From a bacterium (lineage in GTDB: Bacteria; Patescibacteriota; Dojkabacteria; SC72): a stretch of 64,000 nucleotides of DNA. This document shows, piece after piece, positions 1 through 64,000 of this stretch. The position numbers and the translations under genes were made by a program. The notes beneath the pieces are model-generated. The model searched no databases and was not told the origin of the DNA. It saw nothing but the letters and a program-made list of their open reading frames with translations. The stretch is taken from NCBI GenBank assembly GCA_021108295.1, contig JAIORF010000005.1, positions 136,531-200,530 of the forward strand. Reading direction: 5' to 3'. Within the stretch, counting starts at the first letter, position 1; every line of letters begins with the position of its first letter.

Positions 1-218
1 CAGTACCAAATGATTCAAGAAAACCATGGGATCCATCAGGAGTGAGAATAGGGACCGCTGCAATTACGAGTAGAGGGATGAAAGAGAAAGAAATGGAAAA
101 AATAGCTCAATACATTGATACAGTATTAAGAAATAGTAATAACGAAGATTTAATTAAAAAGATTAAACTAGAAGTTAAAAACTTCACGAAGAACTTTCTA
201 ATTCCAGGTATAAATTAA
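1..218 (+). CDS. glyA: Serine hydroxymethyltransferase, 3' end only (the 5' end lies outside the window). Frame 3 translates to ...SGVRIGTAAITSRGMKEKEMEKIAQYIDTVL...*
   Basis: The C-terminal motif 'G(V/I)RIGT(P/A)A(I)T(T/S)RG(F/M)KE.EM' is characteristic of SHMT. Stop is TAA at 216-218. Confidence 0.7.
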   Translation, partial: VPNDSRKPWDPSGVRIGTAAITSRGMKEKEMEKIAQYIDTVLRNSNNEDLIKKIKLEVKNFTKNFLIPGIN

Positions 219-228
219 GAACATACCT

Positions 229-1569
229 ATGAAATTAATACAAAGAAAAGATCTTCATATCGAAGACATAAGAACTGATGAATATTGGAATAGACTTCGA
301 ATATTCTCAATCCTAGGTAAAGAAGATTACGAATCCAAACTCAGAACACACTACATCATTAGACAATCTCTCTACACTAAAACAACTGTTTTAAATATCT
401 GTAAAGGATGTAAAATAAATGACTGGAAAGAATTACCACTGGATGATCTATATGAGGTAAGTAACAGAACATATATTGTGGACAATATCCCAATATATAC
501 ATTCCTTAAACTCTCTTCAATATACTCTGACATATTTCTCAAACTAAGAGATTGGAAATATCTCAATAGGGATAGCTCATACTTCGTCAGAATACCTACA
601 GAAGTTTGTGAGCACATGGAGATTAGGAAGGAGTATGAAAATATTCAATTAGAAAGTATAAGAAACTACTGGTCAGTAGCTAAAAGAAAAGGCAGTGATT
701 ACAAAGAACTAGCCCTCTCTCTACTACCACTTGGTATACAACACAGAGCAGTTCTCTCTACAACCCTAAACTCCAATATTGAATTAACTAATTCCCTTCT
801 TTGTAGTGATATGGTTCTAGATAATCAATTAGGAGACATGTTTGAAAACTTGCTCAAAACTGATATGGAAGTAACTCCAGACTGTACAAAAAGACTGACT
901 ACAAAAAAGATATTAGAATATTTAAAGGATTGTGTATCTGAAAATCAATCATTCGATTTTGATAACTCAGAGCTTTTTAAGTTTGAATATATCACCGATA
1001 TGGTAGAACAAGTATTTACAAACTTTGAAATGCTAATTAATCCATTAGGTAGTAAAGATGAACTGGAATTCGATTACGAGGATCAACTCTCTATCGGAAA
1101 GATAATTAAGAAAGGAGATATAGGTCACCTTGGATTCCAGAAGGGTAGTGCTCTATCCGGTTTTCTACCACTTACTGATATCTTTGAGATATTAGTCAAT
1201 AATTACACAATATACATACCACTCCTCTCTGACTTCATAAATATTGATAAAGAGTTAGAAAGGAAGGATTCTCAATGCTACCTACTACCAGAATCTATAA
1301 AGAAATACCCAGAATTAAAGAAAGACATGAATAAAGACCTTATGGATACCTATACAAATATTAAAAGTTGGAGAAAGAAATCAAAAGAACATATGTCTGA
1401 TGAAATGTCCAAAGAGTTTACAAGATATTTACTTCCACTTAGCCATATGACTAAATTTAATATGTATTTAGATATAAAAGACATCTTTAATTTAAAGAAT
1501 TCAAATTTAAACTACAGTGAGCAATGGAACAAACTCTTTTTTCAAAAAGATCCTCTGTTTAAGAAATAG
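229..1569 (+). CDS. Hypothetical 446-aa protein with no recognisable family. There is a very faint ThyX-like pattern around 'LLPLGIQHRAVLSTTLNS'.
   Basis: Long intact ORF immediately upstream of dcd, with no TM segments. No confident motif assignment. Confidence 0.4.
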   Translation: MKLIQRKDLHIEDIRTDEYWNRLRIFSILGKEDYESKLRTHYIIRQSLYTKTTVLNICKGCKINDWKELPLDDLYEVSNRTYIVDNIPIYTFLKLSSIYSDIFLKLRDWKYLNRDSSYFVRIPTEVCEHMEIRKEYENIQLESIRNYWSVAKRKGSDYKELALSLLPLGIQHRAVLSTTLNSNIELTNSLLCSDMVLDNQLGDMFENLLKTDMEVTPDCTKRLTTKKILEYLKDCVSENQSFDFDNSELFKFEYITDMVEQVFTNFEMLINPLGSKDELEFDYEDQLSIGKIIKKGDIGHLGFQKGSALSGFLPLTDIFEILVNNYTIYIPLLSDFINIDKELERKDSQCYLLPESIKKYPELKKDMNKDLMDTYTNIKSWRKKSKEHMSDEMSKEFTRYLLPLSHMTKFNMYLDIKDIFNLKNSNLNYSEQWNKLFFQKDPLFKK

Positions 1570-1615
1570 TTTGAAGATGATATGATAGTTCTAGATTAAA
1601 TTAATACACCTAACT

Positions 1616-2188
1616 ATGATTCTAAGTGATAAAGGTATAAAAGAAGCTCTTAAAGCAGGAGATATAATAATAGAGCCATTCAATGAAGAAAATCTGCAAC
1701 CAGCATCTTACGATCTTCGTCTAGATAAGAATGTTCTTGTTTTTGACAAGAACAACATCTCACTAATTGATCTCAAGAAAAAGAATCCAAATATGATGAA
1801 GAGTATAACAATTCCAGATACTGGATATATCATTCATCCCGGAGAATTCATACTATCAAATCTTGTGGAAATAACTGGTGTAAATGATAGCTATGTAGGT
1901 AGATTGGAAGGTAAAAGTTCTCTTGCGAGACTTGGACTAATCATACATACAACCTCAGGATTCCTTGATCCAGGGAACTCTCTAAGAATGACACTAGAAA
2001 TTGCAAATCTCTCTCCTTTACCTATCAAACTCTATGCAGGTATGAAAATAGGACAGATGGCATTTGAGAAACTAGATCAACCATGTGAACGAACATATGG
2101 TAGTAAAGGCTTAAACAGTAAATATGTAGGGAATATGACTGTACAGGGAAGTAAAATGTATGAGAATTTCGATAAGGATGAAAAATAG
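1616..2188 (+). CDS. dcd: dCTP deaminase (dUTPase-fold)
   Basis: N-terminus 'ILSDKGIKEAL..G.I.IEPF.E..LQPASYDLRL' and 'IHTTSGFLDPGN...TLEI.N' match the Dcd family. 190 aa. Confidence 0.8.
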   Translation: MILSDKGIKEALKAGDIIIEPFNEENLQPASYDLRLDKNVLVFDKNNISLIDLKKKNPNMMKSITIPDTGYIIHPGEFILSNLVEITGVNDSYVGRLEGKSSLARLGLIIHTTSGFLDPGNSLRMTLEIANLSPLPIKLYAGMKIGQMAFEKLDQPCERTYGSKGLNSKYVGNMTVQGSKMYENFDKDEK

Positions 2189-3452
2189 TATTAAAAAACA
2201 ATTTCCAATACTAAACCAAAAGATAAATGGTAAACCAATCACATACTTAGACAGTGCAGCTACTACTCAGAAGCCACAGTGTGTAATAGATTGTATAGAT
2301 GAATATTACACACAATATAATTCTAACATCCATAGAAGTTCCCATATCCTATCTTCAAGAGCTACAGAGAAATGGGAAGAAGCACACAATATTGTTGCTA
2401 ATTTCTTAAATGCTAAATCACATGAAGAGGTAATATTTACTAGAAATTGTACAGAAGGAATTAATCTCTTTGTCAATACATACGCTAAAGAGAATTTGGG
2501 GAAAGAAGACATAGTAGTACTAAGTGAAATGGAACATCATAGTAATATAGTCCCTTGGTTAATGTTACAAAAAGAAATAGGTTTCAACATTAAATATATT
2601 CCAGTTACTGATAACTACCAATTAGATTTGAAATGGCTGAAGTCCCTTATAGATAGAGAAAGAAACAAAATAAAGATTGTGTCTGTAATCCATATATCCA
2701 ATGTACTGGGTACAATCAATGATGTGAAAGAAATTACTAAACTGGCACATGGAGTGGGTGCTACTGTACTTATAGACGCAGCTCAAAGTGTAGCCAGATT
2801 ACCAATAGATGTACAAGACTTAGACTGTGACGCATTGGTATTCTCTGGACACAAAATATATGGACCAACAGGAAGTGGGTGTATATATATTAAAAAAGAG
2901 ATACTAAAAAAACTACCACCATATATGGGCGGAGGAGAAATGATTAGAGAAGTTAGCAAAGAATCTTTTACTCTAAACAATCTCCCATGGAGATTTGAAG
3001 CTGGCACTCCTGATATAGCAGGTGGTATAGCATTAGCAAGAGCAATAACATGGTTTAGTGAAACAGTAAAGAATATGGGGGGATTCGATGTTTTAATTAA
3101 TCATGAGAAAGAGCTAGTAGAAAGATTCATATCCCAATTTGAAGGTATAGAGTGGTTTAAACTATTTGGAAGTACAGAAAGAGTAGGAGCTATTACTTTC
3201 AACCTAGAAGGCTTCTCATTCGCAGGATGTAAAGAATCTACAGAAGATAGCAATATCCAAGGAAAAGATATCTTGGAATTTATCTCTTCACAAGGTATAT
3301 GTATTAGAGACGGCTTCCATTGTGCACAACCACTACATGATAAATTTAAGATAGGTCCTACAATGAGAGTAAGTTTAGGAATATACACAGAACAGGTGGA
3401 TATAGATAGAGTTGTACAAATAATTAAACAAGGGGTGCTAAGAACCATCTAA
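2178..3452 (+). CDS. sufS: Cysteine desulfurase, class V aminotransferase (SufS/CsdA-like)
   Basis: 'FPILNQKINGKPITYLDSAATTQKP', PLP-lysine region 'SGHKIYGPTGSGCIYIKKE'. The ORF track starts at 2160 and overlaps the dcd stop; the in-frame ATG at 2178 (MKNSIKKQFPIL) fits the SufS N-terminus. Confidence 0.8.
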   Translation: MKNSIKKQFPILNQKINGKPITYLDSAATTQKPQCVIDCIDEYYTQYNSNIHRSSHILSSRATEKWEEAHNIVANFLNAKSHEEVIFTRNCTEGINLFVNTYAKENLGKEDIVVLSEMEHHSNIVPWLMLQKEIGFNIKYIPVTDNYQLDLKWLKSLIDRERNKIKIVSVIHISNVLGTINDVKEITKLAHGVGATVLIDAAQSVARLPIDVQDLDCDALVFSGHKIYGPTGSGCIYIKKEILKKLPPYMGGGEMIREVSKESFTLNNLPWRFEAGTPDIAGGIALARAITWFSETVKNMGGFDVLINHEKELVERFISQFEGIEWFKLFGSTERVGAITFNLEGFSFAGCKESTEDSNIQGKDILEFISSQGICIRDGFHCAQPLHDKFKIGPTMRVSLGIYTEQVDIDRVVQIIKQGVLRTI

Positions 3453-3454
3453 TT

Positions 3455-4654
3455 GTGCTATCATCTCATATGGACAATGCCCCAAATCCAATACAAAGTG
3501 TGCAGGATGATTTTCTAGTAGAGATAAAAGATCTCCAAAGAAAGATTGATAATGTTAATTTACCACAAGATTTTAGAGAAGATATTCTCAGAGCAATATC
3601 TAGACTTGCTCGTATGGCTAAATATGGGAATTATAGTACAGAATTTGAAACCATAGATAAGTATGTAGATTGGATAACAAGAATACCTTGGGGAAAACTG
3701 TCTATAGACAACTACGATATTGAAAATGCCAAAAAGGAAATGGATTCTACTCACTATGGAATGAACACTATCAAGAACATCATTCTTGACTATCTTGCAG
3801 TAATGCAATTACAAAACAAAGGAATAGCTACTAGTGTGGCAGAGCCTGTGAATTTAGGTCAGAAGGAATTTCCCAACTCTTACAATGTCCCAGCGGTAGC
3901 AGATCATAGAGTAGGTTTAGTAACCAAATCACCTGTACTCCTATTTGTTGGTCTTCAAGGTGTAGGAAAGACATCTATTGCAAAAACAATTGCAATCGCT
4001 ATGGGTAGAAAGTTTGCAAGAATTTCTCTTGGAGCGATAGGGGATGTAAAAACACTCAGAGGTGTACCAAGGTACTCAGAGGGTGCTGAACCCGGACAGA
4101 TTATAAAAGCATTGGTAAGAACAGGTAGTATGAACCCAGTAATATTGCTTGATGAGATAGAAAAGTCTAGTGGACAGCAAAATGTTCTCAACGATGTTAT
4201 GGCTGCTTTATTAGAGATACTAGATCCAGAGCAAAACAAAACATTTGTTGATCATTATGTAGACTATCCTGTAGACCTTTCTAATGTATTCTTTATATGT
4301 ACCGCGAATAATTTAGGGGGTCTTTCTGCTGCACTGCTAGATCGTGTAGAGGTAATTCGTTTCTCTAGTTACTCTGATGAAGAGAAGGGGGTAATTGCAA
4401 GAAATTACATATTGCCGAAGATTCTTAAAGAGACTGGATTAAGTGAACAACATTTACAAATACAAGACAATGTATGGCCATTATTGATAAGGCCTGTAGG
4501 ATTTGATGCAGGTATTAGACAACTAGAAAGAAATATAAATACTTTGGTGAGGACGGTAGCAAGAAAGTTAGTAACAGGATCTCCTATTCCAGTCATTATC
4601 TCTGCTGAAAACCTGAGAGATTTTGTATTGCCAGATCAGGGGCCATTGAGTTAA
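3455..4654 (+). CDS. Lon-family AAA+ ATPase module lacking the N-terminal substrate domain and the C-terminal S16 protease domain
   Basis: Strong match to the Lon ATPase region: 'IPWGK...D...AK..MD..HYGM...K..ILDYLAVMQL', Walker A 'GLQGVGKTSIAKTIAIAMGRKFARISLG...D...LRG', Walker B 'ILLDEIEK', 'LLEILDPEQNKTFVDHY', 'ICTANNL', 'LLDRVEVIRFSSYSDEEK'. The protein ends (…PDQGPLS*) exactly where the protease domain would begin. Confidence 0.7.
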   Translation: MLSSHMDNAPNPIQSVQDDFLVEIKDLQRKIDNVNLPQDFREDILRAISRLARMAKYGNYSTEFETIDKYVDWITRIPWGKLSIDNYDIENAKKEMDSTHYGMNTIKNIILDYLAVMQLQNKGIATSVAEPVNLGQKEFPNSYNVPAVADHRVGLVTKSPVLLFVGLQGVGKTSIAKTIAIAMGRKFARISLGAIGDVKTLRGVPRYSEGAEPGQIIKALVRTGSMNPVILLDEIEKSSGQQNVLNDVMAALLEILDPEQNKTFVDHYVDYPVDLSNVFFICTANNLGGLSAALLDRVEVIRFSSYSDEEKGVIARNYILPKILKETGLSEQHLQIQDNVWPLLIRPVGFDAGIRQLERNINTLVRTVARKLVTGSPIPVIISAENLRDFVLPDQGPLS

Positions 4655-4902
4655 ACTCCTTTGAAGGGATTCATTATACTAAGAGCTCCCATAGCTCTTG
4701 TTGCTTCACTATCCTTCTTCCCGAAGGTTATATCTCTACGTTTCTTTGATCGTGCCTCTGCCTTCTTGAGTGCACCTAAGTCTTTGCCTCGCTGATTTTT
4801 AGATAGGTTTGTAACATCACATTTCTTTGTAACTAAATAGATACTTTCGTTTATAGCAGACTTTGTATTATCCGTCATTATTATTATTGTTAGAATAATC
4901 AA
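4651..4902 (-). CDS. Small hypothetical ORF (83 aa) downstream of and overlapping the VirB4 stop. It may be spurious.
   Basis: ORF only. Hydrophobic N-terminus and basic middle. No homology recognised. Confidence 0.2.
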   Translation of the reverse strand: MIILTIIIMTDNTKSAINESIYLVTKKCDVTNLSKNQRGKDLGALKKAEARSKKRRDITFGKKDSEATRAMGALSIMNPFKGV

Positions 4903-7264
4903 CTACTCCTTGGGGAGTTATATGTTGTCTCCCTTGTTGTAAATCTCTACGACTTCTTACTACCTGACCTGGAAGGGTATTTTCTTCGAGAGTGGTAGTG
5001 AAAGATTTCTCATGAGCATACTTAGCAGGGTTTAATTCTCTCTCCTTCTCTTCTAGTTTTCTACGAACTTCTTCTTCGTAATCCTTCCGTTCTCCCTCGA
5101 TTTGTACTTTGTCATCCTTCCTTCTCTGAGCAGCTCTTGCAATCATAGATTTCTGCTTAGTAATACTGGTACCATCCCTCATTGGTTGTTGAGCAGATGG
5201 TGGAGCAAATACTTTTGCCAATTCTTCAATGGTTCGTGTATCCTTAATCCCTTGTGCTTCTTTCTTTGCCATTTCTTCTAAATCTCTAGGATCAGATGTA
5301 ATTAGCTCGTGTTCTGCTTGGCTTGAGAGTACCTGTATTCCTACATGATTTGAACCAGCAAAGAACAATCCCTGCCCTCTATCGCAATTTAGTAAGAAGT
5401 TTCTCTCACCATCAGAGAGATTAAATACAGCTTGCAGGGTTTCTACTGCAGAGGGACTTTGTTTCATTAGCATTTGTATAGAGGAGTTGGAGATGATGGC
5501 TTTACCCATGTCGTTTTTCATAAAGTCAGCTACATCTTGGGTGATAGTGGTTAGGCCTAGGTAGTATTTTCTTGCCCGTTTTGCCATGGAGTACATAAAT
5601 TTGGCGGAGTCTTCACTTTCCATCATGTACCAAGCTTCATCTACGATTAACAATCGTTGTTTTCTTACTTTTCTAATTCTAGTCCATATAAAGTCTAGCA
5701 TTAGATACATAGCCAATGGTTTTAATTCTTCTTGGAGATCCCTTACACTAAATACTGTGAATGGATTGTTGATTTCAAAGTTACTGGCTTCGTTAAATAT
5801 TCCAGCACCACTTCCTATGATATATTTCTCCATTCGTCTGGCTAAATTGTGAGCTTCATCTTCTGCCATACCTTTCAGTACCTTGTAAAGATCTTCGAGT
5901 AGAGGAGGGTCTTTCTTTTGAGTTCTTGCATCAAATGTAATACCTTTTTCTCTGTAGGTAAGTATGAGTGCCCTATCTAGTATGGAGGATTCGACATTGG
6001 ATAGTCCTTCGAACATGACTTTGAAAAATCCTAGTAGGGAGAGCATCTTCATTCGTAATTCATCGTCATCGTCATCTGCCATGCCTGAGAGTTCAAATGG
6101 ATTCATCTTATGTCCTTGATCCTGAGAGAAGGATATGTATGAGCCTTCTACAGCTTCGGAAAGATCTTCATACTCACGTTCTGGATCTATGATTATTATC
6201 TCTGTACCCATCATTAAGCTTCTTACAGCTTCTAATTTCACAAAGTAGCTTTTACCTGCTCCAGATTTAGCAAAGACTACGGTATTCGCGTTTTCTAATT
6301 CAAATCTATCAAATACGACCAAACTATTATTATGCAGATTAAGACCATACATGATACCGCGGTTCATGGTTAGTTCAGAGGAGACAAATGGGAAGGTAGT
6401 AGCTAAGGATGTAGTATCCATATTGCGTGTAATATGGATTTTGTCTAAGGCAAGTGGTTGTGTACTGATGAAGCCGGGTTCTTGAAGTAGAGTAGCTGAT
6501 TTAGCTGTCACATTCATTGCAGCGAGTGTAGAGGTGATATTTCTAGAGTACTTCTCCAAGAGCTTTTTGTCAGGAGCGTATATTGTTATATACATTGCAA
6601 AGTGGAAGAACTTTTCGCTTCCCTCAGCTATTGAGTCTTGGAGCTGTTGAGCGTCAGAGAGTTTTACTTTGAGAGATGCGTCAATTACTTTTCGGTCTTC
6701 CATTTGACTGTAGAGGGTGGCTTCCATTTCTCCAATTTTTTTCTTAAGCTTTTCCAGTATTATCCTTGAGTCTACAGGGTAGTAAAAGGTACTGATACGG
6801 AGTGAATGTTCGAAGTTAATGATAGGAGAAAGCCAATTTGGTCCTACAAACCTAGGGTAATCACTGATAAAGAAAGTTTTGAAGTAGTAGTCTCCCATTT
6901 GTAGATGGTTGAAATCTACTTCAAGGTCAATGGGTGCTACAATATCTGTTAGTGATAGTCCAGAGAAATCAGCAGTGGGTCTTCGTTGTGCTTCTACTGA
7001 TGGTTCTATTTCAACCTTTGGTTTTTTGGATGTAGGAACAATCTTGTCTAGCATTTTGAATAGGACATTCTTTTTCGTTTCTTTCTTTACTACAGTATCT
7101 TCAAACCTTTCCTTTTGGATGTTGTTAATTTTTGCTTCTTTTACAACATCAACCTCTTGTTGTACTTGGTTTGTGATATCTTGATATTTAGTTAGAGGGT
7201 CAGTATTCATTTGTTCTGTAACCTTAGAATTAATCTGTTTGTTTTTTAATGTTTTATCTTCCAC
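4868..7264 (-). CDS. virB4: VirB4/TraE/TrsE-family type IV secretion (conjugation) ATPase, main body. Starts at a GTG in the ORF track; an alternative ATG is at 7210.
   Basis: Walker A 'VFAKSGAGKSYFVK', 'IIIDPEREY', Walker B-like 'LLIVDEAWYMM', 'GLTTITQDVADF'. The N-proximal 'SLTDIVAPIDLEVDF..MGDYYFKTFFISDYP' continues the VirB4 N-domain. The first ~100 aa are a K/E/Q-rich low-complexity segment. Confidence 0.8.
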   Translation of the reverse strand: MEDKTLKNKQINSKVTEQMNTDPLTKYQDITNQVQQEVDVVKEAKINNIQKERFEDTVVKKETKKNVLFKMLDKIVPTSKKPKVEIEPSVEAQRRPTADFSGLSLTDIVAPIDLEVDFNHLQMGDYYFKTFFISDYPRFVGPNWLSPIINFEHSLRISTFYYPVDSRIILEKLKKKIGEMEATLYSQMEDRKVIDASLKVKLSDAQQLQDSIAEGSEKFFHFAMYITIYAPDKKLLEKYSRNITSTLAAMNVTAKSATLLQEPGFISTQPLALDKIHITRNMDTTSLATTFPFVSSELTMNRGIMYGLNLHNNSLVVFDRFELENANTVVFAKSGAGKSYFVKLEAVRSLMMGTEIIIIDPEREYEDLSEAVEGSYISFSQDQGHKMNPFELSGMADDDDDELRMKMLSLLGFFKVMFEGLSNVESSILDRALILTYREKGITFDARTQKKDPPLLEDLYKVLKGMAEDEAHNLARRMEKYIIGSGAGIFNEASNFEINNPFTVFSVRDLQEELKPLAMYLMLDFIWTRIRKVRKQRLLIVDEAWYMMESEDSAKFMYSMAKRARKYYLGLTTITQDVADFMKNDMGKAIISNSSIQMLMKQSPSAVETLQAVFNLSDGERNFLLNCDRGQGLFFAGSNHVGIQVLSSQAEHELITSDPRDLEEMAKKEAQGIKDTRTIEELAKVFAPPSAQQPMRDGTSITKQKSMIARAAQRRKDDKVQIEGERKDYEEEVRRKLEEKERELNPAKYAHEKSFTTTLEENTLPGQVVRSRRDLQQGRQHITPQGVVDYSNNNNNDG

Positions 7265-7904
7265 TTCTTCCCTCCTCGTCTGGATTATATGTTGTGTAGA
7301 ACTCTGTTATTAGTTCTTGATTGGTTAATTGGTGTCCCATTAGTCCCATTCTCCCTATTTGTTTAATAATGTGGTCTCGTTTAGGGTAGAGAAATATCTT
7401 TGCTTTTTCAAGTAGGTGTTCTTGCTTTACAGCTTTCTGTGCGGTTTGTTCTTCCTTTGTTTTCTTTGCACTAAAAATATTTGCATCTGGCATAATGGCG
7501 GCTGGGTTGTATGGTACGACGAGGTAGAAGTTTTTATCAAGGACATTGTTTTCTACAATTAAGTTTTGTACAAAGAGGGTGTATATATTAAGCATGTTCT
7601 TTAATCCCTCGGACATATTTGTTTGATCTTGATTTCTAAGATGGTCAATGTAGTTAGAAATATCTACTCTTTGTGTTCTGATGAGGATTTGGATATGGAA
7701 GTTAAGGGAGTTGAGTAATCCTGCAAAAGCATAAATCTTATTGTCTTGTTCATACTCTGCCAAAAGATCAAAGTTTATCGCATTGGTTTGTATGACTAGT
7801 GCTACACTACCACTTTTTGTAATGACCAAGTCATCCACAATGTCTCTTATCTCTAAGTGAGTTTGTGTAGATATGGTTGTTCTTGCTCTGTCTTTTGCCT
7901 TCAT
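7254..7904 (-). CDS. VirB4-family N-terminal domain encoded as a separate 216-aa ORF (a split or frameshifted VirB4)
   Basis: 'LEIRDIVDDLVITKSGSVALVIQTNAINFDLLAEYEQDNKIYAFAGLLNSLNFHIQILIRTQRVD' matches the conserved N-terminus of Gram-positive VirB4 proteins (Tn916 Orf16 / PrgJ type). It overlaps the next ORF by 11 nt in a different frame. Confidence 0.6.
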   Translation of the reverse strand: MKAKDRARTTISTQTHLEIRDIVDDLVITKSGSVALVIQTNAINFDLLAEYEQDNKIYAFAGLLNSLNFHIQILIRTQRVDISNYIDHLRNQDQTNMSEGLKNMLNIYTLFVQNLIVENNVLDKNFYLVVPYNPAAIMPDANIFSAKKTKEEQTAQKAVKQEHLLEKAKIFLYPKRDHIIKQIGRMGLMGHQLTNQELITEFYTTYNPDEEGRSGR

Positions 7905-8722
7905 GTAAGTTTCGCTGTTATTTTAATAGGGTTCTTACTTTGTGTATTTTCTAGTATCCATTGAATGTTTGGAATTATGTATGTATTCTGATCAAATTGT
8001 ATGTAGTAAATACCTTGTGGGAGAATGCGGTTGAGTATAAAGTATCCGTTTTGTCCTGTTCTATTTGCGAATATTACTTTCCCATTTTTATCCTTAAGGT
8101 AGACTGGGATATTTGCTAGACCTCGGTTGTTTGTATCGGTCAACCAGATATTTATATTTCCTGGTAATCGGTCTACACTCTTTATCCCAAATTGGTATTT
8201 AGAAATGTTTTGAGGTCCTATGACAACGGTTTGTTGTAGAGGTTTGGATTGTTGCATTGTTGGTTCTGGTTTGGTACTGATTTTTGGAGTTTGTACTTTG
8301 AGAATATCGTCACCAGGTTTTTCAATGAATATCTTTTTCCCTTTTGTTATTTTCCCTCCTACAATCTTTCCTTTGTTCCCGTCATCTGTTTTAACTATTG
8401 GTTTGACTCTTTGACTTTGCATTTGTTCATTTAACCATACTCTCTGTGTAGGTTTATTTATCGCAGTAAAGAAATTCTTTATAAATTCATCTGCTCCTTG
8501 GTCGTTGATTGGGACTAGTGCAAAGAATGCTCCTATGGATGAGAGGATAAGGAATGATGGCCATGCGAGGAGGGCAGGAAGACCTAATTGTTTGTTTAGG
8601 ACAAGGAAAAGTGAACCGCTTACAACACCTGCTGCAAGGTATGCGAATTCTTTGAGTGTAAACCTAGTAAAGAGTTTAAACTCAACATCTAGTACGTTTT
8701 GTGGTATTGGATGTTGTTTCAT
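7901..8722 (-). CDS. PrgI/VirB3-like two-TM membrane protein fused to a C-terminal carboxypeptidase-regulatory-like beta-sandwich domain
   Basis: 'VEFKLFTRFTLKEFAYLAAGVVSGSLFLVL...LLAWPSFLILSSIGAFFALVPINDQGADEFIKNFF' matches the PrgI-family signature that precedes VirB4 in Gram-positive T4SS. The C-terminus 'IWLTDTNNRGLANIPVYLKDKNGKVIFANRTGQNGYFIL' is CarbopepD_reg-like. Confidence 0.55.
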   Translation of the reverse strand: MKQHPIPQNVLDVEFKLFTRFTLKEFAYLAAGVVSGSLFLVLNKQLGLPALLAWPSFLILSSIGAFFALVPINDQGADEFIKNFFTAINKPTQRVWLNEQMQSQRVKPIVKTDDGNKGKIVGGKITKGKKIFIEKPGDDILKVQTPKISTKPEPTMQQSKPLQQTVVIGPQNISKYQFGIKSVDRLPGNINIWLTDTNNRGLANIPVYLKDKNGKVIFANRTGQNGYFILNRILPQGIYYIQFDQNTYIIPNIQWILENTQSKNPIKITAKLT

Positions 8723-8773
8723 CTTGTTTTTAGTTTACCATAGCATTAAAATTGTTTGAATAACCGATAATAT

Positions 8774-9583
8774 TTGTTCTATTATATATACATGGATAAA
8801 AACAGTAAGAGTGAGTTGTTACATATAGAGGAGTTGTATGACTTTAGGAAGAATATTCCAGCATATCTTAGTAAGCAGAAGATAAAAGAGGTATGGGGTT
8901 TAGAGGTAGATGGAGAGAGGTACAAGGGGATTAGTGATAAGCAGAGGAATATTATATTGAAGAAGGTTTGTATATTAGAGGATTCATTGTCATGGGTTCT
9001 ATTTAGACCCTTTGTTCGATTTGTTGGGATATCTGGATCAATTGCATCTGAATTTGTAAAGGGAGGAGATGATATAGATCTGTTTATTGTGACTAGGAAT
9101 GATGTGGTTTGGATATATAGGCTGTTTTTGTATGTTAGAAATGTATTTGAGAGGAGGGTTAGGTTAAAAAGACGGGTGTTAAAAGTGAAGGATAAATTGT
9201 GTATTAATTTTTTAACAGAGGAGAGGAATTTGGTATTTGAGGAGGATATTTTTAATTTAAATGAGTTATTGTTTCTAAAGCCTATTTTTAATAAAGACTT
9301 TTTAAGTGTAATCTTTCTTCAAAACAATTGGTTGAAAGAGAGGTTTCTTGTTTCAGAATCTTTCTTAAAGAAAGGAAATATTAGAATGGGTATGTTAAGG
9401 AGACTTACTAAAAGGAATTATTTGTTATTTTTAATTAATCTTTTTTGTTTCTGTGGTCAGTTATCATTTATGTTACTAATGAGGCATAGGCCTGATGTGG
9501 GGAGGTTGTTTAGGGGGTTTAGGGAAGGGAGAATAGAGTTCTTTCCTAGTGATTTCAAAAAGAAGATATTGAGTAAGGGTTAG
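8774..9583 (+). CDS. Hypothetical protein with a pol-beta-type nucleotidyltransferase-fold motif
   Basis: 'GISGSIASEFVKGGDDIDLFIV' fits the GS-x(n)-DxD signature of minimal NTases. No further assignment. Confidence 0.35.
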   Translation: MFYYIYMDKNSKSELLHIEELYDFRKNIPAYLSKQKIKEVWGLEVDGERYKGISDKQRNIILKKVCILEDSLSWVLFRPFVRFVGISGSIASEFVKGGDDIDLFIVTRNDVVWIYRLFLYVRNVFERRVRLKRRVLKVKDKLCINFLTEERNLVFEEDIFNLNELLFLKPIFNKDFLSVIFLQNNWLKERFLVSESFLKKGNIRMGMLRRLTKRNYLLFLINLFCFCGQLSFMLLMRHRPDVGRLFRGFREGRIEFFPSDFKKKILSKG

Positions 9584-10665
9584 TATTTGTTGAGGTTGAA
9601 GAATTGGGCGTTGTCTTGTATATATTTTGGTAATATTTTCTTATCGACTGTAGTGATGAATGTTTGTTGTTTGTTTAAGACTTTCTTATCGAAGACAATG
9701 GCTGTATTTTTTATATCTAATTCTGATGCGATATCGTCTAGTAGGAGTATTGGGTGATATCCTAGTTCTTTTGCTATTATTTCGTGGGATTTAAAGATTA
9801 GATTACTTACAGCGAGTCTTTTTTGTCCACGAGATCCATATTTTTTAATGTCTTGGTTTGTGAATATGTCCCAGTCATCTCTGTGTGGCCCGATATTAGT
9901 GTATCCTGTTGCTATATCTCTTTTCTTGTTGTCTTCGAGGACTAGGTCTAGTATCTTTTGAATTTCTGTTGTGTTTTTACTTACTTTTTCAATTGGTTCT
10001 AACTCTTTATTACAGAAGTTGTATTTGAGTAAGAAGTTTTCTTCTGAGAACTTTTGTATAAGGGCGAGTCTTTTTGTGTAGATTATTGATGAGAGTTCTG
10101 AGAGTTGTAGTGTCCAGAAGTTTAGTTGTGGGTCGTGTTTAGAGACAATGCCTTTTTCATAGAAGATTTTTGCTAATTTCTTTAGGTAAGAATTTCTTTG
10201 TTTAAGTACTTTACGGAATTGTGAGAGTGTGGAGGGGTATTCGTAGTTTATAGTGGAGATTGTTTCATCTAGGAAGTTCCTCCTTTGGCTAGGGGAGAGC
10301 ATGAGGAGGTCTATTCTTTCAGGGTTAAAGATTGTTGCTGAATTATTAATGAAGAATTTCTTTGGTGTAGTTTTACTGTTGTCTATCATGTATACTTTGC
10401 GATTTTTATCTTTGTAATGGGCGTATTCGTTTTCTTCTGTGGTTATTTCAATTCTGCTGTGTTTTGATATACCGTTTTGTTCATTGTTTATATATTCATC
10501 ACTACTTGACCATGGGGAATTACCGTTACAGATGATGTGGAGGGCTTCTAGTAGGGAGCTTTTTCCTTGTGCGTTGTTGCCGTGGAAGACGATGAGGTTA
10601 GATGTGAAGTCTAATTCTAGTTCTTTGAATTTCCTAAAGTTGTTTAACTTGATTTTTTTAATCAT
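9580..10665 (-). CDS. recF: DNA replication and repair protein RecF
   Basis: 'IKKIKLNNFRKFKELELDF.SNLIVFHGNNAQGKSSLLEALH' is the RecF N-terminal Walker A region. 361 aa. The start ATG overlaps the lepA stop (TAATG). Confidence 0.75.
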   Translation of the reverse strand: MIKKIKLNNFRKFKELELDFTSNLIVFHGNNAQGKSSLLEALHIICNGNSPWSSSDEYINNEQNGISKHSRIEITTEENEYAHYKDKNRKVYMIDNSKTTPKKFFINNSATIFNPERIDLLMLSPSQRRNFLDETISTINYEYPSTLSQFRKVLKQRNSYLKKLAKIFYEKGIVSKHDPQLNFWTLQLSELSSIIYTKRLALIQKFSEENFLLKYNFCNKELEPIEKVSKNTTEIQKILDLVLEDNKKRDIATGYTNIGPHRDDWDIFTNQDIKKYGSRGQKRLAVSNLIFKSHEIIAKELGYHPILLLDDIASELDIKNTAIVFDKKVLNKQQTFITTVDKKILPKYIQDNAQFFNLNKY

Positions 10666-12482
10666 TATGTTTTCAATATTGCAAGAAAGGCTTCTTGTGG
10701 TATGTTTACTCTTCCAATTTGTTTGAGTCTTTTCTTACCTTTCTTTTGTTTTTTGAGGAGTTTTTGTTTTCTGCTGTAGTCTCCTCCATAGAGGTTTGCT
10801 GTTACATCTTTTCTGAATGCTCTGACGTCTTCTCTTGCGATGAATTTGGCCCCTATTGCCGCTTGGAGAGGTATTGGGAATTGTTGTCTTGGTATTACTT
10901 TTTTCATAACTTCAAGTAATTTTACGGCTTTTGGTCTTGCTCCTTCTCTGGTTTCTAAGAAGCTTAGGGCTGGGATTTCATCTCGGTTGACTAGTACTGA
11001 GACTTTGACAAGGTCTACAGGGAAGAAATCTATGAATTCATATTCCATGGAGGCGTATCCACTTGATATGTTTTTGAGTTGGTCAAAGAAGTTGGATATG
11101 AGAGAGGCTAATGGCATGTCGTATTCGAGCAGGATGTACTGATCTTTTAGTTTGATGTTGGCGTCCCCCTGTGAGAGGTATTTTGTGTTTATATATGTAC
11201 CTCTGTGGGCTTGGCAGAGGTTCATTAGGTCTCCCATGTATCTGTCTGGGGTGAGTATTTCTGTTCTTACCCATGGTTCTGAGATTTCCTTTATTTTATT
11301 TGGGTCTGGGAGTTCGCTTGGTGTTTGTACTACAATTTCTTCATCGTTGATAGTGGTTATATGGTACTCAACCGTTGGTGCAGTAATTATTAATTCCACA
11401 TCATATTCTCTTTCTAGTCTTTCTTGTACAATTTGCATGTGCAGGAGTCCTAGGAAGCCACATCTAAATCCAGATCCTAGTAGTGCTGATCTTTGGTCTG
11501 AGAAGACGAGTGCGGCGTCGTTTAAGGCGAGTTTATTTAGTGATATTTTGAGTGGTTCGTAGTCTTCTGAGGTGGTTGGAAAGAAGGTTGCGAATACATT
11601 GGATTTTGGTGTTTTGTAACCGGGTAGGGCTTTTGTTTCTTTGTGGTCTGATACTGTGTCTCCTACTGTGAAGTATCTGATGTCTTTGAGTCCTGTTGCA
11701 ATGTATCCTACTTCCCCTGTACTTAGGGAGTTTGTTTCTTTAAGGTCTGGATTGAATATTCCTATTTCAGTTGGTTTGAAGCTTTCTTGTTTTTGGATCA
11801 TGTAGAGATCTTGTGGTTTGCTGTGTTTTTGAGAGATTGAGCCGTTGAAGATTCTGACTGCTACGACTACTCCTCTGTGTTCGTCGTAGAAGGAGTCAAA
11901 GATTAGTGCTTGTAGTGGTCCATTTGTATTTCCTTTTGGTGGTGGGCATTGTTTTACTATTTGTTCTAGTAGTTGGTCTACATTTTCTCCTGTTTTTCCT
12001 GAGACTTTTACAATGTCTTCTTTTTCAAATCCTAGGAGGCTGCATATTTCTTTTTCTCTTTCTTCAATATCTATATGTGGGAGGTCTATTTTATTTAGTA
12101 CTGGTATGAGGGTGAGTCCTAGGTCTAGTGCTTTCTTGGTGTTTGATATTGTTTGTGCTTGTATCCCTTGTGATGCGTCTACTAGGAGTAGGGCTGCTTC
12201 ACAGGCTGCTAGGGATCGGGATACTTCGTAGGAGAAGTCTACGTGTCCTGGTGTGTCTATGAGGTTTAGTTGGTATTCTTTGTAGTTCATTTTGCATGCT
12301 TGTAGTTTTATCGTTATTCCTCTTTCTTGTTCTAGTTCTAGTCTGTCTAGTATTCTTTCGTCGTGTTTTTCGTTTCTGGTGTCTGTGTTTGTTGCTTCTA
12401 GTATCCTATCAGCTAGTGTGGATTTACCGTGGTCAATGTGTGCAATTATTGAGAAATTGCGTATTTTATTAAGTTCATGCAT
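10665..12482 (-). CDS. lepA: Elongation factor 4 (LepA)
   Basis: 'IRNFSIIAHIDHGKSTLADRIL', 'ERGITIK', '[18 protein letters not shown]'. 605 aa. C-terminal LepA-specific domain present. Confidence 0.9.
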   Translation of the reverse strand: MHELNKIRNFSIIAHIDHGKSTLADRILEATNTDTRNEKHDERILDRLELEQERGITIKLQACKMNYKEYQLNLIDTPGHVDFSYEVSRSLAACEAALLLVDASQGIQAQTISNTKKALDLGLTLIPVLNKIDLPHIDIEEREKEICSLLGFEKEDIVKVSGKTGENVDQLLEQIVKQCPPPKGNTNGPLQALIFDSFYDEHRGVVVAVRIFNGSISQKHSKPQDLYMIQKQESFKPTEIGIFNPDLKETNSLSTGEVGYIATGLKDIRYFTVGDTVSDHKETKALPGYKTPKSNVFATFFPTTSEDYEPLKISLNKLALNDAALVFSDQRSALLGSGFRCGFLGLLHMQIVQERLEREYDVELIITAPTVEYHITTINDEEIVVQTPSELPDPNKIKEISEPWVRTEILTPDRYMGDLMNLCQAHRGTYINTKYLSQGDANIKLKDQYILLEYDMPLASLISNFFDQLKNISSGYASMEYEFIDFFPVDLVKVSVLVNRDEIPALSFLETREGARPKAVKLLEVMKKVIPRQQFPIPLQAAIGAKFIAREDVRAFRKDVTANLYGGDYSRKQKLLKKQKKGKKRLKQIGRVNIPQEAFLAILKT

Positions 12483-12523
12483 ATCATGGATTATACAAAG
12501 TAAGGGGGTTTTTGGGTAGGGAC

Positions 12524-13090
12524 TTACCTAATTCCTATTTTCATCTCAAACTCTTCACTAAACTGTACACCAACCAGACTCTCTATAGTTAGGTATATAT
12601 CGTATGTAGCTCTTGGTTTAAGTAGTATCTCTACGCTCTCTGATTGGCCCGTACTGTGTTGTAATGTATATACTTGATCATTTATTATCAACCCAATCTC
12701 TGACCGTGTAGGATTGAGCGTAGTGCCAAGGAAGGTCAAAATCTTTTCTTCGTCTGTATTGTTACCAATTTGTAATATTGGTTTGGAGTAAAAGTCTGAT
12801 TCTCTTTGTGTAAGCATTGCGTTGTATATATATCCACTATCTCCATTCTTAGATATTTTCTCTACACTTAAGACCTCGTGTGTACCACCTACTAGATCTA
12901 CAATGACTTTGGAATTGGTGGCTACGCCTAATACATCTGTAAACTCTCTAATGTTTTTAGTAATTGGTTCTAGATTAATTACAGTAAGTGTTGGGATTAT
13001 GAAGAGCAGTGCAAGTACACCAAGAGCAATTGGCTCAAGGAATTTACCTAGAAGGTTTCTGACTTTCGATTGCTTGTTTTTTGTTATCAT
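12524..13090 (-). CDS. Hypothetical membrane-anchored protein (N-terminal TM, beta-rich ectodomain)
   Basis: Hydrophobic segment 'PIALGVLALLFIIPTLTVI'. No homology recognised. Confidence 0.4.
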   Translation of the reverse strand: MITKNKQSKVRNLLGKFLEPIALGVLALLFIIPTLTVINLEPITKNIREFTDVLGVATNSKVIVDLVGGTHEVLSVEKISKNGDSGYIYNAMLTQRESDFYSKPILQIGNNTDEEKILTFLGTTLNPTRSEIGLIINDQVYTLQHSTGQSESVEILLKPRATYDIYLTIESLVGVQFSEEFEMKIGIR

Positions 13091-13092
13091 TT

Positions 13093-13593
13093 TTAAAAGT
13101 ATGAATGCTTACTACTACTAGGATATATCTTCTCAGTTTCAATTTCAAATGTTTTAATTAATCCCCAGATAGAGAGGAGGGAAATGACTCCAGCAGTAAT
13201 GCCTACCCAGAGGTAAGTATCTCCTTGTAGAGAGTTTGTGATTGTGATTATGGAGGATATTACAACGAATGTTGTCCATATGAAGATTTGGAGGAATGTA
13301 GAGGTAGAGCTTGTAACCCATTTAAGCATATTGAATTTTACAACCTTAGCTATTGTCCTTGGGTTATGTTTTGCACTTTGTAATATTGTGGTTTGAAGAA
13401 TCATATAGAGGGTGATGAGGCCAAGTAGGGAAATCATTACTAGGTCTGATATGGAGTTAACAAAAAGGGTTGTTTCTGAGTCTGGCAGAAAGATTTGTGT
13501 GGAGAATATCCCACTTATTTCATTACCCACACTAAATTGGATACTGTAAAAGGCGATTAGTACAAAAAGCCCCAAGAATTTACCTGCAATCAT
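13093..13593 (-). CDS. Hypothetical polytopic membrane protein (~4 TM)
   Basis: The ORF track extends to 13743, but that N-terminal extension overlaps rpsT. An internal Met (MIAGKFLG) at 13593 avoids the overlap. Confidence 0.4.
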   Translation of the reverse strand: MIAGKFLGLFVLIAFYSIQFSVGNEISGIFSTQIFLPDSETTLFVNSISDLVMISLLGLITLYMILQTTILQSAKHNPRTIAKVVKFNMLKWVTSSTSTFLQIFIWTTFVVISSIITITNSLQGDTYLWVGITAGVISLLSIWGLIKTFEIETEKIYPSSSKHSYF

Positions 13594-13618
13594 TAGGACT
13601 GCTGGAAGTAGTGAGAGT

Positions 13619-13915
13619 CTAAGAGCCTTTTTTAGCAGATTTGACATTATCTTGGGCAAGATTGTTAAGTTTAGCTGCAAGTCTTGATTTATTTCTACTT
13701 GCGTTGCCTTTCTTAATGATATGTTTCTTGGCTGCTTTGTCAAGTACTTTATTTACTTGAGGGAGTGCTTTTGTTGCTTCGTCTAGCTTTTTCTCTTCTA
13801 TTAAAGCATTAAATCTCTTAGTAGCTTTTTTAACACGATTTCTAAGTCTATCGTTAAAAACGGTCCTTTTTTTAGTTTGTCTTAAATCTTTGATTGATGT
13901 TCTTAAATTTGGCAT
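13619..13915 (-). CDS. rpsT: 30S ribosomal protein S20
   Basis: 'MPNLRTSIKDLRQTKKRTVFNDRLRNRVKKATKRF...KALPQVNKVLDKAAKKHIIKKGNASRNKSRLAAKLNNLA' fits the S20 family pattern. Confidence 0.8.
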   Translation of the reverse strand: MPNLRTSIKDLRQTKKRTVFNDRLRNRVKKATKRFNALIEEKKLDEATKALPQVNKVLDKAAKKHIIKKGNASRNKSRLAAKLNNLAQDNVKSAKKGS

Positions 13916-14006
13916 TCAATTAGCAAAATATATTAATTTGAAGTCGGTAATTATATCGGTATTTAAAGTATTTGTAAACATTTAAATTTCTGTTACACTA
14001 TATTGT

Positions 14007-14408
14007 ATGGAAGGAAGGATTAGAATTTGGATTCTGGTGGTACTCTTCATTGCTTTAGTGGGAGTGCTCGGTCGTTTTGCTTTTGAAGACAAGCATTCTT
14101 TAGAAGAGAGTGTTTTGGGTAGTAGTGTAGTTGATTACAAGAGTGTACCGTATATTACCTCTGTACCTATGGGATCTCTGTATGTTGGAGAGCTATTTAG
14201 ATATTTTGTAGAGGTAAGTGATTTGGATACTGAAGTAGAGGGGCTTGCTGTATTCCTTACGGAGAAGCCTGAGTGGATGTATATGGAAGGGAATGAGATT
14301 AGGGGTGTGCCACTTGAGAGTGGTACTTACAGATATATTGTGACTGTATCAGATGGAGAGAGTTCTTCTTCTGTGCTAAATTATGTTTTAGTCGAGGTTT
14401 ATGAGTAG
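14007..14408 (+). CDS. Hypothetical small surface protein (N-terminal signal anchor, Ig-like domain)
   Basis: TM 'IWILVVLFIALVGVL', then a beta-rich domain. Overlaps the next ORF by 8 nt. Confidence 0.4.
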   Translation: MEGRIRIWILVVLFIALVGVLGRFAFEDKHSLEESVLGSSVVDYKSVPYITSVPMGSLYVGELFRYFVEVSDLDTEVEGLAVFLTEKPEWMYMEGNEIRGVPLESGTYRYIVTVSDGESSSSVLNYVLVEVYE

Positions 14409-14796
14409 GAAGTTAATGTTTATATTTAGTGGAGTATTGGTGTTCCTTCTTGGAACTCTTGTGGTTTTTGTTTTTAAGGCTCAAGGGTCTAGTGAGTTGG
14501 ATATGGTGTCTGGTTGTGTGCCTTACAATGTTTCGTTGTCTAGGGGGGAGAGTGATCATCAGGTTGTAATTGATTGGAAGACGGAAGAGGAGTGTGTAGG
14601 GTATGTGATGTATGGGGATGATAGGGGGAATTTAGATCTAGTAAGTATTGATACTAGAGATCTTTCGTCTAAGGTGCATACAGTAGTTCTTGAGAAGCTG
14701 CTTAGTACAAAGAATTATTACTTTGTGATTAATTCAGGGGATATGGATTATGGTGATAGTGGGGTTCCTTTATCTTTCTCTCTCTCTTCTCTCTAA
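14401..14796 (+). CDS. Hypothetical small surface protein with an FN3/purple-acid-phosphatase-N-like domain
   Basis: TM 'LMFIFSGVLVFLLGTLVVFVF'. The 'VVIDWKTEEECVGYVMYG' motif resembles the PAP N-terminal FN3 domain. Confidence 0.4.
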   Translation: MSRKLMFIFSGVLVFLLGTLVVFVFKAQGSSELDMVSGCVPYNVSLSRGESDHQVVIDWKTEEECVGYVMYGDDRGNLDLVSIDTRDLSSKVHTVVLEKLLSTKNYYFVINSGDMDYGDSGVPLSFSLSSL

Positions 14797-16491
14797 TAGT
14801 CTTTCTTCAAAATATCGTTTAGGTGAGAATATCTTGTAGGATGCCATTTCCGCATTTCTGTATGTATTTGAGCCTACAATCATTGTGGCTAATTGATTTC
14901 CTTTATTGGTGTTGTGTATTATTATACCGATCATCATGATTGCGATACCTATAAAGATTCTTCCAAGTGTAGTATCAAATATCCCTGTTTGGGGTATAGT
15001 GGTGTCTATATCGTCACAGTCTTGAGCGACAATGATTTCTATGGAGGAACTTAGTGTGGATGGGTCTTCTGGTATTTCTGATGGTGTTACAATTACTTCG
15101 TTTAAGTTTGTACCGCTTAGGGAGTTGTCTCCTGCAATGGCACTGAATGATATTGTTAGTGCTCCTGCTGGGTCTATTGACCAAGAGTTTTGTGGTTCCC
15201 ATACAATTTCTTGTGAATCTCCTATGTCTGTTGTAGTTACAAAGACTGAATCTGCTATTGAATTCCCATTCAATGTAGATGAGCTTAGTACATATTCAAA
15301 TCCTAGTGGTAGTTTGTCCTTTATGGATTCTATGGTGTCAGTTATATCTCCGTTATTTCTGACAGTTATTGTAAAGGTAGATGTGTTCTCAGGAGAGACT
15401 CTTTCTACACATGTTTCTGAAGAGGTTTTTGTGACATTGAACTGTGATTCAGTTGCAGTAGTCTCTTCTTCTTCCTCCTCTTGTGTCTGACCTTCTGGTG
15501 GTGTTATGAGGAATATCTCTTCGGTTGTTGTTCCTATACTAATATCGTCTTGTAAAACTTCTACTGTTACTGTCACATCTCCGTAGTATGTGTTGAGTGC
15601 AGAAAAGGATTCACTTCCTGCGAAGTTGGTGGAGTTGTAGAGGTTGCTTTCTGTGACTGTTATACGTCCTTTATCTGGGTCCAATTCAAAACCAGTTATC
15701 ATTGTAAGGGTTTTGTCTTTGAAGGAGAACATTATGTTGGTATTTGTGTCTTTGAGTCCTCCAGCAGTAATGGTTGCTGTCTTTATCGTAGTTCTGTCAT
15801 CTGATGTGTATGTATCAAGCATTAGTGAGCTTATTCCAGTTTCTGCAGTTGTAGATATTTCTATTAGTCTGTTACAGATGATGGAGCTGACGGTGTCTCC
15901 TTTGTTGTCTACTGCTTGTGCAGAGATTTGTAGCGTACTGTCGTCTCCAAAGTCAGAAATGGTTAGGGCTATGGAGGTATCTGTAGTTGTATCAGGTTGG
16001 GTTGGGACATTATTTATTAAGAATTTGTAGTCTGTGTATTCTGCTGAGTCAAATGTTGCACTGATAGTTAAGGTTTCAGTTGGTACAATTTTTCCTGTAA
16101 CTATTAAACCGCTCTCTGTTTTAACTTCCATAGCATTGCATTTTGTACTTAGTATTTTTGTTGTAGTGCAGGTTATGTAGTCTTCTTGTGGTGTCGTACT
16201 GTTAAGCATGTTGATGGAAAGATCCGTAAGTGGGCATGATGCAGAACAGTCGCTGAGTGTACCAGTAGAGGTGTTAAATTTGAAAGCTCTTTTAGTATCT
16301 CCACATGTAGTAGTGACCTGTGGGTCTATGTAGTAACATCCGCATGTGATTATTTGGTCTTCTTCTTTTTGGAAGATGTCTCCTATAAGATAGAAGTATA
16401 TTATTGCTCCAACTAAGGCTAGGACTAGTATTCCGAGTAGGGTGAAGAGTATATTTGTTATTGTTTTGGATTTTTTCTTCTGCTGGTCCAT
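14770..16491 (-). CDS. Thr-rich cell-surface protein with a candidate C-terminal sortase sorting signal (IPQTG + TM + Arg-rich tail)
   Basis: N-terminal signal anchor. C-terminus '...TTIPQTGIFDTTLGRIFIGIAIMMIGIIIHN...RRERER'. Motif at roughly 14983-14997. Confidence 0.5.
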   Translation of the reverse strand: MDQQKKKSKTITNILFTLLGILVLALVGAIIYFYLIGDIFQKEEDQIITCGCYYIDPQVTTTCGDTKRAFKFNTSTGTLSDCSASCPLTDLSINMLNSTTPQEDYITCTTTKILSTKCNAMEVKTESGLIVTGKIVPTETLTISATFDSAEYTDYKFLINNVPTQPDTTTDTSIALTISDFGDDSTLQISAQAVDNKGDTVSSIICNRLIEISTTAETGISSLMLDTYTSDDRTTIKTATITAGGLKDTNTNIMFSFKDKTLTMITGFELDPDKGRITVTESNLYNSTNFAGSESFSALNTYYGDVTVTVEVLQDDISIGTTTEEIFLITPPEGQTQEEEEEETTATESQFNVTKTSSETCVERVSPENTSTFTITVRNNGDITDTIESIKDKLPLGFEYVLSSSTLNGNSIADSVFVTTTDIGDSQEIVWEPQNSWSIDPAGALTISFSAIAGDNSLSGTNLNEVIVTPSEIPEDPSTLSSSIEIIVAQDCDDIDTTIPQTGIFDTTLGRIFIGIAIMMIGIIIHNTNKGNQLATMIVGSNTYRNAEMASYKIFSPKRYFEERLLERRERER

Positions 16492-16551
16492 ATTTAGGCA
16501 GTAATATTACATTCTTGATATAGTTTAGGTTAATATCTTGGTAAATGTCAA

Positions 16552-17472
16552 CTAAAGGATTAGGGTAAAAAGGGAAAGACCTAGTGTTGGTTCTATTCTT
16601 CCTGTTTTAATTTTATAGTCAAGGTTACAAAGCTTCTTGTATTGTAAGAGGAGTCTTTGTCTATTAGTGTTTCTTACACTTTTTATTACGGGGTATATTG
16701 CAAATGGAGGGAGTTTAAGTATTGATGCGAAAAGTCTTTCGTTTGTGTTGTTGTCTAGTAGGTCTTTTGTCTGTATTGCAATTCTAAGATTACGAGCTAT
16801 CATGGCGAGTATGTAGTGAGGATCCGTCTTGTATTCGAGGAGTTTCTCGAGTGTATTGCTTATGCCTGTGTGGTCTGAGATATTTATGTAGTCCATGAGT
16901 TTCCAGATGTCTGTTTCTAAGGTGTCTGCTACCGTTTGATTGAGGTTCTCTTGGTCAATGGTGTCTGTTTCTAAGAGTTTGAGTTTATCTAGATTGTTAT
17001 TAAATCTTTCTGGTTCATAGTTTGATCTTTGAGAGAGGGTGTTAAGTATCTCAGGAGGTATGGTGAATGGGAGTTGCTCGGTTTCTTTTCTTGCCCATGT
17101 GACGAAGCTTCTTTTATTTAGTTTAGGGAATTCGTCTACGGAATTTCTTTCTTTGAAGAATTTGAAATATTTTGTATTACTTCTAATCTTTTGATCTTCC
17201 CAGATGAGGATTGTAAGAGAATCGTTGTCTAGTATTTCAAAAAGGGTTTTTATTAAGATTTCTTTTTCTTTGTTTTTGTATACTCGTTTTAGGAAATATA
17301 TTTTTTGTGTATTGAAGAGGGATGGTGAGTAGAGTGTGTCAATTATCTTTTCTACTTTGGTACTGTCTGCATCTATGGTGATTATGTCGTTGTCTAGGAA
17401 TTGTGTGGTGAGTAACTCGTGTATTGATCGTAGTGAGAGGTATGTGTTTTTGCCATGGTAGAGTTTTTGCAT
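16552..17472 (-). CDS. holA: DNA polymerase III delta subunit
   Basis: 'LYHGKNTYL', and the C-terminal 'LLLQYKKLCNLDYKIKTGRIEPTLGLSLF' parallels HolA 'L..TELTLKQDYGQS...LE.L'. Confidence 0.65.
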   Translation of the reverse strand: MQKLYHGKNTYLSLRSIHELLTTQFLDNDIITIDADSTKVEKIIDTLYSPSLFNTQKIYFLKRVYKNKEKEILIKTLFEILDNDSLTILIWEDQKIRSNTKYFKFFKERNSVDEFPKLNKRSFVTWARKETEQLPFTIPPEILNTLSQRSNYEPERFNNNLDKLKLLETDTIDQENLNQTVADTLETDIWKLMDYINISDHTGISNTLEKLLEYKTDPHYILAMIARNLRIAIQTKDLLDNNTNERLFASILKLPPFAIYPVIKSVRNTNRQRLLLQYKKLCNLDYKIKTGRIEPTLGLSLFTLIL

Positions 17473-18930
17473 TTATGGTGTAGGTTGAGTAACAGTTTCT
17501 TCTAGGACTTCTCCAACTTCTTGTCCAAAGAGGATGGTAATGTCTTCTGCATTTAGTGTTGTAGTGAGGTATTCTGGTTTGGTTATATTGTTTGCTTCGA
17601 GGTATTGGTTTATGGAGTCTAATGAGTGTGAGAAGTCGTTGTCGTTGTTGATGTATATGGTTGTTCCATCTTTATCATTGTAGAGAGTTCCCATATATCC
17701 AATTTTGAGGTATGGGAATTGTTCTACTAGGTCGTAATATTTTTGAGAGGTTTCATTGTATCCGAGTCCTGTATTGTAAATCTTTATGACAGGATTCTCT
17801 TTGTAAAGTTGGGGGTTGTTTTGTAGAAGTCCCATGTATTCGTGTATGTCTTCGTAGTTTCCAAGTCCGTTTATTGGTCCAATTGCGTATGCTCCTGTAT
17901 TTATTACATTTTGGCTAGTAAGTAGTTTTCCTGCTCCTGCGCTTGGGTCTAGGATGAAAGAGTAACTGTTTCCGGTGTCTTTGAATTTGGTGAGTAGATC
18001 TACTCCTACTTCAATGTCATCGAGTGTGAATTCTGATATTTGGATATTGTCTTGTACTACATTAAAAAGGTTCATGAGTGCTCTTGGGTCGAGGAGTGAA
18101 CCGGACATTATCTTCTCAGTGATTGAGGATATTACGATTTGTTGTCTTTTTGCTCTAGCAAAGTCAGAGCCTTCGTGGTTTTGCATAGAGTGTCTTGATC
18201 TTGCATATTCTAAGGCTGTAGCTCCGTCCATGTGTTGTACTCCTTCTACAAATCTTACAGTTTTGTATCCAAAGTTGTCAGGGTACATGTAGTCAGTAAA
18301 GCTGTTTTCTATATTTACATCTATTCCTCCAAGAGCGTCTATTAGTTCTACAAATCCTTTGTAATCTATCATTGCATTGTATTGTATTTCTTGTCCTGTT
18401 ACTTCTGTTACAACTTCGCAGAGTCTTGGCATTCCGAGGTCCTCAGCTTTTTGTTCGAATGTAGAGTAGACAGAATTTATTCTACTAAACCAAATTACAT
18501 CTGGTTTAATTTGTACATGTAGATCTCTAGGTATGGAGGTCATTGTGATGTCCTGTGTGTCGTAATTGTAAGAGATGAGGATGAGGCTGTCTGTGTTGAG
18601 TAGGTTACCATTTTCTCTGGTGTCTACTCCTACGACTAGGATGTTGGTATATTTACCGGTACTGTCCTTTTTAAGTTCTGGGGTGTTTTGGGCAATGATA
18701 TCGTTTGGTCTGAATTTGAGACCTATTGCTGTTCCTGTCTTGTATGCTTTGTAGACAAAGTATCCTGCGTAGCTAATTGCTGCTGTGACAATGAGGGCGA
18801 TGATGATGATGAGAACCTTTGTAATTTTTTGTTTGACTGTAGGTGGTGGTTTGAGAGGGTCTAATTGTTTTGTGATTTTTCTGACGTCTCTAGGTTGTTT
18901 TATTTTAGAGTCGTCTAGGGTAATTCTCAT
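17473..18930 (-). CDS. LytR-CpsA-Psr (LCP) family cell-envelope phosphotransferase
   Basis: N-terminal TM, 'NILVVGVDTR...LNTDSLILISYN....ITMTSIPRDL' LCP core, 'DGATALEYARSRH'. Confidence 0.8.
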   Translation of the reverse strand: MRITLDDSKIKQPRDVRKITKQLDPLKPPPTVKQKITKVLIIIIALIVTAAISYAGYFVYKAYKTGTAIGLKFRPNDIIAQNTPELKKDSTGKYTNILVVGVDTRENGNLLNTDSLILISYNYDTQDITMTSIPRDLHVQIKPDVIWFSRINSVYSTFEQKAEDLGMPRLCEVVTEVTGQEIQYNAMIDYKGFVELIDALGGIDVNIENSFTDYMYPDNFGYKTVRFVEGVQHMDGATALEYARSRHSMQNHEGSDFARAKRQQIVISSITEKIMSGSLLDPRALMNLFNVVQDNIQISEFTLDDIEVGVDLLTKFKDTGNSYSFILDPSAGAGKLLTSQNVINTGAYAIGPINGLGNYEDIHEYMGLLQNNPQLYKENPVIKIYNTGLGYNETSQKYYDLVEQFPYLKIGYMGTLYNDKDGTTIYINNDNDFSHSLDSINQYLEANNITKPEYLTTTLNAEDITILFGQEVGEVLEETVTQPTP

Positions 18931-18941
18931 GGCAGTGGACT

Positions 18942-19952
18942 TTATCTTAAATATTGATTTACATTTGTATTGTGTTCATTGAGAGTTGTTGAGTAGTGTG
19001 GTGTACCATCGTCTTCGTGTATGTAGTAGTAGTAATTGTTTGGTTGTGGGTTTCTTACTGCATTTATTGCTTCTAGTCCTGGATTACATATTGGTGTTGG
19101 TACTAGTCCTAGTTGTTTGTATGTATTATATGGGTTTTGGGAGTCTTTGTCTGCTTGTGTAATGACATGTTTCCAGTCTTTGACGGGGTAGAGTAGTGTT
19201 GCATCGATTTGTAGTAACCATCCTTCGCTGTATCTCCTTTGAATTATGTCAGCAATTATTGCTCTGTCTGTACTGTTGTATCCTTCTCGTTCTACCATGG
19301 AGGCAATGATGATGTCTTCGTATGTGTCACTAGTGCCGATTTTTGTTACAAAGGAAGTTACCATTTTCGTTAGTACAGATTTTGTAGTACTTTCTATTGA
19401 GAATGCGTATTTGTCGGGGAATATGTATCCTTCTAGATTGGTTACTTCTTCACTAAATCCAAATTGGGAAATATATTCAAGGTTTGTTGTTAGTGAAAGA
19501 AATTCTGTTGTAGAGAAATCGACTGTGTCATATGTAAGGAGTTCTTTTTGTAAGATATCTGCGATTTCGTCTTTTCGAAGTCCTTCGGGAAGGGTTACCC
19601 ATATATCTTGACTGTCTGCATGTTGGAGGGATTCTATAAGTTCTATGATGTTTAGATTGAGAGGTAGGTTGTATGTACCTGCTTGAATTTTTGAGGACAG
19701 GTCGTTTAGCTTAAGGTATGTTTTGAGATATGTCTCCCAGCTTTCTTTTATTACTCCAGCGTCAATAAGTTCTTCAATAATTATGTCTACTGCTTGTCCC
19801 TCATTAATTACTATTGTTACTTTTTCACTTGAGTCACTGTTTGGGGTTTCAATTATTTGGTTGTATTTGAGTTTAATAAATATTCCACCTACTACTATTG
19901 TTATTAATGCAAAGGTGAAGATTTTTACTAGAGTTTTTAAGTTTTTAAACAT
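18942..19952 (-). CDS. mltG: Endolytic murein transglycosylase MltG (YceG-like)
   Basis: 'GTYNLPLNLNIIELIESL', 'EGYIFPDKY', 'ASMVEREG', 'LQIDATLLYP', 'NPYNTYKQLGLVPTPICNPG'. Confidence 0.85.
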   Translation of the reverse strand: MFKNLKTLVKIFTFALITIVVGGIFIKLKYNQIIETPNSDSSEKVTIVINEGQAVDIIIEELIDAGVIKESWETYLKTYLKLNDLSSKIQAGTYNLPLNLNIIELIESLQHADSQDIWVTLPEGLRKDEIADILQKELLTYDTVDFSTTEFLSLTTNLEYISQFGFSEEVTNLEGYIFPDKYAFSIESTTKSVLTKMVTSFVTKIGTSDTYEDIIIASMVEREGYNSTDRAIIADIIQRRYSEGWLLQIDATLLYPVKDWKHVITQADKDSQNPYNTYKQLGLVPTPICNPGLEAINAVRNPQPNNYYYYIHEDDGTPHYSTTLNEHNTNVNQYLR

Positions 19953-20385
19953 TTTCTTGTGGTTTTGAATTTAAGAATTCTTGTAGAAATACGGCAGCAG
20001 CTACACTGTCTATTTTCTTTCTACTCTTTTTGGTTGATTGGCTTGTGTATAGTAGCATATCTTGAGCGGTAACTGTAGAGTAGCTTTCGTCGTAGGGAAG
20101 GATTGGTAGTTTGATACCGTTCTTTAGGATTTGTTCGAATTTTTCTATTTTCTTTATTGTTCTTTGGTGTGAGATTTCAAACATTTGTGGTTTTCCTAAG
20201 AGTATTGTTTGTACTTTATTTGTTTCGCATATGTCTGAGATTTTTTCTATAATTTTGTCATATCCGTTCATTGGTGTTATGTGTAAGACTTCAAGTGGTG
20301 TGGCAACTATTCCTTTGAAGTCTGATATTGCGAGTCCTATGTGTTTTGTACCATAGTCTATGGCTAGTATTGGGTATTGTGTCAT
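19945..20385 (-). CDS. ruvX: Holliday-junction resolvase-like nuclease RuvX/YqgF
   Basis: 'ILAIDYGTKHIGLAISD......PLEVL', 'ILLGKP'. 146 aa. Confidence 0.85.
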   Translation of the reverse strand: MTQYPILAIDYGTKHIGLAISDFKGIVATPLEVLHITPMNGYDKIIEKISDICETNKVQTILLGKPQMFEISHQRTIKKIEKFEQILKNGIKLPILPYDESYSTVTAQDMLLYTSQSTKKSRKKIDSVAAAVFLQEFLNSKPQENV

Positions 20386-20386
20386 T

Positions 20387-22135
20387 TTATTGGAGTATAG
20401 CTTTAATTCTTTTAGTTCCTGCTCCTACGTTTTCTTGTTTGCTTATTTTGAATTTTCCTAATTCGTTTGTATTGCTCACGTGTGGTCCGTTACATATCTC
20501 TAATGAGAAGGGGTTTTCTTTAGGGCCGATGTAGTAGAGTTTTACTGTGTCTCCGTATTTCTCACTGAATGCAGCAAAGGGGACTAGTTCTAATGCTTTT
20601 TCCTTGGAGACTTCCTCAAACGATATTTCTAATCCTTTTTCTATTACTTCATTTACAATGTTTTCGACTTTAGTTATTTGTTCTGGTGTTAGTTTGTTAT
20701 CGTTTGGATAGTCTAGTCTTAGTCTTTCTGGTGTAATGTTGCTTCCTTTTTGGTATACCTGTTCTCCTAGTACTTGTCTGAGTGCTGCTAAGAGTAGATG
20801 AGTAGCTGTATGGTAGTGTGTGGACATTTCTGAGGAGTCTGCGAGTCCCCCTTTAAACATTCCTGAGGATGAGGTTCTGGATTTTTCTTGGTGTCTAACT
20901 TCGGCTTTGTCGAAGTCCTCAGGGCTTGTTAATTTAAGTTTTCTCTCTTTTAGAATTTCTTTTGTTAATTCAATTGGAAATCCATATGTTTCGTAAAGGG
21001 TAAATGCGTCTTCTCCAGTAAGTTGAGATTTTTTCTTTAACATTTTTTCTAGAATTTTCAATCCTTTTTTAATGGTATTGTTGAAAGCCTTTTCTTCTTT
21101 TTCAATTATATTAAGAATATATTCTTTTTGATCTTCAAGTTGTGGGTATATTACTTTAAATTGATCAATTGCAATTGTAGCTATTTCTCTTGTGAATATG
21201 TCACCAATGTTTAACTTCTTCCCATGTCTTACTGCTCTTCGGATGAGTCTTCTTAGGATATACCCTTGTTGAGATTTAGAAGGTATCACGCCATCCATTA
21301 CAATCCATGTGGCTGCTTTGATGTGGTCTACTATGATTCTTTGTGATTCGAGGATATCATTATTTGAAATTTCTTTTACTTTTTCCAGTATTGGTTTGTA
21401 TATATCTGTTTGGAAAATACTGTCTACTTCTTGTATGACTGTGGTTAGTCTGTCCAATCCACCTCCAAAGTCTACATTGTGTATTCCTAGGGGTTTATAT
21501 TTACCATCTTCAAGAAGATATTCCATGAATACGTTGTTTCCAATTTCTACAAGTTCCCCATTATCCAATTTGTAAAAGATTTCACTATCTGGTCCACATG
21601 GTCCTCCTGTAGGTAATCCCCACCAATTCTCTTCCCGATTTAGTGGTTCTATTCTTTCTCCTTTACCAACCTTTGCATCGATGTCGTAGGATTTAAATAT
21701 TTCCTCCCAAGCTCCTATTGATTCATTGTCTTGTGGTATTCCCTTTTCTCCTTCAAAAACGGTTGCATATATTTTATTGATATCCAGGCCTAATTCTTCT
21801 ACGAAGAATTTTACTGTTAGAGTGATAGCTTCTTTTTTAAAGTAATCATTTAAAGACCAATTACCTAGCATTTCGAATGTAGTACAGTGGAAGTTGTCTC
21901 CTACTTCATCTATATCTCCTGTTCTAAGACATCTTTGAGAGTTGACGAGTCTTGGACCTTTCGGATGAGTTGTTCCTGTAAGGAATGGAACTAAAGGGAG
22001 CATCCCAGCATTTACGAAGAGTACTGAAGGGTCGTCTTCTGGTACGAGAGGTGAGCTGGGGATTTCTTTATGGTTGTTGTCTTTAAAAAACTGTATATAT
22101 TTATCCCGGATTTCTTTGTAAGTCAGGTGTTTCAT
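20387..22135 (-). CDS. alaS: Alanine--tRNA ligase, short form (582 aa) lacking the C-Ala domain
   Basis: 'FFKDNNHKEIPSSPLVP.DDPSVLFVNAGM', 'TSQRCLRTGDID.VG', editing domain 'HYHTATHLLLAALRQVLG' ... 'CNGPHV'. Confidence 0.85.
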   Translation of the reverse strand: MKHLTYKEIRDKYIQFFKDNNHKEIPSSPLVPEDDPSVLFVNAGMLPLVPFLTGTTHPKGPRLVNSQRCLRTGDIDEVGDNFHCTTFEMLGNWSLNDYFKKEAITLTVKFFVEELGLDINKIYATVFEGEKGIPQDNESIGAWEEIFKSYDIDAKVGKGERIEPLNREENWWGLPTGGPCGPDSEIFYKLDNGELVEIGNNVFMEYLLEDGKYKPLGIHNVDFGGGLDRLTTVIQEVDSIFQTDIYKPILEKVKEISNNDILESQRIIVDHIKAATWIVMDGVIPSKSQQGYILRRLIRRAVRHGKKLNIGDIFTREIATIAIDQFKVIYPQLEDQKEYILNIIEKEEKAFNNTIKKGLKILEKMLKKKSQLTGEDAFTLYETYGFPIELTKEILKERKLKLTSPEDFDKAEVRHQEKSRTSSSGMFKGGLADSSEMSTHYHTATHLLLAALRQVLGEQVYQKGSNITPERLRLDYPNDNKLTPEQITKVENIVNEVIEKGLEISFEEVSKEKALELVPFAAFSEKYGDTVKLYYIGPKENPFSLEICNGPHVSNTNELGKFKISKQENVGAGTKRIKAILQ

Positions 22136-22156
22136 ATTGGAGATTATATCAGAAAT

Positions 22157-24019
22157 CTAGAGAATTGGTTCTGGTGGTGTGTTGTTATCGGGGCTTGGAG
22201 TTTTTTCTTCCCCTATTTTCTCGTAGAGGATTTTGAGATCGTCTTCTGTATTTCCAGTTTTTGGTTGTGGTTGTAAGGTTCTTTGTGGGGTAGTAGTTGC
22301 TTCTGGTGGTATTGTGGTTTGTAATTTGGAGAATGTGTGTTCATTGTCAATTATTTGATTTTTGTTAACAATACTCTCTACAGTATTTGTATGTGTAGGT
22401 GGTGTGAGTGTATCATCTATCTCAGAGGTGCTCTCATCGTCTTTCCATACTCGTACTAAAATTAATGGGATGGCTAATGCTAGGAAGAGTAGTAGTAGCC
22501 CTCCTCCTACAACGTATACTATTGATTTTGTTATACCGTATCCGAAGAAGTAAAATTTGTCTGGGTCTGTTTCTTCTCCTTCAATTGTGAAAGTCCAATT
22601 TTTATTGGCTTCTAAGTTTTCACTATCAGTGAAGGAAATCTCTACTTTATGTAATCCTGTGCTGAATTCGTTTTCTGTTTGGAATATTAGGGTGTATTCA
22701 GAATCTGAGATTTTATTAAATTTGATTTGTGATGTTACATCTTTGTTGTCTACTTTAATTAGGATGCTGTCTTCATTAATTGTAGTATCTTGGCTTGAGA
22801 GTAGTGATGCTCTGATTGTGACTAGGGTGTTTGTAATATTGTCTTCACTGGTTGGTGAGACGTTTATTATTTGTGGTTCTGGGAGTGTTACACTATCGTC
22901 TGGTATGTCAAATTCTTCACCTACAATGTTTATTGTTTGTGAGATTCCTTGTCCTGTAAGTACTGGGTCTTGGTTGTCTGTTGCTTTTATTATTGCTTTG
23001 TAAATACCTCCCGATATGTTCTTGGTATCAATTGAATATTCTTCAATGTTGTATGCGATATTTTTATCTATGCTTTGCCACTTACTTTCGTCTTGTAAGC
23101 TTTTTGCTAAATAGAGTTCGTAGTGTGTGATTGCATTTTGGTCGGATGCTGCCCATTTTATTGTGAGGGTTTTCCCTTGTGCTATGGTTAGTGCTTCCCA
23201 TGGTGAAAGTATGGTGACTTGTGGGACATCATTTTCTGCAGGATTTACACTTACTATCCATGATTGTGATCTGAGGTGCTTGCTGTATCCGTCATGTATG
23301 AAGACATTCGCTAGGTAACTTGCAGGTTCAGAGGTACTTCCTTTGAATTGTATCTTGAGGTTTCCATTGCTTCCATCGTTGATAACTGTGTATTTCATCC
23401 AATCTTCGTTTGGAGTGAATGAGAAAACGTAATTGATCATGTCTCCTTCTGGGTCTGTAGCAGTCATGGTGTATTCGTATGTTGTATCTGTATTTATGTC
23501 TTGTGAGGGAATTGAGTCGATGGGGGAGGATGTAAATTCTGGTGCACTGTTGTTTGCTACCACCCTTATTCCTTTTACATCGTATGGGCTGCTTATGACA
23601 CATGCACTGCTGTAATCTCCTTCTGAGAGTGTACCAATCATTTCATATGCTCTGGATGTAGTTGGTGTGAATTCAAATGTTTCTGCTATTTCATTTTCTT
23701 CCTCGTCGTATGTTTTAGAAAAGATTTCTTCACCTGTGGAGTCTGTAATGAGGATGGAGGTGATTCCATTTCCCTGTGCAATTCCTTCTACCTGCATCCT
23801 TACGGTTGTGTCTACTTCTATTGTGTATGGATTTACGTTTGGGAAGGATATGACACACGGGTTTTCTTCACTTACCTCTATTTGCTCAAAGGCCAGATTT
23901 CTAATATCAAAGTTTTCATTAACAATTTGCCATACAATCATAGGTAGGCAGAGTACTAAGAAGAGTGAAAGAATGAGGAAGTTTTTTTTGGCAGGTTGTG
24001 GGGCGTAGTTTTTATTCAT
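22157..24019 (-). CDS. Large hypothetical surface protein (signal peptide, beta-rich ectodomain, C-proximal TM, ~110-aa Pro/Thr-rich cytoplasmic tail)
   Basis: Hydrophobic N-terminus 'FLILSLFLVLCLPMIVW'. TM '[23 protein letters not shown]'. No sortase motif. Confidence 0.45.
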   Translation of the reverse strand: MNKNYAPQPAKKNFLILSLFLVLCLPMIVWQIVNENFDIRNLAFEQIEVSEENPCVISFPNVNPYTIEVDTTVRMQVEGIAQGNGITSILITDSTGEEIFSKTYDEEENEIAETFEFTPTTSRAYEMIGTLSEGDYSSACVISSPYDVKGIRVVANNSAPEFTSSPIDSIPSQDINTDTTYEYTMTATDPEGDMINYVFSFTPNEDWMKYTVINDGSNGNLKIQFKGSTSEPASYLANVFIHDGYSKHLRSQSWIVSVNPAENDVPQVTILSPWEALTIAQGKTLTIKWAASDQNAITHYELYLAKSLQDESKWQSIDKNIAYNIEEYSIDTKNISGGIYKAIIKATDNQDPVLTGQGISQTINIVGEEFDIPDDSVTLPEPQIINVSPTSEDNITNTLVTIRASLLSSQDTTINEDSILIKVDNKDVTSQIKFNKISDSEYTLIFQTENEFSTGLHKVEISFTDSENLEANKNWTFTIEGEETDPDKFYFFGYGITKSIVYVVGGGLLLLFLALAIPLILVRVWKDDESTSEIDDTLTPPTHTNTVESIVNKNQIIDNEHTFSKLQTTIPPEATTTPQRTLQPQPKTGNTEDDLKILYEKIGEEKTPSPDNNTPPEPIL

Positions 24020-24034
24020 ATCTATATATTAATG

Positions 24035-25381
24035 TTACTCATTAGTTTGTGCAAGTTGATCGTTAATATCAATTTGCGCATTTTTCATAGCACTTTGGAT
24101 ATCCTTACCATCTTCTACAATTTCTGTAATTGCGTTGTTTAAAGTTTTCTCTACAAACATCTGGTCTCCCATCCCCCAAGACTTCATATGTGGAGCCATT
24201 ATTGTGTATGCTTTGAGGTATGGATTATTCGCTAAGGAATCGTTGAGGGTTACTAATGAGTAAGGTTCACCAAAAGCTCTAATTTGTGAAGATGCCGAAA
24301 AGACATCCTGTTGATTATCAATTAAGAAGCTTATGAATTCCCATGCAGCATCTGGATTAGTACAGGTTTTGGTTACACTATCTCCCCAGTACATAGAGTA
24401 GTAAACTTGGTTGTTGTTTTCAAGCTGTGGTAGTGGCGCAATCCCAAATTCAATACTTGGTGCTGATTGGATGATATCAAATGCTCTCCAACTCGGAGCG
24501 AACATCATTGCCAAATTACCAGCGTAAAACATTTCGAGATCATTTCTTAACTCAGAGCTCCATACGGGATCTTCTCCTAATGTGAAATTGGTATAGATAT
24601 ATGTTGCGGAGAGAACACTATCACTAACTAGATTGGTAGAGGTGTAGGTTTCGTCTATGATATCTGCTCCATTAAGTAGCATTAAGTAGGAGAGAATGTC
24701 TGCAGAGTGAGTGATATTTCGAGATGTACCAATGGCAAGTCCTGATTGTGAAATTTGTCCTGCACTGTTCTTAGTAGTCAGTTTCTTCGCTAATTCTACA
24801 AAAGAATCCCAATCTGTTGGTGGTTCTGCAACTCCTGCTTGAGAGAGTAGTTGCTTATTGTAAAATATTGCTAACCCATCTATTTCCCAAGGCATTGCGT
24901 ATATATTCCCATCCTTTGCAGTGAAATCTGATGTTGCAGTAGGGTAGAATTTCTCAGAATATGTTGTACTATCCATGATGGAAGTAGGTAGTGGTGAGAG
25001 ATATTTGTAGTATTTTGGTGTCCAGCTATTATAAATTCGTACAATATCCGGAGCAGGTTCCGAGGAGGTAGATGCTTGTTGAAGTCTTGTGTAAAGTCTA
25101 CTCTCATAGTTTGTAAAAGATTGTTGAGAGTAAACGATCCTTACTTCAGGATGCAATGCTTCATACTTTTCAATGATTGGTTGCATGACGCTCTCTGGTT
25201 CCCACAGTCCCCAGTAGGAAAGTTCAGTACTTACTTGTATATCTGTATCGGTGTTTGTAGAATTACTTTCTTGATCTCCTAAAATTACTACGATGATTAG
25301 AGTTATTATTAAAAATACTAAAACTATTCCTAGTATTGTGATTAGTTTTTTCTGCTTCTGATTCATATTTACATTGTACAC
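24035..25381 (-). CDS. ABC transporter extracellular solute-binding protein (family 1, sugar-type), membrane-anchored
   Basis: N-terminal TM anchor, then 'WGLWEPE...PDI..IYNSWTPKY', 'NIYAMPWEIDGLAIFYNKQLL..AGV', 'DPD.AWEFISFL'. No permease or ATPase genes adjacent. Confidence 0.65.
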   Translation of the reverse strand: MYNVNMNQKQKKLITILGIVLVFLIITLIIVVILGDQESNSTNTDTDIQVSTELSYWGLWEPESVMQPIIEKYEALHPEVRIVYSQQSFTNYESRLYTRLQQASTSSEPAPDIVRIYNSWTPKYYKYLSPLPTSIMDSTTYSEKFYPTATSDFTAKDGNIYAMPWEIDGLAIFYNKQLLSQAGVAEPPTDWDSFVELAKKLTTKNSAGQISQSGLAIGTSRNITHSADILSYLMLLNGADIIDETYTSTNLVSDSVLSATYIYTNFTLGEDPVWSSELRNDLEMFYAGNLAMMFAPSWRAFDIIQSAPSIEFGIAPLPQLENNNQVYYSMYWGDSVTKTCTNPDAAWEFISFLIDNQQDVFSASSQIRAFGEPYSLVTLNDSLANNPYLKAYTIMAPHMKSWGMGDQMFVEKTLNNAITEIVEDGKDIQSAMKNAQIDINDQLAQTNE

Positions 25382-25384
25382 AAA

Positions 25385-26179
25385 CTAATATCTTTCTGCC
25401 ACTACTACGAGTCTTTTTGTTCCGATTCCAAGAGGCCAGCAGGTCATCAGTGTTACTGTCTCTTTACTCCCTTGATTGTCTAGTATGGAGAAATCATCTG
25501 ATTCGACAATCTTTTTCTTCCTTACAATGTAGTGTAGAAGATTGTCATCCTTCTTAATATATACATCATTTCCAATATCAATATCCTCGAGTCTAGTGAA
25601 GATTGTTTCTGCTAGGTTTTGATGTCTAGTGAAGAAACTTTCTACAGAGCTATGTCCATAGATGAATGAGTTTCCTCCATCTCCCGGAAGAGGTGTTCCT
25701 TTGAAATGTGCTACCCCTCTTTTAAGATATTGATCGTAAACCCTTTCTTCAGTACTTTCTACATTCGGCGTTATGATAATATCCTCTATCCCAACACTCT
25801 TAATCGATATGTACATATCTTTAGAATATTCGCTGTCAATTTGGATTTCTTTTTGTGAATCGGTAGTTGGATCGTAGGTATATATCCCCTTAAATGTTAG
25901 ACCTTCTATTCCATCCTCCAAATTCGCAAAGTAATTCTTGCTTGGATCGTAGTAAGCAAATTCTTCCTCAATATATGCTTTGTATGAATCAGGAACGGGA
26001 TTTTTCATCAGTTTTACTCTAGTTTGTTCAATTACTCCATCTATATAGGATTTAGTTAACGGGATCGCTTGGGAAAGGATTATTAAAATGCCGATGAGTG
26101 ATAGAGATACTGAGATAGCTATCTTAGTCTTTTTGACCTTCGTTGTTTGTTCTTCTGGTATATTCCATTCATTTTGCAT
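25385..26179 (-). CDS. Sortase family transpeptidase
   Basis: N-terminal TM, His 'SFIYGHSS', Cys 'TLMTCWP', Arg 'TKRLVVVA'. Confidence 0.75.
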   Translation of the reverse strand: MQNEWNIPEEQTTKVKKTKIAISVSLSLIGILIILSQAIPLTKSYIDGVIEQTRVKLMKNPVPDSYKAYIEEEFAYYDPSKNYFANLEDGIEGLTFKGIYTYDPTTDSQKEIQIDSEYSKDMYISIKSVGIEDIIITPNVESTEERVYDQYLKRGVAHFKGTPLPGDGGNSFIYGHSSVESFFTRHQNLAETIFTRLEDIDIGNDVYIKKDDNLLHYIVRKKKIVESDDFSILDNQGSKETVTLMTCWPLGIGTKRLVVVAERY

Positions 26180-26188
26180 AGTTGTATT

Positions 26189-26689
26189 CTAGCATATGAG
26201 TGACGGGCCTGGCATACTAGTACCTATAGTTTTACCCTCATGTGTCCATAACCATCTGTAGTTTACAGAATGGGTTACCAATCCCGCTTTTGTAGGGTTT
26301 TCTCTGAGATATTCTTTTATTCTATTTATATCTATTCGTGTTGGAAGTAATTTGTATTGATACCTATCCTGACATAACCGTCCAACTAGTTTGTATTTTC
26401 GATTGAAGTAAAGGCTGTAAGCAGTCATGGAGCGATGAAAAAACCTTGTAAGATCCTTTGGGTTAGTACCTAGTCGCAAAAGCAGGTGATAATGGTTTGG
26501 CATAAGGCAGTATCCATAAATATCGACACTTGTGGCTTCTTCATAATAGTAGATTAGGTTTAAAAACCTTAAAAAGTCTTCTTCGTCAAGGTAAATCTTT
26601 TGTTTCCTATTCCCTCTATTGTAAGCATGGTAGTAATGATTTGGAAAAAACAACCTTTGAGTACGCTCCCTTTTTATTTCTTCAGTCAT
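26189..26689 (-). CDS. HUH-Y1 transposase, IS200/IS605 TnpA-like or REP-associated tyrosine transposase (RAYT)
   Basis: 'GYCLMPNHYHLLLR' is the HuH motif, and the downstream 'YQYK' carries the catalytic Tyr region. 166 aa. The last ~8 codons are encoded by the left inverted repeat. Confidence 0.7.
   Translation of the reverse strand: MTEEIKRERTQRLFFPNHYYHAYNRGNRKQKIYLDEEDFLRFLNLIYYYEEATSVDIYGYCLMPNHYHLLLRLGTNPKDLTRFFHRSMTAYSLYFNRKYKLVGRLCQDRYQYKLLPTRIDINRIKEYLRENPTKAGLVTHSVNYRWLWTHEGKTIGTSMPGPSLIC
26205..26229. repeat. Left 25-bp inverted repeat of the transposase unit
   Basis: Read directly from the sequence. Contains the internal palindrome 'tactagta'. Confidence 0.85.
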
Positions 26690-26736
26690 AATATCTATTT
26701 TACCTGATAGTTATGAACTTCCGATGAACGAATCTC

Positions 26737-26761
26737 ACTATAGGTACTAGTATGCCAGGCC
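26737..26761. repeat. Right 25-bp inverted repeat of the transposase unit
   Basis: Exact reverse complement of 26205-26229. Confidence 0.85.
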
Positions 26762-26806
26762 TGTTTCTTGGCAATGCTCCTACCTTTCTGCTAAAATGAT
26801 TTCCAT

Positions 26807-27892
26807 ATGGAAAAACGAGATTACTACAAAATACTTGGTGTTGATAAAGGGTCTACACAAGCTGAGATTAAAAAAGCATATAGAAAACTTGTTAAGAAGT
26901 ATCATCCTGATGTAAACAAGGATGATGGTGCTGAGGATAAGTTTAAGGAGGTACAAGAATCATATGAGATTCTTTCAGATGAATCAAAGAGGAAGGCATA
27001 TGACCAATATGGCCATGCTGGAACTGCTGGTTTTGGTGGAAGTAGCGGACATAGTGGCTTTAATGGATATTCTCAGGGTACACCATTTGATATGGGAGAC
27101 ATTTTTAATACTTTTTTTGGTGGAGAAGGAGGTTTTGGGTTTGGTAATACTCAACAGCAGGCAAGGGTAAGAGGTTCAGATATTAAATACAGAATGAGGC
27201 TTAAGTTTGAGGAGTCGATAAAGGGGGGAGCGTTTGAGCTTAGGGTTGAAAGAGATATCCCTTGTTCATATTGTGATGGTACTGGTAGTGAGACTAAGAA
27301 GACCAAGGTGTGTAATACATGTGGTGGTAGTGGAAGGGTGCAGAAAGTACAGAGAACAATACTTGGTTCCATTGCAATCAATGGCATGTGTGATACTTGT
27401 AATGGGAGTGGTAAAATTCCTGAGAAGAATTGTTCTGAGTGTGGTGGAATGGGTATTAAGGTTGAGAGAGAGAACGAGAAGATTAAAATCCCTGCAGGTA
27501 CATACGATGGTATGGTACTTAGATTTAGAGGTGGTGGTAATGCAGGACCTAAAGGTACCCCTTCAGGAGACCTATACATTGAAATTGAAGTAGAACCATC
27601 AAAAGAATTTGAGAGAAGAGGGAATGATATTTATACAATGGAGGATGTTGTAATCCATGTAGCAGTACTGGGTGGAGATATTAAAGTAAAGACACCATAT
27701 GGTAAAGTTACACTTAAAATCCCTAAGGGTACAGAAGCTGGATCTATATTCAGAATTCGTGAGAAGGGTATGCCTATACTTGCCAAGGAGGGTATGAAGG
27801 GAGATCTTTATGTAAGGGTTGATTTAGAGATACCAAAGAGGTTATCTAGGAAGGAAAAGAAGTTGTGGGAAGAACTAGGTGAGATATCTTAG
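26807..27892 (+). CDS. dnaJ: Chaperone DnaJ (J domain, G/F region, four CxxCxGxG zinc-finger repeats, C-terminal domain)
   Basis: '[31 protein letters not shown]', 'CSYCDGTGS', 'CNTCGGSGR', 'CDTCNGSGK', 'CSECGGMGI'. Confidence 0.9.
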
Positions 27893-27948
27893 TTATTTGA
27901 TTTGAATATCGTATTCTGCTATACTTCCCTTGAAAGTTATGAGGAAAG

Positions 27949-27979
27949 AGGTGAGGAATGAAAGTCTCACCTTTTTTTT
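27949..27979 (+). terminator. Rho-independent terminator after dnaJ
   Basis: Stem 'aggtgag' / 'ctcacct' around a 10-nt loop, followed by a T7 run. Confidence 0.55.
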
Positions 27980-28023
27980 ATAAAACTTTTCTTAGAATTT
28001 TAAGTTTTGATAATAATATTAAC

Positions 28024-29310
28024 ATGGCAATGACAACGGATTTCATATCTGCAGTAAGCCAAATAGCAGCAGAAAGAGGATTGGACAAGGAGAAAATATT
28101 TGAAGCACTAGAAATAGCAATTTTGGCAGCTTACAAAAAGGAGAAATTTGGTTTGACAAGAGATGATGAAGGGAATGTAGTAGCAGACCATCTTTCAGTA
28201 GAAGTAGATAGAGAAGCTGGAGAGTTTAAACTTTTTGCAAATAAAGCAGTTGTAGAAAAGGTAGATGATGAAGAGATAGAGATAGCTCTTGTTGAAGCTG
28301 AACTAATTTCTCCAAATGTTGAAGTAGGTGATGTTGTACAGATAGAATTACCTGCTGAAGAATTGGGTAGAATCGCTGCACAGGCTGCAAAACAGGTCAT
28401 TCTTCAGAAAATGAGCGAATTTGAGAAAGATGCGGTATTAGCTGAATATAGTGATAAGGTTGGAGAGGTATTTTCTGCTTTAATGCAGAGAATGCAGAGA
28501 GGTCAAGTAATATTTGAGATAGGTAAAGCTACTGCAGTAATGCCACAAGAAGAGCAACTTAGTAACGAATATTACAAAATAGGAGAAAGATATAAAGTGC
28601 TTCTTAAGAGTATTGAAGATGGAGAAGTTTTGGTATCTAGAGCGGACCCAGACTTTTTGGTGGAACTCTTTAAACTTGAAGTCCCAGAGATTGAATCTGG
28701 TATTGTAGAGATTAAGGCTGTTGCAAGAGAAGCAGGTACTAGAAGTAAGATAGCAGTCGTATCTCATCAAGAAGGTGTTGACCCAATTGGATCATGTGTA
28801 GGACAGAGAGGTATTCGTATTGCAAACATTATGAATGAAGTTGGTGAAGAAAAAATCGACATTATCGAATGGAATGAAGATATATCTACATTCGTTGCAA
28901 ATGCATTGAGTCCAGCCAAGGTTAATGATGTAAGTATTGATGATGAAACTGCAACTGTCACAGTTGATGCTGATCAACTCTCTTTGGCAATTGGTAAAGA
29001 AGGACAGAATGTAAGACTTGCTTGGAAATTAACCGAAATGAAGATAGATATTGAAGGTCCAGAGGGAGAAGAGTTGGTAGAAGAAACAGATGAAGAAACC
29101 AAAACAGAGGAGTCACCCGAAGAAGTCGAAAAAGAAGTTGAAGAAGTAGAGAAAAAGGATTCAGTAGAAGAAAAGGAAGAAACTACAGAAGAGGAAAAAG
29201 AGCCAGTAGAAGAGAAGGTAGAAACCACAGAAGAGGTAGAAGAACCAGTAGAAGAGAAGGAAGAAACTGCAGAAGAGGAAAAAGAGGAAGTAGAAAGTAA
29301 GAAAGAGTAA
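28024..29310 (+). CDS. nusA: Transcription termination/antitermination factor NusA with a long acidic Glu-rich repetitive C-terminal tail
   Basis: 'FISAVSQIAAERGLDKEKIFEALE', S1 and KH regions 'GSCVGQRGIRIANIMNEVGEEKIDII.W'. The start at 27958 in the ORF track is rejected because the dnaJ terminator hairpin lies inside it. ATG at 28024 (MAMTTDF). Confidence 0.8.
   Translation: MAMTTDFISAVSQIAAERGLDKEKIFEALEIAILAAYKKEKFGLTRDDEGNVVADHLSVEVDREAGEFKLFANKAVVEKVDDEEIEIALVEAELISPNVEVGDVVQIELPAEELGRIAAQAAKQVILQKMSEFEKDAVLAEYSDKVGEVFSALMQRMQRGQVIFEIGKATAVMPQEEQLSNEYYKIGERYKVLLKSIEDGEVLVSRADPDFLVELFKLEVPEIESGIVEIKAVAREAGTRSKIAVVSHQEGVDPIGSCVGQRGIRIANIMNEVGEEKIDIIEWNEDISTFVANALSPAKVNDVSIDDETATVTVDADQLSLAIGKEGQNVRLAWKLTEMKIDIEGPEGEELVEETDEETKTEESPEEVEKEVEEVEKKDSVEEKEETTEEEKEPVEEKVETTEEVEEPVEEKEETAEEEKEEVESKKE
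29040..29310 (+). repeat. Glu-rich low-complexity repeats forming the NusA acidic tail
   Basis: Repeated 'ccagtagaagagaagg...gaagaaac.acagaagagg' units encoding EEKEETTEEEKEPVEEKVETTEEVEEPVEEKEET. Confidence 0.6.
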
Positions 29311-29327
29311 TTTTAAAGAATCTTGCT

Positions 29328-30935
29328 ATGGGTAAAACAAAAAAGAAAAGTACAAAAAAAGATAAGCGAGTACCAATAGTGGCAATACTAGGTCATGTAG
29401 ACCATGGTAAAACTACAATATTAGACAAGATTAGAGAAGCCAATGTACAGGAATGTGAAGCAGGTGGTATTACTCAAAAGATATCTGTATTTACAGTAAC
29501 TCCCGATTGCAAGAAAGATGAAAGAATTACCTTTGTAGATACTCCAGGTCATGAAGCTTTCGATTTAATGAGGCTACGAGGTGGAAGTATTGCAGATATA
29601 GTCTTACTAATTGTAGCTGCAAATGATGGTATAAAACCTCAAACAAAAGAATCGATTGAAATTATTAAAAACTCCACAACCAAACCAATCGTTGTTATCA
29701 ACAAATGTGATTTACCAGGTATTGATATTGAAAAAATCAAAAGAGATCTAGCAACCGAAGGTATTGCAGTAGAAGGAATGGGTGGTGATATCCCAGTAGT
29801 AGAAGTTTCAGGTAAAACAGGAAAAGGAATCCCAGATTTATTGGATATGATTAATTTGGTAATAGAAGTAGAAGGGTTGCAAAAAAGAGGGAAGTTAATA
29901 GACAAAGTATTGGCAAAAGGGTTTGTACTTGAATCAATAAAAGAGAAATCCAGAGGAAATGTATCAACAGTGGTTGTTACTCAAGGCTCTATCAAAAAAG
30001 GAAACTTCATAGGCTATGAATTTAATAGAGAGATTGTAATAGAAAAAGTCAAAGGCCTCATTTCCGAAGAAGGAGAGAACATAGAGGAATTTGAAACAGG
30101 ATGTGGTGGAAAGATAATAGGTCTTTCAAATATCTTACCACTTGGTTCTGAAATCTACATATTAGAGGAAAATAACAAGAAAATATTACACTGTATTCAA
30201 AGTGATGAAGAATCATGTGAAGCCATTGTCGAAGAAGAAGAGATTGTCGAAGCAAAACCTCTTGAAGAAGGAGAAGAACCAGAGATATCTTTTGAAGACT
30301 TCTTCCAGATGGATAGTAGTGAACCAGAAGAAGAAGTAAAAACGCTTGCTGTGATGATTAAGAGTGGTTCAGAAGGATCCCTTGAAGCATTACAAAAATC
30401 ACTAGCAAAGATTAAGATTGAAGGAGCAGAAATTAATATCATAGACCAAGGAATTGGAGATGTAACTATCAAAGATATTGAAAAAGCACATGTGACTAAA
30501 GCCATCATACTAGGCTTTGAAGTAGAAATGGAACGAAATGCAAAAGAGTTAGCAAAGAAATACAAAGTCTTAGTAAGATCATACGACATAATCTATAAAC
30601 TCACAGATGAGATTACAGAAGCACTAAACCTGCTCTCTATGCCAGAAGAAACAGAAGAAGAGATAGGGAAAGCTGTCATTAAAGCAATCTTTACCCTATC
30701 CAACGGCCAAATAGTACTAGGAAATAGGGTTACGGAAGGTATGCTTAAGAAAAGTTGTAAATGCTACATAGTCAGAGACGATGAAATCCTTGCTGAAGGA
30801 AGGATTAAATCATTAAAGATTAATAAAAATGACCTTACACAAGTAGACAAAGGTACAGACTGTGGTGTCATCTTGGATGTATCCGTCGATGCACAAGAAG
30901 GTGATGAAATATATTGTTACAAAGTAGTGAAATAA
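29328..30935 (+). CDS. infB: Translation initiation factor IF-2, short form (535 aa; G domain to C terminus, no long N-terminal region)
   Basis: '[23 protein letters not shown]', 'GGITQ.I', 'FVDTPGHEAF..MR.RG', 'NKCD'. Confidence 0.85.
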   Translation: MGKTKKKSTKKDKRVPIVAILGHVDHGKTTILDKIREANVQECEAGGITQKISVFTVTPDCKKDERITFVDTPGHEAFDLMRLRGGSIADIVLLIVAANDGIKPQTKESIEIIKNSTTKPIVVINKCDLPGIDIEKIKRDLATEGIAVEGMGGDIPVVEVSGKTGKGIPDLLDMINLVIEVEGLQKRGKLIDKVLAKGFVLESIKEKSRGNVSTVVVTQGSIKKGNFIGYEFNREIVIEKVKGLISEEGENIEEFETGCGGKIIGLSNILPLGSEIYILEENNKKILHCIQSDEESCEAIVEEEEIVEAKPLEEGEEPEISFEDFFQMDSSEPEEEVKTLAVMIKSGSEGSLEALQKSLAKIKIEGAEINIIDQGIGDVTIKDIEKAHVTKAIILGFEVEMERNAKELAKKYKVLVRSYDIIYKLTDEITEALNLLSMPEETEEEIGKAVIKAIFTLSNGQIVLGNRVTEGMLKKSCKCYIVRDDEILAEGRIKSLKINKNDLTQVDKGTDCGVILDVSVDAQEGDEIYCYKVVK

Positions 30936-30947
30936 CAACGATTTTTG

Positions 30948-30976
30948 TTGACAGAAACCCTATAATAAAGTACAAT
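30948..30976 (+). promoter_or_regulatory. Sigma-70-like promoter for rpsO: ttgaca, 17 nt, tacaat
   Basis: -35 'ttgaca' at 30948-30953. 17-nt spacer. -10 'tacaat' at 30971-30976. A 'caatgg-ttttt-gccattg' hairpin follows in the leader. Confidence 0.5.
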
Positions 30977-31042
30977 GTCTAGTCTCTTTACAATGGTTTT
31001 TGCCATTGTAATTTGTTTAATATCATGTTACTCTAAATAACT

Positions 31043-31306
31043 ATGTCGCTTACAACATCTAGCAAGCAAAAAATAATAAAAGATTTCGGACTTCACAAAG
31101 GAGACACAGGGTCCCCAGAGGTTCAAGTTGCAATTCTCACAACAGAGATTACAAAGCTTTCGGAGCACTTAAAAGACCATAAAAAAGATAACCACTCTAG
31201 AAGGGGTTTGCTCCAAAAGGTTGGTAAAAGAAGAAGACTTCTTCAATACCTCGAAACAAACGAACCGGATAGATTCAAGACTTTCACAAAGAAGCTAAAG
31301 ATTTAA
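31043..31306 (+). CDS. rpsO: 30S ribosomal protein S15
   Basis: '[45 protein letters not shown]'. Confidence 0.9.
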
Positions 31307-31399
31307 CTTTCTTTTTCTCCTCTTTCTTGATATAACTTTCACAGAACATAGCTTTTAAGTAAGCTACAATTTTGGTATATAAATTTTATATTTTTATTT

Positions 31400-33469
31400 A
31401 TGCTTTTTAACGAAAAGTTATACGAGTTCGAGATTGATGGTAGAAAATGTAGTTTTTCTACTGGTAAACTAGCCTTAAAATCACAAAACTCCATATTTGC
31501 TAAAATGGGTGAAACTACAATTACAGTAAATGTAAACAGTAACCCATCTAGTGGAGATATGGACTATTTCCCCCTATCTGTAGAATATATTGAAAGATAC
31601 TACGCTGCAGGCAAAATCAGTGGCTCTAGATTTGTAAAAAGAGAAAGATTCCCATCTGATGAAGCTGTTCTTAAATCAAGAATGATAGATAGATCCCTTA
31701 GATCTAGATTCGCTTCCGACTATATGGACGAAGTAAATATCATAATCACCGTTATGTCATATGATGAAGAGAACGACCCTCTACTTCTCGCTATTAACGC
31801 AGCATCAGCAGCACTGGTGATGTCAAATATCCCATTTGAAGGTCCAGTAGCAGGTATAAATGTTGGTCTTGAAGGATCAGTATACAAAAGTATGGCTACA
31901 GTATCTGACGAAAACCCTATGAACTACATCGTATCAGGAGATGGTGAAGTCTTCACAATGATAGACGGAGCTTGTAATGATATCGCAGATGATACAGTAG
32001 TAGAATCTATGAGAAGAGGTCTAGAAGATATGAAGCCATGGCTAGATGCACAAAACAAGTTTGTAGAATTAGCTGGAGGACCAAAAGAGAAAATATACAC
32101 TCCTAAAGTACTTCCAGAGGGTCTTTTAGAATCTCTAGAAAAGTTTTTGGGTGAAAAAGTAGAAAAAAACCTTAAGGATGCTAAAAAAAGCCAACATCAA
32201 GAAACTATGAAAGAGGTCTTTGCTGAATTTGAAGGTAAGTTCTCTAAGAAAGATCTTTCTGAAGCATATGACAAATTGCAGAAGAAGGGACTACGAAGAA
32301 TTGTAAAAGAAGAGAAGGTAAGGGTAGATGGTAGAGCACTAGATGAGATAAGGGAGATGGATACTCAAGTAGATTTACTTCCTAAAGTACATGGTACAGG
32401 ACTTTTCACAAGAGGACTTACACAAGTTCTTTCAGTAGCTACGCTTGGCCCATTGGATGATGCTCAATTAGTAGATGACATGCTTGGAAACAAGGAGAAG
32501 AACTACATGCATTTCTACAATGACTTACCATATGTATATGGTGAGGCAGGTAGAATTAGACTCATACCAAGTAGAAGAGGTGTTGGTCATGGAATGTTAG
32601 CTGAGAAATCACTAATTCCTGTATTACCTACTAAAGAAGAGTTCCCATACACCATAATTATCGTATCTGAAGTTCAAGGTGAGAATGGTTCAAGCTCTAT
32701 GGCCTCTGCATGTGGATCTAGTCTAGCCTTAATGGCAGCTGGTGTTCCGATAAAGAAAACTGTAGGTGGTATTGCTTGTGGTCTTGTATTAGGAGATGAT
32801 GAATCTCTCAATATCCTTACAGATATGCAAGGAGTAGAAGACTTCTATGGTGATATGGACTTCAAGGTAATAGGTACAAGGGATGGTGTTACTGCTGTAC
32901 AAATGGATAACAAACTAGGTGGTCTTAATATGAAGATTGTAGAAGAGGCCTTTAAGAAGTGTAAAGAGGGTAGGCTTCAAGTTATCGATAAGATAGAGGA
33001 AGCAATCTCAGAGCCTAGAGCAGAGGTCTCAAATACTGCACCACAGGTTACAAGTACAAAGATCCCTGTAGATAGAATTGGTGAGTTAATTGGTCCAGGA
33101 GGAAAGAATATCAAGGAATTAACAGAGAAGAGTGGAGCAGAGATTAGTATTGAGGATGATGGTACAGTAAATATCTATGCGGATAATAAGGAGAAGTTGG
33201 ATATTGCTATGGAGAATATCTCTAGGTACAACTTTATACCCAAAGAGGGAGAAATCTATGAGGGTAGGGTTGCTTCAGTAATGCCATATGGTGCATTTGT
33301 AGATATTAATCCTGGTACTTCTGGTTTAGTACATGTTTCAGAAATGGCAGATGATTTTGTAAAGGATGTAAACAGTGTTGTAAAGGAAGGGGATATGGTA
33401 AAGGTAAAGTTAGTAGAGATAGCTAGGGATGGTAAGATAAAGCTTAGTATGAAACAGGCTAAGGAGTAA
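31400..33469 (+). CDS. pnp: Polynucleotide phosphorylase (two RNase PH domains, KH, S1)
   Basis: 'GRKCSFSTGKLA..S...F', 'FPLSV.Y.E...A.GKI', 'GLFTRG.TQVL', KH 'IGELIGPGGKNIKEL', S1 'GEIYEGRVASVMPYGAFVDI'. Confidence 0.9.
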   Translation: MLFNEKLYEFEIDGRKCSFSTGKLALKSQNSIFAKMGETTITVNVNSNPSSGDMDYFPLSVEYIERYYAAGKISGSRFVKRERFPSDEAVLKSRMIDRSLRSRFASDYMDEVNIIITVMSYDEENDPLLLAINAASAALVMSNIPFEGPVAGINVGLEGSVYKSMATVSDENPMNYIVSGDGEVFTMIDGACNDIADDTVVESMRRGLEDMKPWLDAQNKFVELAGGPKEKIYTPKVLPEGLLESLEKFLGEKVEKNLKDAKKSQHQETMKEVFAEFEGKFSKKDLSEAYDKLQKKGLRRIVKEEKVRVDGRALDEIREMDTQVDLLPKVHGTGLFTRGLTQVLSVATLGPLDDAQLVDDMLGNKEKNYMHFYNDLPYVYGEAGRIRLIPSRRGVGHGMLAEKSLIPVLPTKEEFPYTIIIVSEVQGENGSSSMASACGSSLALMAAGVPIKKTVGGIACGLVLGDDESLNILTDMQGVEDFYGDMDFKVIGTRDGVTAVQMDNKLGGLNMKIVEEAFKKCKEGRLQVIDKIEEAISEPRAEVSNTAPQVTSTKIPVDRIGELIGPGGKNIKELTEKSGAEISIEDDGTVNIYADNKEKLDIAMENISRYNFIPKEGEIYEGRVASVMPYGAFVDINPGTSGLVHVSEMADDFVKDVNSVVKEGDMVKVKLVEIARDGKIKLSMKQAKE

Positions 33470-33495
33470 TACTCTTATAGAGTAGTAAGATAGAA

Positions 33496-33530
33496 AGAAC
33501 CTCATACATGTGGGGTTCTTTTCCTTTTGG
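33496..33530 (+). terminator. Probable intrinsic terminator after pnp
   Basis: 'agaacc'-loop-'ggttct' followed by 'tttccttttgg'. Confidence 0.4.
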
Positions 33531-33771
33531 AGGGGAATTTGGTAGGATGGGGGAGGATTTGTATGGTAACGAGTTGTCCGACATGCGTTTTTTAATCTTT
33601 TTTAAGAATAAAGAATTTCTTGAGTCACTTTTTAAAAAGGAAGCAAAACAAAATTTATCTTAATTTTTATAAGGGGAAATAAGAAGTTTTAAATTTTGGG
33701 TATTCACTTCTTATAATTCTGTCCTTCGTACAATCATTAGATTTATATAATTTAGATTTCTTTCAACTATT

Positions 33772-34227
33772 ATGGCTTTAAATAATTGGTCAAAACTTAA
33801 TCGTTTCCAGTTAGGTAAATATGGAGAATATTTTGCCAAAATGGAATTTACTAAAGCGGGTTTTGATGTTTACACTGCCGAAGTAGATGATAAAGGAATA
33901 GATTTTGTTGTAAGAAAAAATAAATTAGAATATTTTGATATTCAAGTCAAATCTGTCCGTAATAACAATTATATATTTATAAGAAAAAAAGTGTTTATAC
34001 CAAGAAGAAATCTATTCCTTGTATTAATATTGTTTGAAGAAAACAAAGAACCTACCTTGCTTTTGGTTCCATCTTTAAATTGGCAAAATAAAGCTCATTC
34101 TTTTTTAGTTGAAAGAAATTATGAAGGCAAAAAAAGCAAACCAGAATGGGGAATAAGTGTCACTAAATCTAATATAGAAGAAATTAAATCTATTTATGCT
34201 TTTGATCAACAAATCACTTTTTTATAA
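33772..34227 (+). CDS. Hjc/YraN-like PD-(D/E)xK nuclease-fold protein (151 aa)
   Basis: 'GKYGEYFAKMEFTKAGFDVY....DDKGIDFVV......YFDIQVKS' follows the Hjc pattern, with E, D and a (D/Q)-x-K in place of E-x-K. Confidence 0.4.
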   Translation: MALNNWSKLNRFQLGKYGEYFAKMEFTKAGFDVYTAEVDDKGIDFVVRKNKLEYFDIQVKSVRNNNYIFIRKKVFIPRRNLFLVLILFEENKEPTLLLVPSLNWQNKAHSFLVERNYEGKKSKPEWGISVTKSNIEEIKSIYAFDQQITFL

Positions 34228-34236
34228 AGTCTCTCT

Positions 34237-34596
34237 ATGTACAAAAACAACCTTTCAAAAAACAAAGAAGTTAAAAAATTCCTTGAGGATATAAGAATGT
34301 ATGACGATGAGAAATTTAACATCATACAAGAACTACGTAAGATTGTATTTACAAACTATAAAGAAGCAAACGAGAGAATGATGTACGGAGGTATTATGTT
34401 CTCCCTAGAAGACGACTTCGGAGGTATCTTTGTAAGAAAGGAACATATCTCTTTTGAATTTACCAACGGTTTTACAATGGAAGATAAGGAAAAGATATTA
34501 GAAGGTACTGGTAAGTTTCGTCGTCACTTAAAGATTAAATCTCTATCAGATATTAAAGATAAAAGAGTAAACTTCTTTGTTAAACAAGCTGTGTAA
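34237..34596 (+). CDS. DUF1801 (YdhG-like) domain protein (119 aa)
   Basis: 'EVKKFLEDI......I.ELRKIV...Y.EA.ERMMYGGIMFSL...FGGIFVRKEHISFEF.NG.......L.G.GKFRRHLKIKSLSDI' matches the DUF1801 consensus. Confidence 0.5.
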   Translation: MYKNNLSKNKEVKKFLEDIRMYDDEKFNIIQELRKIVFTNYKEANERMMYGGIMFSLEDDFGGIFVRKEHISFEFTNGFTMEDKEKILEGTGKFRRHLKIKSLSDIKDKRVNFFVKQAV

Positions 34597-34609
34597 GAAA
34601 TCCAAACCT

Positions 34610-35653
34610 CTACCCCTTCCCAATCTTAACAACATAAAAACCCATCATCTCTGGAGATGGTACAGTCCTTAAACTCTTACTTAAAGAATGATGATACTCC
34701 TTACCACTCCACTTAGTAATACCAGGCCTAATACTCTTTGTTAATAAAACATCCAAACCATCTACAAAATCTATACTCTCTACCCTCGCATTCTTAAAAG
34801 TCTTCAAAAGATGTGTAACCACACCCTCATTCTCATCAGGCTCTAAAGTACAAGTAGAATACACCAATGTACCACCAGGCTTAAGAGCCCTAAACGCTGA
34901 ATCAAGCAACTCCCTCTGAACACTAACTAAAGACTTAACCCTCTTAATACTCCAAAACCTTAAAGGCTTTGAACTAGCTAAATAAACACGACCCTCCCCA
35001 CTACAAGGAGCATCAAGAAGAACCCTATCGTAATGATCAGGAGTCACCCTACCAATTAAAATACCATCCTCATTAGTAACCCTTACATTCTTACTACCAA
35101 ACTGATGTAACACATTATTTAACTTACCAATCCTAGGAAGATTAGAATCATTAGCAGTAATACTCGCCTTATTATCAGTCATCGCAGAAATCAAAGTAGT
35201 CTTACTACCAGGAGCAGCACACATATCCAAAATCTTCTCTCCCTCCTGTGGATCTAGAATGTAAACAGAAAGAATACTTGCTAAATCTTGAATATAGAAA
35301 TCACCATTCAAATACTCTTCGGTTTTAGAAACTACAGACTTATCAGCATTATTAATAAAATAGGTATCCTTAAAACCATTAATCTTCTGCAGTTCCCATC
35401 CCTTAGTCTGTGTAAGAAACCTAAAAGTCTTTCTAGGATCAGCTATTAGATGATTCAACCTGATGGTAGTCCTAGAACGTTTATAGAAAAGATGCTTAAT
35501 CTCTCCCTTAGGCAATTGTAATATACTAGCCATTCTGGATATAAAGATATCTTCTTTGGAATAAAACTTCCTATCAAAAGTCTGAGTCCTAGACTTCTTG
35601 TAATTCTTTCTATGTGTTTTTTTAGGACCCTTTCTTCTTCTTCTGTTCTTCAT
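34610..35653 (-). CDS. rsmB: RsmB/RsmF (Sun/NOP2) family rRNA cytosine-C5 methyltransferase with a basic N-terminal tail
   Basis: 'DMCAAPGSKTT' SAM motif I, 'DRVLLDAPCSGEG' motif IV, 'PGGTLVYSTCTL.P.ENE' motif VI. The start overlaps the rsmE stop (TAATG). Confidence 0.75.
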   Translation of the reverse strand: MKNRRRRKGPKKTHRKNYKKSRTQTFDRKFYSKEDIFISRMASILQLPKGEIKHLFYKRSRTTIRLNHLIADPRKTFRFLTQTKGWELQKINGFKDTYFINNADKSVVSKTEEYLNGDFYIQDLASILSVYILDPQEGEKILDMCAAPGSKTTLISAMTDNKASITANDSNLPRIGKLNNVLHQFGSKNVRVTNEDGILIGRVTPDHYDRVLLDAPCSGEGRVYLASSKPLRFWSIKRVKSLVSVQRELLDSAFRALKPGGTLVYSTCTLEPDENEGVVTHLLKTFKNARVESIDFVDGLDVLLTKSIRPGITKWSGKEYHHSLSKSLRTVPSPEMMGFYVVKIGKG

Positions 35654-36381
35654 TATATCTCTCCCTTCAAATACTTAATTATACTACCAATTACCAACCC
35701 TACAGTTTCTGTTCTTAATATATTCCCCTTAAGCTTGATGAAATCAAAATCTAATCTCTTAAATACTTCAATATCAGTAGAAGACCATCCCTTCTCAGGA
35801 CCAACGGCAATGACAATGTCCTTTTTAACATCTACACCTTGTAGATATTCACTTAGGTATATAGGTTCTACATTCTCAGTAGCTAGACAGATCTTTATAC
35901 TGTTTTTTATATCTTCTAGCTCAGATATCATAATGGGATTCTCCAATATTGTAGGCGTAGTATTTCTAGACTGCTCTGTAGCATCTTCGACTATCTTCTT
36001 CCAAAGACCAAGAGTCTTAAGTGCTTTCCTTTTCTTTTTGAGTGAATATTGACTTTCTACTGGTATGATTCTCCCTATCCCTATCTCTACACACTTCTCC
36101 AAGAAGTAATTAAACTTAGAGTCATTGGAGAGCGCCTGTATTATCGTTATACTAGGAAGTTTCTTTACCGTTCTATCTCCCCTTTCTTCTACCATCTCTA
36201 TTTCCACACTCCCTTTCTCGATGTATGTGATTTGTGCAATGAATATCTTGTCGTATGTTTCTATCTCTACAAGGTCTTGCTCCTTCAATTTTTGTTGGGA
36301 GATAAGCATCTCACTATCGCTATCGGATAGGTGAGTAATGTCTCCAATTTTTAATTTATGTGGTATGTAATATGTTTGCAT
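35653..36381 (-). CDS. rsmE: 16S rRNA (uracil1498-N3)-methyltransferase RsmE
   Basis: 'VGPEKGWSSTDI', 'NILRTETVGLV'. 242 aa. Confidence 0.75.
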   Translation of the reverse strand: MQTYYIPHKLKIGDITHLSDSDSEMLISQQKLKEQDLVEIETYDKIFIAQITYIEKGSVEIEMVEERGDRTVKKLPSITIIQALSNDSKFNYFLEKCVEIGIGRIIPVESQYSLKKKRKALKTLGLWKKIVEDATEQSRNTTPTILENPIMISELEDIKNSIKICLATENVEPIYLSEYLQGVDVKKDIVIAVGPEKGWSSTDIEVFKRLDFDFIKLKGNILRTETVGLVIGSIIKYLKGEI

Positions 36382-36503
36382 ACATGGATTATATCATTTT
36401 TGTTGGTATATTAACTATTTATTGTATATAACTCATACACAATGTGGTAATAACTAGGGATATCTGATATCCTAAAGTATAGATTAATTAAGATACTAAA
36501 CAC

Positions 36504-36818
36504 ATGTTTGAAACAATACCATCAATATATTGGATGATCCTTATAGGAGTACCTGCAGGATTCTTTACATTCATACTCTACCAATTAGGTATGGTTACTA
36601 AGGATATGAGAGGGGTAGTACAAAATAGTACTAAGATATTGGAAGAATCAAACAAGACATTGATTAAAACAAATGTAATATTAGATGATGTCCAAGCAAT
36701 TGTAAGTACTACTAAAGGGACTGTAGAAGAAGTAAATCAGGCAGTTATAGTACCTGTTAGACAAATATCAGGACTATTATCCAAACTCACGGCATTTCTC
36801 TCTGGAATAAAGAAATAA
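36504..36818 (+). CDS. Small membrane protein (104 aa; N-terminal TM pair, coiled-coil C-terminus, DUF948-like)
   Basis: 'IYWMILIGVPAGFFTFILYQLGMV'. First gene of a seven-gene same-strand cluster. Confidence 0.4.
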   Translation: MFETIPSIYWMILIGVPAGFFTFILYQLGMVTKDMRGVVQNSTKILEESNKTLIKTNVILDDVQAIVSTTKGTVEEVNQAVIVPVRQISGLLSKLTAFLSGIKK

Positions 36819-36907
36819 TAGTTGTTTTTTATGAACATAAAGAGGAACAGATGTATCTAAGGAGTTTTCCCATTGTCTAATAGAAATAATAAATGTAATA
36901 TAGAGTC

Positions 36908-38524
36908 ATGTATATAACTCCATACCAAAAGAAACAGCTAACTACAATCTTCATACTAGTACTAGGAATACCACTAACCCTCTTCGCCATATACACTGGA
37001 GCACAATGGTTTACAAGTGCAGGAGCGAACACCCAACCCAAAGATGTGATACTAGCTAATTTGACAACTAACTCTGTTGTAGTAACTTGGACTACAAGCG
37101 ATGAAGTAATAGGATCAGTAATCCCTGTACTAAATGGTACAGAGGGCAGCCCAGTAATAGACAAGAGAGGAAGTGGGAAAAGAAATACCCACTACGTTGA
37201 GATTAAAAGTTTGGAACCAGGTACAGAATATGATTTTAAGATAATATCAGGAGAAGATACCTATGTAGATGTGGGTGGTACAGAGTTCGAATTTTCTACA
37301 GCCAACATTAGTGCAGATATTCCAACCCCTACCCCTGTACACGGAATACTCGCAGATATTAGTGATGACGATGCATTGATATATATTCTCCCTAAAGACA
37401 AAACAACATACCCTGCAGCAACAGTACCATCAAGTAATGGGAACTGGTTGGTAGATCTCTCATCATTAAGAAGAATTGAAGATAAAAGTATGTATACAGT
37501 ATTAGAATCAACGGATTTAGTGGTAATAGGAGTCTCAAGTATTGGGAATGCAGGTGTTGTAGAAGGACAGTATGGAATAATATTTGATTCTAGTAAAAAA
37601 TTAACAGAAACGCTTGTTTCTTCAGGGACACAATATGACATATATATATCTGAAGATACAAAGCTAGTAGCTACGGAAGACAAAGAAGAGGAACCTACTG
37701 TAGTAGTGGATAAAGAGAATGAAACACCATATGTACCACCTGTTGTTGTAGAACAAGAGGTTGAAGAAACTTTTGATAAAGAGTATGAACTTAAAAACGA
37801 TCTAATTTGGACTAATTTAGTGTCCAGTGAAGGTGTAGTGCCTACGCAACCAGACGAATATGGAACAGATAGTGTAATGGTAACAAATCTTACCGATGTT
37901 GGCTGTTCTATCATATGGTTCTCCCAAGAATCTCAACAAGGTCATGTGATGTCCGGGACTTCTATATCAGAGCTATCGGACAAAGGGAGAGATGAAAGAG
38001 ATGGCATAGCGTCACAGGGAGAATATTTCTTACACAGTATTGAAATTACACAACTACAACCAGAAACAACATACTACTTTGAAATATACTCAGGAGAAGA
38101 AACATATGAGTATGAAGGGGAAATAACTACCTTTGCTACACAGTCTAGTCCTCCACAATTCGAAACTATTGTAGGAACTCTAGAAGTAGACGATTACAAA
38201 AATGCCCTTGTTGTTGCAACCTTCGTAGATAATGATGGTATTGGATCTAAAGGTACAAGCCACCCAATCTCTACTCTGGTAGATAGTGAGGGCTCTTGGA
38301 TTTTGACAATTGGTGGAGCAAGGGACAGTGAAGGTGAGTATTTTGACAAGAGTAATGATGACAAAGTTAACCTAAGTTCTAAGTATTTTACAAATTCTTC
38401 AGCTACTGAGATGACCATTGGAGAAGCCACTTCTGAAGAAATAGGGATTTCAACTTCTAGCTCAAGTGATTTGGCGTTTAGTATAATCCCATCACTTTCT
38501 GACTACGGTGTTCTTGTAGATTAA
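36908..38524 (+). CDS. Surface protein with an N-terminal signal anchor and two FN3-like (PAP-N-type) domains
   Basis: TM 'LTTIFILVLGIPLTLFAIY'. 'VVVTWTTSDEVIGSV....HYVEIKSLEPGTEYDFKI' and a second 'VTNLTDVGCSIIWFS.....HSIEITQLQPETTYYFEIYSG'. Confidence 0.5.
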   Translation: MYITPYQKKQLTTIFILVLGIPLTLFAIYTGAQWFTSAGANTQPKDVILANLTTNSVVVTWTTSDEVIGSVIPVLNGTEGSPVIDKRGSGKRNTHYVEIKSLEPGTEYDFKIISGEDTYVDVGGTEFEFSTANISADIPTPTPVHGILADISDDDALIYILPKDKTTYPAATVPSSNGNWLVDLSSLRRIEDKSMYTVLESTDLVVIGVSSIGNAGVVEGQYGIIFDSSKKLTETLVSSGTQYDIYISEDTKLVATEDKEEEPTVVVDKENETPYVPPVVVEQEVEETFDKEYELKNDLIWTNLVSSEGVVPTQPDEYGTDSVMVTNLTDVGCSIIWFSQESQQGHVMSGTSISELSDKGRDERDGIASQGEYFLHSIEITQLQPETTYYFEIYSGEETYEYEGEITTFATQSSPPQFETIVGTLEVDDYKNALVVATFVDNDGIGSKGTSHPISTLVDSEGSWILTIGGARDSEGEYFDKSNDDKVNLSSKYFTNSSATEMTIGEATSEEIGISTSSSSDLAFSIIPSLSDYGVLVD

Positions 38525-38562
38525 CCCATTGAATACATCTTTCTTTCAATGTATATTGTACT

Positions 38563-39915
38563 ATGTCGAAGAAATTGTATAGAAGAAAACCCATACTCTT
38601 TTTAGTAGCTCTAATTCTGTTTGGGATTTTTGTTGTAAATATAACTCAAGATATTACTAATATCCAAGCTGACACACAGGAATTTGTACTAAGTGAGAAG
38701 GTAGAAGCCAACGAAGGAGATTGTAACTTAGAACAAGATATATTCTTTGAGATAGACGAAAACTTTAAACCGATTAGAGAAGTTCAACCTGGAATGGTCT
38801 TGTATGAACAAGATGTGTTGGGAACAGAGTGTGTAACTCCACGTTACAGCTACTCTTCCGAGAAAATATGTTCTAGGACTACATCCTTTGATACGAATAT
38901 GGGTAAGAAAGAAGGTTTGCTTACAGTCGATACAATGATTGAGAGAGATTCATCTATTTCTCTTACGAGTATTCAAGTACCACCATTGTTAAATGGTTCA
39001 CCTACTATGGATAGCTCTGTTAGACAGATATTTACTGAAAAAGAGGGTGCTGAACATTGGACACTAAAACCTGCAGGAGAGATGGTTAATAAAGAGGTGG
39101 TTGCTGGGAATGCATATCCAGGAGATACTCAGACACAAGAGAGGATAGAGGATGCTGAGGAATCTAAAACCAAGTCTTTTGGTATCACTTACTCTGTCGA
39201 AGGGGGCTCCAATGCAGAAGGATCAGGTAAAAATGAATTCTCTATTTCAACCTACCAAACTAATGACTGTGGAGCAGAGTGTAGAAACTACTCTAATCCT
39301 ACTCCAGAGAAGTATCTTTCTAGTGCACAGATATTAGGACAGTCTCAAAACTATCCCGGTTACTACGACAATGTTCCAGAACAGCAGGATGAGAGTATTA
39401 ATAATTGTGATACGAATACTACATTTCTTAAAATGGATTTAGATACAGAGATGAAGGGCTGTACTCCAAGTCTTAAGCAAGTTGTAATGTCGTTTTTTAA
39501 GAGGATTACAAGTCTTTTTGAAGCAGACAAATGTTCTAATCAAGGAGAATCAAGTGAGGCTTGTATAAGTACTGCGAGTATTGTTATCATTATGGAATCT
39601 CCTTGGGGTAGTAAGGAGGATTGTGCTGATGGAGCGTGTGTTACAGAGTTTAATGAGCTTAGAAATGGAGGATTTTCAATTCCAAGTAGTGATGCTTCAA
39701 GCAGGATTTATGTTTTGACAGATTGCTATGCAAATATTGAAGGACAGAGTAATGTTCTTCTTTCATGTGCTTGGGATATGGACTATATTACTCAAGAATT
39801 AGAATTTCAGTCACATGACAATATACCTCAGGAGGTATTTCCTGATAGAATGGATTATATTAATTTTCATGTGTGGGAGAGTGAGCGTAGAACAGATGGT
39901 GTGTATGAGATGTAA
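38563..39915 (+). CDS. Secreted Cys-rich hypothetical protein (450 aa)
   Basis: N-terminal TM/signal 'ILFLVALILFGIFVV'. Many paired Cys. No homology recognised. Confidence 0.45.
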   Translation: MSKKLYRRKPILFLVALILFGIFVVNITQDITNIQADTQEFVLSEKVEANEGDCNLEQDIFFEIDENFKPIREVQPGMVLYEQDVLGTECVTPRYSYSSEKICSRTTSFDTNMGKKEGLLTVDTMIERDSSISLTSIQVPPLLNGSPTMDSSVRQIFTEKEGAEHWTLKPAGEMVNKEVVAGNAYPGDTQTQERIEDAEESKTKSFGITYSVEGGSNAEGSGKNEFSISTYQTNDCGAECRNYSNPTPEKYLSSAQILGQSQNYPGYYDNVPEQQDESINNCDTNTTFLKMDLDTEMKGCTPSLKQVVMSFFKRITSLFEADKCSNQGESSEACISTASIVIIMESPWGSKEDCADGACVTEFNELRNGGFSIPSSDASSRIYVLTDCYANIEGQSNVLLSCAWDMDYITQELEFQSHDNIPQEVFPDRMDYINFHVWESERRTDGVYEM

Positions 39916-39939
39916 TATTTAATATTTTTAACTACATAA

Positions 39940-41346
39940 ATGAAGAGATTTAATAAAGACTTATTTTGGTCTGTATTGGTAATTGTTATGTTTTTTCTTT
40001 CGACCAACATATATGCTCAGGAAGGAATAGACTTGGGAGCATCTTACGAAGCTACTGTAGAGGCGGTGAATGCAGGACAAGGCGCAGAGAAGGATGAGTA
40101 CAATTCTGCAAGATCACAGGCTGTAAGTGCTAATACGGCAGTTGTAAATGCGATCATTTACTTAGCACCTGAAGTCTCTTCAACATATCAAACAATGTTG
40201 GATTCAGAGACACTTCCACAAGATATGAAACGAGGTATCTATGGTATGACTGCTGATGGTGTATATACCATGTATGAGTCACAACCTCTTGTGAATGTTT
40301 ATGCACATCTGGCAGAGGAATGGGTGCCTGGTTATCAATCAACTACTTCGGTATATGCGGATTTCTCAACAGGTCCATATGATTCAGGATATGATGAGCT
40401 AGTGAATTCCGGTATTAGTGGTTTGTGGTCACAGGTCAGAAATATTACTTATGTAATCTTTATCCTAATCATGATAGTTGTTGGTTTTATGATTATGTTT
40501 AGGAGTAAATTAGATGGTCAGACATTAGTCTCTCTTGGAAATACATTACCAAATATTATTCTTGCTTTAATAGGGGTCACCTTTAGTTTTGCGATAGCGG
40601 GGTTGATAATAGATATTGGAGGAGTATTAATGGTAGTTCTAATTAATATATTTGATGTAAGTAGTGGCTATGATCAATTCATAACTCTCGAAAGTATTGG
40701 TGCATTATTTGGGGCTGTTGTCCCTCAAGGGATGGTTCAAGATGCCTCATCCTTTATTGCTGAACGAGGCATTGTAGGCAGAGGTCTCTTGGCAGTTGTT
40801 GGAGCAACCCTTGCCCCAGCTGCTGGTCTTGTAGCTTTATTACCAACATTAGTGATTTTAGGTGTTATGACTGTAGGGGTAATTAAAGTCTTCATAACTT
40901 TAATTAAGGCATATGTAGGTATTATAATAAATGTTATTACAGGGCCGTTCCAAATTGCAATGTCAGCGATTCCGGGTCAAAATGCAAGCTTCATCAATTG
41001 GGTGAAAAGTGTTATGAGAAATGTATTGGTATATCCAATTGTGTTTGCGATTTTAAACCTTCCTGGGATTATATATTCTTTGGCTGGAGAGGGAGGAATA
41101 TCTCTTCCTGGTCCGGATAAACTTACTCTGACTCAAAGTCCTGGTCAATTGAACCAAGAAATTGGTTTTGTATCGGGAGCATTAGTCTTCATATTGCAAA
41201 TCTTTGTACTTTTCGCAGCTTCCAAAGCAGATGCGTACGCTAATGCGATATTACCTCCAACATCATCAAAGGCTAGTGGAGATGCAGCTCTAGCTGCAAA
41301 GCAAGCTTTATCTGGAATACCTCTAATTGGGAAATTAATAAAGTAA
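39940..41346 (+). CDS. Polytopic membrane protein (signal peptide, ~150-aa ectodomain, 6-8 TM); VirB6/TrbL-like in architecture
   Basis: Signal 'VLVIVMFFLSTNIYAQEG'. The C-terminal half has successive hydrophobic helices with Gly/Ala/Pro-rich loops. Assigned by architecture, not by motifs. Confidence 0.4.
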   Translation: MKRFNKDLFWSVLVIVMFFLSTNIYAQEGIDLGASYEATVEAVNAGQGAEKDEYNSARSQAVSANTAVVNAIIYLAPEVSSTYQTMLDSETLPQDMKRGIYGMTADGVYTMYESQPLVNVYAHLAEEWVPGYQSTTSVYADFSTGPYDSGYDELVNSGISGLWSQVRNITYVIFILIMIVVGFMIMFRSKLDGQTLVSLGNTLPNIILALIGVTFSFAIAGLIIDIGGVLMVVLINIFDVSSGYDQFITLESIGALFGAVVPQGMVQDASSFIAERGIVGRGLLAVVGATLAPAAGLVALLPTLVILGVMTVGVIKVFITLIKAYVGIIINVITGPFQIAMSAIPGQNASFINWVKSVMRNVLVYPIVFAILNLPGIIYSLAGEGGISLPGPDKLTLTQSPGQLNQEIGFVSGALVFILQIFVLFAASKADAYANAILPPTSSKASGDAALAAKQALSGIPLIGKLIK

Positions 41347-41356
41347 TTAGAAATAT

Positions 41357-44134
41357 ATGGCTGGATATAAAGGCAAGAGTGAAACAATATCATCTGTATC
41401 AGATATTCTAGGTTTTATCCTAGAACAGTCTGAACTACCACCAGAGAAAAGAAGACCAGTAAGACCACCACAGACTGCAGATAGTCAAGCAAGTTCTGAA
41501 TATGCACAGACATTAGTGGATGCACTTGCTATGCCAGGAACGTTTGTAGGAGAAAAGTATCTCGAGACTGTTGAAGGGCTTGTAAGTCCAACTATTGCAA
41601 TAGGGACACAGACTGGTCGTATACCTAATGTCAAGATAACGGCTAGTGCATTACCAGAGTTTTTTGAAAATCCTGATGAGTTTGTAGATAAATTGTTCCA
41701 GAAGAACAAAGACATATCTAAGATGCAGAAAATTAGATGGGCAGGTGAACAGATGAGGGTATTGGCAGGTAGTACATATGCTAAGAAAATGGGTTTATTC
41801 GATGACTATGGAGATCTTAAATCTACTCTTGAAAGAGGTCTAGGACAGGTTGCAATGGACTCTGGGAATGAAAGAGATAAGCAGTGGATTACAAAAGCAT
41901 CAATAGATATCAAGGAGCATGGGATGGTAAATAGTGTTAGTGTTAAAGATTTGGAAAGGAGGAAGAAAGTAGCGCATAGTATAAAGGGGAAAGAGCGTAT
42001 TCAAGGACAAATTGAAGCGTTGTCATTTAAGCACGGCAGTGAGGAAGAAGCGAAGAAGGATCAGGACATTGGAACATTTAGGTCTCTCTTGGGTTTAGAG
42101 TTTGATGAGCGAAGAATTAAGATTCTCGATGGAAGGGATCTTAAAGATCTCGATTCTAAAGAACTAGATTCTTTTAAGAAGGTCCAAAGTGCTTCAAACA
42201 CACTGTCTTTATGGTCTGGATATGAAAAATTAGACCATAGAGGTATGAAGGATAAGTGGTCTAATATTAGAGAGCAGAGAAAAGAGATTTCCGATATAAA
42301 GCAAGGGTTTGGTGATCGATTGAAGGCAATCAAGAATGGGACAACAATCACTCTTGACGACGGCAATACGATTGATTATGGAAAGTTGTCATCCTCAGAT
42401 AGGCAGAAAGAAAAAGCATATATTAGCAAGAATCTCAAACAATTAAGTACAACAGAAAGATCTCTAACTAGTGTATATCTTTGGAGTAAAATAGGCCAGG
42501 CTGAGGGGGTATATCATGGTCTCAAGCAGACTTTTGGTCCTGGAGGTGTTGAAGCTTTCTTGAATGGAGATTTCTTTGATCCAAATAAGGGTTTCTTTGG
42601 ATGTCCTTCTGCAAAAGGGAAGTTTAGAGGAGTAGAGTTTGTTACGTCTAAAAGTACAAAATATAAGAAAGAGAAAGGTGGGAAATATAAAGCGACCCTT
42701 ACGGACACATACAATGATACCATGGTGCGGCTATACTACCTCAATCCAACAACCTGGATGAAAACTGCTTTTAACGGTTCAGGCTTTGCCTGGATAGCAG
42801 AAAACCGTGAGGTGTCTTTAGCCAAGATGTGGGGTGTTAAAGAAAGTAGAATTTTTAAAGACTTACAGAAGCCTGAATTTTGGGCATTCTATAAGAGATA
42901 TAAGGATCTTGATCCTACAAAACAAACCTTAATGCTTGATAGAGATCCTAAATATAAAGCCCTACTAGGATATATTAGCAAAGGATTAGGAGAAAAGGCA
43001 TTTGCCAAGAAATTTAAACAAGCAGAGAAAATATTCAAGAGCTTAGAAAGGTTTTCAGGATTGTCAAGATTCTTTAGTACTCCAACAAGAATACGTGATT
43101 ATATTGTGGAGGGAACTATTGGGAAAGTACAAAAAGGTTTTAGGAATAATGCGTATAGGGTTTTGTCTAAAATGAAAATCTTTACAAATTCTGAAGCTGC
43201 CAAATCTCTGTTGAGAACTTGGAAGGCAACAGGAGGATCCTCTCTTTCAGCAGCAATTGCTCAAGGTATTTTGACTGCTCTAGGTGCAGCAAGTAGTGTA
43301 GTTGCAGGACCTTTAGGTGTAGCTTTAACATTGGCAGTATCGGTTATTCTAGAAAAAGTTGCCAAAGTATCAATCAAAGTATTTATTTATGCTTTTATAG
43401 GAATCTTTGGTGCAATAATATTACTAGGAGCTTCAATAGAGTTTGGTAGCAGAGCACAAGTAGACTCATACTCTAGAGAAATCCCAGGTACGATATATGA
43501 GAATCCAAACTTTGGTGGATATGGAGGTTTTTACTCTGGATGGTTTAGTGGTGGTGGAGGGAATTTTGTTCCTCCTCCTATAAATATCCCTGCACCAACA
43601 AACTCTTCCTGTCCACTCGGGGATGTTAAATATCGTTGCTCTCAAGGATTTACTCGTACAGTATGTTCGCACAAGAATATTACACATAAATACCCAGTAG
43701 ACCTGACAGGCTTCTCGTTCTTCTATGCCCCACAATACTGTGACACATCCACTTGTACTGCAAGTCTGTCAAGCATGGCCGCATGGCGATGTAGTGACGG
43801 TAGTTTTACTGGACGAAACATAGAGTTTAGTGATGGACAAGGAAATGTTTTCAATCTAATGCATACAAAACTAATATCACCAGGTAATGGACGCAACTAC
43901 AAAGCAGGTGAGCCAGTCGCATATATCTACCAATATGCAGCCGAAATGGTTGCTGATGATCCACTAGGGATTACTAAGCCTAATAAGAATGGAGTCTTCT
44001 ACTGTTGGACAGGAGCCCATATACACCTTACAATTACACATAATGGTCAGTACATTGACCCTATTGCATTCTTAGTTGAAATGGGATGTACAAATGGAGC
44101 CCAATCAGAGTCTGAATGTCCTCCATGTAAGTAA
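41357..44134 (+). CDS. 925-aa membrane-spanning protein: ~630-aa cytoplasmic N-domain, TM hairpin, Gly-rich linker, extracellular Cys-rich M23 (LytM)-like metallopeptidase domain
   Basis: TMs 'VVAGPLGVALTLAVSVIL' and 'VFIYAFIGIFGAIILLGASI'. Linker 'GGYGGFYSGWFSGGGGNFVPPP'. C-terminus 'HKYPVDLTG...' and 'YCWTGAHIHLTITHNGQYIDPIAFL' (M23 HxH). Confidence 0.5.
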   Translation: MAGYKGKSETISSVSDILGFILEQSELPPEKRRPVRPPQTADSQASSEYAQTLVDALAMPGTFVGEKYLETVEGLVSPTIAIGTQTGRIPNVKITASALPEFFENPDEFVDKLFQKNKDISKMQKIRWAGEQMRVLAGSTYAKKMGLFDDYGDLKSTLERGLGQVAMDSGNERDKQWITKASIDIKEHGMVNSVSVKDLERRKKVAHSIKGKERIQGQIEALSFKHGSEEEAKKDQDIGTFRSLLGLEFDERRIKILDGRDLKDLDSKELDSFKKVQSASNTLSLWSGYEKLDHRGMKDKWSNIREQRKEISDIKQGFGDRLKAIKNGTTITLDDGNTIDYGKLSSSDRQKEKAYISKNLKQLSTTERSLTSVYLWSKIGQAEGVYHGLKQTFGPGGVEAFLNGDFFDPNKGFFGCPSAKGKFRGVEFVTSKSTKYKKEKGGKYKATLTDTYNDTMVRLYYLNPTTWMKTAFNGSGFAWIAENREVSLAKMWGVKESRIFKDLQKPEFWAFYKRYKDLDPTKQTLMLDRDPKYKALLGYISKGLGEKAFAKKFKQAEKIFKSLERFSGLSRFFSTPTRIRDYIVEGTIGKVQKGFRNNAYRVLSKMKIFTNSEAAKSLLRTWKATGGSSLSAAIAQGILTALGAASSVVAGPLGVALTLAVSVILEKVAKVSIKVFIYAFIGIFGAIILLGASIEFGSRAQVDSYSREIPGTIYENPNFGGYGGFYSGWFSGGGGNFVPPPINIPAPTNSSCPLGDVKYRCSQGFTRTVCSHKNITHKYPVDLTGFSFFYAPQYCDTSTCTASLSSMAAWRCSDGSFTGRNIEFSDGQGNVFNLMHTKLISPGNGRNYKAGEPVAYIYQYAAEMVADDPLGITKPNKNGVFYCWTGAHIHLTITHNGQYIDPIAFLVEMGCTNGAQSESECPPCK

Positions 44135-44142
44135 TACAAATT

Positions 44143-45084
44143 ATGAACAAAAAAACACTTAAAATTTTAATAATAGTAACTGTAGGAATGATACTCCTTA
44201 TAGGAGCATTCCTCATATACTCCTTACTCCAGCCAAAAGCATTAGAAGGTGAATTGATAGATACGAATCCATACCTCAATGACAATACCGAATACAATTT
44301 GAGTATAGAAGCAACAATTGAAACGAAAGACTCTCCTCTCTATATATGCAAATCCAATACAATACCAGAATATTTAGATTCTTTCGCGTCGAAAATTGAT
44401 AATGGCTTGCAAAAAACATCTGATATGAATTTTGTAACATGGGGGAAAGACGGAGAGGTAATAGTGAGATATGATATAGATACAACAGTACTCATGATTA
44501 ATTTATCCCAGTACCCAGAAGCGATGAGATTTAACTCAATAGAAGACTTTATAATTACCTACCTAGATCCTACAATTAAATATGTAGACCCAATTATAGA
44601 CGAAGGAGAAGGGTTTAAAATGTATAGAGTAAATAGAATTATAGACGAGCAAGAAATAAAGACGGGCTCAGGTAGTTCGGACTATTTCTATACCGAAAAA
44701 GGATACCTTAAGACTGCAAGAGTACTACTAGCGCAAATAGAGAAATCTGAATTTATAGCCCCTATGATAGAGGACATAGCTCTTTTAGAGCGATATCTCT
44801 CTTCTCCACAATATCCTAAAATGATAACAATAGATACAACTGGAGTGATAACTTCTGATGAATTCACCTACGAAACCATGGATGTTGAGATAGAATATGA
44901 GAAATGTTCTATCAATAAAATTGAGCCAGTTCTTTACTTTGTCAATTGCAATCAGAACTTCCTGTACTACTCCTACGAAATCTCAGGAGTATGTGATGTT
45001 GAATATGAAAAAGGACTCTTTAGTGTACCTTTTGTAGGATTCATGAACGCAATAGACCCTGAATATGTCAAAAGTGGAGAATAG
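44143..45084 (+). CDS. Membrane-anchored hypothetical protein (313 aa, N-terminal TM)
   Basis: 'ILIIVTVGMILLIGAFLIYSLL', then a soluble domain. Gram-positive VirB8-like proteins have a comparable layout, but no motif supports that. Confidence 0.35.
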   Translation: MNKKTLKILIIVTVGMILLIGAFLIYSLLQPKALEGELIDTNPYLNDNTEYNLSIEATIETKDSPLYICKSNTIPEYLDSFASKIDNGLQKTSDMNFVTWGKDGEVIVRYDIDTTVLMINLSQYPEAMRFNSIEDFIITYLDPTIKYVDPIIDEGEGFKMYRVNRIIDEQEIKTGSGSSDYFYTEKGYLKTARVLLAQIEKSEFIAPMIEDIALLERYLSSPQYPKMITIDTTGVITSDEFTYETMDVEIEYEKCSINKIEPVLYFVNCNQNFLYYSYEISGVCDVEYEKGLFSVPFVGFMNAIDPEYVKSGE

Positions 45085-46254
45085 TTGGTACAATGTAGTA
45101 TGAAAATAAAAAATCTTTTACTAACAATCTTCTTTTTAACAATATTCATCACCCCAATACTAGGATATACCGACTCACACACAGATTTTGATACCTCGCT
45201 AGTGGCTGGTATACAGTATCAATATAGCCAACCAACTAAAATTCTCTTTACCCAAATAGAAGGTAGCTATGAATCTCTAAATCTAAGTACACAAGACTAC
45301 CTCGATGTAATATATTACTACTCAATTACAAAACTTAAACTAGGAAATATCCCATTCCACTATGCAATTGATGAAAACGGAGATGTTTTCAGTACACAGA
45401 ATGTAGATGCTCTTAAGCTTACGGATGAACAATATATTGTAATTGCCTACCTTTCGAATAATCCTCAAGTAAGTAATAAGGCAAGAAATTCCATTCTAGA
45501 AGTTGCAAATGACCTCTCCTACAAATATGGGATTACCCAATATGACACTTACTCTTACAATATTGTAGAAACTGAAGACATACTCTCAAAACTTGAACTA
45601 GTAGATCCTAATAATCTCTTTTTTACATCAATTGACGACAGTTTGGAAGAATGGGAAATAAGTGAAAGAGAGCATCTAGATTACGAAGCTGAGATTGAGA
45701 ATATAGAGTATGAAGAAAGTGTAGAGATAGGGAATACACTACAAGTTAAAGTAACAGTTAAGAATGGAAATGACTTTGTATGGCTTTCTGACAAATACCC
45801 AATATATATATCAGTAAAAGATTCTCGGGAAAGTATATACGCACTAAATGGAGAATGGGATAGTTTTAGCAAACCTGTACACATATCCTCTGATAGATAT
45901 GTACTACCAGGAGAGAGTATAGAGATGACATTTAAACTAGATCCTAAAGTATTACCAGGGAAAAATGCAGAAGCATTTGAGATTCATAAGTTTGCAAAAG
46001 AAGTGTTTTTAGAATCTGAATTTGTAGTGGAATTTACTGTAGTAAAGGGAGACAACACATTGGTGAAAATGGTGTCTCCAGAATTCGGATTTGTAAATAT
46101 AAGGGAATGTAGATGGTATAGCTGTGAGAAAATTGAAGTAGCAAATGATGGAGAAGTTTACATTGTAGTAAAAGAAGAAGAAGGATGGTATCAAATTCTC
46201 TTTGGACAGGACAAAGAAGGGTGGGTATACGGTAAGTATGCCAAAGAAATTTAG
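45085..46254 (+). CDS. Secreted hypothetical protein with a C-terminal SH3b-like domain
   Basis: Signal 'LLLTIFFLTIFITPILGYT'. C-terminus 'GEVYIVVKEEEGWYQILFGQDKEGWVYGKYAKEI'. Confidence 0.4.
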   Translation: MVQCSMKIKNLLLTIFFLTIFITPILGYTDSHTDFDTSLVAGIQYQYSQPTKILFTQIEGSYESLNLSTQDYLDVIYYYSITKLKLGNIPFHYAIDENGDVFSTQNVDALKLTDEQYIVIAYLSNNPQVSNKARNSILEVANDLSYKYGITQYDTYSYNIVETEDILSKLELVDPNNLFFTSIDDSLEEWEISEREHLDYEAEIENIEYEESVEIGNTLQVKVTVKNGNDFVWLSDKYPIYISVKDSRESIYALNGEWDSFSKPVHISSDRYVLPGESIEMTFKLDPKVLPGKNAEAFEIHKFAKEVFLESEFVVEFTVVKGDNTLVKMVSPEFGFVNIRECRWYSCEKIEVANDGEVYIVVKEEEGWYQILFGQDKEGWVYGKYAKEI

Positions 46255-46281
46255 TCATATATTAATTAGAACACCAATCAC

Positions 46282-48294
46282 ATGAACAACAGTGATACGA
46301 TACTGTCTAGACTCAATCCACAACAAAGAATTGCAGTACAACATACAGATGGACCACTCCTCGTATTTGCAGGAGCAGGGTCTGGTAAGACCAGAGTTAT
46401 AACCAATCGTATAGCATACCTCATATCAGAGAAATCAATTAACCCCACCAACATACTAGCTGTAACCTTTACTAAGAAAGCCGCAGGAGAGATGAGAGAA
46501 AGAGTGTCTGAAATGCTTGGAGAGATAGGAGTGGGAGGAGACCTACTGCCAACCATAGGGACATTCCATTCAATTGGGGCTATGATTCTCAGACATAATG
46601 CGAAGGAAGTAGGCCTATCTCCAAACTTTTCAATCTATGATTCCTCAGACTCAGAAAACTTAATCAAAGAAATACTTTTAGAAAGGGATATAGATATAAA
46701 ACAAGTGAAACCTAAATCAATAGCATACTTCATATCTAGTGCAAAGAATGAATTCATATCCGCAGAACAATTCCCAAATCACTACGGAGGATACATTGAA
46801 GATATCGTAGCCCAGATATATCCTCAATACCAAAAACAACTCCTTGCACAAAACAGTGTAGACTTCGGAGATCTACTCTACCTCTGTGTAAAACTCCTAG
46901 AAGACAACAAAGAGATATTGAGTAAGTACCAAGAGAAATTTAAATATATCATGGTAGACGAATACCAAGATACCAATACAGTACAGTATAAATTTATAAA
47001 ACTCCTATCTTCCAAATTTAAGAACCTCTGTGTAGTAGGAGACGACGACCAAGGGATATATGCATGGAGAGGAGCCGATATTAAAAATATCCAATCGTTT
47101 GAAACAGATTTTGATAATGTGAAAGTTGTAAAACTAGAACAAAACTACAGATCTACAAAAAATGTCATAGAAGCCGCAGTCGCAGTAATTGAACAAAACA
47201 ATACAAGAATTAAAAAGAAACTGTGGACAGCAAAAGGTAATGGTGATGAGATAACAGTATACCAAGCAAGAGATCAAGAAGAAGAAGCGGAATATGTAAT
47301 TGATGAGATAAGTGAACTAAGAAGGAAAAATGTGAATCTGTCATCTATTGCAGTTCTTTACCGTACTAACTTCCAGTCAAGAGTAATTGAAGAAACACTA
47401 CTAAGCAATGGATTACCATATAAATTAGTAGGTGGTTTCCGATTCTATGATAGACAAGAAATTAAAGACATTCTTAGCTATCTAAGATGTATAGTGAATC
47501 TAAAAGATGAACTAAGTTTAAGTAGAGTAATCAATGTACCAAGTAGGAAGATGGGACCAAAGAGTGTAGCCAAGCTACACGATATCGCCAAGGTAGTGCA
47601 ATGCACACTAGGAGAATTACTTGTAGGTGCATATCTTGTTAATAATACAGAATTTCAGAGTAGTACGAATTTTGATAAGGGGATAATTAAGAAAGTAGAA
47701 CCATATATCAACGATATTAATAAATACCAGTCGGTAGTAATCACATTTGGAAGTATATATGTAAATTCCCAGGGTAAAGATGCTCTAGAAGCAATAGAGA
47801 CAGTTCTCTCTCAGACAAAATATATACAATCAATTGATGATGGTAGTGAACAAGCAGGGTATAAAAAGGAAAATATTGAGGAGCTGAAGAATGTAGCTAA
47901 TACATATGTAACAAGATATGGAGATAAATCATTGGAGATGTTTTTACAAGAGATTGCACTTATAGAACAAGAACAGGATAAAAATAAAGATGGAAGTGGT
48001 ATGAATGTAAACCTTATGACGCTACATTCATCCAAAGGCTTAGAATTTGACTATGTCTTTATGATAGGTGTAGAGGAGGGAATACTGCCTCATTCTAGAT
48101 CGTTTACAAATGAGAAAGAACTAGAAGAAGAAAGAAGACTTTGCTATGTAGGTATTACTAGAGCAAGGGAAAAGCTATACATGATATTTGCAGAAAGAAG
48201 AAGAACAAGAGAAGGATACTCAAATCAAATACCATCTAGGTTCTTAGGAGAAATACCTCAGGATATTTGTGAGTACTTTAGTTGGCAGTCGTAA
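46282..48294 (+). CDS. uvrD: UvrD/PcrA-family ATP-dependent DNA helicase
   Basis: 'LNPQQRIAVQHTDGPLLVFAGAGSGKTRVITNRIAYLI', 'ILAVTFTKKAAGEMRER', 'IMVDEYQDTN', 'VGDDDQGIYAWRGA', 'YRST', 'TLHSSKGLEFD.VF', 'YVGITRAR'. Confidence 0.9.
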   Translation: MNNSDTILSRLNPQQRIAVQHTDGPLLVFAGAGSGKTRVITNRIAYLISEKSINPTNILAVTFTKKAAGEMRERVSEMLGEIGVGGDLLPTIGTFHSIGAMILRHNAKEVGLSPNFSIYDSSDSENLIKEILLERDIDIKQVKPKSIAYFISSAKNEFISAEQFPNHYGGYIEDIVAQIYPQYQKQLLAQNSVDFGDLLYLCVKLLEDNKEILSKYQEKFKYIMVDEYQDTNTVQYKFIKLLSSKFKNLCVVGDDDQGIYAWRGADIKNIQSFETDFDNVKVVKLEQNYRSTKNVIEAAVAVIEQNNTRIKKKLWTAKGNGDEITVYQARDQEEEAEYVIDEISELRRKNVNLSSIAVLYRTNFQSRVIEETLLSNGLPYKLVGGFRFYDRQEIKDILSYLRCIVNLKDELSLSRVINVPSRKMGPKSVAKLHDIAKVVQCTLGELLVGAYLVNNTEFQSSTNFDKGIIKKVEPYINDINKYQSVVITFGSIYVNSQGKDALEAIETVLSQTKYIQSIDDGSEQAGYKKENIEELKNVANTYVTRYGDKSLEMFLQEIALIEQEQDKNKDGSGMNVNLMTLHSSKGLEFDYVFMIGVEEGILPHSRSFTNEKELEEERRLCYVGITRAREKLYMIFAERRRTREGYSNQIPSRFLGEIPQDICEYFSWQS

Positions 48295-49218
48295 CTACCT
48301 ATCATACTCCCCATACTTAGCTACATATTTTCTATGACAACTAGGCCAATAGGAGTAAAGTTTTGCACCCTTTCTGATTTTTATAATAGTATTTTTAATC
48401 TGAGCATATCCATCATAAATATTGTCCTTTGGATAAAATATGCTCCAATACTTAGGATGCCACTGATAAAGTCCCTTGTATGTTGAATTCTTATCACTCT
48501 CCGCATTACAACCAGACTCACAATACATTACAAAATTTAACCACTCCTTTTCTCGTTCTGTATAATTCCCACTATTAACTACACTACGCCAATGTGTACA
48601 GTTGTATCCATAAGTCTTCTCTAAATCTCCAATACCAAGACTCAATACACCAACCTTCACTACCTCCTTAACTGACTCACGACTAATTCTTTCAGAAAGT
48701 ATTACCTCTGATACCAACTTACCATCTTCGTAAACCCTCTCTATCTCTTGTGTACGAACACCAAGCACACCCTTTTGTGTGACTAATGTATCACCATATG
48801 GGATATCCTTTGTATTAATCTTTTCTGTTTGGAATGGGATATCAATATCGAATCCCTCGACAACAGTACCCACAGTAATTACTCTGATTACACTACCAGC
48901 CTGAACTTCTTGAGATATACTAACTATTCTCTTACTGTTATCCACCACTACTCCAAGATCCTTGAGAAGACTTAAGGCATCCTCCCTGTTTGTCAGTACC
49001 TGTGTAGACCGTCCATTAATTACTACAGTAACTAAACTTAAATCAAACACATGATTACTCTCTTGGGTATTGAAATTAAGTAAAATATTAGAAACATCAG
49101 CAACCCCTCTGTCATTGTAAGCATGGGTATATTTCGGATTAATACCAATTAAAACAACTGGTAGAAGTAGGGAAAGGCAAATTGTAGAAGTTAGAATCAC
49201 TAACTTTGAGATTTTCAT
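48295..49218 (-). CDS. RpfB-like secreted peptidoglycan-active protein: G5 domain plus C-terminal Rpf-type transglycosylase-like domain
   Basis: G5 'FDIDIPFQTEKINTKDIPYGDTLVTQKGVLGVRTQ...V.EDGK....V.....I.....EVVKVG'. C-terminus 'CESGCNAESDKNSTYKGLYQW....W'. Confidence 0.6.
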   Translation of the reverse strand: MKISKLVILTSTICLSLLLPVVLIGINPKYTHAYNDRGVADVSNILLNFNTQESNHVFDLSLVTVVINGRSTQVLTNREDALSLLKDLGVVVDNSKRIVSISQEVQAGSVIRVITVGTVVEGFDIDIPFQTEKINTKDIPYGDTLVTQKGVLGVRTQEIERVYEDGKLVSEVILSERISRESVKEVVKVGVLSLGIGDLEKTYGYNCTHWRSVVNSGNYTEREKEWLNFVMYCESGCNAESDKNSTYKGLYQWHPKYWSIFYPKDNIYDGYAQIKNTIIKIRKGAKLYSYWPSCHRKYVAKYGEYDR

Positions 49219-49296
49219 AATGTGTATGAGTATATCATGATTACTTTGTAAGTTAAATTTGACAATTATCTAGCTCTAAATTATGCTAGAAATAGT

Positions 49297-50742
49297 ATGA
49301 AAAAGAAAGTTCTGGTAATAGTTTCTATAATAACGAGCATCCTCCTCATAGCAGGTGGTATATTTGCATACTTTTACTTCAGACCACCTACACAAGCTGA
49401 AATTGAACAATATGAAAAGATAGTAGAACAAGGAGATATATTTTTAAGTGCAAAAGAATACTCCGAAGCAATATTGAAATACAATGAATCAATAAAGATA
49501 GTTCATACAGACCACGACGCATATTCGAAAATAGTAGACATATATTTAACAAAAAACGATTTTGACTCAGCCATAGCAGTTGCTGATAAAGCACAAAATT
49601 CGCTATCTACCTCAGATAGTAGCTTAATATACGCAAGTATTGCACAGAAATATTACAACAATAGTGACTTCTATAATGCAAATATCAATTATGAAATAGC
49701 AGCATCCCTAAACAGTAATTCTACTGTCAATCTTGGATTGGCTAAATCAAATGTCCTCAATGAGAAGATAGATAGAGCAGAAACACTCTTGAAAAAAACA
49801 TTTGATGATTCTACCTCGGATGAAGCGACCCTTCTCTACGCCTACATTGTGGGCTCTGAGGACAATACAAAAGCTGTAAACATACTAGATGATTACACTG
49901 TGATAAATGAGGAATGGAATGGATACTTTGACGAATATATGTCTGTACTCACCTCTCTTAACGAAGATCAAATATTTAACAAAGCAAAATTAGGTAGAAT
50001 ATATATTAACAACGGATATCCTACACTCGCAATATCCATATTAGAACCAAAGGTTGAAGAATTAGCACAATATGTAGATGGATTATACATCTTAGGAAAA
50101 GCATACCTTGATAGTGGGGATTACGACAAAGCAGTAGAGACACTACTTCAATCGGTAAGTTTGTTAGGATATGAAGACCAAAAATATTGGATGTTGGGTA
50201 GAACCTATTTTTACCAAGACGACTTAGTAAACTCCATTACATACTACGATAGGGCTGTGGGATACTCTGGAGACGATTTGGAAGAAGAATTGGTTAAGGA
50301 ATATTTGCATATCCTTATTTCATCCAACCAGACCACTAAATCCCAAGAGGTGTATTCCAATATTGTAAAGGATGTAAAAGAAGACTGGCTTTACTTGATA
50401 GGGGTAGAACTATATTACAATGCACAAAATAATGCCAAGTTAAATTACTACCTTGGTAAATTATCTGAAATGGACCTACAAGACAATGAAAAGAAAGAAT
50501 ACTTGTTTTGGGATATAAAACAGTCTTTGGATAATGGAGAAATAGAAGGCTTAGATAGTACACTGGAAATACTTTTATCTTTAGACAGATTTAATCCTCA
50601 GTACTACTGGCTTAAGGGTTTATACGATTTAGAGGGAGGAGATAAGATATCAGCAAAAAACAATTTTGAGAATGCTTTAGAGTATGATTTGGAGGGGAAT
50701 ATCTCTACTGAAGTTGAGGAGTTGTTGGCACAGGTAGAATAG
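49297..50742 (+). CDS. Membrane-anchored TPR-repeat protein
   Basis: TM 'VLVIVSIITSILLIAGGIFAYF'. Repeated 'A...Y......Y..A...Y..A' TPR pattern. Confidence 0.55.
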   Translation: MKKKVLVIVSIITSILLIAGGIFAYFYFRPPTQAEIEQYEKIVEQGDIFLSAKEYSEAILKYNESIKIVHTDHDAYSKIVDIYLTKNDFDSAIAVADKAQNSLSTSDSSLIYASIAQKYYNNSDFYNANINYEIAASLNSNSTVNLGLAKSNVLNEKIDRAETLLKKTFDDSTSDEATLLYAYIVGSEDNTKAVNILDDYTVINEEWNGYFDEYMSVLTSLNEDQIFNKAKLGRIYINNGYPTLAISILEPKVEELAQYVDGLYILGKAYLDSGDYDKAVETLLQSVSLLGYEDQKYWMLGRTYFYQDDLVNSITYYDRAVGYSGDDLEEELVKEYLHILISSNQTTKSQEVYSNIVKDVKEDWLYLIGVELYYNAQNNAKLNYYLGKLSEMDLQDNEKKEYLFWDIKQSLDNGEIEGLDSTLEILLSLDRFNPQYYWLKGLYDLEGGDKISAKNNFENALEYDLEGNISTEVEELLAQVE

Positions 50743-50753
50743 TTTGATATAAT
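50725..50753 (+). promoter_or_regulatory. Candidate sigma-70 promoter for fusA: ttggca, 17 nt, tataat
   Basis: -35 at 50725-50730 and -10 at 50748-50753. Overlaps the stop of the TPR gene. Confidence 0.45.
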
Positions 50754-50816
50754 GCGTATCGTACACTATTTTCTGTTTATGAAAAGTGATTTACTTAATA
50801 ATTTAGCTATATTTTT

Positions 50817-52913
50817 ATGGAAACCTACAATATTAAGATGCCTCTAGAGTTAGTAAGAAACATTGGTATCATCGCGCACATTGATGCCGGTAAAACTACT
50901 ACTACTGAAAGACTGCTTTACTTTACTGGGCAAACACACAAGATTGGAGAAGTGCATGACGGAGCTGCAACTACAGACTTCATGGAGCAAGAGCAAGAGA
51001 GGGGAATTACCATTATGTCTGCAGCTGTTACTTGTTTTTGGGAATATAAGGATAAAGATCACAGAATCAATATCATAGACACTCCAGGCCATGTAGACTT
51101 CACAGCAGAAGTTGAGAGGTCGCTTAGGGTACTAGATGGTGCTGTTGTTCTTTTTGATGGAAGAAAAGGCGTAGAGCCACAGTCTGAGACTGTTTGGAGA
51201 CAAGCAAATAGGTACAATGTACCAAGGATTTGCTTTATGAATAAAATAAACTTGATTGGTGGAGATTTTGAGAAGAGCTTCGGGACAATTAAAGACAGGC
51301 TAAGCCCAAAAGCCACTGCAATTAATCTCCCAATTGGAAGAGAAACAGAACTAAATGGATATGTAGATTTGATACAGATGAAAGCATATCAATATGATGG
51401 AATAGATTCACCAGATTTAGTAGAAATCGATATCCCAGAAGAAATGAACGATATGGTAGAGAAATATAGGGAGATTCTGCTTGAGAAACTTGTAGAGCAA
51501 GAGGACACATTGATGGAGAAATATTTTGCGGGAGAAGAAATTTCAGTTGATGAACTATACGGTGCACTTAGAAAAGCCACTGTCTCAGGAGATATGTACC
51601 CAGTAATGGGGGGAGATGGTAGATCAGCAATGGCAAAAACACTTCTTGATTACATTGCAATATGTTTACCATCACCACTTGATGTGCCAGCAATAAAGGG
51701 AATTGATCCTAAAACTAAAGAAGAGATAGAGAGAAGCCCAGATGAAAACGAACCGTTCTCATCTTTGGTATTTAAGATTGTAAGTGATCCGCATGTAGGA
51801 ACTCTTTCATATTTTAGAATGTATTCAGGTACTCTTAAGGCAGGAAGTTATGTTTATAACTCAACCAAAGGGATAAGGGAAAGGGTTGGAAGGCTTGTAT
51901 TAATGCATGCTGATGATAGAGAAGAAGTGGATATGCTAAGAGCAGGAGATATAGGTGCAATTGTAGGACTTAAAGATTCTACAACAGGAGACACTCTTTG
52001 TGATGAGAAAGAGCTCATTATCCTAGAGCAAATTGTATTTGCAGTACCAGTTGTATCTCAAGCTGTAGAGCCAGCTACCAAATCTGATGAAGAGAAGATG
52101 GGAGCAGCACTTGCTAAGTTGGCAAAAGAAGATCCTACATTTAAAGTAGAGACTAATCACGAGACAGGACAAACAATTATCTCCGGGATGGGTGAGTTGC
52201 ATCTAGAAATCATGATAGATCGTATGAAGAGAGAATTTAATGTAATAGCTAATGTAGGTAAGCCACAGGTAGCATACAGAGAGACAATTAAAAATATATG
52301 TGAAGAGAGTGAAGGAAGATATGTTAAACAATCTGGTGGTAAAGGACAGTATGGACACTGTTGGCTTAAATTGGAACCAAATAAAGCAGGTAAAGGATTT
52401 GAATTTGTCAACGCTATTAAAGGAGGCTCTATTCCTAAAGAATTCATACCTTCTATACAAAAAGGTGTAGTAGAAGCAATGAAGTCTGGTGTAGTTGCTG
52501 GATATCCAGTAGTGGATATAAAGGTGACAGTATATGACGGTTCCTACCATGAGGTGGACTCCTCAGAGTCTGCATTTAAAGTTGCAGGATCTATGGCTTT
52601 CAAGTCTGGTTGTAAGAGAGCAAAACCTATACTCCTTGAACCTCTGATGAAAGTCGAAGTAGAAATGCCTGATGCAAATATGGGAGACATCACAGCATCT
52701 TTGAGTAGTAAAAGAGGTCAGATCCAAGGATCTGAGAGCATTGGAAATGGAATTACTAGAGTTAAAGCATTTGTACCTTTAGCAGAACTCTTCGGATATA
52801 CAAGTGAACTTAGATCTATCACTAGTGGAAGAGGTAGTGCAAACGTAGAATTTGAGAAATACTCAGAAGTCCCAAAAAGTGTTGCAGAAGAAGTCTCAGG
52901 AAGTGATAGCTAA
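50817..52913 (+). CDS. fusA: Elongation factor G
   Basis: '[20 protein letters not shown]', 'ERGITI', 'IDTPGHVDF', 'MNK'. 698 aa. Confidence 0.95.
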
Positions 52914-52935
52914 TAGTTTGTAAGAACACGGTTAT

Positions 52936-52965
52936 TAAAAAGGGGCTTTGCCCCTTTTTATTTCA
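52936..52965 (+). terminator. Rho-independent terminator after fusA
   Basis: 'aggggc-ttt-gcccct' stem, then 'ttttatttc'. Confidence 0.6.
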
Positions 52966-53150
52966 ATAGAAACACATTGATTTTAGGAGGTCGAGAGAAT
53001 AGATATAGAGGAGTTGTATTGTCTATCTCATGAAAAGGCCTAGAAACAAGGATTCTTGACACGAGGTATTCTTAAGTCTGCACACACGAAAAGGAGCCTT
53101 AAAGACTTAGGGTACGGCAATAATTACATTCCATATATACGAGAGCTTCG

Positions 53151-53172
53151 CTATAGGACATTGTATGCCAGG
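53151..53172. repeat. Degenerate solo copy of the transposase-flanking repeat
   Basis: 'ctatagg-acatt-gtatgccagg' versus the right IR 'ctatagg-tacta-gtatgccagg': 17 of 22 identical with identical spacing. Confidence 0.4.
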
Positions 53173-53310
53173 ATTGGGGTGTGTAAATTATGCTAAGCCT
53201 CTTGCATAAATACGTACTTTTTGATAGTATTCAGCGCAGGTTCTCAAGTTGAGAATCTTAAAGTATGTTAATAAACATATTATATATATAAATTATTTAT
53301 TTTAATATTC

Positions 53311-54480
53311 ATGGCAGACGTATTCGTAAGAACAAAGCCCCATATGAATATCGGTACATTAGGACACGTAGACCACGGTAAAACTACTTTGGTTAGAGGT
53401 ATCCTAAATGCCCATTCACAAGAGGCCGGTAAAATGATCGACAAGCTCGACAAAGATCCAGATTCAAGAGCAAAATCGTTGACAATTTCTGTTGCACACG
53501 TTGAGTTTGAAACAGAGAACAGGCACTACGCATTAGTAGATTGCCCAGGTCACAAAGACTACATTAAAAATATGATCACAGGTGCAGCACAAATGGATGG
53601 TGCAATCTTGGTTATATCTTCTGATGATGGTGCAATGCCACAAACGAAAGAGCACTTACTTCTTGCAAAGCAAGTTGGTGTCCCTAAGATTGTTGTTTTC
53701 ATCAATAAATTCCCAGGTGCAGACGAAGAAATTATCGAACTTATCAAAGCTGACGTTGGAGATCTTCTTAAGAAATATGGATTTGACGAGAAAGCTCCTG
53801 TTATTGTAGGTAATGCATTAGCAGCCGAGAAGGGTGAAGAGGAAGGACTTGCTGCAGCAAAAGAACTTATGGCAGCTGTTGACTCATTCATTGAAATCCC
53901 TGAGAGAGATATTGAGAAACCATTCCTTATGGCTATCGAAGATGTCTTCTCTATCGAAGGTAGAGGTACAGTAGTAACAGGAAGAATTGACAGAGGTGTT
54001 ATCAAACTAACTGAAGAGGTAGAAGTACTTGGAATGGGTAGGAAAGATCAGAAAACTACAGTAACCGGTGTTGAGATGTTCAACAAGAGCATGCAAGATG
54101 CTCAAGCAGGTGATAATGTAGGTATTCTTCTTAGAGGATTTAAGAGAGAGGATGTAGAAAGAGGTCAAGTTCTTTGTGCTCCAAAATCTATAAAGACTCA
54201 CACCGAATTCAAAGCTGAGGTATATATCCTAAGCAAAGAAGAAGGTGGAAGACATACACCATTTGTAAGTGGATACAAACCACAGTTCTACATTAGAACA
54301 GCAGATGTAACTGGTGACGTAACACTCCCAGAAGGTACCGAAATGGTAGCTCCAGGAGATAATACACAGTTTAACGTTACCTTGGTTGCTGCAGTAGCAC
54401 TTGAGAATGGTCAAACATTCGCAATTAGAGAAGGAGGACAAACAGTAGGTAAAGGTGTTGTTACAGAAATTGTGAAGTAA
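53311..54480 (+). CDS. tuf: Elongation factor Tu with a divergent switch-I/effector loop
   Basis: '[15 protein letters not shown]', '[24 protein letters not shown]', 'NKFP..D', domains 2 and 3 conserved. The canonical 'ARGITI' is replaced by 'AKSLTI'. Confidence 0.9.
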
Positions 54481-54487
54481 ATGGTTT

Positions 54488-54515
54488 GGAGGGGAAGTCT
54501 TAGGACTTCCTCTCT
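54488..54515 (+). terminator. Stem-loop after tuf (~12-bp stem with G-U pairs, loop 'ttag') with no U-tract; possibly a processing or attenuation site
   Basis: 'gg-ggaagtc-ttag-gacttcc-tc' seen directly. Confidence 0.3.
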
Positions 54516-54550
54516 AATTAATAAAGTTTAATTTAGCTCTTTAAGATAGA

Positions 54551-54865
54551 ATGGCTGACGTAAATGCAAAAATCAGAGTAAAGCTTAACGGATATGATTC
54601 AGTAGTTTTAGATAAAGCCGCAAAAAGTATTGTTGAAACTGCGGTAAGTACTGGTGCTAAGGTCGCAGGACCAATTCCTCTACCAACTAAAACAAGGAAA
54701 GTGGCCGTTAACAGATCTCCATTCATCTATAAGAGCTCAGTTGAACATTTTGAGATTGGAACTCATAAGAGAATAATTGATGTCATAAACCCTACACCAA
54801 AGACAATAGATGCACTTTCGCATCTTCAGATGCCTGCTGGCGTTGGAATAGATATCGTAACTTAA
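54551..54865 (+). CDS. rpsJ: 30S ribosomal protein S10
   Basis: 'KIRVKLNGYD...LD......VETA..TGAKV.GPIPLPTK', 'HFEIGTHKRIIDV..PT.KTIDAL'. Confidence 0.95.
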   Translation: MADVNAKIRVKLNGYDSVVLDKAAKSIVETAVSTGAKVAGPIPLPTKTRKVAVNRSPFIYKSSVEHFEIGTHKRIIDVINPTPKTIDALSHLQMPAGVGIDIVT

Positions 54866-54875
54866 TAATAAATAT

Positions 54876-55463
54876 ATGAAAGCTATACTAGGGGTAAAAA
54901 AAGGAATGACAAGACTATTTGTAGATGACAAGATGGTACCAGTTACTATCATAGACACATCCACATGTAAGGTTGCCAAAAGAGATGGTGATCAAGTAGA
55001 ACTTGGTTTACTCAAAGTTAGGCATCCAAGTAAGGCAGAAGTTGGACAATATAAAAAGTTGAAATATGTACCTAGATTTAGAAAGATGTTTACAGGGAAG
55101 TTTGGAGAAGAAGTAAGTGTAGGTGATGATGTAAAAGCTGAATTTTTTAGTGTAGGAGAATTAGTAGCAACAACAAGTAAGTCTAAAGGTAAAGGATTCC
55201 AAGGTGTTGTAAAAAGATGGGGATTTAAAGGAGGACACAGAACTCATGGTCAATCAGACAGACAAAGAGCACCAGGTTCTATCGGTGCAGGAACTGATCC
55301 AGGAAGAGTTTGGAAAGGTAAAAAAATGGGTGGAAGAATGGGAGGCGACCAATTTACAATGAAGGAGAAGAAAGTTGTTGCAATTAAAGATCAATATTTA
55401 CTAATATCAGGACCAATCCCAGGAACAAAAGGGGATTTGGTAGCGATATATACAGAGAAATAA
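54876..55463 (+). CDS. rplC: 50S ribosomal protein L3
   Basis: 'ILGVKKGMTRLF', 'SKGKGFQGVVKRWGFKGG..THGQSDRQRAPGSIGA'. Confidence 0.95.
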   Translation: MKAILGVKKGMTRLFVDDKMVPVTIIDTSTCKVAKRDGDQVELGLLKVRHPSKAEVGQYKKLKYVPRFRKMFTGKFGEEVSVGDDVKAEFFSVGELVATTSKSKGKGFQGVVKRWGFKGGHRTHGQSDRQRAPGSIGAGTDPGRVWKGKKMGGRMGGDQFTMKEKKVVAIKDQYLLISGPIPGTKGDLVAIYTEK

Positions 55464-55464
55464 T

Positions 55465-56067
55465 ATGGCAGAAACAAAGAAAACAAATACAACTAAAGAA
55501 ATAAAACTTAACCCATTGGTATGGGAGGTAAAATTTAATGCAGATTTGGTAGCCCAAGTCCTTTATGTATATCGTAATAACGAAAGGAAAGGAACATCAA
55601 GCACCAAAACAAGAGCAGAGGTCAGAGGTGGTGGAAAGAAACCTTGGAAACAGAAAGGAACCGGTAGAGCAAGGCACGGATCTATAAGATCTCCAATCTG
55701 GGTAAAAGGAGGTGTAGCCTTTGGATCAAGCAATAAGAATTGGAAGAGGAAAATTAACAAGAAGATGTCTAAGAAGGCAACATGTATGATGCTTTCTCAG
55801 AGACTTACGGAAGACTCTGTTGAATTTGTAAAAATAGGCAAGAAAGGTATAAAAACTTTAAGAGAGAATATGATTAAGAGTGCAGGTAAGAAAACCATAA
55901 TAATCTCTACAAACAAAAATATAGATCTTGCAATTAGAAATGTAGAAAAAATACGATTTGTGGATGTAGACAAAGTAAATGCGAAACATATAGTAGATTG
56001 TACGAAAGTATTACTAGATGAAAGTTCAGTTAAGATTTTGGAAAAAAGACTAATAAATGGAAAATAA
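55465..56067 (+). CDS. rplD: 50S ribosomal protein L4
   Basis: 'GGGKKPWKQKGTGRARHGSIRSPIW.GGGVAFG'. Confidence 0.9.
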   Translation: MAETKKTNTTKEIKLNPLVWEVKFNADLVAQVLYVYRNNERKGTSSTKTRAEVRGGGKKPWKQKGTGRARHGSIRSPIWVKGGVAFGSSNKNWKRKINKKMSKKATCMMLSQRLTEDSVEFVKIGKKGIKTLRENMIKSAGKKTIIISTNKNIDLAIRNVEKIRFVDVDKVNAKHIVDCTKVLLDESSVKILEKRLINGK

Positions 56068-56350
56068 AAATATCAAATTACAACCAGTGGTATCTGAAAA
56101 GAGCTATGCATTAGCTAATTCACAGAATAAATACACATTCTTAGTTGAAGGTGGTATTAATAAGATAGAAATCAGAAAGCTCATTGAAAAAGAATATAAA
56201 GTAAAAGTATTGAAGGTAAATACAGTCGTAAGACCAGGTAAACTCTATAGAGATTACAAAACAAATAAAAAGTTTAGAAAAACAGATAGTATAAAAGCCA
56301 TAGTTACCCTTAAAGCGGGAGATAAAATTGATGAATTCTTAAATATATAA
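56057..56350 (+). CDS. rplW: 50S ribosomal protein L23
   Basis: 'PVVSEKS.........YTF.V....NK.EI...IE..Y.VKV..VNT'. Confidence 0.85.
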   Translation: MENKNIKLQPVVSEKSYALANSQNKYTFLVEGGINKIEIRKLIEKEYKVKVLKVNTVVRPGKLYRDYKTNKKFRKTDSIKAIVTLKAGDKIDEFLNI

Positions 56351-56352
56351 CC

Positions 56353-57204
56353 ATGGCAGTAAAATCATTCAAACCAACAACATCAACATTAAGAGGGACA
56401 AAGTTAGAAGATAGATCAGATCTTGTTAAAGGACATGGACCAAAAAGACTCTCTATTTCAAAAAACCAGAAAGCTGGAAGAAATAATCAAGGAAGGATAA
56501 CAGTAAGACATAGAGGGGGAGGATTTAAAAGAAGAATCAGAATCATTGACTTCAAAAGAGAGAAATTTGATATCCCTGCAAAAGTTACTGGGTTCTACTT
56601 TGATCCTAACAGAACTGCACATTTAGCCCTTTTACAGTATGCAGATGGTGAAAAAAGATATATAATAGCACCTAAAGGTCTTAAGGTAGGCGACACAATT
56701 GTTTCTGGAGAGAAAACAGACATTCTTGTAGGTAATGCAATGTATGTTAAAAACATTCCTTCTGGTACATTGGTCCACTGTGTAGAGAATGAAGTAGGAA
56801 GAGGAGCTAGATTTGGAAGATCAGCAGGACAGATAATCATAATACAAGGTATTGATTCCACAGGTAAATATGTACAAATCAAATTACCATCTGGAGAGGT
56901 TAGACTTGTTCCAGCGAATGCAATGGCTACAATAGGACAAGTAGGAAATGAAGATAAAGTGAATGTAAAACTTGGAAAAGCAGGAAGAAGGAGAAACTTA
57001 GGATGGAGACCAGCAGTAAGAGGTATGGCCATGCATGCAGTACAACACCCACACGGTGGAGGAGAAGGAAAAGGACAGGTAGGAGGTCAAGCAAAAGACA
57101 TATGGGGCAATAGAATAGGAACACGAACTAGAAGAAATAAGAAAACAGATAAATTCATAATTAGACGCAGAAGGACGAAAAACAGACCTGATGCTAAAAA
57201 ATAA
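56353..57204 (+). CDS. rplB: 50S ribosomal protein L2
   Basis: 'GRNNQGRITVRHRGGG.KR.YR.IDFKR', 'MHAVQHPHGGGEGK'. Confidence 0.95.
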   Translation: MAVKSFKPTTSTLRGTKLEDRSDLVKGHGPKRLSISKNQKAGRNNQGRITVRHRGGGFKRRIRIIDFKREKFDIPAKVTGFYFDPNRTAHLALLQYADGEKRYIIAPKGLKVGDTIVSGEKTDILVGNAMYVKNIPSGTLVHCVENEVGRGARFGRSAGQIIIIQGIDSTGKYVQIKLPSGEVRLVPANAMATIGQVGNEDKVNVKLGKAGRRRNLGWRPAVRGMAMHAVQHPHGGGEGKGQVGGQAKDIWGNRIGTRTRRNKKTDKFIIRRRRTKNRPDAKK

Positions 57205-57221
57205 ATTTAATATACTAAAGA

Positions 57222-57527
57222 ATGTCTAGATCATCGAAAAAAGGACCATATACAGACGAAAAGTTGATGGAGAAAGTAAGGAAAGCCTTACAGACCGGAG
57301 AGAGAAAGCCAATAAAAACATGGGCTAGACCATCTACAATCACACCAGAAATGGTTGGATTAACAATTGCTGTACACAATGGGAAAACACATACAGAAGT
57401 ATTAATTGGAGAAAGTATGATAGGACACAGACTTGGAGAATTCTCTCCTACGAGAAAATTTAAAGGACATGCTAAAAAAGGTAAATTAGCAAAAGTCTAC
57501 GGAAGCAGTGGAAGATTTGAAGAATAA
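57222..57527 (+). CDS. rpsS: 30S ribosomal protein S19
   Basis: '[13 protein letters not shown]', '[20 protein letters not shown]'. Confidence 0.95.
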
Positions 57528-57543
57528 TATAAATATATAAATA

Positions 57544-57885
57544 ATGGAAGCCAAAATAAGTAAAGTAAAAACAAAAAATATTGCACAATCAGCACAAAAG
57601 CTTAGGCTCATTGTTGATCTTGTTAGAGGAAAAAGTGTAGACGAAGCTCTAGATATATTAGAATTTACAAACAAAAAAGGCAGTCTCTTTGTTAAAAAAG
57701 CTATTCTCTCTGGTGTAGCCAATGCAAGAGAACAATATGGAGTTGAAAGTGGGGAATTACAAATTAGAAGTATAACCGTTGATGGGGCACCTGTACTTAA
57801 AAGAGGTAGATTTGCATCAAGAGGAAGACACTCAGTAATACTGAAAAGGAGAGCACATCTTAATTTAGAATTAGAAGTTAAATAA
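57544..57885 (+). CDS. rplV: 50S ribosomal protein L22
   Basis: 'SAQKLRL..DLVRGKSVDEALDIL.F.NKK......K...S..ANA'. Confidence 0.9.
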   Translation: MEAKISKVKTKNIAQSAQKLRLIVDLVRGKSVDEALDILEFTNKKGSLFVKKAILSGVANAREQYGVESGELQIRSITVDGAPVLKRGRFASRGRHSVILKRRAHLNLELEVK

Positions 57886-58532
57886 TGGGAAGAAAAGTCA
57901 ATCCAAACGCAATAAGGATAGGAATAAATAAAACATGGGATTCTACATGGTATGCCAAGAAAGCTGACTATCCAAAAGCTTTGGCACAAGATCTAAAGAT
58001 TAGAAAATTAATAGACGAAAGACTACACGATGCAGGAATTGATGTTATAAAAATCTTCATCTCTGCAAAACAGATAGAAATAGAAGTATACGTTGCAAGG
58101 CCAGGTGTAGCAATCGGAAGAGGAGGAGAAGGTATAGATAAACTACAGAAAGAACTTAGAAGAATATTGCAACAAGAGGTAGAAGTAAAAATCAAAGAAG
58201 TTCCAAAAGCAGACCTTTCTGCAAGAATCATTGCAAGAACAATAGCAGACGGTATTGAAAGACGACAACCATCTAAACTCTTAATGATTAGTGCAAAGGA
58301 AAAAGCTATGATGGCAGGAGCAAAAGGCATAAAGATTTGGATATCAGGAAGAATTAACAAAGCAAGTCAAGCAAGAAGAATTAAAGCTACCGGAGGCTCA
58401 GTACCAGCACAAACACTAAAAGCAGACATAGACTACGCCGAAGAAACAGCAAAAACAACAGACGCAGGACTAATGGGAGTAAAAGTTTGGGTATATACCG
58501 GAGATAAATCAAGTGTACATTCAGAAGAATAA
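57885..58532 (+). CDS. rpsC: 30S ribosomal protein S3
   Basis: 'MGRKVNPNAIRIGINKTWDSTWYA', KH 'I.I.RPG..IGRGG', 'GAKGI...SGR'. Confidence 0.95.
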   Translation: MGRKVNPNAIRIGINKTWDSTWYAKKADYPKALAQDLKIRKLIDERLHDAGIDVIKIFISAKQIEIEVYVARPGVAIGRGGEGIDKLQKELRRILQQEVEVKIKEVPKADLSARIIARTIADGIERRQPSKLLMISAKEKAMMAGAKGIKIWISGRINKASQARRIKATGGSVPAQTLKADIDYAEETAKTTDAGLMGVKVWVYTGDKSSVHSEE

Positions 58533-58552
58533 TTACCTTTTAAATAAATATT

Positions 58553-58969
58553 ATGGCATTACAACCTAGAAAAAGAAAATATAGAAAAGAATTCAGAGGC
58601 AAAATGAGAGGAATTGCTAGTGCAAACAACACCATTGTATTTGGTGACTATGGTATTAAAGCAACAGAAAGTGCTTGGATAAAAGAAAGACAGATTGAAG
58701 CTGCAAGAAGAGCAATTACAGGATCTATTCAAAGGAAAGGGAAGGTATGGATTAAAATATTCCCACACAAACCATATACACAAAAACCAACAAACAGTAA
58801 GATGATTAGCGGTAAAGGAGATGTAGAAGGGTATGTAGCAGTTGTAAGACCAGGAACTATACTCTTTGAAATGGGAGGTGTAACTGAGCAAGAAGCAAAA
58901 GAAGCCCTAAGACTTGCATCTCACAAACTACCTATTAAAACTAAATTTGTAATAAAGAAGGGTATATAA
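58553..58969 (+). CDS. rplP: 50S ribosomal protein L16
   Basis: 'LQP...KYRK..RG...G.A......FGDYG..A.E..WI...QIEAARRA', 'KVWI.IFP.KP.T.KP...RMG.GKG'. Confidence 0.95.
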
Positions 58970-59032
58970 GGCTTGAGTAAAGTACTGAATATTGGTAGAA
59001 TACTAGCCGTTATAACATTTAATAAAACATAA

Positions 59033-59275
59033 ATGACAAAAGGAAAAGGAAACAAAAAAGAATTAAAAGGTGTAGTAGTTGGAAACAAAATGCAGGCTAC
59101 TGTTAGAGTTCAAATAAACACTCCATACAGCCACCCTGTATATAAGAAAGTTGTAAATAAAAGAACAGTATTCTTTGCGCATACAGATAAAGAACTAAAT
59201 GTCGGAGACGAAGTAACAATCAGAGAGAGCAAACCGTACTCTAAGAATGTAAAATGGGTAGTAATTAACGAATAA
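59033..59275 (+). CDS. rpsQ: 30S ribosomal protein S17
   Basis: '[16 protein letters not shown]......HP.Y.K.V.....F.AHTD.EL.VGDEV.I.ESKP.SK.K.W'. Confidence 0.9.
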
Positions 59276-59643
59276 TGGTACAAAGACAGACAATATTAAC
59301 AGTTGCAGATAACAGTGGAGCTAAGACAGCTAAGATCATAGGTATCCCAGGATACTCCAAAAGAAGAACAGCAGGTCTTGGAGATATTGTTAATGTAGCA
59401 GTACAAAAAGCAGCTCCTAATGCTGCACTTAAGCAACACGACGTAGAAAAAGCCGTAATTGTAAGAGTACATAAAGAACATAGAAGAGTAGACGGTACAT
59501 ACATTAGATTTGATGATAATGCAGCAGTAATACTAGACAACAAAAAAGACCCTATAGGTTCAAGAATATTTGGACCAGTAGCAAGAGAATTAAAAGAAAA
59601 AGGATTTGATAAAATAATATCTCTCGCCCCAGAGGTTTTGTAA
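59275..59643 (+). CDS. rplN: 50S ribosomal protein L14
   Basis: '[16 protein letters not shown]....IGI.G...R..A.LGDI.....K.A'. Confidence 0.95.
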
Positions 59644-59659
59644 TTTAATAAATATAAAA

Positions 59660-60157
59660 ATGAAGATCAGAAAAGGAGACACAATTAAAATGCTATACGG
59701 CAAAGACTCTGGAAGACAGGGGACTATAATTGTTGTTGAACCAAAGAAAAACAGGGTACTAGTAGAAGGACTGAATATATATAAAAAGCACCTCAAGGGA
59801 GACGGTAAAACAAAAGTATCCGAGATTGTCACAATTACAAAACCAGTATCAATTTCAAAAGTCATGCTTGTATGTCCACAATGTAATAAGCCGACAAGAG
59901 TAGGATATAAGATAGACGGAGATACAAAAGCTAGAATATGTAAAAAATGTGGTAAACCAGTAGATACTAAGAAAGAAGAGAAGAAGGAAGTAAAGAAGAA
60001 GGCTACTAAGAAGAAAGCAACGACTAAGAAGACAACTGTAAAAAAGAAACCAATAACTAAGAAGACCACGGTTAAGAAAAAAGTGGCAACAAAGAAGAAG
60101 GTTACAAAGAAGAAAACTACAACAAAGAAATCTAAATCAAAGAAAACGGAGAAATAA
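59660..60157 (+). CDS. rplX: 50S ribosomal protein L24 with a CxxC-x17-CxxC zinc-ribbon insertion and a ~60-aa Lys/Thr-rich repetitive C-terminal tail
   Basis: KOW 'KIRKGDTIKMLYGKDSGRQGTII.V..K.NRV.VEG.N', 'CPQCNKPTRVGYKIDGDTKARICKKCGK', tail 'KKKATKKKATTKKTTVKKKPITKKTTVKKKVATKKKVTKKK'. Confidence 0.85.
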   Translation: MKIRKGDTIKMLYGKDSGRQGTIIVVEPKKNRVLVEGLNIYKKHLKGDGKTKVSEIVTITKPVSISKVMLVCPQCNKPTRVGYKIDGDTKARICKKCGKPVDTKKEEKKEVKKKATKKKATTKKTTVKKKPITKKTTVKKKVATKKKVTKKKTTTKKSKSKKTEK

Positions 60158-60705
60158 TGTCAAGATTAAAAGAGGAATATTACAATAAAATAAGAAAAGA
60201 GCTTTTAAAGGAAGGGAAATACCCTAATATAATGGCAGTACCAAACCTAGAGAAGATTGTACTTAATGTCGGTGTAGGTGCAGCAACTACTGATGGTGAT
60301 GCCATTGAAGAGGTAGTTGAAATACTAACCCTCATATCCGGACAAAAACCCCTTATCAACAAAGCTAAAAAAGCAATATCTTCATTCAAAGTCAGAGAAG
60401 GAATGGAAATAGGTGTATCAGTAACACTAAGAGGTGAACGAATGTGGGACTTTTTTGATAAACTTGTAAACGTAGTATTCCCAAGAACAAAAGACTTCAG
60501 AGGACTATCTCCTCAATCTTTTGACGGTGCAGGAAACTACTCCATAGGAATTGAAGACCACACAGTATTCCCAGAAATTGATGTAAATAATACACGAAGA
60601 ATTAGAAGTATGCAGGCAACACTAGTAAACACAGCAAAAGACGACAAATCAGCAAAGATGTTCTTAGATAAATTCGATTTCCCATTCATAAAAGATGTCA
60701 ACTAA
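60157..60705 (+). CDS. rplE: 50S ribosomal protein L5
   Basis: 'LKEEY...I...L.....Y.N.M.VP.LEKIVLN.GVG', 'RG..MW.F.DKL..V..PR..DFRG'. Confidence 0.95.
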
Positions 60706-60889
60706 AGCAAAGGAATACAAAGCAAGAGCATTAAAGAAAAAGAGCAAATACGCAACTAGGGTGTATAATAGATGCGAGCTATGTGGAAGATCAAGAGCCT
60801 ATCTTAGACACTACGGTATTTGTAGAATTTGTTTTAGGAAATTAGCAAGTATGGGTGAAATCCCAGGTGTTAAGAAATCTATTTGGTAA
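60695..60889 (+). CDS. rpsZ: 30S ribosomal protein S14 type Z (zinc-binding, 61 aa)
   Basis: '[22 protein letters not shown]'. Confidence 0.9.
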
Positions 60890-60905
60890 ATTTAAATATA
60901 AAAAT

Positions 60906-61286
60906 ATGAACGATTACATATCAGACCTATTGGCAAGATTACACAACGGAATAATGAGAAAAAGGGAAACAATAACAGTTCCTAACTCAAAAGCTATCAT
61001 AGCAGTCCTAGAAGTTCTTAAACAAGAAGAAATGATTGAAGATTTTCAAAAAGTTGAGGAAATGATAGAAGTAAAACCAATATACGAAGAAGATGGAAAA
61101 CCCTTGGTAGAGCACTTTACTAGAGTAAGTAAACCAGGACAAAGGATGTATGTATCTAGTAAAGAACTGACACCCGTGATGAATGGTAGAGGAATAAATA
61201 TAATATCTACCTCATCTGGAGTGATGACAGGATCTATGGCTAAAAGCAAGAACCTAGGAGGTGAATTAATCTGTAAAGTATGGTAA
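60906..61286 (+). CDS. rpsH: 30S ribosomal protein S8
   Basis: 'DYISDLLARLHNG....E.I.VP.SK....L.VLK.E..I', 'G.GI.I.STS.G.MT', 'N.GGE.IC.VW'. The ORF track starts at 60855, but that N-terminal extension has no S8 homology. ATG at 60906 (MNDYISD) sits a few bases after the rpsZ stop. Confidence 0.9.
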   Translation: MNDYISDLLARLHNGIMRKRETITVPNSKAIIAVLEVLKQEEMIEDFQKVEEMIEVKPIYEEDGKPLVEHFTRVSKPGQRMYVSSKELTPVMNGRGINIISTSSGVMTGSMAKSKNLGGELICKVW

Positions 61287-61289
61287 ACG

Positions 61290-61835
61290 ATGTCTAGAAT
61301 AGGAAACGAACCAATAACAATAGAAGAAGGAGTTACAGTCACAATAAAGGATCGAGTAATTGATGTTAAGGGACCAAAGGGAAAACTTAATATAGAATTA
61401 CCATTCAAACTCACTGCAGAAATAAAGGATAACGAAGTGCTCGTATCGAGAATTGATGAAGAGAAACTTAGCAAATCACTACACGGAACATTTAGAATGC
61501 ATATCGCAAACGCAATAGAAGGAGTAAAAAATGGATATGAGAAGAAATTAGAACTAGTAGGAGTAGGATACAGAGCTAGACTAGAAGGAAAGACATTAGT
61601 AATGACTCTAGGATGGAATCACCCAGTAAAAGTTGAACCATATGAAGGAATTGAAATAGAGGTCCCAGAAGAAACAAAGATTACAATTAAGGGGATTGAC
61701 AAACAACAAGTAGGTGAATTTACTGCAAAAATAAGAGGTATCAGAAAACCAGAACCATACAAAGGAAAAGGAATCAGATACGAAGGAGAATATGTAAAAA
61801 GGAAAAGTTCTAAATCTAGTTTAGGAGTAGCATAA
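61290..61835 (+). CDS. rplF: 50S ribosomal protein L6
   Basis: 'SRIG..PI.I..GV.V.I.....VKGPKG.L', 'G...L.LVGVGYRA'. Confidence 0.95.
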   Translation: MSRIGNEPITIEEGVTVTIKDRVIDVKGPKGKLNIELPFKLTAEIKDNEVLVSRIDEEKLSKSLHGTFRMHIANAIEGVKNGYEKKLELVGVGYRARLEGKTLVMTLGWNHPVKVEPYEGIEIEVPEETKITIKGIDKQQVGEFTAKIRGIRKPEPYKGKGIRYEGEYVKRKSSKSSLGVA

Positions 61836-61836
61836 T

Positions 61837-62160
61837 ATGAAAAAAACAAGTAAACAAAAAAGACAAAGAAGAAAAATGCATATTAGAAAAACTCTAAGTG
61901 GAACAAAGTTGGTACCAAGAGTGTTTGTATTTAAAAGCAATAAATACTTTTACCCAGGACTGGCAAATGATGACGAGAATAAGGTGATAATGAGCAAAAT
62001 ATGTAAAAAGAATGAAAAAGAGATTGTATCTTTAGCAAAAACAATGTCAAAGAAACTCTCTAAATATGACAAATTAGTATTTGATAGAAGTGGATATAAA
62101 TACCACGGACTAATCAAACTCTTTGTAGAAACACTTAGAGAAAATAAAGTTAATATATAG
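61837..62160 (+). CDS. rplR: 50S ribosomal protein L18
   Basis: 'R...IRK...GT...PR..VF.SN......L..D......S', 'V.FDR.GY.YHG.I....E..RE.G'. Confidence 0.85.
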   Translation: MKKTSKQKRQRRKMHIRKTLSGTKLVPRVFVFKSNKYFYPGLANDDENKVIMSKICKKNEKEIVSLAKTMSKKLSKYDKLVFDRSGYKYHGLIKLFVETLRENKVNI

Positions 62161-62169
62161 TAACCAAAA

Positions 62170-62913
62170 ATGCAAAACAGAAACAATAAAAATCGCAGAA
62201 ATCACAGAAGACAACCAAGAGGATATGAGAAAAAGACAGTATCTATCCGAAGAGTTGCTAAAGTAACCAAAGGTGGTAGAAGACTCAGATTTAGTGCAAT
62301 GGTAATAGTAGGAGACAAGAAAGGGAAAGTGGGAATAGGACTTGGAAGAGGAAGTGATACTAGAAGCGCAGTTGAAAAAGGAGAAAGAGTTGCAGTCAAA
62401 GCTATGACACCAATTCAACTAATAGGAGACACAATACCACACGAGATAGAACATAAACATGGATCTGCAAGAGTATTACTTAGACCTGCAAAACAAGGTA
62501 CAGGTATCATTGCAGGATCTTCAGTAAGAGTAGTGTTGGAGCTAGCAGGTATTGAGAATGTATATGGGAAATTACTAGGAAGTAACGACCCTATCTCAAA
62601 TGCATACTGTACTTTTGAAGCACTACAAGAATTAAGAAATGGAAGAGTCCTAAGAAAAATGAGAGTGATGAGAGAAAGAGTTCAGTGGAAGAAAGATGCA
62701 GATGCTGAAAGAAAGACAAAAGAAATTGCAAAAAGAAAAGCAAACAGAAAGAACTACCAAAAGGATAATCGTAAAAAACAGAAGCCTAATAAGAAATTTG
62801 TAACTAAACCAGTAAAGAAGGGAGTTAAGAAAAAGCCTGTAACCAAGCCAGTAAAAAAAGAAGTTAAGAAAAAATCCGTAACTAAATCAGTAAAAAAAGA
62901 AGTTAAGAAATAA
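62170..62913 (+). CDS. rpsE: 30S ribosomal protein S5 with a ~80-aa Lys-rich C-terminal extension built from ~33-nt tandem repeats
   Basis: 'V.IRRV.KV.KGGR..RFSA.V.VGD..G.VG.G.G......A..K', 'G.GIIAG...R.VLE.AGI.N.'. Tail 'VTKPVKKGVKKKPVTKPVKKEVKKKSVTKSVKKEVKK'. Confidence 0.9.
   Translation: MQNRNNKNRRNHRRQPRGYEKKTVSIRRVAKVTKGGRRLRFSAMVIVGDKKGKVGIGLGRGSDTRSAVEKGERVAVKAMTPIQLIGDTIPHEIEHKHGSARVLLRPAKQGTGIIAGSSVRVVLELAGIENVYGKLLGSNDPISNAYCTFEALQELRNGRVLRKMRVMRERVQWKKDADAERKTKEIAKRKANRKNYQKDNRKKQKPNKKFVTKPVKKGVKKKPVTKPVKKEVKKKSVTKSVKKEVKK
62800..62913 (+). repeat. Three imperfect ~33-nt tandem repeats encoding VTKPVKK(G/E)VKKK(P/S) units in the S5 tail
   Basis: 'gtaactaaaccagtaaagaagggagttaagaaaaagcct / gtaaccaagccagtaaaaaaagaagttaagaaaaaatcc / gtaactaaatcagtaaaaaaagaagttaagaaa'. 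Confidence 0.7.
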
Positions 62914-62933
62914 TAAGTTAAAGAAATCAAAAT

Positions 62934-63380
62934 ATGTATTTACACACCATACCAAAAAGAAATAAGAGAAGGATGAAAGCAAAAAGAATTGGAAGAGGAA
63001 TTGGCTCTGGAGTAGGAGGCCATACAGTAGGAAGAGGTATGAAAGGACAAAAATCTAGATCTGGACACAAATCCCTTGTTGCCTTCGAAGGAGGTAATAC
63101 ACCATTCTTTAGAAGAATGCCAAAATTAAGTGGATTTAAACCAATAGGCAAGACTGAATATACAGCAGTAAACCTAGATGTAATCCAATCAAACTTTAAA
63201 TCTGGTGAGACTGTAAATATCACAAACCTTAAGGAAAAAGGACTAATTGGGAATAGAATAGAAGATGTAAAAATATTAGGTAGTGGAGAACTAAAGAAAA
63301 AGGTAACCATTGAAGGATTACCAATGTCTAAGAGTGCACAAGAGAAAATCATTGGTGCAGGTGGTACAATCAAGGAATAG
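62934..63380 (+). CDS. rplO: 50S ribosomal protein L15. It follows S5 directly, with no L30 gene between them.
   Basis: 'P.....R.KR.GRGIGSG.G...GRG.KGQK.RSG', 'FEGG..P..RR.PK.GF'. Confidence 0.9.
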   Translation: MYLHTIPKRNKRRMKAKRIGRGIGSGVGGHTVGRGMKGQKSRSGHKSLVAFEGGNTPFFRRMPKLSGFKPIGKTEYTAVNLDVIQSNFKSGETVNITNLKEKGLIGNRIEDVKILGSGELKKKVTIEGLPMSKSAQEKIIGAGGTIKE

Positions 63381-63401
63381 TACTATTTAAAAATATCAAA
63401 T

Positions 63402-64000
63402 ATGTCAAAAATTCTTGAAAAACTCCAGAATATCTGGAAAACAAAAGATATAAGAAAGAAGATACTCTTCTCAATAGGTATTCTCATATTCTACCGTGTA
63501 CTTGCTGCAATACCAGTTGTAGGTATCCCTGCTGATGCGCTTGTTAAACTCTTCGAAGGAAATGACCTAGGAGACCTCTTGAGCACGATATCCGGTGGAG
63601 TCCTTGAAACAGCCTCCATTGTCGCTATCGGACTTGCACCATACATAAATGCATCCATTGTATTCCAACTACTAGGTTCGGTAATTCCTAAGTTAGAAGA
63701 ATTAAGAAAAAGTGGAGCAGATGGTAGGAAGACAATAAGTATGTACACAAGGCTTCTAACGGTACCACTAGCAATATTACAATCATTCGTTATTTACTCT
63801 ACGCTAAGAGGATTTGGACTCATTGAACAACTAGATATCCTCCCACTCATTACAATGTCTATGACGCTGACAGCAGGATCTGTAATAATGATGTGGCTAA
63901 GTGAATTAATATCGGAAGATGGATTAGGTGGAGGCTCCTCATACCTAATATTTCTAGGTATCATATCTGGAATCCCTGGAACTATAAAAAGCAATTTAAT
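63402..64000 (+). CDS. secY: Preprotein translocase SecY, 5' portion (continues beyond the window)
   Basis: Translation from ATG 63402: 'MSKILEKLQNIWKTKDIRKKILFSIGILIFYRVLAAIPVVGI......ISGG.L...SI.AIGL.PYI.ASIVFQLL.....LEEL.K.G..GRK.I..YTR.LT'. It is absent from the ORF track because there is no stop in the window. Confidence 0.85.
   Translation, partial: MSKILEKLQNIWKTKDIRKKILFSIGILIFYRVLAAIPVVGIPADALVKLFEGNDLGDLLSTISGGVLETASIVAIGLAPYINASIVFQLLGSVIPKLEELRKSGADGRKTISMYTRLLTVPLAILQSFVIYSTLRGFGLIEQLDILPLITMSMTLTAGSVIMMWLSELISEDGLGGGSSYLIFLGIISGIPGTIKSNL

Follow-up and report, generated by a model that had tools for sequence, protein, structure and literature searches.

A PrgI–TrsD–VirB4 operon on a Dojkabacteria chromosome as the probable core of a type IV secretion system outside conjugative elements

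Results

Genes of the locus

The window, which is the whole 64-kb stretch of a Dojkabacteria chromosome analysed here, contains an operon of four tightly coupled genes running on the minus strand from 8722 to 4651 (Table 1). The order is a gene for a PrgI/VirB3-like protein, one for a TrsD-like protein, one for a VirB4 ATPase, and a short ORF. The prgI stop overlaps the trsD start by 4 nt; trsD and virB4 overlap by 11 nt, and so do the virB4 stop and the short ORF. These genes are translationally coupled. [quoted passage not shown] The fourth, 75 aa long or 83 aa if started at TTG 4902, was absent from that annotation. While a family search finds no match for it, it is conserved with 38-86% identity across 18 Dojkabacteria loci and is annotated as a gene in public assemblies. 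It probably belongs to the operon as a fourth gene.

Table 1. Features of the T4SS locus and of the candidate partner operon in the window
Feature	Position	Strand	Basis
PrgI/VirB3-like membrane protein, 273 aa	7901..8722	-	Pfam PrgI, hydropathy
TrsD-like protein, 216 aa, free-standing homologue of the VirB4 N-terminal domain	7254..7904	-	NCBIfam TrsD, VirB4_plasma
VirB4-family ATPase, 798 aa	4868..7264	-	NCBIfam conju_CD1110, Pfam, PDB 4AG5
Small basic ORF, 75 aa	4651..4878	-	Conserved in 18 Dojkabacteria loci
Seven-gene envelope operon, candidate partner locus	36504..46254	+	Family matches, topology
Candidate VirB6-like polytopic membrane protein, 468 aa	39940..41346	+	TM prediction, AF2/Foldseek, synteny at locus L039
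M23-like membrane protein, 925 aa	41357..44134	+	Orthologue in Dojkabacterium L051

The first protein had been described as having two transmembrane (TM) helices and a PrgI-type N-terminus of about 90 residues, and both features are found. Hydropathy places the helices at about residues 27-44 (nt ~8591-8644) and 49-71 (nt ~8510-8578). The Pfam PrgI domain (PF12666) covers residues 5-92 (nt 8447-8710) with 26.4 bits (E 1e-5), 0.6 bits short of the gathering score of 27. All 23 orthologues at related loci match PrgI, the best with an E value of 1.4e-11, and the one at locus L039 scores 37.5 bits. After this domain come a K-rich linker and a C-terminal β-sandwich (residues 194-248, nt 7979-8143), which resembles CarboxypepD_reg and SdrD_B domains; a CarboxypepD_reg match is found in 9 of the 23 orthologues. 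The β-sandwich had been missed in the earlier annotation.

The VirB4 ATPase has 798 aa when started at GTG 7264, which follows a GGAGG, and 780 aa when started at ATG 7210, the choice of the gene callers. It matches the NCBIfam family conju_CD1110 with 394 bits (profile positions 182-734 of 752), above the cut-off of 325, and both Walker A (SGAGKS, residues 334-339, nt 6248-6265) and Walker B (LLIVDEAW, residues 538-545, nt 5630-5653) are intact, which bears out its assignment to the VirB4 family. The key residues of the two motifs are invariant in 42 VirB4 homologues. The protein also matches Pfam P-loop_TraG (96 bits) and the VirB4 C-terminal domain in PDB 4AG5 (E 8e-48), and residues 1 to ~100 and ~660 to 798 are charged extensions without conservation. 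The ranking of VirB4 profiles, CD1110 (394 bits), Mycoplasma ICE VirB4 (284), F-type TraC (201), VirB4_CagE (121) and TrbE (27), favours a monoderm-type VirB4.

The 216-aa protein encoded between these two matches NCBIfam TrsD (E 4e-8) with 33 bits, far below the curated cut-off of 200. It also matches positions 98-234 of the VirB4_plasma profile (E 3e-6), of which the 798-aa protein covers positions 230-893. All 20 of its orthologues match both TrsD and VirB4_plasma, and a weak precomputed Pfam match is to PF26593, TraC-like. Its AF2 model is poor (pLDDT 54), and the top Foldseek matches, to TrwK/VirB4, have non-significant E values.

Genomic neighbourhood and conservation

The neighbours of the operon are housekeeping genes, namely lepA, recF and a gene for a Lon-like AAA protein. 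The order lepA-recF-(NTase)-prgI-trsD-virB4-(Lon-like) is kept across Dojkabacteria, and prgI-trsD-virB4 is also found in Levybacteria and other Patescibacteria. The 47 related loci are mostly labelled Dojkabacteria/WS6, with a few Levybacteria or unclassified Patescibacteria and some labelled only 'bacterium'; many are labelled Saccharibacteria yet have the Dojkabacteria synteny. Median identities over 18 loci are 72.6% for VirB4, 70.2% for TrsD, 76.0% for LepA, 53.9% for RecF and 64.2% for the Lon-like protein, so that LepA is only slightly better conserved than VirB4 and TrsD. All four operon genes are under strong purifying selection.

Among all ORFs of at least 150 aa in the 64 kb, Pfam searches give no match to relaxase or coupling protein (T4CP) families, and no small two-TM pilin-like ORF is seen beyond antisense shadows of larger genes. 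This extends the earlier observation that no relaxase, VirD4 or pilin gene is adjacent. No integrase or other mobile-element gene and no VirB8-like component was identified in the window, and its GC composition has no anomaly. Since only 64 kb of the genome are covered, genes for a T4CP, a relaxase or a pilin array may be present in its other parts.

A candidate partner operon

A second operon, about 30 kb away, consists of genes for a DUF948-like protein (104 aa), an fn3/PAP_N surface protein, a secreted protein of 450 aa, the VirB6-like protein, the M23-like protein, a TM-anchored protein of 313 aa and an SH3_3 protein. The gene order is conserved in the distant Dojkabacterium L051.

The 468-aa protein is predicted to have a signal peptide, an ectodomain of ~160 aa and about six TM helices, and has no Pfam, NCBIfam or PDB sequence match. 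In a Foldseek search of the PDB with its AF2 model (pLDDT 74.6), the top five matches are all TrwI/VirB6 of R388, with non-significant E values (0.05-0.28), probabilities of 0.82-1.0 and TM-scores normalised to target of 0.36-0.47. At locus L039, the single example of synteny between the VirB6-like gene and virB4, a homologue (HMM E 3e-41) is found 5.6 kb upstream of prgI-trsD-virB4.

Three TM helices are placed at residues 632-694 of the 925-aa protein, and its C-terminal domain is a divergent one, like M23 (LytM-type) peptidases. The protein has no Pfam match of its own. The L051 orthologue, which aligns with it over the whole length (E 3e-33) with the H..D and HxH motifs included, matches Pfam Peptidase_M23 with 30.3 against a gathering score of 28.7. 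At L039, an M23 peptidase gene is found downstream of virB4. Judged by these similarities, the 925-aa protein may be a cell-wall hydrolase, an analogue of VirB1. The cross-reference to this operon in the first-pass annotation receives some support from the TrwI ranking and from the L039 and L051 homologues; on this weak to moderate evidence, a VirB6-like channel protein and an M23 hydrolase probably come from this operon.

Discussion

Relation to known systems

A PrgI–TrsD–VirB4 T4SS without a relaxase is already known, since it has been catalogued across the ultrasmall Patescibacteria (CPR) (Quiñonero-Coronel et al. 2025, PMC12102498) and is essential in one cultivated Saccharibacteria species, Southlakia epibionticum (Wang et al. 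2023, PMC10633639). In the former paper, this VirB4 clade is present in 2,407 of 3,035 Patescibacteria genomes and falls within MPF_FATA. TrsD is found most often beside its VirB4, PrgI/VirB3 is common and relaxases are absent, and the supplement has Dojkabacteria genomes among the VirB4-positive ones. The latter reports no recognisable coupling protein or relaxase for the T4SS of Southlakia. The system of the window is the one that these papers describe, in keeping with the earlier remark that PrgI/VirB4 occurs in CPR genomes and is proposed to serve host interaction or uptake. The role of the T4SS in Patescibacteria has been called 'completely unknown' (PMC11665869).

The locus is like the described systems (in Southlakia, SEML1_0006-0019) in being chromosomal, in its adjoining PrgI/VirB3, TrsD and VirB4 genes, in its monoderm-type (MPF_FATA-like) VirB4, in the absence of a relaxase, in an associated peptidase or hydrolase and in its conservation throughout the class. 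Unlike them, the window has no VirB2-like pilin array or recognisable VirB6 beside virB4, and its candidate VirB6-like and M23 genes are in a separate operon. While the described systems adjoin dnaA and dnaN, the locus adjoins lepA and recF. The C-terminal β-sandwich of PrgI is unmentioned in the portions of both papers that were covered, and as a conserved domain it is a modest addition to the known system.

The order VirB3-like protein, TrsD, VirB4 ATPase is also that of TrsC–TrsD–TrsE (staphylococcal pGO1/pSK41) and TraC–TraD–TraE (pIP501), and this type alone among the classical MPF_FATA subclasses has TrsD (PMC12102498). Those operons, however, serve plasmid conjugation and include a relaxase, a T4CP, a VirB1-like hydrolase and VirB8-like proteins, whereas the TrsD of the window falls far short of the family cut-off and its VirB4 is best matched by CD1110 and not by Trs/Tra models. 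A PrgI-family two-TM protein immediately upstream of the VirB4 module is likewise found in PrgI–PrgJ of Enterococcus pCF10, and the VirB4 passes the equivalog cut-off for the CD1110 type of Clostridioides conjugative transposons. Both of these are mobile elements in which VirB4 is a single polypeptide with its own N-terminal domain and PrgI has only ~100 aa. The inner-membrane complex TrwM(VirB3)–TrwK(VirB4)–TrwI(VirB6) of R388 (PDB 7O3J, 7O41, 8RT9) can serve as an architectural template. The top Foldseek match is TrwK for the TrsD model and TrwI for the 468-aa model, but this likeness is non-significant (E 0.04-0.3), one of the two models is of low confidence, and R388 belongs to the diderm systems, with a core in the outer membrane.

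Function and alternative readings

The best explanation, with a probability of roughly 0.85, is that the locus is the cytoplasmic-membrane energising core of a chromosomal, vertically inherited Patescibacteria-clade T4SS derived from MPF_FATA. TrsD would provide, as a polypeptide of its own, the N-terminal domain of VirB4, and PrgI may tether the TrsD–VirB4 assembly to the membrane, by analogy with VirB3 and VirB4 in the structure from R388. VirB4 would then use ATP hydrolysis to drive the assembly of a channel or fibre and the passage of substrates via a VirB6-like polytopic protein, probably the one encoded at 39.9-41.3 kb. The membrane-anchored M23 hydrolase, whose gene adjoins the VirB6-like gene as do those of the fn3 and SH3 surface proteins, may open the peptidoglycan. 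Such a T4SS would not serve conjugative self-transfer, but would move macromolecules at the interface of epibiont and host, as an exporter of effectors or as an importer of host nucleic acids or nutrients.

That the apparatus is a dedicated nucleic-acid importer, like archaeal Ced or ComB of H. pylori, feeding a nucleotide-auxotrophic epibiont, and not an effector exporter, is a tentative narrowing of the substrate, compatible with the best explanation. The lack of a relaxase and a T4CP in the window would suit an importer. Reviews propose the T4SS as a route of nucleotide uptake because comEC is dispensable in Southlakia (PMC11665869), and host-RNA feeding with possible T4SS pili is reported for a cultivated relative in a 2026 preprint (10.64898/2026.06.21.733656). 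VirB4 also matches CedB weakly (61 bits), but the score is far below the cut-off of 700 and shows no more than general homology among VirB4 proteins, and no CedA, CedA1, CedA2 or ComB-specific component was detected.

Much less probable is a functional conjugative element derived from an ICE or a plasmid, whose relaxase, T4CP and other mating-pair genes would lie outside the 64 kb inspected. Conjugative elements of Firmicutes are the best-known source of VirB4, PrgI and TrsD, and most Patescibacteria genomes contain VirD4-like genes, usually well away from virB4 (PMC12102498). However, VirB4 stays at the same recF/Lon-like position across Dojkabacteria at 60-89% identity, which a mobile element would not keep, and it diverges in step with LepA. 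PMC12102498 counts relaxases in only 103 of 3,035 Patescibacteria genomes. Together with the monoderm-type profile ranking, the housekeeping synteny and the absence of mobile-element genes and of a compositional shift in the window agree with the first-pass description of a Gram-positive-type PrgI/VirB4 core outside a conjugative element.

The same annotation had read the 216-aa and 798-aa ORFs together as one complete VirB4, which stands by homology but not as a single gene. By sequence they are two genuine genes, TrsD and VirB4, and this separate arrangement is the normal one in the Patescibacteria clade. A decaying remnant, in which a frameshift broke virB4 into two non-functional pieces, might be read from two overlapping ORFs in different frames that jointly cover one VirB4 profile, but it is effectively refuted: no fused orthologue is found, the genes are separate in all 45 related loci, where the junctions vary between a 125-nt overlap and a 4-nt gap and have two frame offsets, the downstream start has its own GGAGG, both halves are highly conserved with invariant catalytic motifs, and Patescibacteria and pGO1-type plasmids normally have TrsD plus VirB4 (PMC12102498).

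A Patescibacteria-type T4SS operon

The four abutting minus-strand ORFs from 8722 to 4651 are an instance of the Patescibacteria T4SS. The system is already known, as the same one is described by Quiñonero-Coronel et al. 2025 (PMC12102498) and Wang et al. 2023 (PMC10633639). VirB4 is reported in 2,417 of 3,035 Patescibacteria genomes searched, and 2,425 of 2,474 Patescibacteria VirB4 proteins form one clade nested in MPF_FATA (PMC12102498). The same survey reports PrgI/VirB3 homologues often, VirB6 and VirB2-like pilins to a variable extent, and relaxases hardly ever; its genome table includes VirB4-positive Dojkabacteria. In Southlakia epibionticum, the T4SS cluster is reported to be essential by Tn-seq, with a Gram-positive-like composition and an essential pilin array, and is described as having no recognisable coupling protein or relaxase (PMC10633639). 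Like these systems, the window has a chromosomal virB4 with adjacent genes for TrsD and PrgI/VirB3, and no relaxase.

The T4SS genes are translationally coupled (see the table). In public gene calls virB4 starts at the ATG at 7210, giving a protein of 780 aa. The 75-aa ORF has no match in the family search. Dojkabacteria share it in 18 loci, with 38-86% identity, and public assemblies annotate it as a gene; it is probably the fourth member of the operon, as yet uncharacterised. The flanks are housekeeping genes, with an NTase-like gene, recF, and lepA on the side opposite to the Lon-like gene. The GC content of the locus (0.37-0.39) is inside the range of the window. A scan of 4.3-9.1 kb gives fewer promoter-like sites than shuffled sequences (9 against a mean of 14.4) and more terminator-like sites (7 against 2.9), and none of the latter is at an operon boundary. 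A divergent gene upstream of prgI (8774-9583, plus strand) encodes a 269-aa protein with a weak match to Polβ-type nucleotidyltransferases and one C-terminal hydrophobic segment; it is found at the same position in most Dojkabacteria loci with 30-75% identity.

Features of the T4SS operon, its flank, and the candidate partner operon (window coordinates)
Feature	Position	Strand	Remarks
Lon-like AAA+ gene	3455-4654	+	flank on one side of T4SS operon
Basic ORF, 75 aa	4651-4878	-	no TM segment; overlaps VirB4 stop codon by 11 nt
VirB4 ATPase, 798 aa	4868-7264	-	GTG start behind GGAGG; 11-nt overlap with 216-aa ORF
TrsD-like protein, 216 aa	7254-7904	-	start overlaps prgI stop by 4 nt
PrgI/VirB3-like protein, 273 aa	7901-8722	-	Pfam PrgI match just under gathering score; two-TM hairpin
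CarboxypepD_reg-like β-sandwich of PrgI	7979-8143	-	
Seven-gene envelope operon	36504-46254	+	fn3/PAP_N surface protein, VirB6-like candidate, M23-like protein, SH3_3 protein, three others
VirB6-like fold candidate, 468 aa	39940-41346	+	signal peptide, ectodomain, ~six TM helices
Membrane protein, 925 aa	41357-44134	+	divergent M23 domain

VirB4 and the TrsD-like protein

The VirB4 assignment proposed by the first-pass annotation is borne out by profile searches. The 798-aa protein passes the curated cut-off of the NCBIfam model NF045971 (conju_CD1110; 394 bits, cut-off 325) and scores well above the gathering score of Pfam P-loop_TraG (95.8 bits against 25.8). Lower NCBIfam scores are obtained with the VirB4 of Mycoplasma ICEs (284), F-type TraC (201), VirB4/CagE (121), CedB (61), and TrbE (27), an order that favours monoderm VirB4 models as far as profile scores can indicate. 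Further Pfam matches are AAA_10 and, weakly, TraC_F_IV and CagE_TrbE_VirB. The only relative among PDB sequences is 4AG5, the VirB4 C-terminal domain of Thermoanaerobacter pseudethanolicus (E 8e-48). Both NTPase motifs are present, Walker A as SGAGKS (residues 334-339) and Walker B as LLIVDEAW (538-545), and their residues G, GKS, and DEAW are invariant in 42 homologues; judged from sequence, the catalytic motifs are intact. Residues 1 to ~100 and ~660 to 798 are charged extensions that are not conserved.

The CD1110 alignment begins at profile position 182, and the N-terminal VirB4 domain is absent from the 798-aa polypeptide. This part is supplied by the separate 216-aa TrsD-like gene, which stands alone directly upstream of virB4; the two ORFs are separate in each of the 45 related loci where both occur. 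On the Mycoplasma model VirB4_plasma, the 216-aa protein covers positions 98-234 and the 798-aa protein resumes at 230. Therefore, the earlier claim that the two ORFs together make a complete VirB4 holds for homology, and biologically the two are TrsD plus VirB4. Reading the pair as a frameshift or pseudogene is ruled out by the 45 split loci. At the junctions the two ORFs overlap by as much as 125 nt or lie up to 4 nt apart, with differing frame offsets, and with the constant split this indicates a stable two-gene arrangement rather than a sequencing error or pseudogene. Separate TrsD and VirB4 genes are the known arrangement of pGO1-type and Patescibacteria systems, and it is found here also.

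The 216-aa protein matches the NCBIfam TrsD/TraD model NF041427 with a significant E of 4e-8, yet its 33.2 bits are below the curated cut-off of 200; by sequence comparison it is thus best described as a distant TrsD homologue and not as a member of the family as NCBIfam defines it. Each of the 20 orthologues compared has matches to TrsD and to the N-terminal part of VirB4_plasma. The precomputed Pfam label of the protein is 'TraC-like'. Its AF2 model, built from a shallow alignment, has TrwK/VirB4 as top structural matches, which, with a pLDDT of 53.9, are only suggestive. A profile of the TrsD orthologues gives only a chance match to PDB sequences.

The PrgI/VirB3-like anchor

The 273-aa protein had been read as a two-TM protein with a PrgI N-terminus, and the orthologues bear this out. 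Residues 5-92 match Pfam PF12666 with 26.4 bits (E 1e-5), just short of the gathering score of 27; all 23 orthologues match it at E≤0.01 (best 1.4e-11), and the orthologue in L039, a related locus from a non-Dojkabacteria genome, reaches 37.5 bits. Hydrophobic helices at ~27-44 and ~49-71 form the hairpin in all orthologues. The prgI stop codon overlaps the trsD start, and the gene order is constant in every locus with both genes.

These homologues (263-587 aa) are longer than the small single-domain form of about 90-120 aa. All orthologues examined share the same plan: the hairpin, a K-rich or Q/S/P-rich linker of variable length (100-430 aa), and a conserved C-terminal domain of ~80 aa. The C-terminal domain matches the β-sandwich models CarboxypepD_reg, SdrD_B, or EMC7; CarboxypepD_reg is found in 9 of the 23 orthologues (best E 4.6e-7). 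Homologues with the β-sandwich, from the window and the related loci L030-L047, belong to Dojkabacteria, Levybacteria, and other Patescibacteria. No third TM segment is found in any orthologue examined, and the segment behind TM2 has a net charge of +6. On these grounds, with the positive-inside rule and the analogy to VirB3–VirB4 fusions, the β-sandwich should be cytoplasmic. The available portions of the Patescibacteria T4SS papers do not mention the domain.

Conservation and chromosomal context

Scanning a single genome for each species yields 47 related loci. Their titles are mostly Dojkabacteria/WS6, with a few Levybacteria or unclassified Patescibacteria and some given only as 'bacterium'; many are labelled Saccharibacteria, yet have Dojkabacteria synteny. 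These titles, with the order of the NCBIfam scores, point indirectly to a place for this VirB4 in the Patescibacteria clade nested in MPF_FATA. The Dojkabacteria order is g13093–g12524–lepA–recF–(NTase)–prgI–trsD–virB4–(small ORF)–(Lon-like)–cysteine desulfurase–dCTP deaminase, where the first two are genes upstream of lepA. It holds down to ~60% VirB4 identity, and some of the syntenic contigs exceed 700 kb, nearly a whole genome. Eighteen loci contain the full set of six marker genes; in these, the median identity to the window is 76.0% for LepA, 72.6% for VirB4, 70.2% for TrsD, 64.2% for Lon-like, 53.9% for RecF, and 48.6% for PrgI; therefore, the ATPase pair is conserved like a translation factor. 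The T4SS genes are under strong purifying selection.

The position of the locus is fixed among housekeeping genes across the class, and its context is chromosomal and non-mobile. As the first-pass annotation had stated, no relaxase, coupling protein, or pilin is adjacent to the core. A Pfam scan of every ORF of at least 150 aa in the 64-kb window detects no relaxase (MOB), T4CP, or integrase family, and a scan of small two-TM ORFs finds no pilin-like candidate in the window outside antisense shadows, nor a VirB2-like array near virB4. The original observation is confirmed and its interpretation supported. We reject an ICE or plasmid remnant on account of the synteny, the composition, and the lack of mobility genes in the window.

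Apart from surface proteins and a sortase, the remaining genes of the window have housekeeping functions, among them alaS, nusA, infB, pnp, fusA, tuf, and a ribosomal-protein operon. The only mobile-element-like gene is an IS200-like Y1 transposase (26189-26689, minus strand; Pfam Y1_Tnp, 34 bits), 17 kb from the T4SS genes. Upstream of lepA, two conserved membrane proteins (12524-13743, minus strand; 188 aa with one TM and 216 aa with four TM) are syntenic across Dojkabacteria, and no family is detected for either.

A candidate partner operon

Other parts of the T4SS may be encoded at a distance. The seven-gene operon encodes envelope proteins only, is conserved in the distant Dojkabacterium L051, and includes three proteins with no family detected. 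The AF2 model of its 468-aa protein (pLDDT 74.6) has TrwI/VirB6 of R388 as each of its five best matches in a Foldseek search of the PDB (probability 0.82-1.0). The VirB6 likeness of this model is suggestive only, because E is 0.05-0.28 and TMt (TM-score normalised to target) is 0.36-0.47. The protein has no sequence-profile match to VirB6/TrbL, and a PDB profile search is empty. Single-sequence and profile searches of a 5.8-billion-protein set detect 148 relatives, all unannotated; those with a named source are mostly from Dojkabacteria. When its HMM is run against all fetched loci, the only match is in L039 (E 3e-41). There, the homologue precedes prgI–trsD–virB4 by 5.6 kb, with an M23 peptidase gene on the downstream side of virB4.

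The neighbouring 925-aa protein has no Pfam match of its own. Its L051 orthologue, aligned end to end (E 3e-33), passes the gathering score of Peptidase_M23, and the two proteins share the H..D and HxH motifs. Pairwise BLASTP of the 925-aa protein with the L039 M23 peptidase and an L039 667-aa protein detects no similarity, and tblastn of the other operon proteins against the related loci gives no matches. In Southlakia, peptidase and lysozyme genes adjoining virB4 are reported to be essential (PMC12102498), and the idea of a partner operon with a 468-aa channel and an M23 hydrolase fits this arrangement. We put the chance that this operon supplies the T4SS channel and hydrolase at about even.

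Two small TM-anchored proteins of 133 and 131 aa (14007-14796, plus strand) have weak matches to the Ig-like He_PIG and fn3-like PAP_N and resemble the fn3/PAP_N protein at 36.9 kb.

Possible mechanism and implications

From the R388 inner-membrane complex and Gram-positive T4SS biology, PrgI would anchor the TrsD–VirB4 assembly at the membrane, and ATP hydrolysis by VirB4 would power assembly and the passage of substrate through the VirB6-like protein. The M23 hydrolase would breach peptidoglycan. The machine would serve the interface between epibiont and host and not self-transfer. Reviews call the role of the T4SS 'completely unknown' and speculate on effector delivery or nucleotide uptake (PMC11665869, PMC12857230). 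A 2026 preprint ties a cultivated relative to feeding on host RNA and possible T4SS pili. The import of host nucleic acids by this T4SS is a sub-hypothesis that we consider less likely than not. A more elaborate proposal is a pilus-less bipartite Dojkabacteria T4SS, in which the motor at 4.6-8.7 kb would act with the VirB6-like channel, M23 hydrolase, and fn3/SH3 proteins of 36.5-46.3 kb, the PrgI β-sandwich would be a lineage-specific adaptor recruiting substrate or regulators, and host nucleic acids would be imported with no effector export. All these parts holding together is quite improbable.

The need of a T4SS for epibiotic growth is known only for Southlakia epibionticum (PMC10633639); in the window, the LepA-like conservation supports it indirectly. 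Few machines are known to be essential for the epibiotic life of these ultrasmall bacteria, and the Patescibacteria T4SS is one of them. With this window, a system already catalogued in over 2,400 genomes gains a further instance, and the picture stays the same. We know of no cultivated member of the class Dojkabacteria. What the window offers is a PrgI–TrsD–VirB4 core that is clean and well conserved, together with evidence that further parts may be distantly encoded in Dojkabacteria and a VirB3-like anchor with an extra conserved domain. Both the partner operon and the C-terminal domain of PrgI are small leads for structural modelling, not discoveries, and open no new question.

Other features of the window

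At ~26.7 kb gene orientation flips, from the minus strand (4.6-26.7 kb) to the plus strand (26.8-63 kb). The AT skew changes sign there and the GC skew is positive on both sides; the pattern does not resemble that of a clear origin of replication. Large surface proteins with DUF11 repeat or Big_7 matches are encoded on the minus strand at 14770-16491, 22157-24019, and 25385-26179, and are possible adhesins for host contact. The first of them has a sortase-type sorting signal at its end, IPQTG with a TM segment behind it, and a sortase gene is nearby.

What the first reader, a model, noticed from the sequence alone, without database searches (positions are those of the whole stretch)
36504..46254. 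Seven-gene co-directional operon of exclusively secreted or membrane proteins, including a VirB6-like polytopic protein and a membrane-spanning M23-peptidase protein: candidate envelope-spanning or host-contact apparatus
Seen: seven + strand ORFs (36504-36818, 36908-38524, 38563-39915, 39940-41346, 41357-44134, 44143-45084, 45085-46254) separated by only 9-90 nt, and every one begins with a signal peptide or TM anchor.

None matches a housekeeping family. The set combines a DUF948-like small TM protein, a double-FN3 adhesin-like protein, a Cys-rich secreted protein, a 6-8-TM protein built like VirB6/TrbL, a 925-aa protein with cytoplasmic, transmembrane and extracellular PG-hydrolase parts, a bitopic protein, and an SH3b cell-wall-binding protein.

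Inference: Gram-positive-type T4SS contain exactly this mix (VirB6-like channel, VirB8-like bitopic protein, cell-wall hydrolase, surface adhesin). The same window has a VirB4/PrgI module 30 kb away that lacks any of these envelope parts. This operon may therefore be the missing envelope portion of a T4SS-like system, or a distinct cell-cell attachment machine of an episymbiotic CPR cell. None of the proteins can be placed in a named family by eye, so the system may be undescribed.
Basis: partly seen in the sequence, partly recalled or inferred. Interest (0 to 1): 0.78.

Follow-up and report, generated by a model that had tools for sequence, protein, structure and literature searches.

The report
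Detached envelope half of CPR T4SS
This seven-gene operon of a Dojkabacteria (CPR) cell most likely encodes the membrane and cell-wall parts of the type IV secretion machine these tiny host-dependent bacteria carry, placed 30 kb from its ATPase genes and built around a VirB6-like channel protein that standard profiles do not detect.

Summary
The seven + strand ORFs are real and lie where stated. They form a chromosomal core operon of Candidatus Dojkabacteria, kept in the order RsmB-RsmE-[g0]-g1..g7-UvrD in about 80 species-level genomes.

The T4SS reading is supported on three lines.
- The g4 family is large (3,992 clusters at 50% identity). In other CPR lineages its gene sits co-directionally between VirB2-like pilin arrays and PrgI-TrsD-VirB4.
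- g5 (M23 endopeptidase behind 2-3 TM helices and a roughly 630-aa cytoplasmic domain) and g6 (bitopic) have counterparts in those clusters. hhalign gives 92-93% probability, for g5 over the M23 domain only.

- g5 has no N-terminal signal peptide or anchor.
- g6 folds like YycH/YycI (PepSY-type), not like VirB8.
- g7 is a PGRP/amidase-like domain, an Ig-like domain and SH3b.
- No pilin genes were found in the window or within 10 kb of the operon.

The Patescibacteria T4SS is already published (2023, 2025). This is therefore a new variant: a split locus with an unrecognised VirB6-like family and a new bitopic subunit.

The parts
36504..36818 (+). g1: 104-aa protein with one N-terminal TM helix and a probable coiled-coil tail; role unknown
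   Evidence: ORF. Hydrophobic segment at residues 7-29. Weak DUF948 hit, 23 bits, below the cut-off. A positional orthologue was found in 66 of 84 loci.
36908..38524 (+). g2: 538-aa secreted or anchored protein with two FN3-type domains (residues 43-113 and 327-402); candidate surface adhesin
   Evidence: Pfam fn3 E 1.7e-7 and Pur_ac_phosph_N E 6e-14. N-terminal hydrophobic segment. Found in 71 of 84 loci.
38563..39915 (+). g3: 450-aa secreted Cys-rich protein (13 Cys, at least 8 invariant across orthologues); no known family
   Evidence: No PDB sequence match to the family profile. Found in 56 of 84 loci by tblastn; where tblastn fails, the slot is still filled by a gene of similar size.
39940..41346 (+). 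g4: 468-aa polytopic membrane protein (signal-like N-terminus, helical ectodomain, about 6-7 TM helices); divergent VirB6/DotA-like T4SS subunit
   Evidence: Topology.
No Pfam family for 53 family members scanned via alignments A1 and A4; the 10 distant members scanned are largely the same proteins as A4.
AF2 model pLDDT 69.
Foldseek: the top 4 hits are TrwI chains, probability 0.90-1.00.
Family size: 3,992 representative clusters.
Distant homologues sit between pilin arrays and PrgI-TrsD-VirB4.
41357..44134 (+). g5: 925-aa protein with a roughly 630-aa cytoplasmic N-domain of unknown fold, 2-3 TM helices (about 632-694) and an extracellular C-terminal M23 (LytM-type) endopeptidase domain; positional equivalent of the PrgK/VirB1-class wall hydrolase
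   Evidence: Topology.
M23 evidence: Pfam hit in 18 of 36 orthologues; family profile against ShyA E 3e-4, with the LHv and HlHle motifs aligned; hhalign against M23 proteins of other CPR T4SS clusters gives probability 91.7%, M23 domain only.
The same architecture recurs beside PrgI or VirB4 in other CPR loci.
44143..45084 (+). g6: 313-aa bitopic protein with an N-terminal TM helix and two extracellular alpha+beta modules of YycI/YycH (PepSY-type) fold; conserved partner of g5
   Evidence: AF2 model pLDDT 77.5.
hhalign against the bitopic proteins encoded just upstream of PrgI in other CPR loci: probability 92.8%, E 3.9e-7 over 223 columns.
45085..46254 (+). g7: 389-aa secreted wall-binding protein with an N-terminal PGRP/Amidase_2-like domain, a middle Ig-like domain and a C-terminal SH3b domain; the true start is probably the ATG at 45100
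   Evidence: SH3_3 hit in 36 of 37 orthologues, Amidase_2 in 3 and an Ig-like domain in 6.
Family profile against PGRP-SD E 1.9e-4 and against an autolysin SH3b E 2.7e-6.
M6 is nearly invariant.
7901..8722 (-). PrgI/VirB3-like protein with a C-terminal beta-sandwich domain; cytoplasmic-membrane partner of VirB4 (outside the finding, same system)
   Evidence: Pfam PrgI E 1e-5. Homologous to the L085 PrgI protein, E 1.5e-12.
7254..7904 (-). TrsD-like protein (VirB4 N-terminal-like, 216 aa), encoded between prgI and virB4
   Evidence: 47.5% identity, E 1e-29, to the start of the TraC-like ORF that follows PrgI in L085. TrsD is described as the commonest VirB4 companion in Patescibacteria (PMC12102498).
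4868..7264 (-). VirB4 ATPase (798 aa)
   Evidence: Pfam P-loop_TraG E 2.9e-27, AAA_10 and CagE_TrbE_VirB.

Best explanation
The operon encodes the membrane- and wall-spanning half of the Patescibacteria-type (monoderm, MPF_FATA-derived) type IV secretion system of a Dojkabacteria cell. The energising half, PrgI/VirB3 - TrsD - VirB4, lies at 4868-8722 on the other strand.

Proposed working (inferred unless marked shown):
- VirB4, with TrsD and PrgI, sits at the cytoplasmic face of the membrane.
- g4 is a VirB6/DotA-like subunit (fold and gene context shown). It would form the central stalk or protochannel on the outer face of the membrane.
- g5 is held in the membrane by 2-3 helices. It presents an M23 endopeptidase outside (domain shown; activity inferred from retained motifs), which would cut peptide cross-links in peptidoglycan so the apparatus can cross the symbiont's own wall or the host's. 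Its large cytoplasmic domain could dock to the ATPase module.
- g6 is a YycI/PepSY-like bitopic protein always encoded next to g5-type genes (shown). It would scaffold or restrain the hydrolase, as YpeB does for SleB.
- g7 binds peptidoglycan through its PGRP-like and SH3b domains.
- g2, g3 and, in relatives, g0 are secreted FN3 or Cys-rich surface proteins. They occupy the place that pilin arrays and a large secreted protein hold in other CPR clusters, and they probably make host contact.

By analogy with Southlakia, where T4SS genes are essential for epibiotic growth and no relaxase or coupling protein was recognised, the machine probably serves host interaction rather than conjugation.

For: 2. 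Gene context of homologues. The g4 profile finds 3,992 representative clusters. In 80 metagenome loci of a distant clade, VirB2-like pilin genes lie upstream in 37 of 40 loci that have at least 4 kb upstream. PrgI lies co-directionally downstream in 16 of 25 loci that have at least 9.5 kb downstream, followed by TrsD and VirB4 (first seen in L085).

3. g5/g6 counterparts. In those clusters, 12 of 13 long proteins with mid-chain TM helices, some carrying M23, are followed directly by a bitopic gene. The pair lies either just before PrgI or just after VirB4. g6 matches those bitopic proteins by hhalign at 92.8% probability, E 3.9e-7. The g5 M23 domain matches theirs at 91.7% probability. There are also weak collinear HMM hits in the N-terminal and TM regions.

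4. The order VirB4 - large hydrolase - bitopic protein matches PrgJ-PrgK-PrgL of pCF10.

5. The window holds VirB4, TrsD-like and PrgI genes but no polytopic VirB6 candidate beside them.

6. Literature. VirB4 occurs in 2,417 of 3,035 Patescibacteria assemblies and in 18 of the 20 classes in that dataset, and the two Dojkabacteria assemblies visible in its supplementary table are marked VirB4-positive. Only 480 VirB6 homologues were detected, which the authors attribute to extreme divergence (PMC12102498). T4SS genes are essential in Southlakia (PMC10633639).
Against: - No sequence-level link to named T4SS families. None of 53 g4-family members hits TrbL/VirB6 in Pfam even at E up to 1. hhalign of the g4, g5 and g6 profiles against PrgH, PrgK and PrgL gives no match.
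- The Foldseek E-values (0.046-0.065) are not significant on their own, and the g4 model has only moderate confidence.
- Outside the M23 domain, g5 homology to the other CPR proteins is weak.
- g6 does not have the VirB8 fold.
- In all 84 Dojkabacteria loci the operon lies more than 10 kb from any VirB4, PrgI or TrsD gene. Functional coupling in this lineage is therefore inferred, not shown.
- Genome-wide co-occurrence could not be computed.
- No VirB2-like pilin gene was found in the window or near the operon.
- No coupling protein or relaxase turned up among the larger window ORFs that were scanned; not every ORF was scanned.
Confidence: 0.75

Rival explanations
1. The operon is an autonomous host-contact or attachment apparatus. 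It would reuse a VirB6-like membrane protein and wall hydrolases, but in Dojkabacteria it would work without the VirB4 module, for example as a passive pore or adhesion plaque at the symbiont-host interface.
For: The operon is physically separated from virB4 in every Dojkabacteria locus sampled. It has its own set of secreted FN3, Cys-rich and SH3b proteins and no pilins. L086 shows tandem g4 paralogues with no VirB4 within 10 kb.
Against: In other CPR lineages the g4-, g5- and g6-type genes are embedded in VirB4 clusters. The window genome retains an intact VirB4-TrsD-PrgI module that has no VirB6 partner of its own. Dispersed T4SS islands are known, for example in Rickettsia (cited in PMC12102498).
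Confidence: 0.15
2. The operon is an ordinary cell-wall turnover or cell-division operon: an M23 endopeptidase, a regulator, a PG-binding protein and membrane partners. It would have no role in secretion.
For: It is a fixed chromosomal core locus flanked by housekeeping genes (rsmB, rsmE, uvrD) in all relatives. It contains M23, PGRP-like and SH3b domains. g6 resembles YycH/YycI, which regulate the wall-homeostasis kinase WalK in Firmicutes.
Against: g4 has a VirB6/DotA-like fold, and its family is consistently linked to pilin, PrgI and VirB4 genes. No histidine kinase, FtsEX or division gene is adjacent. T4SS loci of Patescibacteria are themselves chromosomal and near housekeeping genes (PMC12102498).
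Confidence: 0.07
3. The operon is a domesticated phage-tail remnant. g5 would be a tape-measure-like protein: long and helical, with hydrophobic segments and a C-terminal M23 domain, as in phage T5 pb2.
For: The length, the central hydrophobic block and the C-terminal M23 domain of g5 resemble some tape-measure proteins. This comparison rests on my own knowledge and was not tested beyond architecture.
Against: No phage structural genes are nearby. Six of the seven products carry export signals. The locus is at the same chromosomal site in about 80 species. The g4 fold and the gene context point to a T4SS.
Confidence: 0.02

Closest known systems
Patescibacteria (CPR) type IV secretion system, as described in Southlakia epibionticum (Wang et al. 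2023, PMC10633639) and surveyed by Quinonero-Coronel et al. 2025 (PMC12102498)
   Same: VirB4, TrsD and PrgI/VirB3 are present in the window. The location is chromosomal, not on a mobile element. No relaxase or coupling protein was seen. A peptidase-type wall hydrolase is associated. g4-type genes occupy the VirB6 slot upstream of VirB3-TrsD-VirB4 in other CPR clusters.
   Different: In Dojkabacteria the locus is split, with the envelope genes about 30 kb from virB4, outside the +-20 CDS window used in the survey. The VirB6-like protein is not detected by Pfam. No VirB2-like pilin array was found; FN3 and Cys-rich secreted proteins sit in that place. There is a YycI-like bitopic subunit and a PGRP/SH3b protein.
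pCF10 Prg/Pcf conjugation system of Enterococcus faecalis (MPF_FATA prototype): PrgH (VirB6), PrgI (VirB3), PrgJ (VirB4), PrgK (LytM+SLT+CHAP hydrolase), PrgL (VirB8-like)
   Same: The component logic is the same, and in CPR relatives so is the gene order VirB6 - VirB3 - VirB4 - large wall hydrolase - bitopic protein. PrgK also carries a LytM/M23-type domain (PMC12857230).
   Different: There is no detectable sequence similarity. g5 has a roughly 630-aa cytoplasmic N-domain and no SLT or CHAP domain was detected. g6 is not NTF2/VirB8-like. g4 is about 200 aa longer than PrgH, with a signal peptide and an ectodomain. No conjugation genes (relaxase, T4CP) were seen.
VirB6 family: TrwI of R388 and DotA of the Legionella Dot/Icm system
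   Same: These are the best structural matches to the g4 model in two independent searches. All are polytopic helical membrane proteins.
   Different: Sequence identity is 5-14%. There is no Pfam TrbL/VirB6 match. The host is a monoderm with no outer-membrane complex, and no VirB5 or IcmX partner was identified.
YycH/YycI (WalK regulators) and the YpeB-SleB pair of Bacillus (PepSY-type bitopic proteins)
   Different: No WalK-type kinase is nearby. There is no sequence similarity. The T4SS context is new for this fold.

Membership tests
VirB6/TrbL (T4SS polytopic subunit) | Polytopic membrane protein with 5 or more hydrophobic helices | tested here: met
   About 6-7 hydrophobic segments between residues 169 and 426, plus a signal-like N-terminus. 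The AF2 model shows a helical bundle.
VirB6/TrbL (T4SS polytopic subunit) | Sequence match to VirB6-type profiles or sequences (Pfam TrbL/VirB6; PrgH) | tested here: not met
   None of 53 family members hits any VirB6-type Pfam family at E up to 1. hhalign of A1 against PrgH gives probability 0.1%. The family profile against PDB sequences gives no hit at E up to 10.
VirB6/TrbL (T4SS polytopic subunit) | VirB6-like three-dimensional fold | tested here: met
VirB6/TrbL (T4SS polytopic subunit) | Encoded in a T4SS cluster next to VirB3/VirB4 | tested here: inconclusive
   Met for distant homologues: PrgI lies downstream in 16 of 25 loci with enough sequence, and pilins lie upstream in 37 of 40. 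Not met in the window or in the 84 Dojkabacteria loci, where virB4 is more than 10 kb away and about 30 kb away in the window.
VirB6/TrbL (T4SS polytopic subunit) | Pentameric stalk assembling with VirB5, pilin or VirB4 | not testable with these tools
   Requires multimer modelling or cryo-EM.
Peptidase M23 (LytM-type endopeptidase) | Profile match and the H..D, H and HxH zinc and catalytic motifs | tested here: met
   PF01551 hits 18 of 36 orthologues, best E 2e-9. The family profile matches ShyA at E 3e-4 with the llHv and HlHle motifs aligned. The window copy reads ...THKYPVDL......LMHTK... and ...GAHIHLT.... The window copy alone is below Pfam detection.
VirB1/PrgK-class T4SS wall hydrolase | Peptidoglycan hydrolase encoded within the T4SS cluster, membrane anchored | tested here: inconclusive
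   M23 proteins of the same architecture lie just before PrgI or just after VirB4 in other CPR loci. Homology outside the M23 domain is weak. No match to PrgK. No SLT or CHAP domain was detected.
VirB8/PrgL/TcpC (bitopic NTF2-like subunit) | Bitopic topology with extracellular NTF2-like domain(s) | tested here: not met
Patescibacteria MPF_FATA-type T4SS (system level) | VirB4 plus VirB3/PrgI plus TrsD present in the genome | tested here: met
   Window 4868-8722 on the minus strand.
Patescibacteria MPF_FATA-type T4SS (system level) | VirB2-like pilin array (PF18895) | tested here: not met
   A CPR pilin HMM built from 185 sequences finds nothing in the 64-kb window. In the 84 Dojkabacteria loci its only hits are three weak ones to g4 itself. 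The rest of the genome could not be searched.
Patescibacteria MPF_FATA-type T4SS (system level) | Genome-wide co-occurrence of the operon with virB4 across Dojkabacteria | not testable with these tools
   Only 10-kb flanks can be fetched. The literature reports VirB4 in 18 of 20 classes, and the two Dojkabacteria assemblies visible in the stored supplementary table are marked VirB4-positive (PMC12102498).
YycH/YycI family | Fold, and partnership with the WalK histidine kinase | tested here: inconclusive
PGRP / Amidase_2 (g7 N-domain) | Profile match and the zinc ligands needed for amidase activity | tested here: inconclusive
   The family profile matches PGRP-SD at E 1.9e-4 and PGRP-I-beta at E 3.3e-4. 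Amidase_2 hits 3 of 37 orthologues. No invariant His is present in the N-domain, so it probably binds rather than cuts.
DUF948 (g1) | Score above Pfam's gathering threshold | tested here: not met
   23.1 bits against a 37.2-bit cut-off.

The most novel reading that the evidence does not exclude
The g4 family (about 4,000 clusters at 50% identity, with no Pfam match) is the 'missing' VirB6 of most Patescibacteria T4SSs. Together with the g5-type hydrolase (large cytoplasmic domain, mid-chain TM helices) and the g6-type YycI-like bitopic protein, it would define a conserved CPR-specific envelope core that replaces VirB8. On this reading Dojkabacteria carry a pilus-less, split-locus version in which FN3 and Cys-rich secreted proteins take over host contact.
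Probability: 0.4. Interest if true: 0.65.

Novelty: new variant of a known kind. Interest (0 to 1): 0.52.

Why it matters
CPR bacteria make up a large share of bacterial diversity. In the one genetically tractable member, the T4SS is essential for growth on the host, yet its envelope components are poorly defined. The published survey found VirB6 for only about a fifth of VirB4 genes and almost no VirB8.

This locus provides three things:
- a large VirB6-like family that current profiles do not detect;
- a conserved pair, a hydrolase and a YycI-like bitopic protein, that travels with VirB4 in other lineages;
- an example of a T4SS split into two chromosomal islands, which neighbourhood-limited searches will miss.

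It supplies concrete candidates for structural and genetic work on how these symbionts breach two cell walls.

Tried and rejected
- Pfam and NCBIfam scans of the seven proteins gave only fn3/Pur_ac_phosph_N, SH3_3 and a sub-threshold DUF948 hit.
- The g4, g6 and g3 profiles found nothing useful in PDB sequences.
- The Dojkabacteria g5 HMM against other CPR mid-TM proteins gave only weak collinear hits. hhalign of A2 against a poorly alignable set (A5) gave 24% probability. I therefore do not claim full-length homology for g5.
- hhalign of the g4, g5 and g6 profiles against single pCF10 sequences (PrgH, PrgK, PrgL) found no match.
- R388 could not be fetched from the plasmid collection, and afdb50 was unavailable.
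- The promoter and terminator scan was uninformative: fewer promoter-like sites than in shuffles, and terminator-like sites at chance level.
- No VirB2-like pilin was found in the window or in the Dojkabacteria loci.
- g0 is a large FN3 protein present in most relatives. tblastn against the window found only FN3-level similarity to g2, so g0 is absent from this window.
- The phage-tail and housekeeping wall-turnover readings were considered and set aside because of the g4 fold and the gene context.

Full report
**Observation**

I call them g1 to g7:

| Gene | Coordinates |
|---|---|
| g1 | 36504-36818 |
| g2 | 36908-38524 |
| g3 | 38563-39915 |
| g4 | 39940-41346 |
| g5 | 41357-44134 |
| g6 | 44143-45084 |
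| g7 | 45085-46254 |

The gaps between them are 89, 38, 24, 10, 8 and 0 nt. g7 more probably starts at the ATG at 45100, because the Met at residue 6 is nearly invariant among orthologues.

Six of the products have an N-terminal hydrophobic segment. g5 has none; its only hydrophobic block is at residues ~632-694.

Pfam gives the following:
- g2: fn3 and Pur_ac_phosph_N.
- g7: SH3_3.
- g1: a sub-threshold DUF948 hit.
- g3, g4, g5 and g6 in the window copies: nothing.

The consensus promoter and terminator scan is uninformative, and uvrD follows g7 after 27 nt. A single transcript is therefore plausible but untested.

**Organism and conservation**

The g5 and g6 products are identical to proteins of an NCBI metagenome-assembled genome (locus tags K8R14_00810 and K8R14_00815, 208-kb contig). 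Homologues of g4 carry Candidatus Dojkabacteria (WS6) labels.

A scan of one genome per species found 475 stretches that encode g4 relatives. In the 80 best loci plus 4 others, the order is RsmB(-) RsmE(-) [g0] g1 g2 g3 g4 g5 g6 g7 UvrD(+) G5-domain(-) TPR(+) wherever the contig is long enough.

Identity to the window proteins falls to the following levels with the order unchanged:

| Gene | Lowest identity |
|---|---|
| g4 | about 36% |
| g5 | about 18-26% |
| g6 | about 19-23% |
| g7 | about 31-43% |
| g3 | about 18-28% |

These are therefore real genes in a fixed chromosomal core operon, not a mobile element.

Most relatives carry an extra upstream gene, g0, which encodes a secreted FN3-type protein of about 900-1400 aa. 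It is absent here and in a few other lineages.

**What g4 is**

None of 53 family members (alignments A1 and A4) matches TrbL/VirB6 or any other Pfam family at E up to 1, and the family profile finds nothing among PDB sequences.

An exhaustive profile search nevertheless shows a large family: 3,992 representative clusters at E up to 1e-3, and 1,622 at E up to 1e-30.

The AlphaFold model (pLDDT 69, pTM 0.59) gave these fold matches:
- Foldseek, run independently: four TrwI chains are ranked first, with probability 0.90-1.00, although E is only about 0.05. DotA is at rank 8.

Two methods converging on the few VirB6-type chains in the PDB is unlikely to be chance.

**Gene context of distant g4 homologues**

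The first distant member examined, P0258 in locus L085, sits in this cluster:
- several PF18895 T4SS_pilin genes;
- a 1450-aa secreted protein;
- the g4-like gene;
- a 984-aa M23 protein;
- a 334-aa bitopic protein;
- a PrgI protein with a CarboxypepD_reg-like domain;
- a TraC-like/VirB4 gene.

The window's own PrgI-like protein, and the 216-aa ORF between it and VirB4, are homologous to the L085 PrgI and to the start of the L085 TraC-like ORF (E 1.5e-12, and 47.5% identity at E 1e-29). The 216-aa ORF is therefore the TrsD-type companion of VirB4 described for Patescibacteria (PMC12102498).

In 80 further metagenome loci of this clade:
- VirB2-like pilin genes lie upstream of the g4-like gene in 37 of 40 loci with at least 4 kb upstream.
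- PrgI lies co-directionally downstream in 16 of 25 loci with at least 9.5 kb downstream, followed by TrsD and VirB4.
- Two of the nine loci without PrgI end in an M23 gene at the contig edge.

The g4 family thus occupies the VirB6 slot of the CPR T4SS cluster.

**g5 and g6**

The family profile of g5 matches M23 endopeptidases (ShyA, E 3e-4), with the catalytic His and the HxH motif aligned. PF01551 hits 18 of 36 orthologues. The window copy retains the motif residues as read directly from the sequence.

In the other CPR clusters, long proteins with no N-terminal signal and 1-3 mid-chain TM helices lie either just before PrgI or just after VirB4. Some of these have a C-terminal M23 domain. 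12 of 13 are followed at once by a gene for a protein with a single N-terminal TM helix.

Profile-profile results:
- g6 against those bitopic proteins: probability 92.8%, E 3.9e-7 over 223 columns.
- g5 against those M23 proteins: probability 91.7%, E 7.8e-7, restricted to the M23 domain.
- Outside the M23 domain there are only weak collinear HMM hits and a 24% hhalign match. Full-length homology of g5 is therefore likely but not shown.

The order VirB4 - large hydrolase - bitopic protein is that of PrgJ-PrgK-PrgL in pCF10, the prototype of the monoderm class to which CPR VirB4 proteins are related (PMC12102498). PrgK also contains a LytM-type domain (PMC12857230).

**The other products**

- g7 combines a PGRP/Amidase_2-like N-domain (profile against PGRP-SD E 1.9e-4; no invariant His, so it probably binds rather than hydrolyses), an Ig-like middle domain and an SH3b domain.
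- g2 has two FN3-type domains.
- g3 is a secreted protein with conserved cysteines and no detectable relatives of known structure.
- g1 is a small single-pass protein of unknown role.
- No VirB2-like pilin gene is present in the 64-kb window or within 10 kb of the operon in 84 Dojkabacteria loci.
- No coupling protein or relaxase was seen among the larger window ORFs scanned.

**Interpretation**

The best explanation is that this operon encodes the envelope half of the Dojkabacteria T4SS, detached by about 30 kb from its PrgI-TrsD-VirB4 half.

Shown:
- the VirB6/DotA-like predicted fold of g4;
- the systematic linkage of g4-type genes to T4SS genes in other CPR lineages, where g5-type/g6-type gene pairs also sit beside PrgI or VirB4;
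- the M23 domain of g5;
- homology of g6 to the bitopic proteins of those T4SS clusters;
- presence of the ATPase module in the same genome with no VirB6 candidate beside it.

Inferred:
- that the two islands work together in Dojkabacteria;
- that g4 forms the stalk or channel;
- that g5 opens peptidoglycan and that its cytoplasmic domain contacts the ATPase;
- that g6 scaffolds or restrains g5;
- that g2, g3 and g0 mediate host contact in place of pilins;
- that the machine serves host interaction rather than conjugation. This last point is by analogy with Southlakia, where T4SS genes are essential and no relaxase or coupling protein was recognised (PMC10633639).

Rival readings:
- An autonomous attachment device (confidence about 0.15). 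It is disfavoured by the gene context in relatives.
- A housekeeping wall-turnover operon (about 0.07). It is disfavoured by the fold of g4.
- A phage-tail remnant (about 0.02). It is disfavoured by the lack of any phage structural genes nearby.

**Novelty**

A Patescibacteria T4SS is already described (PMC10633639, PMC12102498, PMC12857230), so the kind of system is known. What appears new is the following:
- The split arrangement in Dojkabacteria. It would escape the +-20 CDS neighbourhood analysis used in the survey.
- A large VirB6-like family that Pfam does not detect. This plausibly accounts for the scarcity of VirB6 reported in the survey: 480 VirB6 homologues against 2,474 VirB4 homologues, 'suggesting extreme sequence divergence'.
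- A conserved YycI-like bitopic subunit in the place where VirB8 is expected.
- The apparent absence of pilin genes near the operon or elsewhere in this window.

I rate it a new variant of a known kind, of moderate interest.

Noticed in passing
window 14007-14796 (+): Two small adjacent ORFs. The first is 133 aa with a TM segment. The second is a 131-aa secreted protein consisting of a single FN3/Pur_ac_phosph_N-type domain; it matches the second FN3 region of the g2 family HMM at E 6e-13.
   Followed up: partly
window 12524-13743 (-): A 216-aa protein with four hydrophobic helices and a 188-aa protein lie upstream of lepA, about 4 kb from prgI. Neither has a Pfam family, and neither is hit by the g4 or CPR pilin HMMs.
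   Followed up: partly
window 48295-49218 (-): A secreted G5-domain protein with a Cys- and Trp-rich C-terminal region, possibly another wall-active domain. It is conserved right after uvrD in nearly all Dojkabacteria loci.
   Followed up: no
window 36382-36503; L001 3195-6236; L003 1830-4700; L005 2547-5885: Most relatives, including the closest one, have an extra first gene, g0, between rsmE and g1. It encodes a secreted protein of about 900-1400 aa with a Pur_ac_phosph_N/FN3 domain. It is missing in this window and in L011, L039 and L049.
   Followed up: partly
L001 913-3130: In one relative, PIN and AbiEii-type toxin-antitoxin genes are inserted between rsmE and g0. In the window, a DUF4365 gene and a 119-aa ORF (33772-34596) lie just beyond rsmB, between pnp and rsmB. 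This flank may be a small insertion hot spot.
   Followed up: no
L085 12073-15315 (-) and equivalents in L089, L118, L128, L133, L146, L152, L158, L159, L162: In non-Dojkabacteria CPR T4SS clusters, a large soluble protein (about 570-1320 aa, no TM segment) is almost always encoded on the opposite strand directly after the g4-like gene. Its function is unknown and the Dojkabacteria operon has no counterpart.
   Followed up: no
L086 8198-14501: Two tandem g4 paralogues (593 and 848 aa) are followed by a 660-aa protein whose N-terminus matches the conserved N-terminal motif of g5 (domain E 2.9e-5). The locus is near dnaA/yidC and has no VirB4 within 10 kb.
   Followed up: partly
P0256 residues 172-219; two members of A4: The first TM helices of some distant g4-like proteins give weak hits to the VirB2 pilin families TrbC (E 0.05) and T4SS_pilin (E 0.008). 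The CPR pilin HMM also weakly hits three Dojkabacteria g4 proteins. This may be hydrophobic bias or a real pilin-like segment.
   Followed up: no
L009 and L032 (MAG WOFB23): One metagenome-assembled genome carries two different copies of the g4-g5 region on separate contigs (54% and 39% identity to the window g4). This is either a true duplication or a mixed bin.
   Followed up: no
window 14770-16491 (-), 22157-24019 (-), 25385-26179 (-): Other surface machinery in the window: a DUF11-repeat protein, a Big_7 Ig-domain protein and a sortase.
   Followed up: no

What the first reader, a model, noticed from the sequence alone, without database searches (positions are those of the whole stretch)
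41357..44134. 925-aa protein coupling a large cytoplasmic domain, through a TM hairpin and a Gly-rich linker, to an extracellular Cys-rich M23-like peptidase
Seen: there is no signal peptide. Residues ~1-630 are hydrophilic, with no recognisable motifs. Two hydrophobic helices sit at ~aa 640-690. Then comes 'GGYGGFYSGWFSGGGGNFVPPPINIPAPT'. The last ~180 aa contain many Cys and 'TGAHIHLTITHNGQYIDPIAFL', which matches the HxH zinc-ligand motif and flanking consensus of M23/LytM peptidases. An upstream 'HKYPVDLTG' resembles the HxxxD motif.

An inside-to-outside fusion of a large unknown cytoplasmic domain to a PG endopeptidase is unusual. It suggests a regulated or machine-associated cell-wall remodelling enzyme, as in T4SS or T7SS-associated hydrolases.
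Basis: partly seen in the sequence, partly recalled or inferred. Interest (0 to 1): 0.6.

Follow-up and report, generated by a model that had tools for sequence, protein, structure and literature searches.

The report
Membrane-tethered M23 wall peptidase, novel N-domain
A candidate-phyla (Dojkabacteria-type) bacterium encodes a cell-wall-cutting zinc peptidase tethered outside the membrane to a large, previously undescribed intracellular helical domain, in a conserved, fast-evolving operon of other wall-directed proteins; it is a new variant of a known enzyme type whose target (own or host wall) is unresolved.

Summary
The ORF (41357-44134, +, 925 aa) is real and every quoted sequence feature is present. 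On its own the C-terminus fails Pfam M23 even at E<=10. Family evidence overturns that: 224 relatives at 50% clustering, 5 of 16 close homologues hit PF01551, the family profile hits solved M23 enzymes (1.1e-09), the AlphaFold model matches M23 folds (prob 1.00), and all catalytic residues are about 90-99% conserved.

Topology is most likely N-in/C-out. It rests on one strong TM helix preceded by a Gly/Ala-rich hairpin-like block; a plain two-helix hairpin would put both domains on the same side. The N-region is basic and Cys-free in 139/139 members, and the head is acidic and Cys-rich.

The N-region (~625 aa, helical) has no detectable homologue. It resembles phage M23-bearing ejection and tape-measure proteins only in architecture.

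The gene sits in a seven-gene envelope operon that is syntenic across the family. The downstream neighbours are YycI-like and PGRP/SH3b-like. A VirB4 locus lies 34 kb away, so a T4SS link is not supported. Within the family the heads swap between M23, an HExxH type and CHAP.

Verdict: new variant of a known kind.

The parts
41357..44134 (+). Whole ORF: 925 aa plus stop codon. Founding member, in this window, of a Patescibacteria (Dojkabacteria-type) protein family.
41384..41464 (+). Highly conserved N-terminal peptide (aa 10-36, TISSVSDILGFILEQSELPPEKRRPVRPP): a short amphipathic helix followed by a basic Pro-rich tail. Candidate docking motif; function unknown.
   Evidence: Invariant T10, S12, S13, S15, D16, G19, F20, L22, Q24-E26 among 16 homologues. 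Modelled as helix 13-25 followed by a low-pLDDT stretch.
41357..43231 (+). N-terminal region aa 1-625: all-helical, basic (net +29), with one Cys, no signal peptide, and no detectable homologue outside the family. Predicted cytoplasmic.
41834..42436 (+). Variable, indel-rich long-helix (coiled-coil-like) segment, aa 160-360.
   Evidence: Low conservation and occupancy. Long helices in the model. Only coiled-coil-type PDB sequence hits, e.g. the SlaB stalk 8qox_B.
42437..42796 (+). Most conserved core of the N-region, aa 361-480 (G380, E383, G384, Y386, G388; NGDFFDP; YYxNP; GEGFAW). Function unknown.
   Evidence: The most distant relatives align only from about here onward.
43241..43351 (+). 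Charge-free Gly/Ala/Ser-rich hydrophobic block (aa 629-665) with a conserved central Gly-Pro. Either a helical hairpin or a re-entrant, interface-packing segment.
43379..43438 (+). Strongly hydrophobic transmembrane helix (aa 675-694), preceded by the Lys-rich loop EKVAKVSIK.
   Evidence: KD19 of 2.37. Family-wide positive-inside pattern.
43457..43504 (+). Conserved extracytoplasmic juxtamembrane motif (aa 701-716, xVDSYSREIPGxIYxN; Y705 and P710 invariant among the 16 close homologues, P710 >=90% in the 83-sequence alignment). Candidate interaction or processing site.
43505..43606 (+). Low-complexity Gly/Pro-rich flexible linker (aa 717-750), variable in length and sequence across the family.
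   Evidence: pLDDT below 50 at aa 721-736. Low occupancy. Alignment.
43607..44131 (+). Cys-rich M23 zinc-endopeptidase head (aa 751-925). Putative ligands and catalytic residues: H772 (43670-43672), D782 (43700-43702), H836 (43862-43864), H888 (44018-44020), H890 (44024-44026). Contains a subgroup-specific insert at aa 861-880.
   Evidence: insert.
36504..36818 (+). First operon gene: 104-aa small membrane protein with weak DUF948 similarity.
   Evidence: Syntenic.
36908..38524 (+). Operon gene: 538-aa N-terminally anchored surface protein with fn3 / purple-acid-phosphatase-N type Ig-like domains.
38563..39915 (+). Operon gene: 450-aa N-terminally anchored Cys-rich protein with no detectable relatives.
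39940..41346 (+). Operon gene immediately upstream (10-nt gap): 468-aa protein with a signal peptide, a ~140-aa extracytoplasmic domain and roughly 5-6 membrane spans. Probable membrane partner. No VirB6/TrbL signal.
44143..45084 (+). Operon gene immediately downstream (8-nt gap): 313-aa bitopic protein whose ectodomain folds like YycI (WalI).
   Evidence: AlphaFold pLDDT 72.8, pTM 0.66. Foldseek match to 2o3o, prob 1.00, E 1.3e-05.
45085..46254 (+). Operon gene: 389-aa secreted protein with a PGRP/amidase-2-like region (aa ~46-160) and a C-terminal SH3b wall-binding domain.

Best explanation
The gene encodes a membrane-tethered, catalytically complete M23 zinc endopeptidase.

Layout. A ~625-aa basic, Cys-free, all-helical N-terminal region stays in the cytoplasm. 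A membrane block follows, made of a Gly/Ala-rich hairpin-like segment and one strong TM helix. A conserved juxtamembrane motif and a ~35-50-aa flexible linker then hold a disulfide-rich M23 head outside the membrane. There the head cleaves peptide bonds of peptidoglycan.

Context. The protein is the enzymatic subunit of a lineage-specific, vertically inherited seven-gene envelope operon. It is probably co-translated with the polytopic membrane protein upstream, and it works with the YycI-like bitopic protein and the PGRP/SH3b wall-binding protein downstream.

What is shown: the domain identities, the conserved catalytic set, the synteny and the compartment signatures.

What is inferred: that the N-region acts as an intracellular control or scaffold module setting where and when the head cuts. 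This is conceptually like FtsEX-EnvC/PcsB or WalK-YycHI coupling, but within one polypeptide.

Favoured but unproven: the substrate is the cell's own sacculus (growth, division, or opening the wall for surface structures), because the head is tethered to the producer's membrane and the operon sits in the core genome.
For: M23 identity:
- 5 of 16 homologues hit PF01551.
- The C-terminal profile hits solved M23 chains, and the 83-sequence profile hits StM23 at 1.1e-09, ShyA at 3.2e-07 and LytM at 1.2e-05.
- hhalign to the phage A-4L M23 domain gives prob 90.6.
- The AlphaFold model (pLDDT 83) matches M23 folds with prob 1.00.

Catalytic set: D782 in 100/101 heads, H836 in 99/101, H888 in 99/101, H890 in 98/101, H772 in 88/101, with H(x)6-9D spacing. 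That spacing lies within the range the M23 review gives, H(x)7D to H(x)12D (PMC9662197).

Topology:
- 138 of 139 members have no N-terminal hydrophobic segment.
- K/R are enriched before the hydrophobic block and in the loop before the TM helix.
- The N-region is net positive in 139/139 members (median +24) and Cys-free; the C-region has median charge -9 and 4.2% Cys.

Operon:
- The same gene order and chromosomal position are kept down to ~20% identity.
- Gaps to the upstream gene are 1-19 nt.
- The neighbours are YycI-like and PGRP-like plus SH3b.
- Alternative heads in the family are also wall hydrolases, e.g. CHAP.
Against: - The query itself gives no M23 hit in Pfam or NCBIfam.
- Topology is inferred from hydrophobicity, charge and Cys bias only; no dedicated topology predictor or experiment was available.
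- The N-region has no homologue or recognisable motif, so its 'control module' role is pure inference.
- The N-region evolves as fast as the extracellular head (21-26% against 14-36% identity). That is unusual for a cytoplasmic regulatory domain.
- Head swapping, rapid divergence and adhesin-like fn3 partners fit a host-directed or conflict role at least as well as housekeeping autolysis.
- No enzymatic activity, zinc binding or complex formation has been shown.
Confidence: 0.55

Rival explanations
1. Host-directed wall breacher. The tethered head, presented at the epibiont-host contact by the fn3 surface proteins of the operon, digests the host bacterium's peptidoglycan to allow attachment, feeding or macromolecule transfer.
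For: - The operon genes evolve 2-3 times faster than flanking housekeeping genes.
- Heads swap in place between M23, an HExxH zincin-like domain, extra modules and CHAP.
- The head has the long H(x)nD spacer and multiple Cys, and its best or near-best sequence hits include bacteriolytic M23A-type enzymes (8s3m, 6ik4, LasA).
- The operon includes fn3-rich surface proteins, in relatives 1000-1500 aa long.
- Patescibacteria are generally epibionts, and M23 and lysozyme homologues are reported essential for epibiotic growth of S. epibionticum (PMC12102498).
Against: - The head is anchored to the producer's membrane by a linker of only ~35-50 residues, which limits its reach.
- The operon is a single-copy core locus among housekeeping genes.
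- There is no immunity-like gene or evidence of release.
- The host and its wall chemistry are unknown.
Confidence: 0.27
2. Detached T4SS component. The protein is the VirB1/PrgK-type wall hydrolase of the Patescibacteria T4SS, whose ATPase locus lies 34 kb away. In this reading the polytopic neighbour would be the 'missing' highly diverged VirB6.
For: - The window encodes PrgI/VirB3-like and VirB4 proteins but no VirB6, hydrolase or VirB8 next to them.
- The order polytopic protein, hydrolase, bitopic protein recalls PrgH...PrgK-PrgL (own knowledge).
- The survey of Patescibacteria T4SS reports that VirB6 is scarce or absent in some classes and that VirB1 homologues are often not near virB4.
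Against: - Ortholog profiles of the polytopic and bitopic neighbours give no VirB6/TrbL/PrgH or VirB8/PrgL signal.
- The bitopic neighbour folds like YycI, not NTF2/VirB8.
- No T4SS gene lies in or next to the operon in any of eight loci examined.
- Known T4SS hydrolases lack a 600-aa cytoplasmic domain.
Confidence: 0.1
3. Domesticated phage-type penetration protein. The whole polypeptide behaves like a podovirus ejection protein or a siphovirus tape-measure protein: it is exported without a signal peptide, its hydrophobic helices insert into a target membrane, and the M23 head opens the wall.
For: - Foldseek gives near-full-length matches to the Anabaena phage A-4L internal protein (E 3.2e-04, prob 0.89), 840-1010-aa phage 'Peptidase M23' proteins (prob 0.93, 0.75), Pf-WMP4 gp33, Cyanophage PP endopeptidase and a tape-measure protein.
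- The top PDB hit is the cyanophage A4 pre-ejectosome, 9k2v_A.
- A4 gp28 is described as N-terminal helical bundles followed by lytic transglycosylase and M23 domains (PMC12002296).
Against: - TM-scores are only 0.10-0.15.
- hhalign finds homology only in the M23 domain.
- The N-region has no tblastn hit in 50,697 phage records or 72,556 plasmids.
- There are no PHROGs hits for the protein or its neighbours.
- The locus is a syntenic chromosomal core with no capsid, tail or portal genes.
- The very hydrophobic TM helix and the positive-inside pattern fit a resident membrane protein.
Confidence: 0.06
4. Catalytically dead LytM-type regulator or scaffold (like EnvC, NlpD or SpoIIQ) that activates or positions another hydrolase instead of cutting peptidoglycan itself.
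For: Structural hits include degenerate LytM domains (SpoIIQ 3uz0, EnvC 4bh5/8c0j). The query's head fails Pfam and carries a 20-aa insert. The operon also encodes a PGRP/amidase-like protein.
Against: All five catalytic or ligand positions are present in the query and 87-99% conserved in 101 heads. Degenerate LytM domains characteristically lose them (PMC9662197).
Confidence: 0.02

Closest known systems
M23 peptidoglycan endopeptidases, especially long-spacer types (LasA / beta-lytic protease / pseudoalterin M23A; phi29 gp13)
   Same: The beta-rich fold. The H(x)nD, mid-domain His and HxH catalytic set. A long His-Asp spacer (x6-x9 here, x7 in gp13, x12 in LasA). An extracytoplasmic location.
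   Different: - Very divergent sequence: the query is missed by Pfam.
- Six near-invariant Cys.
- A subgroup-specific 20-aa insert.
- Fused behind a 625-aa cytoplasmic region and a membrane block instead of a signal peptide or propeptide.
Phage envelope-penetration proteins carrying M23 (cyanophage A4 gp28 / A-4L internal protein; tape-measure proteins such as SPbeta YomI and, from own knowledge, T5 Pb2)
   Same: Overall architecture: a long helical N-terminal part followed by wall-hydrolase head(s). Some family members also carry two extracytoplasmic modules in tandem, as these phage proteins do.
   Different: No sequence homology outside the M23 domain. The gene lies in a chromosomal core operon without phage genes. 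The protein is predicted to be a resident membrane protein rather than an ejected one.
Monoderm T4SS wall hydrolases (PrgK of pCF10, TraG of pIP501, CwlT of ICEBs1)
   Same: Membrane-anchored, modular peptidoglycan hydrolases (LytM/M23, SLT, CHAP) that serve an envelope-spanning machine. The genome does encode a VirB4/PrgI T4SS.
   Different: Those enzymes have an N-terminal anchor and no large cytoplasmic domain, and they are encoded beside virB4. Here the gene is 34 kb from virB4, in its own conserved operon with a YycI-like neighbour.
Cytoplasm-controlled hydrolase systems: FtsEX-EnvC/PcsB/RipC and WalK-YycH-YycI
   Same: The concept of coupling a cytoplasmic or membrane module to extracellular wall cleavage. 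The downstream neighbour shares the YycI fold.
   Different: The operon has no ABC ATPase, no FtsX and no histidine-kinase domain. Coupling, if any, occurs within one polypeptide through an unknown helical domain.

Membership tests
Peptidase family M23 (MEROPS M23 / Pfam PF01551) | Significant match to M23 sequence profiles | tested here: met
   The query alone gives no hit, even for the isolated C-terminus at E<=10. Family-level evidence does meet the test:
- 5 of 16 homologues hit PF01551, best E 1.1e-05.
- The family profile against solved M23 chains gives 1.1e-09 (9gy1), 3.2e-07 (ShyA) and 1.2e-05 (LytM).
- hhalign to the A-4L M23 domain gives prob 90.6.
Peptidase family M23 (MEROPS M23 / Pfam PF01551) | H(x)nD zinc-ligand motif | tested here: met
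H772-x9-D782 in the query. D is conserved in 100/101 heads and H in 88/101, and 100/101 heads have a His 3-14 residues upstream of the Asp. The allowed range of n comes from PMC9662197.
Peptidase family M23 (MEROPS M23 / Pfam PF01551) | HxH motif plus a catalytic His about 30 residues upstream | tested here: met
   H888 in 99/101 heads, H890 in 98/101, H836 in 99/101. The spacing is typically 32-36 residues; it is 51 in the query because of its own insert.
Peptidase family M23 (MEROPS M23 / Pfam PF01551) | M23 beta-sheet fold | tested here: met
   The AlphaFold model has pLDDT mostly 84-97 over aa ~740-925, with one block at 75. Foldseek prob 1.00 to 6jn7, ShyA, Csd1/2, StM23, LasA, EnpA and SpoIIQ.
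Peptidase family M23 (MEROPS M23 / Pfam PF01551) | Zinc-dependent peptidoglycan endopeptidase activity | not testable with these tools
   This needs biochemistry.
T4SS-associated wall hydrolase (VirB1/PrgK/TraG type) | Encoded within or next to a T4SS gene cluster (virB4 neighbourhood) | tested here: not met
   VirB4 is at 4868-7264 and PrgI-like at 7901-8722, about 34 kb away. No T4SS gene lies in the operon in eight loci.
T4SS-associated wall hydrolase (VirB1/PrgK/TraG type) | Neighbouring VirB6-like and VirB8-like membrane components | tested here: not met
   Ortholog profiles of the polytopic and bitopic neighbours have no VirB6/TrbL/PrgH or VirB8 hits. The bitopic neighbour folds like YycI. 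The fold of the polytopic protein could not be tested.
T4SS-associated wall hydrolase (VirB1/PrgK/TraG type) | Requirement for T4SS assembly or function | not testable with these tools
   This needs genetics, or a co-occurrence analysis over many genomes.
Phage ejection / tape-measure proteins with M23 | Located in a phage morphogenesis module | tested here: not met
   No PHROGs hits for ten local proteins. The flanks are housekeeping genes and are syntenic across the family.
Phage ejection / tape-measure proteins with M23 | Homology of the helical region | tested here: not met
   hhalign aligns only the M23 domain. tblastn of aa 1-688 finds nothing in phages or plasmids.
Phage ejection / tape-measure proteins with M23 | Architecture: long helical region followed by a wall-hydrolase head | tested here: met
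   Near-full-length Foldseek alignments at prob 0.57-0.93 but TM-score 0.10-0.15. Description of gp28.
WalK/YycH/YycI-type wall-homeostasis module | Histidine-kinase domains in the membrane partner | tested here: not met
   No HisKA, HATPase_c or PAS hit in the target or its neighbours. Only the YycI-like fold of the 313-aa neighbour is shared.

The most novel reading that the evidence does not exclude
The operon encodes a Dojkabacteria-specific contact apparatus in which this protein acts as a cell-to-cell penetration device analogous to a phage ejectosome. The conserved N-terminal peptide and helical region would be engaged from inside the cell. The membrane block and polytopic partner would form a conduit. 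The interchangeable heads (M23, HExxH, CHAP) would be tuned to the wall chemistry of the particular host, opening it for attachment or nutrient and DNA uptake.
Probability: 0.2. Interest if true: 0.85.

Novelty: new variant of a known kind. Interest (0 to 1): 0.5.

Why it matters
Patescibacteria make up a large share of bacterial diversity, yet how they build, divide and open cell walls, their own or their hosts', is almost unknown.

This family gives a concrete and testable handle:
- a catalytically complete wall peptidase hard-wired through the membrane to a new ~625-aa intracellular domain;
- a conserved operon that also holds a YycI-like protein and a PGRP/SH3b protein;
- hydrolase heads that have been exchanged in place during evolution.

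If the target is the cell's own wall, this would be a one-polypeptide solution to the inside-out control problem that other bacteria solve with FtsEX-EnvC or WalKR. If the target is the host wall, the swapped heads would be markers of host range.

The case also shows that single-sequence Pfam screening misses this whole M23 subgroup.

Tried and rejected
1. Pfam, NCBIfam and PHROGs on the query and on the isolated N- and C-terminal parts gave nothing useful. phmmer against PDB also gave nothing.

2. T4SS reading. VirB4 and PrgI were found, but 34 kb away. Ortholog profiles of the polytopic and bitopic neighbours showed no VirB6 or VirB8 signal. The bitopic neighbour turned out YycI-like. I rejected this as the primary explanation.

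3. Phage-origin reading. The structural resemblance did not survive sequence-profile testing or tblastn.

4. My by-eye guess that the extra modules of the long family members are lysozyme/SLT-like found no support. There were no Pfam hits and no PDB profile hits. Only the CHAP domain of P0084 scored (E 4e-05, just under Pfam's cutoff).

5. The HExxH head has no significant relative among solved structures; collagenase matches reach only E 0.17-0.5.

6. The single sub-0.001 N-region PDB hit (8qox_B) is the coiled-coil stalk of the archaeal S-layer protein SlaB. I treated it as coiled-coil composition.

8. The 136-sequence alignment was too large for structure prediction.

9. A wrongly remembered accession cost one call.

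10. The 450-aa Cys-rich neighbour has no PDB relative.


Full report
**Observation.** The ORF at 41357-44134 (+) is the longest frame in its region and encodes 925 aa.
- There is no N-terminal hydrophobic segment. The maximum 19-residue hydropathy in the first 100 aa is 0.63.
- There is a hydrophobic block at aa 629-694.
- The Gly-rich string lies at aa 720-748.
- Ten of the eleven Cys lie in aa 752-924.
- 'HKYPVDLTG' is at 777-785 and 'TGAHIHLTITHNGQYIDPIAFL' at 885-906.

The window has 32-39% G+C and is dense with housekeeping genes: DnaJ, NusA, IF-2, PNPase, RsmB/E, PcrA, EF-G and EF-Tu. The close relatives found in genomes are Patescibacteria MAGs, mostly labelled Dojkabacteria.

Homologues change the picture.
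- A word-indexed search found 16 full-length relatives at 35-100% identity, one with a precomputed PF01551 hit.
- Scanning all 16 individually gave Peptidase_M23 for five, best E 1.1e-05.
- A profile of 13 C-termini hit solved M23 enzymes: 8s3m at 4.3e-05, pseudoalterin, StM23 and LytM.
- An 83-sequence full-length profile hit StM23 at 1.1e-09, ShyA at 3.2e-07 and LytM at 1.2e-05.
- An AlphaFold2 model built on that alignment (mean pLDDT 83.2, pTM 0.60; head mostly 84-97, one block at 75) matches M23 folds with Foldseek probability 1.00. The matches include Csd1/2, ShyA, LasA, EnpA, SpoIIQ and EnvC.

In 101 M23-type heads of the family the catalytic set is almost invariant: D782 in 100, H836 in 99, H888 in 99, H890 in 98 and H772 in 88. 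All but one head have a His 3-14 residues upstream of the Asp. The spacing is H(x)6, x8 or x9 D. The M23 review defines the motif as H(x)nD, with n=12 in LasA and n=7 in phi29 gp13, so this is within the family's known range.

The query also has its own 20-aa insert at aa 861-880, present in 13% of aligned members. It stretches the mid-His to HxH distance from the usual 32-36 residues to 51. This probably explains the Pfam miss. I conclude that the head is a divergent but catalytically complete M23 peptidase, not a degenerate LytM domain.

**Topology.** The block consists of three parts:
- a charge-free Gly/Ala/Ser-rich stretch (aa 629-665) with a conserved central Gly-Pro;
- a nine-residue Lys-rich loop;
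- one very hydrophobic helix (aa 675-694).

AlphaFold models helix 629-641, a break, and then a continuous helix 650-706.

Across 139 members of at least 700 aa, only one has a hydrophobic segment in its first 100 residues. The 20 residues before the block carry on average 3.3 K/R. The loop before the strong helix carries 2-3 K. The segment after that helix is neutral to acidic. Independently, the N-region has net positive charge in 139/139 members (median +24) and a median of zero Cys. The C-region has median charge -9 and 4.2% Cys.

A 625-aa N-terminal domain without a signal peptide is not expected to be translocated (established knowledge of Sec/YidC insertion). Together these points favour N-in/C-out. 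The Gly/Ala block would then be either a tight hairpin (three crossings) or a re-entrant, interface-packing element (one crossing). No dedicated topology predictor was available.

**The family.** An exhaustive HMM search of 1.84 billion representatives found 224 clusters with E<=1e-3 and 178 with E<=1e-10. All long members share the layout: 550-850 hydrophilic residues, one hydrophobic block, a conserved juxtamembrane motif (DxYSREIPG), a variable linker, and a ~190-230-aa Cys-rich head.

The heads differ.
- 97 of 139 have the G.H.H M23 signature, and at least four more are M23 variants.
- 37 have a different domain with an invariant HExxH...Q...EWGA(D)...N.G.Y.F signature. It has no significant relative among solved structures.
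- A few long forms add a further ~200-aa module.
- One (P0084) ends in a CHAP domain (E 4e-05).

My by-eye idea that the extra modules are lysozyme-like found no support.

**The N-region.** It is almost entirely helical with good confidence. Conservation is highest at aa 1-160, which includes a very conserved peptide at aa 10-36, and at aa 361-480. Segments 160-360 and 481-560 are variable and indel-rich.

It has no Pfam, NCBIfam, PHROGs or PDB sequence relative. The only sub-0.001 PDB hit is to the coiled-coil stalk of the archaeal S-layer protein SlaB, among other coiled-coil matches. It has no tblastn match in 50,697 phage or 72,556 plasmid records.

Foldseek does give near-full-length alignments to phage envelope-penetration proteins that end in M23:
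- the cyanophage A4 pre-ejectosome 9k2v_A (prob 0.57);
- the A-4L internal protein (E 3.2e-04, prob 0.89);
- 840-1010-aa phage 'Peptidase M23' proteins (prob 0.93, 0.75);
- Pf-WMP4 gp33, Cyanophage PP endopeptidase and a tape-measure protein.

A4 gp28 is described as N-terminal helical bundles followed by lytic transglycosylase and M23 domains. However, the TM-scores are only 0.10-0.15. hhalign between the family and the A-4L protein aligns only the M23 domain (prob 90.6, E 1.3e-06). I therefore treat this as an architectural parallel, not homology.

**Context.** The gene is fifth in a co-directional, tightly spaced cluster:
- a 104-aa small membrane protein;
- a 538-aa anchored fn3 protein;
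- a 450-aa anchored Cys-rich protein;
- a 468-aa protein with a signal peptide and roughly 5-6 membrane spans;
- the target;
- a 313-aa bitopic protein;
- a 389-aa secreted SH3 protein.

PcrA follows. Gaps between the polytopic gene and the target are 1-19 nt in eight loci.

The same gene order, at the same chromosomal position (PNPase-RsmB-RsmE | operon | PcrA-G5-TPR-EF-G-EF-Tu), is found for relatives down to ~20% identity. This includes one with the extra-module-plus-HExxH head, so the heads were exchanged in place. Between the same genome pairs the operon proteins are 20-40% identical, against 69-79% for EF-G and 59-66% for PcrA. The target is among the fastest, at 22-29%, and its N-region diverges as fast as its head.

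The 313-aa neighbour (AlphaFold pLDDT 72.8, pTM 0.66) has only two confident structural relatives. One is YycI (WalI), the bitopic regulator of the WalK wall-homeostasis kinase (11 chains, E 1.3e-05 to 2.7e-04, prob 0.99-1.00). The other is an uncharacterised Eubacterium protein. It is not VirB8/NTF2-like.

The SH3 protein combines a PGRP/amidase-2-like region with an autolysin-type SH3b domain. The PGRP region gives many weak hits at the same place (best E 3.5e-03), and the SH3b domain matches 4krt at 7e-06. The polytopic and Cys-rich neighbours have no detectable relatives.

**T4SS.** The window does encode a VirB4 ATPase (4868-7264, -), a PrgI/VirB3-like protein (7901-8722, -) and a 216-aa unknown between them. 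This fits the minimal core described for Patescibacteria. It lies about 34 kb from the target, separated by housekeeping genes. Nothing in the target's operon scores as a T4SS component. The T4SS association is therefore unsupported, although a functional link across loci cannot be excluded. The survey notes that VirB1 homologues are often not near virB4 and that VirB6 is hard to find in some classes.

**Interpretation.** Shown:
- a catalytically complete M23 head;
- a membrane block;
- a large basic Cys-free helical region;
- conserved linkage to wall-directed partners;
- vertical inheritance with rapid divergence and head exchange.

Inferred:
- N-in/C-out topology;
- physical complex formation with the operon partners;
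- a control or scaffold role for the N-region.

I favour action on the cell's own wall, because the head is tethered and the operon is a core-genome locus with a YycI-like and a PGRP/SH3b partner. The fast evolution, the interchangeable heads and the fn3 surface proteins keep a host-directed role very much alive. I found no description of this family in the searchable literature.

**Verdict.** This is a new variant of a known kind: an M23 wall hydrolase with a novel N-terminal domain, a novel architecture and a novel operon. It is of moderate interest.

Noticed in passing
window 4868-8722 (-): A minimal T4SS locus. It holds a VirB4-type ATPase (4868-7264; P-loop_TraG 2.9e-27), a 216-aa unknown (7254-7904; possibly TrsD-like, untested) and a PrgI/VirB3-like protein with an extra Ig-like C-terminal part (7901-8722). 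No VirB6, coupling protein, hydrolase or pilin array lies beside it.
   Followed up: partly
window 44143-45084 (+): A 313-aa bitopic protein whose ectodomain is predicted to fold like YycI (WalI), the regulator of the WalK kinase in Firmicutes. No histidine kinase is nearby, so the YycI fold is used in a different context here.
   Followed up: partly
window 45085-46254 (+): A 389-aa secreted protein with a PGRP/amidase-2-like region (aa ~46-160) that Pfam misses, plus a C-terminal SH3b domain. By eye the usual first zinc-ligand His of amidase_2 seems absent, so it may bind the wall rather than cut it.
   Followed up: partly
family members P0012, P0013, P0019, P0064-P0119 (e.g. L005:3641-6400): About a quarter of the family replaces the M23 head with an undescribed ~150-aa Cys-rich domain. 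It carries an invariant HExxH...Q...EWGA(D)...N.G.Y.F signature and looks like a minimal zincin. It has no significant solved-structure relative.
   Followed up: partly
family members P0058, P0066, P0084, P0068 and P0082, P0091, P0095, P0028: Two kinds of extra ~160-200-aa Cys-rich modules are inserted between the membrane block and the catalytic head. Neither has a Pfam or PDB relative. P0084 additionally ends in a CHAP domain.
   Followed up: partly
L003:10001-12997 (P0015), linker region: The linker of this homologue is expanded by repeats of the type TDGDG(I/V)PD(T/S)Y. By eye they resemble thrombospondin type-3 calcium-binding repeats.
   Followed up: no
window 38563-39915 (+): A 450-aa N-terminally anchored protein with seven invariant Cys and no detectable relative in Pfam, NCBIfam, PHROGs or PDB. 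It is among the fastest-evolving genes of the operon (20-25% identity between genomes whose EF-G is 69-79% identical).
   Followed up: partly
L001:1115-4432, L003:1-4363, L004:1979-5056, L014:1601-4984: Several relatives carry an additional 1000-1500-aa fn3 / Pur_ac_phosph_N-type surface protein at the head of the operon. This gene is absent at that position in this window and in L012 and L015.
   Followed up: no
window 14770-26179 (-): A further cluster of envelope genes: a DUF11 surface protein (14770-16491), LytR-CpsA-Psr (17473-18930), YceG/MltG (18942-19952), a Big_7 Ig-domain protein (22157-24019), a solute-binding protein (24035-25381) and a sortase (25385-26179).
   Followed up: no
window 229-1569 (+): A 446-aa protein with only a weak partial Thy1/ThyX match (E 3.3e-07, aa 347-426), located next to dCTP deaminase. 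It may be a divergent or fused thymidylate-synthase-related protein.
   Followed up: no
window 48295-49218 (-): A G5-domain protein (with a weak PASTA-like match) is conserved on the opposite strand just after PcrA in all syntenic loci. G5 domains occur in wall-associated proteins, so it may belong functionally with the operon.
   Followed up: no
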